Of a stretch of 35,595 bases of DNA, positions 1 through 35,595 are shown one piece after another. The notes beneath the pieces were generated by a model, which was not told the DNA's origin, searched no databases, and saw only the letters and a list, made by a program, of their open reading frames with translations. The stretch spans positions 11,183-46,777 of the forward strand of contig CAZMVJ010000001.1 in assembly GCA_964569445.1 (NCBI GenBank), given 5' to 3'. This stretch comes from an uncultured Anaerolineaceae bacterium (GTDB lineage: Bacteria; Chloroflexota; Anaerolineae; Anaerolineales; E44-bin32). Positions within the stretch are counted from its first letter, which is position 1. Every line of letters begins with the position of its first letter. A program made the translations under genes and the position numbers.

Positions 1-368
1 TGATGTTCGTAGTGGTCCCCGACTTGCTCGACCATCTGCGGGCGACCTTCAGCCCGGACAGCACCACGACCTACGATCAGCGTTTCGAGGAGATCCGTTT
101 GGCGCCGCTGCTGGTGTTGGACGACCTCGGCACGCAGGCCACCACCCCCTGGGTGCGCGAAAAGCTCTACCAGCTTTTCAACGTTCGCTACAACGCCGCG
201 CTGCCGACCGTGATCACCACCGCCGACGACGAGAAGCAGATGGACCCGCGCCTGCTCTCGCGTTTGATGGACCGCCGCCTGGTGACGGTGAGGCCGATCA
301 CCGCCCCGGCGTTCCGCGGGGGACGGGGCAAGTCGCGGCGGGAGACGTCGTCGAAACGCGGGGCATGA
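1..368 (+). CDS. DnaC/IstB-like AAA+ ATPase, C-terminal part (runs off the left edge)
   Basis: LLVLDDLG Walker B followed by WVREKLYQLFNVRY..LPTVITT and RLLSRL, typical of the IstB/DnaC family. Confidence 0.85.
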   Translation, partial: MFVVVPDLLDHLRATFSPDSTTTYDQRFEEIRLAPLLVLDDLGTQATTPWVREKLYQLFNVRYNAALPTVITTADDEKQMDPRLLSRLMDRRLVTVRPITAPAFRGGRGKSRRETSSKRGA

Positions 369-374
369 GCTCGA

Positions 375-407
375 AGCTCCCCGCCAGCTCGAAGCTCGCC
401 GGGAGCT
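375..407. repeat. Imperfect palindrome just after the ATPase stop codon (same family as 33783-33815)
   Basis: agctcccc-gccagc-tcgaa-gctcgc-cgggagct resembles ctccccgcgagcttgaagctcgcggggag at 33785-33813. Confidence 0.65.
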
Positions 408-409
408 CG

Positions 410-419
410 GTGGTATCAT
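410..419 (+). promoter_or_regulatory. Extended -10 promoter for tRNA-Glu
   Basis: TGGTATCAT (TGn-TATCAT) about 15 nt upstream of the tRNA 5' end. Confidence 0.5.
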
Positions 420-434
420 TCCCGCCGCGCACTC

Positions 435-507
435 GCCCCCATCGTCTAGAGGCCTAGGACGCGGCCCTTTCAAGGCCTAAACCGGGGTTCGAATCCCCGT
501 GGGGGCA
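435..507 (+). tRNA. tRNA-Glu(TTC), CCA not encoded
   Basis: Acceptor stem GCCCCCA/TGGGGGC, D arm TCGTCTAGAGGCCTAGGA, anticodon loop CTTTCAA, T arm GGGGTTCGAATCCCC. Confidence 0.96.
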
Positions 508-514
508 CACTCGT

Positions 515-558
515 GTGCAATGCAAACCGCCGGCTCGAGCCGGCGGTTTGCATTGCAC
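515..558. terminator. Perfect 44-bp palindrome between tRNA-Glu and a convergent ORF; likely bidirectional terminator or processing hairpin
   Basis: gtgcaatgcaaaccgccggc-tcga-gccggcggtttgcattgcac. Confidence 0.65.
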
Positions 559-610
559 GGGCGGCGATGATCGGACGAGACGCCGGAGGACAACTCCGGG
601 ACCGGGAACG

Positions 611-883
611 TCAGCGCCGGCGCTTAGACGATTTGACGATCACCTTGCCGCGTCGTTTCCAGGCCCTTCCCTGGGCGAATCCAAACGACCGCAACACTTC
701 ATCTGTACGAGGCTTGTCGAGCTTCTTCTCGACTTCGTTGCGGACGCGGATCGCTTTCGGCAGGTCCTTCGGATGGTGACCCCTGACGTAGCGGGTCAGA
801 ACTTTCCCCCGCCAGCCGACCGTGACCTTGTAGACCCCCTGGTCAGGCAGGTACGTGATCCCCTTTTGACCAGTGTTGCTCAT
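611..883 (-). CDS. Small basic protein with an AP2-like DNA-binding domain (90 aa)
   Basis: NTGQKGI..VYKVTVGWRGKV...AIRVRNEVEKKLDKPRT resembles bacterial AP2-type domains; AGGT RBS before the ATG; TTGCCG-18-TATACT promoter upstream. Confidence 0.6.
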   Translation of the reverse strand: MSNTGQKGITYLPDQGVYKVTVGWRGKVLTRYVRGHHPKDLPKAIRVRNEVEKKLDKPRTDEVLRSFGFAQGRAWKRRGKVIVKSSKRRR

Positions 884-922
884 GTTGCACCTATGCCTCG
901 CATGGGATTGGTCTCAGACCTG

Positions 923-952
923 AGTATACCGGAGTCCGCAACACCTCGGCAA
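923..952 (-). promoter_or_regulatory. Sigma70-like promoter for the small AP2-like gene
   Basis: Minus strand TTGCCG (952-947), 18-bp spacer, TATACT (928-923). Confidence 0.5.
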
Positions 953-1001
953 GAGGCTCACTTCCCGATTGCGGCACACGGACAATCAATCGTCCCGAAA
1001 G

Positions 1002-1032
1002 CACACCGCCGGCTCCTGGAGCCGGCGGTGTG
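1002..1032. repeat. Hairpin sharing its core with the 515-558 palindrome
   Basis: cacaccgccggctc-ctg-gagccggcggtgtg. Confidence 0.65.
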
Positions 1033-1177
1033 TTCACTGTTGGACTCGCCAGAAGGAGCACCTCCGGATTCTGCCCATCCATCGACGGTTCGCTGCGCGG
1101 CGGGGGCTAGGGAGCAGTATCCAGCCACCGTGTGCCGGATGTGTCGCTCTCCAAGCGGTCATCAGGTCGGTAGCCTT

Positions 1178-2800
1178 TCACTGGCCGGGCCGGTAATAGA
1201 GTTTGAACGACCCGATCTCGGTGACGGTCCCCCCTTCCAGATTAGCCGTTGGTTGCCACTCCTTCCGGGCATAGAGTTCGCCGCCCAGAATCTCCCAAAC
1301 CTTGGCCTCGACACCTTCTGGAGTGAACTCGCCAGTGTGGGAAGCGTGGAACGCCTCGGTCCATAGCACACCCGGAAACGAAAGTTTGAGGCCCTGGCAG
1401 TCAACTGCGACTGATTCGGTGGTTGTACCCGGGTCGTACTTCAATAGCAGATCCACCACTGTGGTAAGTTCCGTCTCCACACTGCCTTTGATTTTGAATT
1501 GCAGGTTCAACACCGTGAACGTGGCGCCGCCGCGGCTGGGGTTAGTATTACATCCCGGAAGGTCGACCTGGTAAGATTCGTTGATCAGGGCGGACTCGCC
1601 TTCGATAGTGACCTCGAGGCCTTCGACTTTCGCCCGCAGGGGAACCTTCGCCTTGACTATCGACTCGAAGGACGCGCCGTCCTTTTCGGTGACTGCAGTT
1701 GATTCAAATTCCAGATCAAAGCGCAGGCACTGTTCGATGTACTCCTTGCCTTTCTGCATCAGTGCCGAATCATCGCCCCCAGCTAGCTGCGTTCGTCGCA
1801 GCAGGCTCCTCCAGGCGGGAACGATGCGATGAACGATATGCTTTTCGACACACAATTCGTACTCTTCCTTCATGCAGACCGCGCCAACGATTTCGCTCAG
1901 CCGGGCTAATTCTGATTCCGCATTGAAGGTTGATTCGCCCCCCAGGAGCGTAAGATAACGCTCGTTCGATGTTATCGTGTCCATTGCCAATCGCCCGTTG
2001 GCGCAGCTCTCGCCAGCGGCGGCGACGCGCGGCTTGACCACTTTTTCAATGAACTCCATGACATAGCCTATCAACGTGGCCGTCAGCGACTCCACGGACT
2101 CGCCGTTCTGGCGCGCCTGCTGAATCGCTGCCGCCATGGCGCTGTGCAGGCGGGCATCCACGTCGCCGCCCAGACGCCGGCGCAACGGCTCGAGATCGGC
2201 CAGCAAACCCTTCGAGACGCCGGCGCCGCTGAAGTGCAGCAGTTCGATCTGGATGGCGCCTGGATCAAGGGCAGGCAAGGCCAGCCCCATTGCCTGACCA
2301 TCGCCCCGATAGTCGAACATGATTTGCTCGCCCAGCGGGATCGGCTGTGTGGGCGTGATGGTCAGGGTGACGAAGTTATTGAAAGACAGTCCCTCCGGCG
2401 CCATTTGAACCGCGAAGGCTGCTCCCTCGCCAAACGGCAGGCCAGCCAGGCTCTGTACGGGGGTGAGGCTGATCTCCGTTTCCGCCAGCAGGGCATCACC
2501 GGGAATGTCGAGCGTGTAAGTCGTGCCGTCGGCGCCCGTCGCCGTCAGCGTTCCGCCTTCCACGGGGATCACGGCTTCGGCCATGCCGCTTTCATCCAGC
2601 GTGGTGGTCAGGTTGATGGGGTCGTACGGGGCATCGTAAATCCACGCCAGGTCGGTGGGCTGGCTTGAGGAGTCGATAGGGCCGGGGGCGACCTCACTTG
2701 CGCCAGGCGCCTCCGAGACGTCGCCGGATCCCGAACCGCCCAAACAGGCAGCCGCCCCGAAAAACAGTCCGGCCAAGGCAAGCATCAAGCGGAATCGCAT
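1178..2800 (-). CDS. Putative lipoprotein with a ZU5-like domain (HFS motif) and a Cys-containing C-terminal region
   Basis: Start re-assigned to MRFRLMLALAGLFFGAAAC (signal peptide plus lipobox Cys); GGTL..LDIPGDAL..ISLTP..PEGLSF..LLHFS pattern. Confidence 0.75.
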   Translation of the reverse strand: MRFRLMLALAGLFFGAAACLGGSGSGDVSEAPGASEVAPGPIDSSSQPTDLAWIYDAPYDPINLTTTLDESGMAEAVIPVEGGTLTATGADGTTYTLDIPGDALLAETEISLTPVQSLAGLPFGEGAAFAVQMAPEGLSFNNFVTLTITPTQPIPLGEQIMFDYRGDGQAMGLALPALDPGAIQIELLHFSGAGVSKGLLADLEPLRRRLGGDVDARLHSAMAAAIQQARQNGESVESLTATLIGYVMEFIEKVVKPRVAAAGESCANGRLAMDTITSNERYLTLLGGESTFNAESELARLSEIVGAVCMKEEYELCVEKHIVHRIVPAWRSLLRRTQLAGGDDSALMQKGKEYIEQCLRFDLEFESTAVTEKDGASFESIVKAKVPLRAKVEGLEVTIEGESALINESYQVDLPGCNTNPSRGGATFTVLNLQFKIKGSVETELTTVVDLLLKYDPGTTTESVAVDCQGLKLSFPGVLWTEAFHASHTGEFTPEGVEAKVWEILGGELYARKEWQPTANLEGGTVTEIGSFKLYYRPGQ

Positions 2801-2844
2801 GCCGAAGAACCCCCAGGGAGACCATCCGGGTAAGTTGGGGTCGA

Positions 2845-2872
2845 ATAGTAGACATTCTTCCGCGTTGCGCAA
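2845..2872 (-). promoter_or_regulatory. Sigma70-like promoter for the lipoprotein gene
   Basis: Minus strand TTGCGC, 16-bp spacer, TACTAT; the divergent kinase gene has TATAAT at 2932-2937 on the plus strand. Confidence 0.45.
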
Positions 2873-2976
2873 GTGACGCAAGCGGGTCTGCCGCCGGCTT
2901 TTCCGCCCTTCCCCGTTCCCGCGCAGGCTTCTATAATCACCAGGACCAACACGGTCCGATTTCATCTCAGGCGATC

Positions 2977-5900
2977 ATGCTCGGCGAACGAATCGGCTCT
3001 TACGAGGTTCTGGAGGAAATCGGCAAGGGCGGGATGGCCACCGTCTACCGCGCCCGGCAGGCCAGCGTCGACCGCGACGTCGCCATCAAGGTCATCCGCC
3101 GCGCCATCGCCGGCGACCCGGAGGCGGTGCAGCGCTTCCAGCGCGAAGCGCGCCTGATTGCCCGCCTCGAGCACCCTCACATCCTGCCCATCTACGATTT
3201 CGACGGCGCCCACGACCCGCCGTACCTCGTCATGCGCTACCTCGACAGCGGGACGCTCGAGGAAGTCATGGACCAGGGCCTCCTGCCGCACGACGAGATC
3301 GCCTACCTGATGCGTCAGGTATGTTCGGCGCTGGACTACGCTCACCGTCAGGGGATCGTCCATCGCGACATCAAGCCCAGCAATATCATGATCGACCAGC
3401 AGGGCAACGCCTTTGTTGCCGATCTGGGCATCGCCCGCATCGCCGCCGAGGCCGGCGGCCGCCAGATCACCGCCACCGGTGCCATCATCGGGACCCCCGA
3501 CTATATGTCCCCCGAGCAGGCCCAGGGCCGAGATGACGTCGACGGCCGCGCCGACATCTACGCCCTGGGGGCGATGCTGTACCAGATGCTCACGGGCGAC
3601 GTTCCTTACCAGGCCGACTCGCCAATGAACGTCCTCATGAAGCACATCCACGAGCCGGTCCCCTCGCCGCGCGAGAAGAACCCGGCTGTCCCCGAGGTGG
3701 CCGAGGCCGTCGTACGCAAGGCAATGGCCAAGGACCGGGCGGAGCGCTATTCCACCGTCATCGAACTGGGCCAGGCCATCAGCCACGCCCTCGGCGCATC
3801 CTCCTCGGATCCGACGCGACTGCGGGAGGCGGCCAGCACTTCGATCATCCGCCGCTCGGGCGGGCGGCGGAATACGACCGACAGCCGGACGACCCCATCC
3901 GAGCAGAACCGCCAGGTCACCGCCCTGTACGCCAACGCCGCCGAATACGCTGCGCTCGTCGATCAGGTCGCCGGCAGCGAGGCTGCACGTCGGGCGATGG
4001 CCGCGCTGCTCGAGACCATCGAGGGGATCATCGCCGCCTTCCACGGGAGGGTGTTGACTGCCAGCGACAACGACCTGTTGGCCCTGTGGGGCGCCGAGTC
4101 CGCCAGTGAAGCGGACGCCGAGCAGGCCGCCCGCGCGGCGCTGGGGATGCAGGCGGCGCTGCGCACCCTGGGGGCCGCCTTCCTGGGGGACAGCGAAGAG
4201 GCGTTGCCTCTGAGCATTGGGATTCACAGCGGTGTCGCCCTGCTCGCCCCCTCCGATCGACCAGGGAGCATCTCCGCCAGCGGTTCGACGATCAGCCTGG
4301 CGAACCGATTGATGCAGAATGCCGCCGGCCTTGTCTTGATCACCCATGACACCTATCGCCAGGTGCGCGGGGTGTTCGACGTTCAGCCCGACCTGCCGGT
4401 ACGCCTGCGTGGCCGCTCCGAGCCGGTGGCGACCTATCGCTTGCTGGCCGCCAAGCCACGCGCTTTCCGAGTGAACACCCGCGGGGTCGAGGGTGTCGAA
4501 ACACGCATGATCGGGCGCGAAACCGAGCTCAAGCACCTGCAGAACGCCTTCCTCGACGCGTTCGAGGACGGCGAAACGCACGTCGTCACGATCACCGGCG
4601 AAGCCGGCGTTGGGAAATCCCGCCTGCTCTACGAGTTCGCCGAGTGGGCCGAGCTGCGGCCGGAACGCTATTTCGTCTTCCGCGGCCGGGGGACGGCCGA
4701 GGCGCGCGGTTTGCCCTTTGCCCTGGTGCGCGACATGTTCGCCTGGCGCTTCGGGATGCAGGATGATGATCCTCCCGAGCGGATCATGGAGAAGCTGGAG
4801 CGAGGCGTGGCCGAGGTCTCCGTCGGCGACGTCGCCACGGCACACCTGCTGGGGAGCCTGTGCGGCTATGACCTTTCCGCCAGTCCCCACGTCCGCCCGT
4901 TGCAGGGGGATCCCGAGCTGCTGGCCCGACAGGCGAAACACGCCGTCCTGCATTGGATCGTCGAGCTCGCCCGGACCCAATATGTTTCCCTTCAGCTAGA
5001 AGATATTCACCACGCCGACGACGCCTCGCTCGATTTCCTCAACGACCTCTTCCTCGCCGACCCCCGCCTGCACTTGCTGGCCGTGTGCGTCACCCGGCCG
5101 AGCCTGTTCGAGCGTCGGCCGGAATGGGGCAGCGGCCAAGCCACCCACACCCGGCTGGACCTCAAACCGCTGGACAAACGCGAGAGCCGGTCGCTGGTCC
5201 AGGAGATCCTCAAGAAGGTGGAGGAGGTTCCGCGCGCCGTCCGCGACCTGCTCGTCGAACGGGCCGAGGGCAATCCCTACTACCTGGAAGAACTGGTCAA
5301 GATGCTCATCGACGACCACATCATCGTGCGCGAGTCGGACGACCGCTGGCGGGTGGAGGAGGCGCGTCTGGGCGCCCTCGAGGTCCCGCCCACCCTTTAC
5401 GGACTGCTTGAGGCGCGCGTCGACACGCTGCTCGCCCCGGAGAAACTCGCGCTCCAGAGGGCGTCCGTCTTCGGAAGGGTCTTCTACGACAAGGTCCTGG
5501 AGGCGATGGATGCGTTGGATGAGACTCATGTCGCCGATCTTCCCGGGGTCTTACAGTCGCTAGCCAAGCGCGAGTTCGTTTACCGGCGCGAGACCTCCGC
5601 TTTCGCCGATAGCGTGGAGTTCATCTTCGGCCAGGCGATGCTGCGCGACACGATCTACGAACGCCTGCTCGAACGCCAGCGCCGGATCTATCACCGCGCT
5701 GCCGCCGACTGGCTGGCCGATCTGGACCGGGCCGAAGAATACTTGGCTCAAACCGCCGACCATTTCGCCCTGGCCGGGGATGACGCCATGGCGATCGAGA
5801 CCTTGCGTCGGGCCGGAGATCGGGCTTTGCTCCGGGGCCTGTCGCGCGAGGCCGTCTCCATCTTCGAACGGGCCCTGGGGATGCTGCCGCCCGAAGATCG

Positions 5901-6885
5901 CTCGCCGCGACGGCTGGCGCTGTTGATGTCCGTCGGCACCGCCGCCAATTTTCGGGGCGAGCTTCCCAAGGCGCACCTGGCGCTCGAAGAAGCCCTGGCG
6001 CTGGCGCTCGAGCTCGGCCTGCCTGCGGAACAAGCGCGTGTGCTCAGCACGTTGAGCGAGGTCGAGACGCTGCAAGGCCGCTACGCCAGCGCCCTGGCCC
6101 GGCTCGACGAGGCCTTGCCTCTGGCGCGATCCAGCAGCGACCGGGCGCCTCTGGCGAATGTCCTTTACGGCCAGGCCAACGTCCGCTTTCGTCTCGGCGA
6201 CAATGACGAAGCCCTGCTGGCGGTCGAGGAATGCATCCAGCTCGCCTATCAGCTTGGTGATAATGTCCTCCTTCTCACCGCCCTGAACCGCCGCGGGTCG
6301 ATCTTCGACTCCCTCGGGCGCTATGCGGAAGCCCGAGCCGAGTTCGAGTCCGGCCTTGCTCTGGCTCGCCGCCTCGGGCTCGAGAAGCGGGAGCATCACA
6401 TGCTCACCAATCTCGGCTACTCCGAATTGCGGGAAGGGAACTGGGACGCCGCCGCGGCGAACCTCGAGAGGGCCCTGGCGCTGGCCCGAGGCGAAGACGA
6501 CCTCACCGGCGTGATCTTCAACGCCGTCAACCTGTCGTTTGCCTACCTTCGGCGGGGCGATATCGACCGAGTTCCGCCGCTCATCCTTGAGACGATCGGC
6601 GCGGCGCAGGCCTCCGATTCGTTGCCGGCGAAGTTGGGTGTTGTCGGCGTCGAGGGCGAGAGGCGGTTGGCCCTGGGCGACACGCAACAAGGCCTCGCCT
6701 GGCTCGGCCTCGCCTGGCACCATTCTGCCGGCTCGTCCGATATCCACCAGGACATCCAGATGAGCCTCGACTTCTGGTCCTCGCGTTTGGGCTTGACGCC
6801 CGAGGGCGTCGACGCCGGAATGGCGGCCGGGAAGGATCTCGATCTTCAGGACGCCATCAGCGAGATTCTCTCGGCCGGGAAATGA
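2977..6885 (+). CDS. Ser/Thr kinase - degenerate adenylate/guanylate cyclase - AAA/STAND ATPase - TPR multidomain protein
   Basis: GKGGMATVY, VAIK, HRDIKPSN, ADLG, GTPDYMSPEQ; cyclase-like IGIHSG region; Walker A GEAGVGKS; Walker B LEDIHHAD; GNPYYLEE; C-terminal TPR-like repeats; start moved to MLGERIG. Confidence 0.9.
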   Translation: MLGERIGSYEVLEEIGKGGMATVYRARQASVDRDVAIKVIRRAIAGDPEAVQRFQREARLIARLEHPHILPIYDFDGAHDPPYLVMRYLDSGTLEEVMDQGLLPHDEIAYLMRQVCSALDYAHRQGIVHRDIKPSNIMIDQQGNAFVADLGIARIAAEAGGRQITATGAIIGTPDYMSPEQAQGRDDVDGRADIYALGAMLYQMLTGDVPYQADSPMNVLMKHIHEPVPSPREKNPAVPEVAEAVVRKAMAKDRAERYSTVIELGQAISHALGASSSDPTRLREAASTSIIRRSGGRRNTTDSRTTPSEQNRQVTALYANAAEYAALVDQVAGSEAARRAMAALLETIEGIIAAFHGRVLTASDNDLLALWGAESASEADAEQAARAALGMQAALRTLGAAFLGDSEEALPLSIGIHSGVALLAPSDRPGSISASGSTISLANRLMQNAAGLVLITHDTYRQVRGVFDVQPDLPVRLRGRSEPVATYRLLAAKPRAFRVNTRGVEGVETRMIGRETELKHLQNAFLDAFEDGETHVVTITGEAGVGKSRLLYEFAEWAELRPERYFVFRGRGTAEARGLPFALVRDMFAWRFGMQDDDPPERIMEKLERGVAEVSVGDVATAHLLGSLCGYDLSASPHVRPLQGDPELLARQAKHAVLHWIVELARTQYVSLQLEDIHHADDASLDFLNDLFLADPRLHLLAVCVTRPSLFERRPEWGSGQATHTRLDLKPLDKRESRSLVQEILKKVEEVPRAVRDLLVERAEGNPYYLEELVKMLIDDHIIVRESDDRWRVEEARLGALEVPPTLYGLLEARVDTLLAPEKLALQRASVFGRVFYDKVLEAMDALDETHVADLPGVLQSLAKREFVYRRETSAFADSVEFIFGQAMLRDTIYERLLERQRRIYHRAAADWLADLDRAEEYLAQTADHFALAGDDAMAIETLRRAGDRALLRGLSREAVSIFERALGMLPPEDRSPRRLALLMSVGTAANFRGELPKAHLALEEALALALELGLPAEQARVLSTLSEVETLQGRYASALARLDEALPLARSSSDRAPLANVLYGQANVRFRLGDNDEALLAVEECIQLAYQLGDNVLLLTALNRRGSIFDSLGRYAEARAEFESGLALARRLGLEKREHHMLTNLGYSELREGNWDAAAANLERALALARGEDDLTGVIFNAVNLSFAYLRRGDIDRVPPLILETIGAAQASDSLPAKLGVVGVEGERRLALGDTQQGLAWLGLAWHHSAGSSDIHQDIQMSLDFWSSRLGLTPEGVDAGMAAGKDLDLQDAISEILSAGK

Positions 6886-6919
6886 CGGGGGCAGCGGAAG
6901 GCGCCCCACAGCGGAGGGT

Positions 6920-7855
6920 ATGGTGCGAGTACTGATATTCGGAGGCAGCGGGCTTGTTGGCAGCGGGCTGGCCGGAAGCTGGGCCAACGACGGCCACGTT
7001 GTCACGATCGTCTGCCGCCACCCCGAGAAGGTTCCCCCGATCCAACCAATCGTGGAGGTCGTGCGTTGGGACGGCCGGACCGGCGCGGGCTGGGCTCATC
7101 TGGCCGACGGCGCCGATGCCGTCATCAACCTGGCCGGCGAGACGATCGGCGGCAATTACCTGGGGCAGATCTTCTTCCAGCGCTGGAGCGAGACCAAGAA
7201 GCAGCGCATTCTCGACAGTCGGGTCAACGCCGGCCGAGCCATTGTCGAAGCAATCCGCGCGGCGCCCAAGAAGCCGGGAGTCCTGCTGCAAATGTCGGCG
7301 GTCGGAGTCTACGGTCCGCGCGCCGATGAGAAATTGGACGAGAACGCCCCTGCCGGCAAGGACTTCCTGGCGCGCGTGTGCGTCGAGTGGGAGCGATCGA
7401 CCGAGGCCGTCGAGGCGATGGGAGTTCGACGCGTCGTCGTCCGCACGGGTCTGGTGTTGAGTCTGCAGGGAGGGCTCTTCCCCGTCATCCTGCTTCCGTT
7501 CCGGCTTTTCGTCGGCGGCCCGTTGGGTTCCGGACGCCAGGGTTTCTCTTGGATCCACGCCGAGGACCATCGGCGTGCGCTGCGCTTCCTGGTCGAGAAC
7601 CCTCAGACCAGGGGTGTCTACAACGTGACTGCGCCGGAACCGATTTCGAACGCCGAGCTCGGACGGCAGGTTTCGCGCGCCCTGCGTCGTCCGTACTGGT
7701 TTCCCACGCCGGCGCCCCTCCTGCGTCTCGTCCTTGGCGAGAAAGCGACCCTGGTGCTCGACGGTCAGCGGGTCGTGCCGCGGCGACTGCTCGAGACGGG
7801 ATTTGAATTCCGTCACCCGACGCTCGGCGCCGCTCTGGCCAACTTGCTGCGATGA
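6920..7855 (+). CDS. TIGR01777/YfcH-family NAD-dependent epimerase
   Basis: GGSGLVG, INLAGE, SAVGVYG, GGPLGSGRQGFSWIH, GQRVVP; GGAGG RBS. Confidence 0.92.
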   Translation: MVRVLIFGGSGLVGSGLAGSWANDGHVVTIVCRHPEKVPPIQPIVEVVRWDGRTGAGWAHLADGADAVINLAGETIGGNYLGQIFFQRWSETKKQRILDSRVNAGRAIVEAIRAAPKKPGVLLQMSAVGVYGPRADEKLDENAPAGKDFLARVCVEWERSTEAVEAMGVRRVVVRTGLVLSLQGGLFPVILLPFRLFVGGPLGSGRQGFSWIHAEDHRRALRFLVENPQTRGVYNVTAPEPISNAELGRQVSRALRRPYWFPTPAPLLRLVLGEKATLVLDGQRVVPRRLLETGFEFRHPTLGAALANLLR

Positions 7856-8793
7856 CGAGCAACGATCGTTTTCGGCTGGGCCAGACGGCGATCGAAGTCA
7901 GTCCAATGGGCCTGGGCACCTGGGCCTGGGGCGACCGCCTGGTGTGGGGTTTTGGCCGCGGCTATGGCGAGCCGGAAGTGAAGGCCGCCTACCGCGCCAG
8001 CCGCGCCTCCGGAGTCGATTTCTTCGACACGGCCGAAATCTACGGGCAGGGCCGTTCGGAGAGGATTCTTGGCCGGCTGGCGGGGGAGGAGCAGGGCCGC
8101 ATCTTCGTGGCGACGAAGTTCTTTCCCTATCCGTGGCGCCCCTACCGAGGGGCGCTCGTCCCGGCCCTGCGCGGCAGCCTGCGGCGGCTCGGCGTCCCGC
8201 GCGTCGACCTGTATCAGATTCACTTCCCGTTCCCGCCATTGTCCGTCGAGTCTTGGATGGATAGCATGGCCGACGCCGTCGAGCTCGGGCTAACCCGCGC
8301 CGTCGGCGTGTCCAACTACTCGGTGCGGCAGATGGAGCGCGCCCACGCGGCCCTGGCCCGGCGCGGCGTGCCGCTGGCGTCGAACCAGGTCGAATACAGT
8401 TTGTTGGATCGGGAGCCGGAGCGGTCCGGGCTGCTCCAGGCATGCCGAGAGCTGGGGGTGACGCTGATCGCCTACAGCCCTCTGGGGATGGGCCTGCTGA
8501 CCGGCAAGTACGGCCCCGGGAGACCGCCGCCTCTGACGCGGCGACGTCGCGCGGCGGGCCTTCTCCATCGTCTCAATCCATTGCTCGATGTGCTTCGCCT
8601 GCTCGGCCAGACTCACGGGGGAAAGACGCCGGCGCAGGTCGCTCTCAACTGGACGATGGCCAAGGGGACTCTTCCCATCCCCGGCGCCAAGAACGAACGA
8701 CAGGCGGTGGAAAACGCTGGGGCGGTAGGGTGGACCCTGACCCCCGATGATGTGGCACAGCTCGACGCGGCTTCGGACTCCATCGGAGCCTGA
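7852..8793 (+). CDS. Aldo/keto reductase
   Basis: GLGTW, FDTAEIYG, ATKF, DLYQIH, GVSNY, NQVEYSL, AYSPL, IPGAK; ATGA overlap with the upstream gene. Confidence 0.93.
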   Translation: MTSNDRFRLGQTAIEVSPMGLGTWAWGDRLVWGFGRGYGEPEVKAAYRASRASGVDFFDTAEIYGQGRSERILGRLAGEEQGRIFVATKFFPYPWRPYRGALVPALRGSLRRLGVPRVDLYQIHFPFPPLSVESWMDSMADAVELGLTRAVGVSNYSVRQMERAHAALARRGVPLASNQVEYSLLDREPERSGLLQACRELGVTLIAYSPLGMGLLTGKYGPGRPPPLTRRRRAAGLLHRLNPLLDVLRLLGQTHGGKTPAQVALNWTMAKGTLPIPGAKNERQAVENAGAVGWTLTPDDVAQLDAASDSIGA

Positions 8794-8811
8794 GCCGAGC
8801 GACATCCGCGA

Positions 8812-9150
8812 TCTCCTCGCTGAGTGGAGGTCCGAGCCGGAGGCGAGGACCGCAGGCGAAGCGTGCATGCCGCGGGAGCCCCTCGACCCTTCGGCTTCGC
8901 TCAGGGCAGGCTTCGGCCGCAGAGCCATGCCTTCTCACACACGCACGGGGCGGCCTCCGCTCAGGGAGGTATCTACCCCCGAGGAGCCCACTCCCGCGCT
9001 GAGCGGAGGTGCGAGCCGGAGGCGAGGACCGCAGTCGAAACGTGCATGCCGCGGGAGCCCTTCGATCCTTCGGCTTCGCTCAGGGCAGGCTTCGGCCGCA
9101 GACCCATGCCTTCTCACACAGAGGCGCGAGGCGGCCTCCGCTCAGGGAGG
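8812..9150. repeat. Tandem pair of ~160-bp MITE-like units (period ~179 bp), each with terminal inverted repeats
   Basis: 8821-8969 and 9000-9150 are near-identical; units begin ctgag(t/c)ggagg and end cctccgctcag; internal ccttcggcttcgctcagggcagg module. Confidence 0.9.
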
Positions 9151-9160
9151 AGTTTGCAGC

Positions 9161-9487
9161 TCACACCGGCGGCCGAAAGGCCAGGATCGTCGCTGCGCCG
9201 TAGAAGAACGCCACCGCCCCGATTACCGACGCCCCGCCCGCCAGCACCTTGCGCGCCCGGCTGACGGAGTCGAAATCGGTCAGCACGGCGTACGTGCCAG
9301 ATAGCGCGTGGATCAGGACGAAGAAGAGAAAGGCGATATCGAGCGCCTTCCACAGGGGATCGGCCATCCGCTCCAGGATCCGTGCGAAGTCGATGTGGAA
9401 CGGCGGGTAGTGCAAGACCATCATGTGGATCGTCAGAAACACGAGCAGGGCGATGGCGCTGATCCGCTGTAGTTGAAAGAGCCGCAT
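9161..9487 (-). CDS. sdhD: Succinate dehydrogenase/fumarate reductase hydrophobic anchor subunit
   Basis: QRISA..H; HALSG..D; three TM segments; operon context. Confidence 0.82.
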   Translation of the reverse strand: MRLFQLQRISAIALLVFLTIHMMVLHYPPFHIDFARILERMADPLWKALDIAFLFFVLIHALSGTYAVLTDFDSVSRARKVLAGGASVIGAVAFFYGAATILAFRPPV

Positions 9488-9496
9488 CGCCGTTCC

Positions 9497-9844
9497 TTAA
9501 CCTTCCAGAAGGAAAACCAGAATCGGAACGGCGCCCGCCAGGGTCATGAGCGCCGCCATGCCGAAGGCGGCATAGAAGAGGCTGCGCCGATAGTCGGTTA
9601 CCTTGAACCAGTTGACCAGCAGCAGGCGCAGGCCGTCGAAGGCGTGATAGAAGACGGCCGCCAGCAGCGCAACTTCGGCAACCTTGAACAAGGGCGTCTG
9701 GACGGCCGCCAGACGCACATCGAAAACCTGCCGACCCTGCAAGGCCGAGCCGATGACCCACAGGTGGGTGAAGAGATAGAGCACCAGGGCGATGCCCGTC
9801 ACCCGTCTCAAAAGGAAGCTGATGAAGCCGTTGCTGCGGTACAT
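9497..9844 (-). CDS. sdhC: Succinate dehydrogenase cytochrome b556 subunit
   Basis: RRVTGIALVLYLFTH; YHAFDGLRLL; three TM segments. Confidence 0.88.
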   Translation of the reverse strand: MYRSNGFISFLLRRVTGIALVLYLFTHLWVIGSALQGRQVFDVRLAAVQTPLFKVAEVALLAAVFYHAFDGLRLLLVNWFKVTDYRRSLFYAAFGMAALMTLAGAVPILVFLLEG

Positions 9845-9859
9845 CGCGCGTCTCCGAGG

Positions 9860-10627
9860 TTAGAGGGCCTTCGCCCCGTTCCAGGCGGCCTGTCGGGTCC
9901 GGCGCGCGGATTCCAGCGCCGTGCGCTTGGCGGCCAGCCCGCGCAGAGTCTCGATGGCCTGCGTCGGGTTGAGGCCCTTGGGACAGGCATCGATGCAATT
10001 GAAGATGGTATGGCAGCGGTAGACCCCGTCGTCGCCCCCCACCTGGCTCAAGCGTTCCGCCACGGCCGCGTCCCGCGGATCGAGCACGCGCAAGAACGCC
10101 TTCAAGAGCGCGTGCGGTCCGATGTAACGCTTGCCCATCGCCACGACCTGGCAGGCCGAGTAACAGGCTCCGCACATGATGCAGGTTTCGGCGTTGTGAA
10201 GAGCGGCGACTTCCTCCGGCGTGACGCGAAACTCTTTCTCCGGGATTCCGGCCGGCGGGATCAGCCACGGTTTGACCCGCAGGTACTGCTCCCAGAACGC
10301 CGAGCGATCCACCACCAGATCCTTGATGATCGGCAGATAGGGAAGCGGACGAATGGTGACCGTCCGCCCGCCGGCGGACTTCTCCGCCAGGCGCGTCTTG
10401 CAGACCAGGAGGTTGCGTCCGTCGACGTTCATGGCGCACGAACCGCAGATGGCGTGGCGGCACGAGCGGCGGAAAGTCAGGCTGCCGTCCTGCTCGGCCT
10501 TCACGGCGTGCAACCCGTCGAGGACGGTCGTGTCCGCCGTCAAAGGCACGCGGTAGTTCTCGAGGTGCGGTCGGCGATCGACCTCCGGATTGAAGCGCTG
10601 GATGCGCAGGGTGGCGGTTTCAGTCAT
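9860..10627 (-). CDS. sdhB: Succinate dehydrogenase iron-sulfur subunit
   Basis: SCRHAICGSC..C, CIMCGACYSAC, CHTIFNCIDACP; start taken at MTETAT. Confidence 0.95.
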   Translation of the reverse strand: MTETATLRIQRFNPEVDRRPHLENYRVPLTADTTVLDGLHAVKAEQDGSLTFRRSCRHAICGSCAMNVDGRNLLVCKTRLAEKSAGGRTVTIRPLPYLPIIKDLVVDRSAFWEQYLRVKPWLIPPAGIPEKEFRVTPEEVAALHNAETCIMCGACYSACQVVAMGKRYIGPHALLKAFLRVLDPRDAAVAERLSQVGGDDGVYRCHTIFNCIDACPKGLNPTQAIETLRGLAAKRTALESARRTRQAAWNGAKAL

Positions 10628-10667
10628 GGCCCTCTGTTCGAACCAAAAGAGGAGTATGGTCCGCTCC

Positions 10668-10860
10668 ACCCCCTCCCCTAACCCCTCCCCCTGCCAGAGG
10701 CGAGCTCCGCGGTCGATGAAATCCCGCAGGGGGAGGGGAGGGTCTTTTGGGGGGCAGGGGGAGCTCCGCTCCCCCTGCCCCCCGATTCCCCCACCCCCTC
10801 TCCGCCACGATACTTGGCAAAAGGTGAAGTTTCCGGCGGAGAGGGGGAAGGGGGTGAGGT
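10668..10860. repeat. Cluster of C-rich/G-rich palindromic repeats between sdhA and sdhB
   Basis: cccctcccctaacccctcccc...ggggaggggaggg; gggggcagggggagc-tcc-gctccccctgcccccg; cccctctccgcc...ggcggagagggg. Confidence 0.75.
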
Positions 10861-10897
10861 CGAAGCACGCCCCTTTCTTCGTTCCCAGACACTGAGG

Positions 10898-12694
10898 TCA
10901 GTACTTCCTCTCCTGAGGTGGGTAGCGGTCCCAATCGATGCGGACCGGGCGGTGCTCGAGCCGCGGCGGAGCCTCGTCGCCCTGGCGGAAGGCCAACGTG
11001 TGTTTGAGCCAGGACTCATCGTCCCGCTTGGGGAAGTCGGTGCGATAGTGGGCCCCACGGCTTTCGCGGCGGGCCTGTGCCCCGGCGACAATGACCTCGC
11101 TGAAATCGAGCAGGTGGCCGGTTTCGAGGGCATCCAGCAGATCGGTGTTGAAGACACGCGACGGGTCGCGCACCTTCGCCTGGCGAAATCGGCGGCGCAG
11201 CGCTTGGGTGGCCTGTTGCGCGCGCGCCAGGCCCGTTCCGTCGCGAAAGACGCCGCAGTCCTCGGTCATGGTCGCCTTCAGCGCGTCGGCCAGGACGGCC
11301 ACCGACTCCGTCCCGGGAGCTTCGAAAAGAGCCCGCAGCCGCGCCTCGGTTTCGGCCAGGGGATTGCCCGCCACCGGAGCGACCTCTCGGCCGCTGAGGA
11401 TTTCCTCGGCCATGGCGTATCCCGCCCGTCGGCCAAAGAGCGAAGCCTCCAGCAGGCTGTTCGTCCCCAGCCGATTGGCGCCGTGGACGCTGACGCAGGC
11501 GCATTCCCCGGCGGCGTAGAGGCCGACAACGGGTGCCTGTCGTCCATCGGCCAAGACCCGGCCGTCGTTGTCGGTGGGGATCCCGCCCATGCTGTAGTGG
11601 GCGGTCGGTTGGATCGGCACCAAATCGTCGATCGGATCGACGCCGACAAAGTCCATCGCCAGGTCGCGCACCTGCGGCAGTCGTTCCAGAATCTTCTCCC
11701 GGCCCAGGTGGCGCAGATCGAGGTGAAGTCCCTTGCCGTCGGCTCCGATGCCGCGGCCTTCGTTGATCTCCATCTGCTCCGAGCGGCTGACCAGATCGCG
11801 CGGCGCCAGCTCCATCTTGCTGGCGGCGTAGCGGCTCATGAAGCGTTCCCCGCTGCGGTTGACCAGGTGGCCGCCTTCGCCGCGGCAGGCTTCGCTCATC
11901 AGAATGCCGTGTTTGTACAGACCGGTGGGGTGGAACTGGACGAACTCCATATCCATCAACGGCACACCGGCGCGGTAGGCGATGGCGACTCCGTCACCGG
12001 TGTTGGCGTGGGCGTTGGAGGTGATCTTGTAAGCGCGTCCGTATCCACCGGTGCCGAGGAGCACGGTCCGGGCTCGCATCAGGTGAAGCTGGCCGGAGGC
12101 CAGGTCGAGGGCGATCAGGCCGCGGCAGACGCCGTCCTGCAGCACCAGGTCGAGCAGGACCCACTCGCTATAGAAGCGCACGCCGTGGCGCAGCGCCTGC
12201 TCGTGGATCGTATGCAACAGAACGTGGCCGGTCCAGTCGGCGGCGTAGGCGGCGCGCGGCGCCGAATGGCCGCCGAAGCGACGCTGCGCGATGCGCCCGT
12301 CCGGCAGGCGGCTGAAGACACAGCCCATGTGTTCGTAGGCGTAGACGAGTTCGGGCGCTTCCCGCACCAGGATCTCCATCGAGTCCTGATCGCCCAACCA
12401 GTCCGAGCCCTTGATCGTATCGAAGAGATGCAGTTCGAGGCTGTCGACCGCTTCGCCGTTTTCGGGAGCGGCCTCCAGCGGACCTTCGGCGCCGGAGTCG
12501 GCCGCCGGCCGCACGTTGCCCAAGGCGGCGGCAATGCCTCCCTGGGCTGCGCCGCTATGGGAGCGCAGCGGGTGAATCTTAGAGAGCACCCCGATGTCTT
12601 TGACTCCGCGCTGCGACGCCGCCAAGGCCCCCCAGGTCCCCGCCAGCCCGGCGCCAACGACGAGGATGTCGTGCTGGATCACGTCCGATTCCAT
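10898..12694 (-). CDS. sdhA: Succinate dehydrogenase flavoprotein subunit
   Basis: [16 protein letters not shown] (FAD-binding His), [28 protein letters not shown]; GGAGG RBS before MESDV. Confidence 0.96.
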
Positions 12695-12847
12695 GAGCAC
12701 GCGGAATCCTCCCTCGGAGCGCCCGCCTTGGACGATAACCCGCCGGGGTTCGGCCTCCCCAGTGGCACACGTCACGCGGACCGGTGACGGAAGGCGGCCT
12801 TCGAAGGTCGGCCCGGCTCGCCGGGCGCCGTGGTCCCGAGGCGTTGC

Positions 12848-12876
12848 TTGACGCTCGCCGGAGGCGCATGTAGAAT
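12848..12876 (+). promoter_or_regulatory. Near-consensus sigma70 promoter
   Basis: TTGACG, 17-bp spacer, TAGAAT. Confidence 0.75.
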
Positions 12877-12912
12877 CGCGGCATCTTGCCGCCCGAGGAG
12901 ATGGAAGGGATC

Positions 12913-13110
12913 ATGACCGTGCGCCGCGTTATCGTCTGGGGTGCCTCCGCGCTCTTCGGCCTGGTGAGCGCGGCCGGCGTCATCCTGGCGTTTCAAACGA
13001 CGCTGGACAAGTTCTCGACCGTCAACGCCTTCCTGGTTTTCGCCTCGTTCGCCGCCCTGGCCTTTATCTGGCTCGATTGGATTCTTCACACCCAGTACCT
13101 GCGCAGTTGA
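12913..13110 (+). CDS. Small two-TM membrane protein of unknown function
   Basis: Two hydrophobic segments; purine-rich RBS; strong promoter upstream; alternative ATG at 12901. Confidence 0.75.
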   Translation: MTVRRVIVWGASALFGLVSAAGVILAFQTTLDKFSTVNAFLVFASFAALAFIWLDWILHTQYLRS

Positions 13111-13230
13111 CTGGCCGCGTTCGGAGCCTGGCTGCCGCCCCGCGGGGGATGCCGGCCTGGGGGGTCGGCCGCGGGTCACCGCCTTGCGGATCGGCCGCCC
13201 GCCGCGCCGCCATCCGACGGAGATAGTCGC

Positions 13231-14490
13231 ATGCAGCCGAATGGGGACCCGCGCGTCGTCGTTACCGGCTTCGGCTTGATCACCCCGATCGGCACCGGCG
13301 TCGAGGCGTTCTGGGACAGTTTGAAGAACGGCCGCGGCGGAATTCGGCGCATCACGCAGTTCGATCCCACGCCGCTCAGCTCGCAGATCGCCGGCGAGGT
13401 CCCCGAATTCGATCCGGGCCAGTACCTGAGTCGCAAAGACGCCCGTCGCATGTCGCGCGCCAGCCAGTTCGCCGTGGCGGCCGCCCAGCTGGCGGTCCAG
13501 GACGCCGGTCTGACCATCGACGACTCCAACCGGGAAGAGGTCGGGGTGTTGATCGCCAGCGGCGCCAGCTCACCCCCGGAGACCGAGTCGATGGTGCGCG
13601 ATTACGACCGGGGCGGCTACGGCAAGATCAACCCGTTCCACGTCACCGGCTCACTCCCCAATATGCCTTCCTGCCAGGTGGCGATCCATCTCGGGCTGGT
13701 GGGCTACACCAATGCCATCTGCACCGCCTGCGCCGCCGGCTCCCAGGCCATCGGCGAATCGGCCGAGGTCATCCGCCGCGGCGAAGCCCAGGTGATGCTG
13801 GCCGGCGGAACCGAAGGACCGATCGCTGAAACCTGCGTGGCCGGTTTCTGCTCCTTGCGGGCCGTCTCGACCCGCAACGATGATCCGCTGCGCGCCTCTC
13901 GTCCGTTCGACGCCGGCCGCGACGGGTTCATCCTGAGCGAGGGCACCGGTATCGTCGTCCTGGAGAGCCTGGAGCATGCCCGTTCGCGCGGGGCGCGCAT
14001 TTTCGCCGAGCTGGTCGGGTACGGCTCGAGCTGTGACGCCTACCATGTCACCGCTCCGGAGCCCGAGGGGCGCGGCGCCACGCGCGCCATGCGGCGCGCC
14101 TTGAAGCGGTCCGGCGTTTCCCCGGACGAAATCGACTACATCAACGCCCACGCCACCAGCACCGAAGTCGGCGACGTCGCCGAGACGATCGCCATCAAGA
14201 CCGTCTTCGGCGAGCGGGCTTACTCGATCCCGGTCAGCTCGACCAAGTCGATGACCGGGCACATGACCACCGCCGCCGGCGCCGTCGAAGCCGCCGCCGC
14301 TATTCTGGCCATGCACCACGGCCTGATTCCGCCGACGATCAACTATGAGACCCCCGACCCGGCCTGCGACCTGGACTACGTCCCCAACCAGGCGCGCCCG
14401 GCCGAGCTCAAGACCGTGCTGTCGAACTCGTTCGGGTTCGGCGGCATCAACAGCGTGCTGATCTTCCGGCGGCCGGAGGCGGACGGCTAG
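13231..14490 (+). CDS. fabF: Beta-ketoacyl-ACP synthase II
   Basis: RVVVTG, TACAAG (Cys), SRPFD..RDGF, NAHATST, TKSMTGH, SNSFGFGG. Confidence 0.93.
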   Translation: MQPNGDPRVVVTGFGLITPIGTGVEAFWDSLKNGRGGIRRITQFDPTPLSSQIAGEVPEFDPGQYLSRKDARRMSRASQFAVAAAQLAVQDAGLTIDDSNREEVGVLIASGASSPPETESMVRDYDRGGYGKINPFHVTGSLPNMPSCQVAIHLGLVGYTNAICTACAAGSQAIGESAEVIRRGEAQVMLAGGTEGPIAETCVAGFCSLRAVSTRNDDPLRASRPFDAGRDGFILSEGTGIVVLESLEHARSRGARIFAELVGYGSSCDAYHVTAPEPEGRGATRAMRRALKRSGVSPDEIDYINAHATSTEVGDVAETIAIKTVFGERAYSIPVSSTKSMTGHMTTAAGAVEAAAAILAMHHGLIPPTINYETPDPACDLDYVPNQARPAELKTVLSNSFGFGGINSVLIFRRPEADG

Positions 14491-14603
14491 GGAGACGCTT
14501 TCGATCCAGGGGAATCGCTTTCGGCCGGTGAGAGGCGACCAGGGGCAGGGTCCTGCAGCTCTCGAAGGGACACGGGCGGCCATCCTCCAGCCCGCCCCAC
14601 CGC

Positions 14604-14765
14604 AATGTCATCCCGAGCCCCGCAGGGGAGAGGGATCCCCATGATGTCTCAACGCAGCGGGCCCGCGATCATCGAGCAAGAGCCGCGCCTCGGTGATTCC
14701 TCGCTCGCCTTCAGCTACCTGTTCGTATTGGCTAAGAACCGTCGGGGCTCGCTCGGAATGACATT
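14604..14765. repeat. MITE-like element with 15-bp terminal inverted repeats between convergent genes
   Basis: aatgtcatcccgagc ... gctcggaatgacatt (one mismatch); related halves at 22887-23025 and 23065-23107. Confidence 0.8.
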
Positions 14766-14795
14766 AGAGCGAGGTTCTGTTTGGACATTGAGGCG

Positions 14796-15170
14796 TCAGC
14801 CCGGCGCCGCCAGGATGTGCCGCAGCAGTTCCTTGGCGTCGAGGTCCTTGAGGACGTAGGCGGCGGCGCCGGCGCGCTTGGCGGCCGCCTCTTCCCAGTC
14901 GGTCGGGTAGGTCGTCAGCACGATCACTTTCGGCGCGTCCGGCGGGGCGGTGATCTGCCGCACCAGTTCCAGCCCGAGACCGTCGCTGCGCTTGATCTCG
15001 ATCAAAACGATGTCGATGAGGTCGGTGCGGATCGCCTCGATCGCCTGCGCGGGCTCGGCCGTATCTCCGACGACCGTCACCGACCCGACGCGCGAGAGCC
15101 GCTCGGCCAGGGCGCGCCGCACGGGGCCGTGCTCATCGATGATGTAGAGACGGGGCGTGCTTGTGGCCAT
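14796..15170 (-). CDS. Stand-alone receiver-domain protein (NarL-like REC, atypical phosphoacceptor)
   Basis: IIDEH..VRRAL, DIVLIEI..DGLGLEL, VIVLT, GAAAYVLK; no output domain. Confidence 0.85.
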   Translation of the reverse strand: MATSTPRLYIIDEHGPVRRALAERLSRVGSVTVVGDTAEPAQAIEAIRTDLIDIVLIEIKRSDGLGLELVRQITAPPDAPKVIVLTTYPTDWEEAAAKRAGAAAYVLKDLDAKELLRHILAAPG

Positions 15171-15264
15171 GCGCAACACCAGTCTAGGCGGCCGCCCAGC
15201 GGCCTCCCCAGTGACCTCCATCCCCGGCGGATTGGCTACCTGTCATCGCGGGACGGTTCGACCT

Positions 15265-16989
15265 TTACGCCGGGCGGCTTCCGGCCGGCAGTCGAACGGT
15301 GACGGTCGTCCCGTCCCCCAGGCCGGAGGCGATCTCGACGTTGGCGCCGATGGCGTGGCCCCGCTCGACAATGTTCGACAATCCGTGGCCGAGCAGCGCC
15401 GGCGTGGCGCTGGCGTCGAAGCCCAGCCCATTGTCGATCACCTGCAGGACGACCTCGCCGTCCTCGCTCCGCAGACTGAGCCAGACGCGCGAGGCGCGCG
15501 CATGCTTGGCGATGTTGGCCAGCGCTTCCTGCGAGATGTGGAACATCGCCGAGCGCACGGCCGGGTCCAGCAACCGCCCCAGACCGTCGTCGGCGCGGAG
15601 CTCGGCCTCGATCAACGTGTTGGCTCGGAACTCGTTCGTCAACCGAGCCAGTCCTTCCGCCAGGTCGTCCAGCGGCACGCGGCTCGGCTGCAGGTCGAGG
15701 ATGTAGGCCCGGATGTCACGGATGACGCTGTTCAGCCGCTGGATCGCCTCCCGCATGGAGGACTCGCTTTGCTCCGGCGCGCTTTTCAGCATGATCTTGG
15801 CCGTGTCGAGCGTCAGGCCGACGGCATAGATCGATTGGATAATGCCGTCGTGCAGGTCCATAGCGATGCGTTCCCGCTCTTCCAGCACCGCAATCCGCCG
15901 CGCCTGGCGGTAGAGGCGGGCATTCTCGACCGCCACACCGACCCCCGCCCCGATCGCCTCCAACAACCCGATCTCCTCCACCCGCAGCGGCCGCTCACCG
16001 AGGAAGGCCAGGCTCATCACGCCGACCACCTGCGCCCGCGCCTTCAGTGGGACCGACACCAGCGACCCGAACCCGGCTTCAATGACCGCCTGCCGCAGGA
16101 AGCGGGGCTCGCCGGCCTCGGCCAGATTCGTGGTCCAAATCGCCTTGCCCGTCTCCGCCACGCGGCCGACGAACCCCTCGCCGACGCGGAACTGACTGGC
16201 GGCCCAGAAGGCCTCCTCGGCCATCCCGCGATGAATGACCGGCACGAAGACATTCTCTTCCTCGGCGCGCAAGAAGACTTCTCCCGCCTGCGCGTGGAAC
16301 AGGGCCATGACCCGGTCGAGGATCCCCTGCAGCAGCGGCTCGAGCTCGATGGCCGTGCTCACGGCGGTGCTGAGCGAGTTGACGAGCTCCAGCTCGCGAT
16401 TGCGCGCTGCCAGTTCGCCCTCGCGGTCCTGCACCTGGCGGTAGAGGCGGGCGTTCTCGATGGCGGCGGCGGCGTGCGCCGCCAGCATTTCGATGAGGTT
16501 CTGGTCTTCTTCGGTGAATTCGGTCTCCCCGATGCGCTCGGTAAGGTAGATCTGGCCTACCGGCCGCCCGAAGGCCGAGATCGGCACGCCCAGGAATGAC
16601 CTCATTTCGGGGTGACCCTCGGGGAAACCGGAGGACCGCGGATGGCGCGCCAGATCCGGAAGCCGAATGGAGCGCCCGCTGCGGTAGACCTCGCCGATCA
16701 GCCCGAGGCCGGTGGGCGGGTGCGAGATGCGGGCCGCCTCCGCCTGGCTGAGGCCTTCGGTGAGAAACATCGCCAGGCCCCCCTTCCCGTCCGGCATGCC
16801 CAGCGCGGCGTAACGAGCCTGAGTCAGGTCGCGCGCCGCCTGCACGATGCGGCGGAGGGTCCCATCCAGAGAAAGGTCGTTGTAGAAACTGAGGGTCGCC
16901 CGATGCAGCCGACGCATCCGATCGGGCCCTGCCGAGGAGGAAGACGGGCGTTTCCGCGCGTTGGGCTTGCGGGGTTTCTTCTCGCTCAC
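15265..16989 (-). CDS. GAF-GAF-HisKA_3 sensor histidine kinase, DosS/DevS-like
   Basis: GFPEGHPEMRSFLGVPI, ERERIAMDLHDGIIQ, QEALANIAKHA, DNGLGF, GHGLSNI; GTG start with GAGGAG RBS. Confidence 0.92.
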   Translation of the reverse strand: MSEKKPRKPNARKRPSSSSAGPDRMRRLHRATLSFYNDLSLDGTLRRIVQAARDLTQARYAALGMPDGKGGLAMFLTEGLSQAEAARISHPPTGLGLIGEVYRSGRSIRLPDLARHPRSSGFPEGHPEMRSFLGVPISAFGRPVGQIYLTERIGETEFTEEDQNLIEMLAAHAAAAIENARLYRQVQDREGELAARNRELELVNSLSTAVSTAIELEPLLQGILDRVMALFHAQAGEVFLRAEEENVFVPVIHRGMAEEAFWAASQFRVGEGFVGRVAETGKAIWTTNLAEAGEPRFLRQAVIEAGFGSLVSVPLKARAQVVGVMSLAFLGERPLRVEEIGLLEAIGAGVGVAVENARLYRQARRIAVLEERERIAMDLHDGIIQSIYAVGLTLDTAKIMLKSAPEQSESSMREAIQRLNSVIRDIRAYILDLQPSRVPLDDLAEGLARLTNEFRANTLIEAELRADDGLGRLLDPAVRSAMFHISQEALANIAKHARASRVWLSLRSEDGEVVLQVIDNGLGFDASATPALLGHGLSNIVERGHAIGANVEIASGLGDGTTVTVRLPAGSRPA

Positions 16990-17114
16990 GGTCTCCTCGG
17001 CGCGGATTGTACAACACCCGGCGTCCCTGCCCGGCGATTCCGGCCGGCCAAGCCTGATAGCTTTTGGAGGGCTCAGGGCGCTATATCCGCCGGGTCCGAG
17101 ATCTACGCGACGCG

Positions 17115-18428
17115 ATGACCTCCTCCCGCCTACCCGGCTTCTACGACCTTCCTCGCAGCAAGCGATTGGATGCACTGTCCGCGGCCGCCGGCCTGGACGG
17201 GGAGACGGCTGCGGCTCTCTCCGGGTCGGCCGGTCTCGCGGGCGAGCAAGCCGACCATATGATCGAGAACGTCGTCGGCGTCTACGGCCTGCCCTTGGGG
17301 ATCGCCGTCAATTTCGTCGTCAACGGCCGCGAAGTGTTCGTACCGATGGTGATCGAAGAGCCGTCGGTGGTGGCGGGCGCTTCCTTCATGGCCCGGCTGG
17401 CGCGCGAGGGCGGCGGTTTCCAGGCCGAGACGACCGCCCCGGAGATGATCGCCCAGCTTCAAGTGCTGGAAGTGCGCGATCTGGCGGTCGCCCGGGATGC
17501 ACTGCTGGCCGAGAAAGCGGCGATCCTTGCCGAAGCGGACCAGGTCGACCCGGTGCTGCTGCGGCTGGGCGGCGGCGCCCGCGATCTCGAAGTGCACCTC
17601 TTCCCGGAAACGCCCGTCGGACCGATGCTGATCGTGCACCTGATCTACGACACGCGCGACGCCATGGGCGCCAACGCCGCCAATACGGCCGCCGAACGCC
17701 TGGCCCCGCGGGTCGAGGCCATCACCGGCGGGCGGGTGCATTTGCGGATCTTGTCGAACCTGGCAGACCGGCGCCTGGCGCGGGCGACCTGTCGCATCCC
17801 GGCAGCGGCCTTGGCCTTCGGCGATTTCACCGGTGAACGCGTGCGCGACGGAATCGTCGAGGCCTGGGCCTTTGCCGCCGTCGATCCGTACCGCGCCGCC
17901 ACGCACAACAAGGGGATCATGAATGGGGTGGATGCCGTTGTCATCGCCACAGGCAATGACTGGCGGGCGATCGAGGCCGGGGCGCATGCCTACGCCGCCC
18001 GGTCCGGACGATATACCTCCCTCAGCCAGTGGTCGACGGGCGGCGACGGCGCCCTCGAAGGTCGGCTCGAGATGCCGATGGCGGTCGGCACGGTCGGCGG
18101 CGCCACCCGCGTCCACCCGGCTGCGCGAGCCTGCTTGCGTTTGATGGGCGTGGCGTCGGCTCGGGAACTGGCCGAGGTCGTCGTCTCCGTGGGGCTGGCG
18201 CAGAATCTGGCAGCGTTGCGCGCCCTGGCGACCGAAGGCATCCAGCGCGGGCACATGGGACTCCACGCCCGGCAGGTGGCGATCGCCGCCGGAGCCCAGG
18301 GCGACCAAGTCGAGAGGGTAGCCCGTCAATTGGTGATCGAAGGCACCGTCCGCCTTGACCGCGCCGAAGCCATTCTGCACGAGAGGGAGGCCGGAGGCGT
18401 ACCGCCAAAGCCTCAAGGAGCCAGATGA
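17115..18428 (+). CDS. mvaA: Hydroxymethylglutaryl-CoA reductase, class II
   Basis: [41 protein letters not shown]. Confidence 0.95.
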
Positions 18429-19501
18429 ACGCCCCGGGTGCGGACCGACGACTGCTCAAGCCGGCACGCGACGTCGGCATCACCGGCTACGGCGCCTACA
18501 TTCCCCGTTTCCGCCTGCCGGCGAAGGAAGTGGCGCGGGTCTGGAAAGGCGGCCAGGGCGGCCTGCCGGTCAAAGAGAAATCCGTCTCCGGAATCGACGA
18601 GGACGTGATCACCATGTCGATCGAAGCGGCCCGCAACGCGCTGGCGCGCGGTCAGGTCGACCCGTCGATGATCCGAGCCGTCTGGGTCGGATCCGAGTCG
18701 CACCCCTATTCCGTCAAACCGACTTCGACCGTCGTGGCCGAGGCCATCGGCGCAACACCCCACACCCAGGCGGCCGATTGGCAATTCGCCTGCAAGGCCG
18801 GCACCGAGGCGGTCCAGGCGGCGATCGGCTTCGTCGGATCGGGGATGGCCGACTACGCTTTGTCGATCGGTATGGACACCGCCCAGGGTCGGCCGGGCGA
18901 CGCCCTCGAATACACCACCGGCGCCGGCGGCGCGGCGATTCTGCTGGGGCCGGCCGGTGATTCGTTGGCGATCTTCGAGGGATCCTATTCCTACGCCACC
19001 GACACGCCCGATTTCTGGCGGCGAGCCGACGAGAAGTACCCCGAGCATGGGGAACGCTTCACCGGCGAACCGGCGTACTTCAAGCACATTCAAGAGGCCG
19101 GCTCCGCCTTGATGCAGGCGTTAGGACGGGGACCGGAGGATTTCCGCTACGCCGTATTCCACCAGCCGAACACCAAGTTCCCGCAGCGGGCGGCCAAGTC
19201 GCTCGGGTTCAAGCTGGAGCAGATCGAGACCGGCCTGCTGGCGCCGGTCATCGGCAACACCTATGCCGGGTCGGCGCTGGTCGGATTGACAGCGATTCTG
19301 GATGAGGCGGCCCCCGGCGATCGGATTCTGCTGGTCTCGTACGGGTCGGGCGCCGGATCGGATGCCTTCAGCCTGGTGGCGACGGAGCGTTTGCCGCAAC
19401 GGCGCGGACTGGCCCCGTCGACGCGCGAGTACATCGCCCGCCGGACCGAGATCGACTACGCCACCTACGCCCGCTACCGGGGCAAGCTCACGATGTCCTG
19501 A
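18425..19501 (+). CDS. Hydroxymethylglutaryl-CoA synthase, archaeal type
   Basis: [50 protein letters not shown]. Confidence 0.93.
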
Positions 19502-19550
19502 GGGGAGCGAGGCCGCCAGGCCGAGCGAACCGAAGGGACCTGGCCTGACG
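19497..19550. repeat. Repeat overlapping the HMGCS stop codon, paralogous to 20729-20780
   Basis: cctgaggggagcgaggccgccaggccgagcgaaccgaagggacctg vs cctgagcggagcgagaccgcaggccgagccaagccgaaggagcctg. Confidence 0.75.
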
Positions 19551-19563
19551 GAGGCCGTTCGGG

Positions 19564-20733
19564 ATGCACCAATCTGTATTTGTCCTCGGCGTCGGCATGA
19601 CGCCGGTCGCCGAGCACTGGAGTACCTCGCTGCGCGAGCTGGCGCTCGAGGCCATGCGCGCGGCGATGGCCGACGCCGGGGGAGTCCAGCCCCAGGCGCT
19701 CTACGTCGCCAACGCGCTGGCGCCGATCCTCTCGGGACAATCGCATCTGGGCGCGCTGCTGGCCGACTTCGCCGGCCTAGAAGGAATCGAGGCCACGACG
19801 GTCGAAGCCGCCGGTGCCTCGGGCGGCCTGGCCGTCCGCCAGGCCTGCCTGGCGCTCGAGGCGGGCGCGTTCGAAACGGCGATGGTCGTCGGCGTCGAGA
19901 AGGTGACCGACCGAGTCGGCAGCGGATTGGACGCCGCTCTGTCGGCCTGGAGCGACGCCGACTACGAAGCCGTGCACGGCCTGACGGCCACGTCGCAGGC
20001 GGCGCTGGTCATGCGCCGCTACTTGCATGAGCACGGCGCGCCGTCGGACGCGCTGGCCGGGTTCAGCCTGACCGCGCACCGCAACGCCGTCGGCAATGCC
20101 AACGCGATGTTCCGCAGAGCGATTACCCTCGAAGACTACGCGCGGGCGGGCATGGTCAGCGATCCGCTCAACCTGTACGACGCCGCCCCCCTGGCTGACG
20201 GTGCGGCTGCCATTCTGCTCGGCCGTTCGTCCGTCTCCCGCGTCCCGCAGCGGGCGTCTGTCCGAGTCTTGGGAACGGCCAGCGCCACCGCCCGTCTGGC
20301 GATCCACGATCAACCCGACCTGTTGAGCTTGCCGGCGGCCGCCCTCTCGGCCGAGCGCGCCCTGCAGTCGGCCGGCATCACCCGGGACGATATCGACCTG
20401 TTCGAGCTGCACGACTCCTACAGCATCTACGCCGCCCTGGCCCTGGAAGCCGCCGGGTTCGCCGCGCGTGGTCAGGGCTGGCAGATGGCACGCAACGGCA
20501 CGATCGCACTCGAGGGGAAGCTGCCGCTGACGACCTTTGGCGGATCGAAGGCCCGGGGCGAGGCCGGTGGAGCTACCGGGGCCTATCAGGTGGTCGAAGT
20601 CACGCTGCAGCTCCAAGATCGGGCCGGAGCCAGCCAGGTGAGGGGGGCGCGGATCGGGATGGCCCAGTGTCTGGGGGGTGCCGGAGCGACGGCGGCCACG
20701 ACGATTCTGACACAGGCGGAGAGCCTGCCCTGA
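19564..20733 (+). CDS. Thiolase-superfamily protein (archaeal/SCP2-like) with altered catalytic motifs
   Basis: VEAAGASGG, VGVEK, DGAAA, FELHDSY, GGSKARGEAGGATG, MAQCLGG. Confidence 0.88.
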   Translation: MHQSVFVLGVGMTPVAEHWSTSLRELALEAMRAAMADAGGVQPQALYVANALAPILSGQSHLGALLADFAGLEGIEATTVEAAGASGGLAVRQACLALEAGAFETAMVVGVEKVTDRVGSGLDAALSAWSDADYEAVHGLTATSQAALVMRRYLHEHGAPSDALAGFSLTAHRNAVGNANAMFRRAITLEDYARAGMVSDPLNLYDAAPLADGAAAILLGRSSVSRVPQRASVRVLGTASATARLAIHDQPDLLSLPAAALSAERALQSAGITRDDIDLFELHDSYSIYAALALEAAGFAARGQGWQMARNGTIALEGKLPLTTFGGSKARGEAGGATGAYQVVEVTLQLQDRAGASQVRGARIGMAQCLGGAGATAATTILTQAESLP

Positions 20734-20870
20734 GCGGAGCGAGACCGCAGGCCGAGCCAAGCCGAAGGAGCCTGCCCTCCCGTAAGGACGCCGGGACGGT
20801 GTGAGCCCCTCGGCGGAGCTTGTCCTGAGGCGTAGGCCGAAGGGCTCGGGGCGGGCTCTGTCGAAGGGCT
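20729..20870. repeat. Composite repeat between the thiolase and DUF35 genes
   Basis: First part matches 19497-19550; cccctcggcggagcttgtcctgaggcgtaggccgaagggctc matches 23216-23256. Confidence 0.7.
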
Positions 20871-20939
20871 GATAGTTCTTGAGAGTCCCCCCACCCTACA
20901 CTCTGCAACATCCCGGCCCCCAAGCCGGTGAGGTGTCGA

Positions 20940-21341
20940 ATGGAAATCGCCCGGCATTGGAGACTGAGAACCCAACGGTACGCCCTGGTGGGCGAGGTCT
21001 GCCCGCATTGTGAGGTCAAGATCTTCCCGCCGCGCGATGTCTGTCCGGATTGCGGGCAGGAAGCCCGTCAGCCCTACGCCTTCAGCGGCCGCGGCGAGGT
21101 TTATTCGTTTGCGCCCGTAAGGGAGGCGCCCGCCGGCTTCGAGGAAAACGCTCCCTACACGGTGGCGCTGATCCGGCTGGAAGAGGGCCCGATGGTCACG
21201 GCCCAGTTGACCGACCTCGGGGAAGAGCCGCCCCGCATCGGCCTGCCGGTGGAGATGGTCACGCGCAAGCTGCGCTCTGACGGTGAGCGGGGGATGCTGG
21301 TCTACGGTTACAAGTTCCGGCCGAGATTGGTTGCCGCCTAA
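20940..21341 (+). CDS. DUF35 Zn-ribbon/OB-fold protein (thiolase/HMGCS partner)
   Basis: CPHC..FPPRDVCPDC, G.GEVYSF, PYTVALIRLEEG, YGYKFRP; GAGG RBS. Confidence 0.92.
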   Translation: MEIARHWRLRTQRYALVGEVCPHCEVKIFPPRDVCPDCGQEARQPYAFSGRGEVYSFAPVREAPAGFEENAPYTVALIRLEEGPMVTAQLTDLGEEPPRIGLPVEMVTRKLRSDGERGMLVYGYKFRPRLVAA

Positions 21342-21469
21342 GATCGTCGTCCCAAGAGTTGACGACGGCGGTCCGGAATCCCGGGCCGCCGTTTCTGTTT
21401 CTGGCGGCAGCCCCCGCCAGGCCACGGCACGGGACTTGCACCGTCGGATCCGGTGCGAACCACGCTTGC

Positions 21470-21498
21470 TTGACGCGCCCAAACCCCTGTGCTAGGAT
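21470..21498 (+). promoter_or_regulatory. Sigma70 promoter for the LysM gene
   Basis: TTGACG, 17-bp spacer, TGc-TAGGAT. Confidence 0.65.
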
Positions 21499-21562
21499 GC
21501 CCCGCCTGGGCCCTTCGACTGTTTTCAGGGCGGGCTCCCGCACGAAATCCTTGGAGGTGCCC

Positions 21563-22237
21563 ATGGCTACAATCCCGATGCGAAGGCTGGCAACCGCGGC
21601 GCTGATCGCCTCCGCGCTGTTGATCGGCGCTTGCACCCGCTCGGCCTCGTCCGCCCCCACGGGGACTGCGGCCAGCGGCACAACCAGCCCGCTCACCGGG
21701 CAGCAGGCTACGATGGAGGCGGTCCGCTCGGCTTTGCTGACCCAGACGGCCGCCGCCGTCCCGGGCGGTGGCCCCGCCGCTAACACACCGATACCGGGCG
21801 GCGCCGCCATTTCGACTGCGACGCCTTCCGTGGGTACGCCGGCGGGAACTTCGGCGGCGCAGCCAACCGCCACGCGGACGCTCCCGCCGATCCCGACCCT
21901 CGTCGTGCCAGCGACGTACACTCTGCATGAAGGCGAATTCCCCTTCTGTCTGGCGCGCCGCTTCAACCGGGATCCGGATGACATCCTGGCGATCAATGGC
22001 CTGACGAACAGCTCGATCGTCAGCCCTGGCCAGACCCTGTCGATCCCGACTTCGGGGACCTTCCCCGGACAACGGTCTCTGCTGTCCTCTCCGGCGACGT
22101 ACACCGTCGCCGGCGGCGAGACGATCTACTCGGTGGCGTGCCGCTATGGCGACGTCGACCCGATGGGCATCGCCGCCGCCAACGGCCTTTCGTCTCCATA
22201 CACCCTCACCCCGGGCACGACGATCCAGATCCCTTAG
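21563..22237 (+). CDS. Lipoprotein with Pro/Thr linker and two LysM domains
   Basis: LLIGAC lipobox; YTLHEGE..LARRF..ILAINGL..PGQTLSIP; YTVAGGETIYSVA..IAAANGL..PGTTIQIP; GGAGG RBS. Confidence 0.9.
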   Translation: MATIPMRRLATAALIASALLIGACTRSASSAPTGTAASGTTSPLTGQQATMEAVRSALLTQTAAAVPGGGPAANTPIPGGAAISTATPSVGTPAGTSAAQPTATRTLPPIPTLVVPATYTLHEGEFPFCLARRFNRDPDDILAINGLTNSSIVSPGQTLSIPTSGTFPGQRSLLSSPATYTVAGGETIYSVACRYGDVDPMGIAAANGLSSPYTLTPGTTIQIP

Positions 22238-22315
22238 AAGCCCGGGGACTCGGACAGCTCGAAATTCGAGCGGGGGAGGCCTGCCTCCCCCGCTCCGTCG
22301 TTTGCGGAGGGCCTC

Positions 22316-22858
22316 ATGGGAATTCAGATCCTGCAAAGCGAGATCGTCTACCGCGGCCGCGCCCTGTCGGTCCGGCGTGATCGCGTGCTCCTGGCCGGAG
22401 GACTGCAGTCGGACATGGACGTCGTCGTCCACGCAGGAGCTGTCACGCTCGTCCCGTTCGATGAAGATGGCTTCCTATGGTTCGTCCGCCAGTACCGCCA
22501 CTCGGCCGGGACGGTCTTGCTCGAGCTCCCCGCCGGGACGCTCGAGGAAGGAGAGCGGCCGGAGCATTGCGCCGAGAGGGAATGTCGGGAGGAGATCGGG
22601 ATGGCGCCAGCGCGGTTGGAGCACATCGGCGAGTGCTTCCTGGCGCCGGGATACTCCACCGAGTACATGCACTTCTACCTGGCCACCGGCCTGACCGCGT
22701 CGCCCCTTTCCCCCGACAGCGACGAGGAGATCACCGTCGAGAGGGTCCGGCAGGAACAGGTCGCGGCGCTGATCGCCGCCGGCGAACTGCGCGACGCCAA
22801 ATCGCTGGCAGCGCTATATCTAGCGCGGCCGTGGTTGGAGAAGGACAATACGAGTTAG
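22316..22858 (+). CDS. Nudix hydrolase, ADP-ribose pyrophosphatase-like
   Basis: VRQYRH, ELPAG.LEEGE.PEHCAERECREEIG Nudix box, APGYSTE, DAKS. Confidence 0.9.
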   Translation: MGIQILQSEIVYRGRALSVRRDRVLLAGGLQSDMDVVVHAGAVTLVPFDEDGFLWFVRQYRHSAGTVLLELPAGTLEEGERPEHCAERECREEIGMAPARLEHIGECFLAPGYSTEYMHFYLATGLTASPLSPDSDEEITVERVRQEQVAALIAAGELRDAKSLAALYLARPWLEKDNTS

Positions 22859-22886
22859 TGCCCGTCTCGCAAGACTGCCCATAGGG

Positions 22887-23273
22887 GATTCCCACCTGCA
22901 CCGCACCTGCGGTGAGCCGCACACTTGCCCTGGCGGGCGGTGCCAGGGCGTGCAGGTGTCGCTCGCCCTTCGACTTCGCTCACATCGTCCCGGTGTCCTT
23001 CCTGGAGGGCTCGCTCGGAATGACATAGGCAGGTGAAGCGTGCCAGACGAGGCTTCCGTCCTGTTGTCATTCCGAGGCCCGAGCGGAGCGAGGGCAGAGG
23101 AATCCCCGAGGCCTTCAAGTGCCAGGACTCCTTCTCCTCCTCGTCATTGCGAGCCGCCGCGAGCCCTGCGAGAGGCGGCGTGGCAATCTCCCCATCCGCA
23201 GAGACTCCCGAGGCGCCCTTCGACGGAGCCTGTCCTGGGCGAAAGCGAAGGGCTCAGGGCGCCTGGGGATGAC
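22887..23273. repeat. Dense array of nested palindromic repeats upstream of rplS
   Basis: gattcc[cacctgcac..gtgcaggtg]tcgctcgccc..gctcggaatgaca; tgtcattccgagg..gaggaatcccc; gtcattgcgag..gtggcaatctc; cccttcgacggagcctgtcctg..gaagggctcagg. Confidence 0.8.
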
Positions 23274-23374
23274 CGCCCCTCTGGACGCCTCCCTGCCGGA
23301 CGTGGTAGACTCCTGTTGCGCCGCCCAAGCGTGTGGGGCGGCGGTTGTACGAAACAACATGCCAGGTGGTTCCT

Positions 23375-23725
23375 ATGAGCGACATCAGTAAGGCGGTCGA
23401 AGCCGCCGTCAACCCCCAGATCCCCGAGATTCGGCCCGGTGACACCGTGAGCGTCCACCTGCGGATCAAGGAAGGCGACCGCGAACGGATCCAGGAATTC
23501 CGGGGGACCGTCATCCGCTACCGCAAGGGCGGCAACAACGCCAACTTCACTGTGCGCCGGCTGGCTTCGCATGGGGTCGGCGTGGAACGGACCTTCCTGC
23601 TGCGCTCGCCGCGCATCGAGAAAGTCGAAGTGCAGCGGCAGGCCAAGGTGCGCCGAGCCAAGCTCTACTATCTGCGCGAGCTGGCCGGCAAGCGAGCGCG
23701 GTTGGCAGAGCGCCGCAAAGAGTAG
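23375..23725 (+). CDS. rplS: 50S ribosomal protein L19
   Basis: [44 protein letters not shown]. Confidence 0.97.
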
Positions 23726-23742
23726 CGCGGCGCGCGCCGCGA

Positions 23743-23791
23743 TGGGTGCGCCCGGCGGGCACCCCTTCGGGTGCACCTGGGGTGTGCACCC
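23743..23791. repeat. Palindromic hairpin cluster between rplS and murI
   Basis: gggtgcgcccggcgggcaccc followed by gggtgcacctggggtgtgcaccc. Confidence 0.5.
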
Positions 23792-23807
23792 TCTGTTTTC
23801 GACCGTA

Positions 23808-24635
23808 ATGCCCCTCCTCCCCTCTCGACCCATCGGTGTCTTCGATTCCGGCGTCGGCGGACTTTCGATCTTGCGCGAAATGCGCCGGCAGATGCCGGCC
23901 GAGTCCGCCGTCTACTTCGCCGATCAAGGCCACGTCCCTTATGGGCCCCGTCCGCTGGAGCAGGTCCGTGCCTTCTCGGAGGGCATCACCCGCTTCCTGC
24001 TGGACCAGGGCGCCGATCTGATCGTCGTCGCCTGCAACACGGCCTCGGCCGCGGCGCTGAAGCAGCTGCGCCAGACTTTTCCGGATGTCCTCTTTGTGGG
24101 AATGGAGCCGGCGGTCAAGCCGGCGGCCGAAGTCACCCGCTCGGGGGTCGTCGGTGTACTGGCCACGCCGGCTACATTCCAAGGCGAGCTGTACGCCTCG
24201 GTCGTCGAGCGTTTCGGCCAGGGAGTCCGGTTGGTCAATCAGACGGTCCCCGGCCTGGTCGAACAGATCGAAGCGGGGTATCTGGAGGCGCCGGAGACCG
24301 AGGCCCTGATCCGCCGCGCGCTGGAGCCGATCCTGCGAGCGGGCGCCGACACGATCGTGCTGGCCTGCACCCACTATCCGTTCGTCATCCCGCTGATTTC
24401 ACGACTGGCCGGGCCGGAGGTCACCGTGATCGACCCGTCGCCGGCCATCGCCCGCCAGGCGGCCCGTCTGCGCCAGGCCTCCCCGCCGGGCGATCCGGCG
24501 TCACGCGGCTCCGTCGTTCTTGTCACCAGCGGCGACCCGGCCGGATTGACGCGCCTGTCGCTGCCGCTCCTGGGGGAGCAGGCCGAGGCCCGCCGCGCCG
24601 AGTGGCGGGGCGCGTCGCTCGAGCTGTCTCGATAG
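23808..24635 (+). CDS. murI: Glutamate racemase
   Basis: IGVFDSGVGGLS, PYGPR, VACNTAS, EPAVKPA, LACTHYP. Confidence 0.95.
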   Translation: MPLLPSRPIGVFDSGVGGLSILREMRRQMPAESAVYFADQGHVPYGPRPLEQVRAFSEGITRFLLDQGADLIVVACNTASAAALKQLRQTFPDVLFVGMEPAVKPAAEVTRSGVVGVLATPATFQGELYASVVERFGQGVRLVNQTVPGLVEQIEAGYLEAPETEALIRRALEPILRAGADTIVLACTHYPFVIPLISRLAGPEVTVIDPSPAIARQAARLRQASPPGDPASRGSVVLVTSGDPAGLTRLSLPLLGEQAEARRAEWRGASLELSR

Positions 24636-24643
24636 GCCGCGGC

Positions 24644-25873
24644 TCAGCCGCACCCCTTCCCGGCTGGCCCGCGCTTCAACTCCAGCTTGACCCTCTCGTC
24701 GTACGTGAGTTCGAACTTCTGCGGATCCGGGAAGGACGCCGGGTAGCTTTCGCCCAACGCCGAGGTGAATGCGTAGCGGAGCTCGTCGTCCCCCCCGACG
24801 GCCATCGGCGTGATGCGATCGTCGCCTGCCCCGAACGCCTCCAGCCAAGCGTTGATGCCGCCTTCCACGATGTAGGCGTTCATCACGCTCTCGGCGACCA
24901 TCGTCTTCCAGATCGTCGTGGCCGCCGTTTCGTCGTTCGACATCACCAGGAAGACGGTCGTGGCCGGTTCCAGGCGAAACTCCGGCAGAAGCTCGGGCAG
25001 CGCCTCAGGCGTGATGCGCCGGGCGTCGGCCAGGTGGAACAGGTTGTAGTCCGATTCGGCGCGCACATCGAGCAGCACCAGCGTCAAGTCGTGCTCGTGC
25101 ATGAGGTGCAGCACTTCTCCCGGCTGGATCTGAACCTGTCGTTCGGTGAGGGCCGCCGTCTTGGCCTGGGAGACGGCTGCCCAGCGGTCCTCCGTCGAGG
25201 GCTGGCCGATGGCGAGCACGGCCAGCGCCACAGCGATCATGACGGCGGCGCCGGCAAAACGGGCCTTCGGTTCGATCCGCAAGTTGCGTTTGCCGAAGAC
25301 CTTTTCCAGCAGCTCGGCGCCGGCGAACATCCCCAGCGCCATCAGCACGACCAGCAGGACCACCACACCCGCATCGAGGTGGAAGACGTCCATCAAGGTC
25401 AGCCGGCCGAGGTAGGACGAGTTCCAGAAGATGCTGAAGTTGTCGACGGTCTCACCGAAGAGGAAGATCCCGAAGAACACCCCCAGCACGTAGAACAGGC
25501 CATCGATCTTGAAGGTGCCTAGCGCCACCAGCGACGTCCCCGGGCACAGGCCGCCGACGATGAAGCCCACTCCCATGATCAGGCCGCCGACGATTCCCGG
25601 CCATAGATAGGTCGGGTTGACCCAGATCAGGTTGTAGTCGAGCAAGCCCAGCCCGGTGGCGGCGAAGACCAGCGCCATCGCCACGATGATGCCTCCGAAC
25701 ATGACCTTCAGGACGGTCATGTCGGTCAGGTAGAACTGGCCGGCCAGCTTCGGGGCGTAGCCGAAGCCGGCCATCTCCAGGACGTAACCGAAGGCGAAGC
25801 CGATCAGCAGGTAGACCAGCAGCGCTCCGCTGTGGCCGATCAGTCCGTCGAGGGCGAGCGGGAAGATTCCCAT
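24644..25873 (-). CDS. YeeE/YedE-family membrane protein fused to a Cys-less rhodanese-like domain with a C-terminal GKGCG tail
   Basis: GFAFGYVLE..GF, GGLIMGVGFIVGGLCPGTS; LLDVR..DYNLFHL..A and VEGGINAW rhodanese signatures. Confidence 0.88.
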   Translation of the reverse strand: MGIFPLALDGLIGHSGALLVYLLIGFAFGYVLEMAGFGYAPKLAGQFYLTDMTVLKVMFGGIIVAMALVFAATGLGLLDYNLIWVNPTYLWPGIVGGLIMGVGFIVGGLCPGTSLVALGTFKIDGLFYVLGVFFGIFLFGETVDNFSIFWNSSYLGRLTLMDVFHLDAGVVVLLVVLMALGMFAGAELLEKVFGKRNLRIEPKARFAGAAVMIAVALAVLAIGQPSTEDRWAAVSQAKTAALTERQVQIQPGEVLHLMHEHDLTLVLLDVRAESDYNLFHLADARRITPEALPELLPEFRLEPATTVFLVMSNDETAATTIWKTMVAESVMNAYIVEGGINAWLEAFGAGDDRITPMAVGGDDELRYAFTSALGESYPASFPDPQKFELTYDERVKLELKRGPAGKGCG

Positions 25874-25883
25874 GGCGTCCCTC

Positions 25884-26459
25884 CTAGAGCCACAACCGGC
25901 GAATGAAGTAGGCCAGGCCGTAAGCCGAACCGAAGATGGCGAACATCAGCACCCAGCTGCCTGCCGAGAGGACGGCGCCCCCCGACAGCGCCTGGCCGGA
26001 GGTGCAGCCGCGGGCGAAGCGCGCGCCAAAGCCCATGATCGTTCCCCCGGCGAACGCCATCACCCAGCGAGTGCGGGTCGAGATATGCGGGCCCTTGGCC
26101 GTCTCGAGCTTGAGGCGGCCGTTGCGCCAACCGGAGGCGAAGCCGCCGAGCACCGCGCCGACCGCCACCAGCACGACCCAATCGTCGAGCGGATTGCGGT
26201 CGCCGCCGGCCAGGTTGATCAGGTAGGGCACGCGATCGACGTGCTCGGGGGCCACCAGGTCCTCGACGTAGACGATCATCCGATTGAGCCCGCCCGAGGC
26301 GCCCAACCCGTTGCCGGTGAGGAAGAACGAGGCGAACAGCACCAGGCCCAACAGGGCTCCGGCGAAGTACGGGTGGGTGTAGGGTTTCGCCGGCCGCGAT
26401 TGGAGCCGCTTCCAGAATCCGGGCCGCGGGCCGGGGTGGGCTTGCGTTGTGGCGGTCAT
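25884..26459 (-). CDS. YeeE/YedE-family (half) sulfur-compound transporter
   Basis: PYFAGALLG, LGASG, GAVLGGF, GGTIMGFGARFARGCTSGQALSG. Confidence 0.9.
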   Translation of the reverse strand: MTATTQAHPGPRPGFWKRLQSRPAKPYTHPYFAGALLGLVLFASFFLTGNGLGASGGLNRMIVYVEDLVAPEHVDRVPYLINLAGGDRNPLDDWVVLVAVGAVLGGFASGWRNGRLKLETAKGPHISTRTRWVMAFAGGTIMGFGARFARGCTSGQALSGGAVLSAGSWVLMFAIFGSAYGLAYFIRRLWL

Positions 26460-28456
26460 ACCTCACCTCCAGGTGCAGAAACCGGGGCGGCGTCCACCTC
26501 TTCCCAGCCAAGCATCATCGCTCGCAGACTGGAGACAGGAGTCGCCCCGGTCGTCGTCAGGTAGACGTGCAGCAGGATGAAAGCGGCCAACATCCACGAG
26601 ATCGCAGTGTGGATGGGCGCCAGGGCGCCCAACCCGCCCAGGTTCGCCGTCAGGTCCGGCCAGCGTTGGGCGCCCCACATCAGCACACCGGTGATGACCT
26701 GCAGCGGAAGAAGCACGTTGAGCAGACCCAGGTACGTCATCTGCTGCAAAGGATTCAGCTTGCGCCGTGGGATCTTGGCGAAGGGATGCGGGTCGTGGCG
26801 GAAGATGCCGCGCAGGTAGAACTTCGCCTGCCGCAGGGCCTGATCGAAGAAACCGACGGGCCGCGGCAAGTACTGGCGGATCTCGCCGCTGGCCAGATGG
26901 TAGAAGAGGGCCAGAGCGGCGTTCACGATCAGAAGCGCCGCCAGGATGTTGTGCGCCATCACAACCACGCGGAAGTCGAGGGTGGGGAAAATTACCGGGT
27001 GATGGATGACGATGCCGGTGAACAGGAGTAGCAGGATGGCGATCGTCTGCAGCCAGTGCCAGAGCCGCTCGTAGAAACCGTACATGTAGACCGGATCGGA
27101 GGCTTCGGCAGGCTTGCGGTGACGCAGCCCGAGGGTGAAGCGCATGGTCCCATGGACGGCGATGCCGGCCAGAACCAGCCCGACCAGGGCGACGCCGGCG
27201 GTGTCGATCCCGGTGACCCGGTCGGTTCCGAGGACATAGGCCTGAGGGGAGTCGCCCGGCCGATACAGCCACTCGCCTTGCAGGCCCTGTTCGATCGTCC
27301 CGTTTGGCAGGGCCGCCGTGCCGCCGACGAATTCAGGCGTTGCCCCGCTCGGGGCCGAAGAGGACAGGAGGAACGTCTGGTTCAGCCGGCTGTCGCCGCC
27401 GTGGCATACATCGCATTCCCGAACCGCCCAGTTCTCGGTCGCCACGGCGTGGTGAATGGCGTAGGGTTGGACGTCGCCGACGATGCGCGGTCGTTCGATC
27501 CCTAGCGCCTGCAGCTTGGCGGCGATATAAGACGCTTTCGCCGCCGTGTCGAGGACGACTTCCTGCGGCTGAAGCGACCCGTCGCCGTCGAAGTCGAACC
27601 GGGCGACAATGTCGGCCGCATACGCGCCGCCGTCCAGCCATACCGACTGCAGATCGACCTGGCGGACCGGGCGCGGCGGGTCGCCGTAGACCCAGTACCA
27701 GAACGTGATCAGGTTGTACGGGGCCAGCCGCGTGGTGGCGTCGGACTCGCGCGTATCGAGCCAGATGGGTTGGTACCCGGTGACGAGCGGGAGGGTCTCC
27801 TGCGTGCCGGGCTCGACGCCTCGGCAGGCGAAGATGCCGCGTCCATCCGTCCCCAGAACGGTCCAGTCGAGCTGCCGCATCGCATTCGAATACAGACTGG
27901 GGACATGGCAGGTCTCGCAGGCCAGCGCAGCCACATGGCGCTCCTTGTACGGGAGCCAATCGTGCGTCGCTTCCAGGCTGTGGCACGCCTGACAGCGATC
28001 GGCGCCGGCCGTCGGCGATTCGCCTGCGGCGGCCGTGGCGCTGCTTCTGGCCAGTTCGTGGGACGGCTGATACAGGTATTCACCGGCCTCGAGTCGTCGC
28101 GGGTCGAAGACCAGATTGGCCGGCTGGGCCTCGCCGGACTTCACCGTGTAGACCGGGTCGTTCATGGAGAAGTGGCAGTCGGTGCACTCGACGCGCCGTT
28201 CGGCATGGATGTCCCACGAACGGGTCAGACTGGCCTTGTCCTCCAGATTCATTCCCGAGTCGTCGATCCGTTCCGGCGAGACGATCTGGCCGGTGGTCAC
28301 CGTACGCCGGACCGACGGGTCGCAGCTGGGCGACACCAGGGCTTCCTTGACATCGTCATGAACCAGGCCGTGGCACAGGCCGCAGTTCTCGCTGGCCGGA
28401 TCGCGCACAGCCAGGCTTCCTTCGGCGAGATTGCCTTCGTCGTCGAAGGCGGTCGG
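26456..28456 (-). CDS. Multiheme cytochrome c fused to a cytochrome b/b6-like (Ni-hydrogenase CytB/PhsC-type) domain; apparently 5'-truncated
   Basis: Five CxxCH motifs (CGLCH, CTDCH, CQACH, CETCH, CDVCH); ERLWHW..TG..H, H.I.A, KLNPLQQ, HVYL; the frame stays coding-like upstream of the GTG at 28408 (PTAFDDEGNL) with no RBS or signal peptide. Confidence 0.8.
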   Translation of the reverse strand, partial: PTAFDDEGNLAEGSLAVRDPASENCGLCHGLVHDDVKEALVSPSCDPSVRRTVTTGQIVSPERIDDSGMNLEDKASLTRSWDIHAERRVECTDCHFSMNDPVYTVKSGEAQPANLVFDPRRLEAGEYLYQPSHELARSSATAAAGESPTAGADRCQACHSLEATHDWLPYKERHVAALACETCHVPSLYSNAMRQLDWTVLGTDGRGIFACRGVEPGTQETLPLVTGYQPIWLDTRESDATTRLAPYNLITFWYWVYGDPPRPVRQVDLQSVWLDGGAYAADIVARFDFDGDGSLQPQEVVLDTAAKASYIAAKLQALGIERPRIVGDVQPYAIHHAVATENWAVRECDVCHGGDSRLNQTFLLSSSAPSGATPEFVGGTAALPNGTIEQGLQGEWLYRPGDSPQAYVLGTDRVTGIDTAGVALVGLVLAGIAVHGTMRFTLGLRHRKPAEASDPVYMYGFYERLWHWLQTIAILLLLFTGIVIHHPVIFPTLDFRVVVMAHNILAALLIVNAALALFYHLASGEIRQYLPRPVGFFDQALRQAKFYLRGIFRHDPHPFAKIPRRKLNPLQQMTYLGLLNVLLPLQVITGVLMWGAQRWPDLTANLGGLGALAPIHTAISWMLAAFILLHVYLTTTGATPVSSLRAMMLGWEEVDAAPVSAPGGEV

Positions 28457-28474
28457 GCAGTGTCTGAAGAAACC

Positions 28475-28503
28475 GTAGGGGCGGGTTTGAAACCCGCCCC
28501 TAC
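28475..28503. repeat. GTAG-type REP palindrome
   Basis: gtaggggcgggttt-g-aaacccgcccctac. Confidence 0.88.
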
Positions 28504-28553
28504 CCCAAACGTCTGTTTGTCGGTCTCGCCCAGAGGCCGGCCGAGCTGCAGGG

Positions 28554-31028
28554 TTACTTGGGTTTCTTGCCGCCGTCGTCCGGGGGCGGTTCGATCGACG
28601 GGAATGTGGCCACGCCGGCGACGACGTCGCCTTTCTTGAGGTTGACGACGTGGACGCCCATCGTCGCCCGGCCGGCGCGTTTGATCTGGTCCATCTTCGT
28701 CCGCAGGACGATCCCCCCGGAGGAGATGATCGTCAAGTCCTCGTCGGCGTGGACGACGCGCGCCGCCGCAATCGGCCCGGTGAGACTGAGTTTCTCGCGG
28801 CTGAGAGTCATCACACCCATCGTGCCGCGGCCCTTGGCCGGATACTCTGCCAGCGGCGTGCGTTTGCCGAAACCGTTGCGGGTGACCACCAGCAAGTCGG
28901 CCTTCTTGTCGACCACGTCCATGCCGCTGAGCCGATCGCCCTTCCCCAGCCGGATGGCCCGCACGCCGGCCGCCGGACGCCCCATCGGCCGCACCAGCTT
29001 CTCGTGGAAACGCAGCGCCTGGCCCTTCTCGGTGGCCAGGATCAGATCGTCCTTGCCCGTCGTCAGGCGCACCCAGCCGAGCACGTCCCCTTTTCCGAGC
29101 GAGATGGCGATCAGCCCCGACGGGCGGACGGCGGCGAACTCCGAGAGCGCCACCCGTTTGATCTTGCCGTTGCGCGTGACCATCGTGCAGAAATTGGCGG
29201 CGGCGAAATCCGGCACGGCCACGGCGGCGGTGATCGTCTCGTCTGAGGCCAGCGCCAGCACGCCGGCCAGCAAAACGCCGCGCGCCGTCCGGTCGGCGTC
29301 GGGGATTTGGTAGGCCTTCTCCGAGTAGACCTTGCCGCGGTCCGAGAAGAACAACACCGTGTTCAGCGAGCGCGCCGGGAAGAGCATCACCAGCTCGTCC
29401 TCGCCGCGCGTCGAGTGGCCCGTGACCCCCCGCCCGCCCCGCCCCTGGCGCCGATAACTTTCGGTCGCCACGCGCTTGATGTAGCCGCGCTCGGTCAGGC
29501 TGACCAGCACCGCCTCGTCCGCCACCAGGTCCTCTTCACGTAACTCTTCGTTCGCCTCGGGAGAGATGCGCGTGCGCCGGGCGTCGCCGTACTTCTGGGC
29601 GACGTCGCCCAGGTCGTCGTGGATCAGCCGCAGGATCTTCTTGGGGTGGGCCAGCAGGTCCACCAGATGGGCGATGGTGCCCGTGACCTCTTTGTGTTCA
29701 TCCTCGATCTTCTTGCGCTCGAGCGCCGCCAGACGGCGCAGCTGCATGTCGAGGATCGCCTGAGCCTGCAGGTCGGTCAAGGAGAACTGCTTCATCAGCC
29801 GTTCTTTGGCCACGTCGGCATCCGGCGACCTGCGGATGGTCTGGATCACCTCGTCCAGGTGGCTGAGGGCGATCAGCAGGCCTTCCAGGATGTGAGCCCG
29901 CGCCCGGGCCTTGGCCAGTTCGAATTCCGAGCGGCGGGTGAGCACCACCCGGCGGTGCTCGACGTAGAACTGCAGCGCCCGTTTCAACGAGAGCAGCCGC
30001 GGCTCGCCGTCGACCAGCGCCAACAGCTGGATGCCGAACGACGTCTGCAGCGGCGTGTATTTGAAGAGCTGGTTGAGCACCTTGCGCGGCTGGGCCCCCT
30101 TGCGCAGCTCGACGATCAGGCTCAACCCGCGTCGATCCGACTCATCGCGCAGATCGGCGACGTCATCCAGCCGACCTTCGCGGGCCAGCTCGGCGATGCG
30201 CTCGATCAGCCCGGTCTTGTTGACCTGGTACGGGATTTCGGTGATGACGATGCGGTGCCGCCCGCCCGAGTGCTCCTCGATCTGCGCCTGCGCCCGGACC
30301 ACCAGCCGGCCCTTGCCGGTGGAGTAGGCCTGCTTGATCCCGTCCACGCCGACGATCACCCCGCCCGTCGGGAAGTCCGGCCCGGGCAGGTGCGCCATCA
30401 ATTCGTCGACGGTCACGTCGTCGAACCGGTCGTAGGCGTCGATCAGGTGCCGCAGCGCGTTCGTCAGCTCGCCCAGGTTGTGCGGCGGGATGTTGGTCGC
30501 CATCCCGACGGCGATCCCCGTTGAGCCGTTGAGCAGCAGGTTGGGCAGGCGCGATGGGAGAATCAGCGGTTCCTTGAGCGAACCGTCGAAGTTGTCGCCA
30601 AAATCGACGGTTTCTTTGTCGATGTCGACCAGCAGCTCTTCCGCCATGCGCGCCAGGCGGGCCTCGGTGTAGCGCATCGCCGCCGGCGAGTCGCCGTCGA
30701 TCGAGCCGAAGTTGCCCTGGCCGTCGACCAGCATGTAGCGCATGGCGAAATCCTGCGCCATGCGCGCCATGGCGTCGTAGACCGCCTGGTCTCCGTGAGG
30801 GTGATACTTGCCGAGCACCTCGCCCACGATGCGAGCCGACTTACGGTACGCCCCGTTGGAGCGCATGCCCATATCGTGCATGGCGTACAGGATGCGGCGG
30901 TGGACCGGCTTCAGCCCGTCGCGGGCGTCCGGCAAGGCCCGCGCCACGATGACCGACATGGCATAGTCCAGATACGCCCCGCGCATCTGCTCGTCGATAT
31001 CGACTTGTCGGACCTGACCGATCTCCAT
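28554..31028 (-). CDS. gyrA: DNA gyrase subunit A
   Basis: [36 protein letters not shown], GyrA-box RRQGRGGRG, beta-pinwheel repeats; start MEIGQ with GAGG RBS. Confidence 0.97.
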
Positions 31029-31053
31029 GGACCTCGCCCCACCTGCCGAGCGC

Positions 31054-31081
31054 GTAGGGGCACGGCATGCCGTGCCCCTAC
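31054..31081. repeat. GTAG-type REP, perfect 28-bp palindrome
   Basis: gtaggggcacggca|tgccgtgcccctac. Confidence 0.9.
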
Positions 31082-31113
31082 AACCCACTCGGAAACCAAA
31101 CGAGACTCGCAGC

Positions 31114-31140
31114 TTCCGGGAAGCACCGAGCTTCCCGGAA
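31114..31140. repeat. 11-bp-stem hairpin in the gyrA upstream region
   Basis: ttccgggaagc-accga-gcttcccggaa. Confidence 0.7.
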
Positions 31141-31260
31141 CCTCCATTTTACCTTCCGGGCCTTGTGAAAGCCAGCGCGAGGCCATTGCCCCCGCCTCAT
31201 CTGGGGGATAGACTGGGCCTGTCCCTGTCCATGGCGGGAGCCGCCGCCGGGAGCCAGCCC

Positions 31261-33780
31261 ATGAACCGCTTCGTCACCATCCTGGTCATCATTCTGCTGG
31301 TGGTCCTGATCGCGGTCGGAGGCCTGGCGCTCCTCATCCGGCAGTCCTTCCCGCAGACCTCGGGCGAGGTCAACCTTCCCGGGCTGCACGCCCCGGTCGA
31401 AGTCTTGCGGGACGGGATGGGAATCCCCCACATCTACGCCCAGGATGAACACGACCTGTTCATGGCGCAGGGCTATCTCCACGCCCAGGACCGTTTCTGG
31501 CAGATGGATTTCTGGCGCCACATCGGCGCCGGACGCCTCTCGGAGATGTTCGGGGAAAGCCAGATCGAGACGGACGCCTTCATCCGGACCCTCGGCTGGG
31601 CCCGAATCGCGGATCAAGAGTGGGAGGCGGCTGACGAAGAAACGAAATCCGTCCTGCAGGCCTACGCCGACGGCGTCAACGCCTACCTGGCCGAGCACCA
31701 GGGCGGCCGACTTTCCCTGGAGTACGCCATCCTCAAGCTGACCAACAGGACCTACACGCCGGAAGCCTGGCAGCCCGTCCATTCGCTGACGTGGGCAAAG
31801 GCCATGGCCTGGGATCTGGGCGGCAACATGCAGGCCGAGCTCGAACGGGCCGTGCTCCTGCCCCAACTGGGTGAGGAGCGTCTCGCCGACCTCTACCCCT
31901 CCTATCCGGACGAGAACCCTGTCATCCTGCCGGGATTCAGCCTGGCGGCCTCGCCCCCGCAGGGGCTGGCCTCGTCCGCAGACTACACCGCCGCCGGCGA
32001 CGCGCTGCGTTTTGTTCTGGCCCGCATCGAAGGGCTGAATCGTGTGACCGGCGGCGGCCTGAGCGGACTCGGATCCAACAATTGGGTCGTGGCGGGCTCG
32101 CGCACGAGCAGCGGGATGCCGATCCTGGCCGATGACATGCACCTGGGGATTCGCATGCCGTCGATTTGGTACGAGAACGGGCTGCACTGCGCCCCGATCA
32201 GCGAGACCTGCCGCTTCAATGTCGTCGGGTTCTCTTTCGTCACGCTGCCGGCGGTCGTCGTCGGCCACAACGACCGCATCGCCTGGGGCGTGACCAATGC
32301 CGGGCCGGACGTGCAGGACCTTTACCTGGAACGGATCAATCCGGACAACCCCGACCAGTACGAAGTCGACGGCGAGTGGCAGTCGATGGACGCCCGCGAG
32401 GAGGTGCTCCTCGTCGCCGGTGGGCCCCCGGTGACGATTCGCGTGCGCCAGACGCGCCACGGGCCGGTGCTCTCCGACACCGACGAAGAATTGCAGGCGC
32501 TGGCCGAGGGGGCGGCGCTGGCCGAGGGCACGCCGATGGCCATCAGCCTGCGCTGGACGGCGCTCGAGCCCTCGACCATCCTGCGCGCCGCCCTGGGCGT
32601 CGACCGGGCGCAGAACTTCGACGAATTCCGCGCCGCCCTGCGCGACTGGGACGTGCCGTCGCAGAACTTCGTTTACGCCGACGTCGACGGCAACATCGGC
32701 TACCAGATGCCCGGCGATGTGCCCATCCGCCGCAGCGGGGACGGGTCCTTTCCGGTGGCGGGATGGACCAACCGCGGCGAATGGACAGGCACGATTCCCT
32801 TCGAGGAGCTTCCTACCGCCTACAATCCTCCGGCCGGCTTCATCGTCACGGCCAACAATCGCGCCGTCGACGGCACCTATCCCTACTTGCTGACGACGAT
32901 GCCCGATCTGGGCTTCCGCGCCGCCCGCATCGTCGAGCTGCTCCAGGCCGAGGAGACCCTGACTCCCGAAGCCATGCGCCAGATCCACGGCGACACCTTC
33001 AACGCCGCCGGACCGAGGCTTGTCCCGGTCCTGCTCGATCTCGACTTCAACCGGGCCGGGCAAACCGCCGACGAGGCCGCCCAGGCGACCAGACTGGAGA
33101 CCGTCATTGCCGAGCTGGCGACGTGGGACAACCACAACGACCCCGGCTCGCGCGGCGCGGCGATCTTCAACGCCATTTGGCGCCACGTGATCCTGCGCAC
33201 CTTCGCCGACGACCTCCCGGAAGGCTGGCTGCCCGAAGACGAAGTCGCCTTCGTCGTCGTCGAGAATCTCCTGCAGCGCCCGGGCGACCCCTGGTGGGAC
33301 GATCTGCGCAGCCCGGCGATGGAAACGCGCGACGAGATTCTGCGTTTGGCCACCGCCGACGCCGTCGACGAGCTCGAGGAACGGCTGGGTCCGAACATGT
33401 CCGGCTGGACTTGGGGCGCCCTCCACGGCGCCACTTTCCGCAACGAGACGCTCGGGGAGTCGGGGATTGGGCCGATCGAAGCCCTCTTCAACCGCGGCCC
33501 CTACCCGACCGGCGGCGGGGCTTCGATTGTCGATGCCACCGGGTGGTCCTACGAAGAGGGGTATGAGGTCGCCTGGGTGCCTTCGCAGCGGATGGTGCTC
33601 GACCTGAGCGACTGGGAGCGCGCCCTGGCGATCCACACCACCGGCCAGTCGGGGCATGCCTTCCATCCGCACTATATCGACATGGCCGATCCGTGGGCAC
33701 AGATCGAATACGCCGCGCTCCCCTGGAGCCGAACCGTCGTCGAGAGCCAGACCGAGGAGTGGCTGCGGCTGGTCCCGTAG
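31261..33780 (+). CDS. Penicillin acylase family (peptidase S45, Ntn-hydrolase), N-terminally anchored
   Basis: TM anchor; RDGMGIPHIYA, QGYLHAQDRFWQMD, GSNNW nucleophile, YADVDGNIGY, TANN, GQSGH..PHY.D. Confidence 0.93.
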   Translation: MNRFVTILVIILLVVLIAVGGLALLIRQSFPQTSGEVNLPGLHAPVEVLRDGMGIPHIYAQDEHDLFMAQGYLHAQDRFWQMDFWRHIGAGRLSEMFGESQIETDAFIRTLGWARIADQEWEAADEETKSVLQAYADGVNAYLAEHQGGRLSLEYAILKLTNRTYTPEAWQPVHSLTWAKAMAWDLGGNMQAELERAVLLPQLGEERLADLYPSYPDENPVILPGFSLAASPPQGLASSADYTAAGDALRFVLARIEGLNRVTGGGLSGLGSNNWVVAGSRTSSGMPILADDMHLGIRMPSIWYENGLHCAPISETCRFNVVGFSFVTLPAVVVGHNDRIAWGVTNAGPDVQDLYLERINPDNPDQYEVDGEWQSMDAREEVLLVAGGPPVTIRVRQTRHGPVLSDTDEELQALAEGAALAEGTPMAISLRWTALEPSTILRAALGVDRAQNFDEFRAALRDWDVPSQNFVYADVDGNIGYQMPGDVPIRRSGDGSFPVAGWTNRGEWTGTIPFEELPTAYNPPAGFIVTANNRAVDGTYPYLLTTMPDLGFRAARIVELLQAEETLTPEAMRQIHGDTFNAAGPRLVPVLLDLDFNRAGQTADEAAQATRLETVIAELATWDNHNDPGSRGAAIFNAIWRHVILRTFADDLPEGWLPEDEVAFVVVENLLQRPGDPWWDDLRSPAMETRDEILRLATADAVDELEERLGPNMSGWTWGALHGATFRNETLGESGIGPIEALFNRGPYPTGGGASIVDATGWSYEEGYEVAWVPSQRMVLDLSDWERALAIHTTGQSGHAFHPHYIDMADPWAQIEYAALPWSRTVVESQTEEWLRLVP

Positions 33781-33782
33781 AA

Positions 33783-33815
33783 ATCTCCCCGCGAGCTTGA
33801 AGCTCGCGGGGAGAT
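33783..33815. terminator. Perfect hairpin immediately after the acylase stop codon
   Basis: atctccccgcgagctt-g-aagctcgcggggagat; no U-tract; related to 375-407. Confidence 0.55.
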
Positions 33816-33876
33816 CGGCCGCATCGATAGCGCTCAGCAGGGCGCGGCTGCCCTCGCACGCACCTCCCAAGAATCC

Positions 33877-33920
33877 GTAGGGGCACGGCCCTTCGACTTC
33901 GCTCAGGACCGTGCCCCTAC
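33877..33920. repeat. GTAG REP carrying an inserted second repeat module
   Basis: gtaggggcacgg-cccttcgacttcgctcagga-ccgtgcccctac. Confidence 0.88.
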
Positions 33921-33955
33921 CCCTGGTTGCAGGCTGTTTTGCGAGCGAGCGCGCC

Positions 33956-34168
33956 CTACACCAGCAGCACCTTCTGCGTCACCAGCAGGCACATCGTCCC
34001 CAGCAGGAGGACGGCGAAGAAAAGCAGAATAGAGATGACCAGCCGCTGTCCGGCCGTCATTCCGAGCATCCGGCCGCTGCCTGGCGCCCGATATTCCTCG
34101 ACGGCCGGCGCCGGTGCGGATTTAGGGGCCGGCTGTCCGTCCGAAAGGTCACGCAGGTTGTCGAACAT
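33956..34168 (-). CDS. Small protein with a C-terminal TM helix, unknown function
   Basis: GGAG RBS; acidic/Pro-rich N-terminus, GMTAGQR, then a hydrophobic helix. Confidence 0.75.
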   Translation of the reverse strand: MFDNLRDLSDGQPAPKSAPAPAVEEYRAPGSGRMLGMTAGQRLVISILLFFAVLLLGTMCLLVTQKVLLV

Positions 34169-34234
34169 CCCTTACTCCTCCGTGATTCCAGAAAGAGTCT
34201 AAGTCATTCGGGCGAAGTGTCAACCGTCCGGCGA

Positions 34235-35014
34235 TCACCGCCCGCTGCGCACGGGACGAAGCGAACGGGCCTCTCCGGTGCAGCTGACCTCTCGACCGTC
34301 AGCCAGGAGCAGCCGCGCCTCCCCTTCGGCGCCCAGGCCAAGGAGCCGGCCCTCCCACGTAACCTGGCCCATCTCGACGCGGACGTGCTCACCCACGTAG
34401 GCCAGGCGCTCCTCCCAGGCCTGCAAGAACCGCGCCGAGCCCAGCTGGGCAAACCGTAGTTCAAGAGCTTGGACGATCGCGGTGATCAGCCGGACCCGCG
34501 AGACCACCCGCCCGGCATGTTCTTCGACGCACGTCGCTGCGAAGGCCAGACCCTGCTCGGGAACGGAGCCGCGCCGTACGTTTACGCCGATCCCCAGCAC
34601 AAGATGACTGAGACGATCCCCCTCCCAATCCGCCTCGGCCAACACGCCGGCGACTTTGCCGCCTTCAAGCAAGACATCATTGGGCCACTTGATCCGGGCC
34701 GCCAGCCCCTCTTGCTGGAGACCGTCAGCGACGGCCAGTGCGCCCAACCCCGTCCAGCGCTGCGGATGTTCGACGCTCGGACGAAGTACGAGGCTCAGCG
34801 CGATCGCTGTCCCCGGCGGAGTCTCCCAGCGCGACCCGCCTCGGCCCCGGCCGCGGCGCTGGTGGTCGGCCACGACCAGCGTCCCTTCGGCCGCGCCGTC
34901 GTGCGCCAGGGCGGCAGCGGTGGTGTTGGTGCTGTCCACCTCGTCGAAGACATACAGCTCCTCGCCAAATCCACCGGCCGGTAGCCAGGCCCGCAGCTCC
35001 TCTCCCATCGTCAT
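34235..35014 (-). CDS. birA: Biotin--[acetyl-CoA-carboxylase] ligase without an HTH domain
   Basis: DSTN, ADHQ..GRGRGG..W, IKWPND, KVAGVL.E, GIGVNV. Confidence 0.93.
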   Translation of the reverse strand: MTMGEELRAWLPAGGFGEELYVFDEVDSTNTTAAALAHDGAAEGTLVVADHQRRGRGRGGSRWETPPGTAIALSLVLRPSVEHPQRWTGLGALAVADGLQQEGLAARIKWPNDVLLEGGKVAGVLAEADWEGDRLSHLVLGIGVNVRRGSVPEQGLAFAATCVEEHAGRVVSRVRLITAIVQALELRFAQLGSARFLQAWEERLAYVGEHVRVEMGQVTWEGRLLGLGAEGEARLLLADGREVSCTGEARSLRPVRSGR

Positions 35015-35123
35015 GGGGTCATCCCGCGCCCTTCCTCACGATCTTCACGGTGGGGCGCGGGATCATTGTACCGAAGCGCGTTCGACCTGGTGTCAGACGT
35101 CGCTGCGGGTCGTCGGGCTTCTC

Positions 35124-35132
35124 TGCTACAAT
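35124..35132 (+). promoter_or_regulatory. Extended -10 for the HIT gene; a divergent TACAAT at 35070-35065 may serve birA
   Basis: TGC-TACAAT 12 nt before the ATG at 35145. Confidence 0.55.
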
Positions 35133-35144
35133 CGAACGCACGCG

Positions 35145-35595
35145 ATGAAGCAGCTCTGGTCGCCGTGGCGCATGGCCTACATCGAAGAACGCAACAGTGA
35201 GCCCGGCTGTCTCTTCTGTAACCTGCGCAGCGCTGCCCCCGGCGCGGCCTCCCTGGTGCTGCATCAGGAAGAGCGCGCCTTCGTCGTCCTCAACCGCTAT
35301 CCGTACACGAACGGCCACGTGATGATCGTCCCGCAGGCGCATGTCGCTTCGCTCGAGGATCTGGAAGCCGAGGTCCTGACCGATCTGATGCTGCTCACGC
35401 GGCGATCGCTGCGGGCCTTGCGCCGCGCCTATGGGGCGGCGTCGTTCAACGTCGGCGCCAACATCGGGGCGCCCGCCGGCGCCGGCGTCGTCGATCACGT
35501 CCACCTGCACGTCGTGCCGCGCTGGGCCGGCGACACCAATTTCATGGCCACCACCGCCGATACCCGCGTCATCCCGGAAGACCTGGAGCAGACCT
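35145..35595 (+). CDS. HIT-family hydrolase (Ap4A phosphorylase/Fhit-like), runs off the right edge, absent from the ORF track
   Basis: Manual translation MKQLWSPWRMAYI..CLFC..LNRYPYTNGHVMIVP..FNVGANIG..AGAG..HVHLHVVPRWAGDTNF. Confidence 0.93.
   Translation, partial: MKQLWSPWRMAYIEERNSEPGCLFCNLRSAAPGAASLVLHQEERAFVVLNRYPYTNGHVMIVPQAHVASLEDLEAEVLTDLMLLTRRSLRALRRAYGAASFNVGANIGAPAGAGVVDHVHLHVVPRWAGDTNFMATTADTRVIPEDLEQT

Follow-up and report, generated by a model that had tools for sequence, protein, structure and literature searches.

A Split YeeE Pair with a Cysteine-Tipped Arm Encoded in Four-Gene OTR Operons: A Possible Sulfane-Sulfur Reductase

Background

Sud of Wolinella works through its active-site Cys, and is one of several described systems with which the locus reported here can be compared. 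Another of them is OTR, whose physiological substrate has been an open question since 2004. In purified form, OTRs use free nitrite, hydroxylamine, and tetrathionate; there is mention of weak thiosulfate-oxidising activity, and the enzyme has been suggested to serve as a sulfite reductase. A 2026 mutant study showed that OTR is not the tetrathionate reductase in vivo in Shewanella, where its role is open (PMC12949373). In an acidobacterium, otr went up 36-fold with tetrathionate (PMC8528874), and soxY-S3 adjoins otr in lucinid symbionts (PMC11237559). A cytochrome b gene beside otr is already noted in PMC4911364 and PMC6449678, and the parts of the otr/cytochrome b literature that were searched make no mention of a two-part, Cys-armed YeeE beside OTR. 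For the YeeE family, the H7-H8 loop of TsuA is cytoplasmic (PMC7449682), and a two-half arrangement is proposed for PmpAB in PMC11582611. Our literature searches found no description of a module joining a YeeE arm to OTR.

Genes of the Window Copy

The window is the whole stretch of 35,595 nucleotides analysed here, from an uncultured Anaerolineaceae bacterium (assembly GCA_964569445.1). The first-pass annotation had described three coupled minus-strand genes in it, and their spacing was found as claimed, with an ATGA 4-nt overlap followed by the 10-nt gap GAGGGACGCC. The three genes do not make up the whole module, since intact loci hold a fourth gene, encoding OTR, that is deleted in the window's genome. 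The features are as follows.

23571..24635 (ORF limits), plus strand: glutamate racemase-family gene, convergent downstream flank, outside the module
24644..25873, minus strand: YeeE N-terminal half (PmpB-like) with extra helix, rhodanese, and tail, 409 aa; Cys110 codon at 25544-25546
24644..24676, minus strand: flexible tail KRGPAGKGCG-stop (TGA), with Cys408 at 24650-24652
24833..25144, minus strand: rhodanese-fold domain with Ser312 in place of the catalytic Cys, predicted outside the membrane
25884..26459, minus strand: YeeE C-terminal half (PmpA-like), 191 aa, PF04143; Cys152 codon at 26004-26006
26456..28456, minus strand: 5'-truncated multiheme cytochrome c/cytochrome b fusion with hemes 3-7 of 7, an EF-hand-like loop, and five membrane helices
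27560..27595, minus strand: EF-hand-like loop DFDGDGSLQPQE, read from the sequence
28456..28457, no strand: deletion junction, with about 2,352 bp missing relative to the near-identical contigs L046 and L047
28475..28503, minus strand: REP-like palindrome, with many genome copies, terminator-like after gyrA and also present upstream of otr in intact alleles
28554..31088, minus strand: gyrA (domain match), upstream flank, outside the module

The fusion ORF spans 26456-28408 on the minus strand, giving 650 aa when counted from the first in-frame GTG at 28408. It has no signal peptide and misses approximately 250-260 N-terminal residues, including hemes 1-2; against a homologue of 917 aa, the alignment covers residues 250-916 (56%). 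The at least five CxxCH motifs previously reported proved to be exactly five, and the cytochrome b domain was recovered as PF01292 (E 8e-21). The best NCBIfam match is PhsC (NF011582; 138 bits, under the cut-off of 204), and the sole match to a solved structure is a weak one to OTR (E 0.006). The EF-hand-like loop, also read as before, has its pattern in 48 of 59 homologous matches and is a probable Ca2+ site. No sigma-70-like promoter was found in 24300-28800, and RNA runs contained just 6-18% of the sequence words. A Psr/Phs-like partner was not found in the window's genome, where the top-scoring candidate, at 184 bits and containing one TGA, is probably a formate dehydrogenase. All Cys codons of the window are TGC, with no in-frame TGA at Cys positions, though the window's genome has SelA.

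The Intact Operon and the Deletion

Sequence comparison with relatives identifies the three genes as the tail end of a widespread four-gene operon whose front part is missing. The intact order is (often arsR)-otr-cytochrome c7/b fusion-yeeE(C half)-yeeE(N half)::rhodanese*-GxCG, and gene-neighbourhood conservation bears out the coupling suspected at first: 53 of the 54 GTDB loci that have 5.6 kb or more of upstream DNA contain all genes, with the proviso, valid for every homologue or locus count given here, that kin are not independent. Within the window's family (98 genomes), the YeeE-rhodanese gene is also present in 17/17 genomes with a real OTR match. The first gene of intact loci encodes OTR (TIGR04315, 552-576 bits, cut-off 375; PDB 1SP3, E 8e-155) with an N-terminal membrane anchor, and the matched part carries eight CxxCH motifs in 48 of 52 rows and seven in the other 4. 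An ArsR-family gene lies upstream in 37 loci. No TusA/YeeD-like cluster, YeeD/TsuB, or SoxZ was seen among recurrent neighbours, and a plasmid search gave 4 partial YeeE matches. Most carriers are Anaerolineae, which are largely anaerobic heterotrophs.

As a separate observation, L046 and L047 have a near-consensus Rex box ahead of otr. It was rejected as a general feature, being found at 3 mismatches in 3 of 55 other upstream regions versus 0-2 in shuffles.

Missing from the window are 2.35 kb that hold the promoter, otr, and the start of the fusion, with its signal peptide and hemes 1 and 2. Homology to intact relatives begins at 28456, 18 nt beyond the REP palindrome that comes after gyrA. 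Near-identical contigs (93-97% DNA identity) carry all four genes, and L045-L047 show the four-gene order. It is conceivable, though we consider it rather unlikely, that the gap is an assembly artefact and the organism keeps an intact operon. Such an artefact would fit the five of five near-identical metagenome contigs that are intact across the site, the contigs of two other runs that depart from the window at 28456 and continue for 344 and 423 nt, and the lack of a bridge of 28456-28476 among the 32 pieces listed (of 887); the remnant is also stop-free, with synonymous exceeding non-synonymous changes relative to L044, L045, and L047. However, the join lies 18 nt past the repeat with microhomology of a base or two at most, unlike a repeat-induced misjoin, and a contig of run X1 ends exactly at 28456, as would be expected if both alleles coexist. 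Moreover, otr was not found in the rest of the assembly (89% complete). At this position a sister species shows a larger deletion of its own, and gyrA directly adjoins the racemase gene in two other species.

Taking the deletion as real, the window copy is probably not a working redox module. Its electron branch is dead because the promoter, otr, and the cytochrome export signal are deleted, and the most that could remain functional is the channel-arm pair, provided that transcription continues through the REP hairpin behind gyrA. This decayed copy is therefore a poor experimental starting point, and L047 offers a near-identical intact form.

The Channel and Its Arm

The YeeE halves score 75 and 42 bits with PF04143 (cut-off 27) and map to opposite halves of TsuA. 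The profile of the C half aligns to 6LEO residues 237-326 and places Cys152, invariant in 56 rows, at TsuA Cys293 on the outer side. Residues 17-208 of the N half superpose on 8J4C 1-194 (Z 9.2, rmsd 3.2, 174 aligned), covering TsuA H1-H7, with the likewise invariant Cys110 at TsuA Cys91. A phmmer search of residues 1-210 against solved structures returned nothing, whereas profile and wide structural searches did find matches. As the annotation had stated, RGCTSG and GLCPGT hold the sole Cys of each half. The 409-aa protein has only C110 and C408. These alignments and models indicate that the two halves jointly rebuild a TsuA-type channel with equivalents of Cys91 and Cys293. The TsuA importer profiles NF041049 and NF052577 gave 23-33 bits and did not reach their cut-offs of 645 and 400. 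Three apparent natural YeeE fusions (P0185, P0267, and P0182) were set aside, as they look like frameshifted or chimeric records.

The rhodanese domain matches PF00581 (34 bits, cut-off 22) and superposes on GlpE 1GN0 (Z 11.8, rmsd 2.5, 105 aligned), with S312 in LVMSND aligned to the catalytic Cys; 1QXN is among its fold and profile matches. Foldseek with the 409-aa model gave rhodanese rows only, none at E 0.001. The reading of a rhodanese without Cys extends to relatives, among which the active loop carries a Cys in 0/121 close and 2/96 distant homologues. The terminal Cys, whose conservation the annotation had proposed to score, is kept in 120/121 close and 90/96 distant homologues, and in another set in 76/80, plus four explained exceptions. 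Most homologues end in GGCG, compared to GKGCG in the window, and residues 404-409 have a pLDDT below 50. The outer domain has no second conserved Cys among homologues. In one of 80 relatives, L113, the tail reads GGG-TGA-G-stop, and the genome has SelA; the TGA is probably Sec, which fits a reactive Sec/Cys. This assignment draws on codon position and SelA; no notable SECIS-like structure follows the TGA (z -1.4). A separate protein in L176 combines a Cys-less rhodanese, a KAEGC tail, and a lipobox-like N-terminus. As judged from alignments and models, the Cys-less rhodanese fold acts as a spacer, and the tail that it bears is flexible, basic, and tipped with Cys.

The TsuA superposition, together with the cytoplasmic H7-H8 loop of TsuA, places the rhodanese domain and tail on the outer face, and the Lys/Arg bias is 4.8-5.5 in the loop ahead of the extra helix versus 0.1-1.2 in outer loops. 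The lipobox-like N-terminus of the L176 protein agrees with this placement. The predicted topology thus answers the annotation's concern over membrane sides, with the arm, the hemes, and the outer YeeE Cys all modelled on the outer face of the cytoplasmic membrane. None of the three outcomes that the annotation had named as refuting its reading was observed.

Partners of the Arm

The channel-plus-arm changes partners. Nineteen acidobacteriotal loci have it, 6 beside OTR, 12 beside a PhsA/PsrA-like molybdoenzyme, and 1 beside neither; in the sister operons, the YeeE-arm accompanies PhsA/PsrA-like, FeS, and NrfD-like subunits. In none of 200 bootstrap trees did the OTR-linked rows group together. 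The statement of the first-pass annotation that the module matches neither Phs nor Ttr is consequently wrong, because the channel-arm accompanies both OTR, in the intact loci, and Psr/Phs-like enzymes elsewhere. The catalytic partner is OTR, and the multiheme/cytochrome b fusion is probably what feeds it electrons and not the endpoint.

The scaffold of the arm also changes. An exported protein ending in Gly-Cys adjoins otr in 6 of 20 gammaproteobacterial loci, the scaffolds being DUF302 in four, a monoheme cytochrome c (with YeeE and rhodanese) in one, and SoxY (with SoxZ) in one. The enrichment of Gly-Cys tails near otr is modest (6/181 ORFs versus 5/499 distant ORFs). No such neighbour was found within 2.5 kb in 14/20 loci, and this YeeE gene is present in just 4 of 28 OTR-positive gammaproteobacterial genomes, adjoining otr in 1, a genome that had been chosen for having the YeeE gene. 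OTR accordingly does not need the YeeE arm. L119, L138, and L184 have the YeeE pair but neither otr nor cytochrome.

Proposed Mechanism and Alternatives

The pairing of a Cys-armed channel with OTR in one operon suggests that OTR works on arm-held sulfur, and we give about an even chance to the proposal that OTR, supplied with electrons from quinol, reduces the sulfane sulfur that the arm carries. The four-gene order, the conserved tail Cys, the outer-face topology, and the swaps of partner and scaffold speak for it; the armless otr loci, the YeeE pairs that stand without a reductase, and the action of purified OTRs on free substrates speak against it. The cytochrome b domain would oxidise menaquinol, and electrons would pass through seven c hemes to OTR, which would reductively cleave the S-S bond of sulfur on the tail Cys, in the form of a persulfide, polysulfide, or S-thiosulfonate. 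This step is modelled on Psr/Phs in the sister operons, such that OTR and cytochrome would be a heme-only stand-in for PsrABC. The tail may also load or unload the outer Cys of the channel. When OTR (L047 residues 44-474) and the rhodanese-tail domain (224-409) were modelled as a complex, the score was 0.23 relative to a mark of 0.32, which weighs neither way.

A broader reading, held more tentatively and somewhat short of even, is that a Gly-Cys arm on swappable exported scaffolds is the physiological substrate holder of OTR, and that OTR with cytochrome b/c is a molybdenum-free sulfane-sulfur reductase replacing PsrABC in front of the channel-arm. This would imply an unrecognised sulfur respiration in Anaerolineae and other sediment bacteria, and could account for sluggish OTR activity on free tetrathionate.

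It is also possible, but unlikely, that the arm serves the channel only, capturing thiosulfate, sulfane sulfur, or selenium on the outside for uptake or sensing, while the substrates of OTR and the Psr-like enzymes are free ones and the link to the arm is no more than shared regulation, perhaps through the ArsR encoded upstream. The reductase-free YeeE pairs in three loci, the armless otr loci, the frequent ArsR-family gene, the activity of OTR on free anions (PMC12949373), and the SoxT1B-type signalling roles of YeeE proteins (PMC11582611) are in line with it. This is countered by the Gly-Cys arms that stand by otr on DUF302 and SoxY scaffolds with no YeeE match in the locus, and by the missing TusA/YeeD-like cluster among recurrent neighbours, which would be expected of an assimilatory importer.

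We consider it quite unlikely that the reaction runs in reverse, with OTR oxidising sulfide or thiosulfate onto the arm in a Sox-like manner, electrons going to the quinone pool, and sulfane sulfur entering the channel to be used in the cytoplasm. The other partner of the arm belongs to the Psr/Phs-like enzymes, which are known reductases, and most carriers belong to the largely anaerobic, heterotrophic Anaerolineae. The tail nevertheless resembles that of SoxY, real SoxYZ lies by otr in L173 and in the lucinid symbionts (PMC11237559), weak thiosulfate oxidation by OTRs is on record (PMC12949373), and YeeE proteins import sulfur for oxidation (PMC11582611). Finally, the tail residue is very improbably a non-carrier with a part in maturing or protecting the reductase or the channel by thiol-disulfide exchange, metal binding, or heme ligation. 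All of these roles would be within reach of one exposed Cys or Sec, but the outer domain offers no second conserved Cys, and the Gly-rich, unstructured, basic tail recurs on a number of scaffolds that are unrelated to each other, each time in a sulfur context.

The operon offers a direct test of the physiological substrate of OTR. If reduction of arm-held sulfur is true, genomes labelled 'tetrathionate reducers' or 'nitrite reducers' from otr would have to be reinterpreted, and swinging-arm sulfur carriers would gain a second family that is independent of SoxY.

Comparison with Known Systems

Compared to TsuA/YeeE (6LEO, 8J4C), a single chain of 330-350 aa with three Cys, the channel here takes two genes and keeps two channel Cys, with no equivalent of Cys22. 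It shares its two-half split with PmpA/PmpB, the halves matching TsuA 1-194 and 237-326, whereas its N half keeps helix H7, which PmpAB is without, and continues into an extra helix, a rhodanese that has lost its Cys, and the Cys arm. Intact loci resemble Shewanella oneidensis in the OTR family (1SP3) and cytochrome b partner, but here one protein joins the cytochrome b to a 7-heme domain, OTR has an N-terminal membrane anchor, and the split YeeE with its arm comes next. The domain order of the fusion is like that of Geobacter CbcL, a multiheme c and cytochrome b quinol oxidase; the likeness is one of domain order. The arm and SoxY (PF13501) have in common a C-terminal Gly-Gly-Cys-Gly arm outside the membrane; the scaffold here is a rhodanese tethered to a channel, with no SoxY fold, SoxZ, or PF13501 match, which by sequence makes the arm an analogue and not a homologue. 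Like PsrABC/PhsABC with Sud (1QXN), the system proposed here would be a quinol-linked outer-face sulfur reductase with a rhodanese-fold carrier; in contrast to Sud, Ser replaces the active-site Cys and the thiol is on the tail instead, and the OTR version is without a molybdenum enzyme.

Anatomy and Conservation of the Cysteine Arm

The first-pass annotation described three minus-strand genes, with a multiheme cytochrome c/cytochrome b fusion, two YeeE halves and a rhodanese-like domain with a terminal Cys, and these ORFs, their spacing and every motif named there are borne out by the sequence and by profile matches. Gene 1 is the cytochrome fusion; it is followed by the C half of a YeeE protein (191 aa) and by a YeeE N half fused to a rhodanese domain with a cysteine tail (409 aa). 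The only two cysteines of the 409-aa protein are C110, within the YeeE half, and C408, at the tip; profile alignment to solved rhodaneses places S312 at the catalytic position. The terminal cysteine is conserved: of 121 close sequences, the query among them, 120 end in GCG. A deep search gave 151 sequences, and among the 96 measuring 370-460 aa, the set used for tail and loop counts, Cys lies within the last three residues in 90 and in the rhodanese loop in just 2. At least 599 GTDB loci matched, and of the 80 best, 76 end GC(G); L127, one of the four exceptions, ends GCGS, L125 and L132 are records with a frameshift or gap in which GGCG appears in a different frame, and the tail of L113 reads GGG-TGA-G-stop in a genome that contains SelA.

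Two observations also concern TGA codons. The YeeE N-half of L200 (genome G192; ~242 aa) ends PGG-TGA-G and is possibly another Sec-tipped arm, without a rhodanese domain. Related genomes also hold a split YeeE family that is more distant (L013, L014, L015, and L017), in which a TGA, probably encoding Sec, takes the place of the Cys codon in the CPGT motif.

Membrane Topology and Proposed Mechanism

The model of the 409-aa protein (pLDDT 91) superposes over residues 17-208 on residues 1-194 of the thiosulfate channel TsuA (Z 9.2, rmsd 3.2, 174 aligned), and the 191-aa protein matches TsuA 237-326. The H7-H8 loop of TsuA is cytoplasmic according to PMC7449682, and Lys/Arg reach 4.8-5.5 in the equivalent loop versus 0.1-1.2 in the outer loops; therefore, the extra helix 204-222 is predicted to bring the chain back outside, on the same side as the hemes and the Cys293 equivalent. 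L176 agrees with an arm outside the membrane: there, a Cys-less rhodanese whose tail reads KAEGC is encoded as a protein of its own, and its start is lipobox-like.

Electrons would pass from quinol through cytochrome b and seven c hemes to octaheme tetrathionate reductase (OTR), encoded upstream in intact relatives, which would cleave sulfur carried on the tail Cys, while the tail would additionally serve the channel mouth. Beside the established anatomy, homology-based topology, conservation and gene linkage, we give this mechanism an even chance. An arm serving only the channel seems unlikely, an oxidative rather than reductive direction less likely still, and a non-carrier role of the tail thiol improbable. 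All four genes are present in 53 of the 54 GTDB loci whose upstream sequence extends over 5.6 kb or more; L138 and L119 carry the YeeE pair on its own. In 37 loci, an ArsR-family gene stands ahead of otr. Among 98 genomes of the host's family, OTR is matched (E <1e-20) in 17, all 17 of which have the YeeE-rhodanese gene, present in 21 genomes in total. Named relatives are nearly all from Anaerolineae and other Chloroflexota, so the host probably belongs there as well. Tetrathionate is reported to induce otr in one acidobacterium (PMC8528874). In Shewanella ANA-3, OTR is reported to have no tetrathionate role, and a sulfite role for OTR has been proposed (PMC12949373).

Truncation of the Window Copy

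The copy in the window is a remnant. Gene 1 lacks a signal peptide, and its alignment begins only at residue 250 of a 917-aa homologue. An additional octaheme gene lies upstream in six of the nine fetched relatives' regions (in pieces in one); its TIGR04315 score is 552-576 bits, and its match to OTR 1SP3 has E 8e-155. Of 31 loci from a metagenome scan, five are close (82-97% DNA identity); in all five the cytochrome runs on upstream of 28456, the position where homology to intact relatives begins, and in four otr is reached. The near-identical intact L047 has the order gyrA-REP-otr-cytochrome-yeeE-yeeE-racemase, arranged as in the window. Missing from the window are ~2,352 bp that would lie between the palindrome and position 28456. 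No otr was found elsewhere in the assembly (89% complete).

Contigs of four sequencing runs were compared around 28456: one contig each from X5 and X6 departs from the window there, one from X1 terminates exactly there, and the join is bridged by none of the 32 pieces listed, beside which there are 855 further ones. The remnant is stop-free and looks unrelaxed. A real, recent deletion is the likely explanation. The electron branch is probably dead in the window because the promoter is gone and a terminator-like hairpin lies upstream. In the sister species G003 (L027:7175-7753), just residues 224-409 of the last gene are left, ~20 nt past the gyrA stop, representing a loss at this site that is independent of the window's, and two further sister species have nothing of the module behind gyrA.

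Several further features were observed at these loci and elsewhere in the window:
Window 28475-28503: REP-like palindrome of GTAG type, present dozens of times in the genome, some copies being paired
L046 ~1070-1120 and L047 ~700-750 (deleted promoter region): near-consensus Rex-like palindrome plus a second palindrome, GTGAC-N4-GTCAC; no arsR ahead of otr in either locus
L178:2133-2903 (G068): in-frame fusion of ArsR to a rhodanese-GGCG domain, resembling a further deletion remnant of this operon, or else a misassembly
Window 2698-6885: ORF of 1395 aa that combines protein kinase, nucleotide cyclase, AAA ATPase, and TPR domains
Window 9860-13529: A and B genes of succinate dehydrogenase/fumarate reductase type
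Window 17064-21341: consecutive genes for HMG-CoA reductase, an HMG-CoA synthase-like protein, thiolase, and a ChsH2/DUF35-type protein, which make up a bacterial cluster for the upper mevalonate pathway in archaeal style
Window 31027-33780: penicillin amidase-family gene, divergent from gyrA

Reductase Partners in Other Phyla

The partners change while the arm stays. In a sample of 301 Acidobacteriota genomes, the gene was found in 20 (23 matches), and 19 loci were fetched, excluding one already in the set and three short ones. It adjoins otr and the cytochrome in 6, a PhsA/PsrA-like enzyme in 12 (one partial), and neither in 1; five such enzymes scanned score 449-520 bits, below the PhsA cut-off of 694. 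Cys is among the last three residues in 14 of the 19 tails, one is cut by a contig end, and four stop ahead of the rhodanese domain. Two gammaproteobacterial homologues likewise lie in Psr/Phs-like operons. In a 45-row membrane-domain tree, in which four long branches leave details unsure, the OTR-linked rows form a single group in none of the 200 bootstrap trees, and the starred branches require at least three label changes.

OTR occurs in 28 of 401 gammaproteobacterial genomes; just 4 of the 28 have this YeeE gene, which adjoins otr solely in the centre genome. Among 20 otr loci fetched (of 34 matches), six have an exported neighbour ending Gly-Cys on another scaffold (four DUF302, one cytochrome c, and one SoxY), and none was found in the other 14. 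The DUF302 proteins, candidates for a further sulfur-carrier family, and one different arrangement are as follows.

Gammaproteobacterial otr neighbours
L156:5352-5897, membrane-anchored DUF302 protein immediately upstream of otr, its Pro/Gly-rich tail terminating in GC or GGC
L160:9227-9811, same type and position
L161:5665-6207, same type and position
L163:9115-9657, same type and position
L158:8582-11466, otr-cytochrome b, then monoheme cytochrome c ending PAGCS, full-length YeeE, and triple rhodanese

Comparison with Known Systems

In the literature searched, mostly outside subscription papers, no paper was found that describes otr together with a split YeeE plus Cys arm; supplementary neighbourhood tables, e.g., of PMC6449678, could bear on this point. 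The papers cited are PMC12545173, PMC11237559, PMC13188914, PMC7449682, PMC11582611, PMC12949373, PMC13510729, PMC5317091, PMC6896113, PMC4911364, PMC8528874, PMC6449678, PMC10376724, PMC13047784, and PMC13490349, and Sec forms of YeeE and OTR are published within this set. A PmpAB heterodimer is proposed in PMC11582611, otr adjoining cytochrome b is on record in PMC4911364 and PMC6449678, and soxY-S3 adjoins otr according to PMC11237559. Collectively, we can conclude that the module is a real, conserved and novel combination of known parts, whose sole new element is a tethered Cys arm carried by a dead rhodanese.
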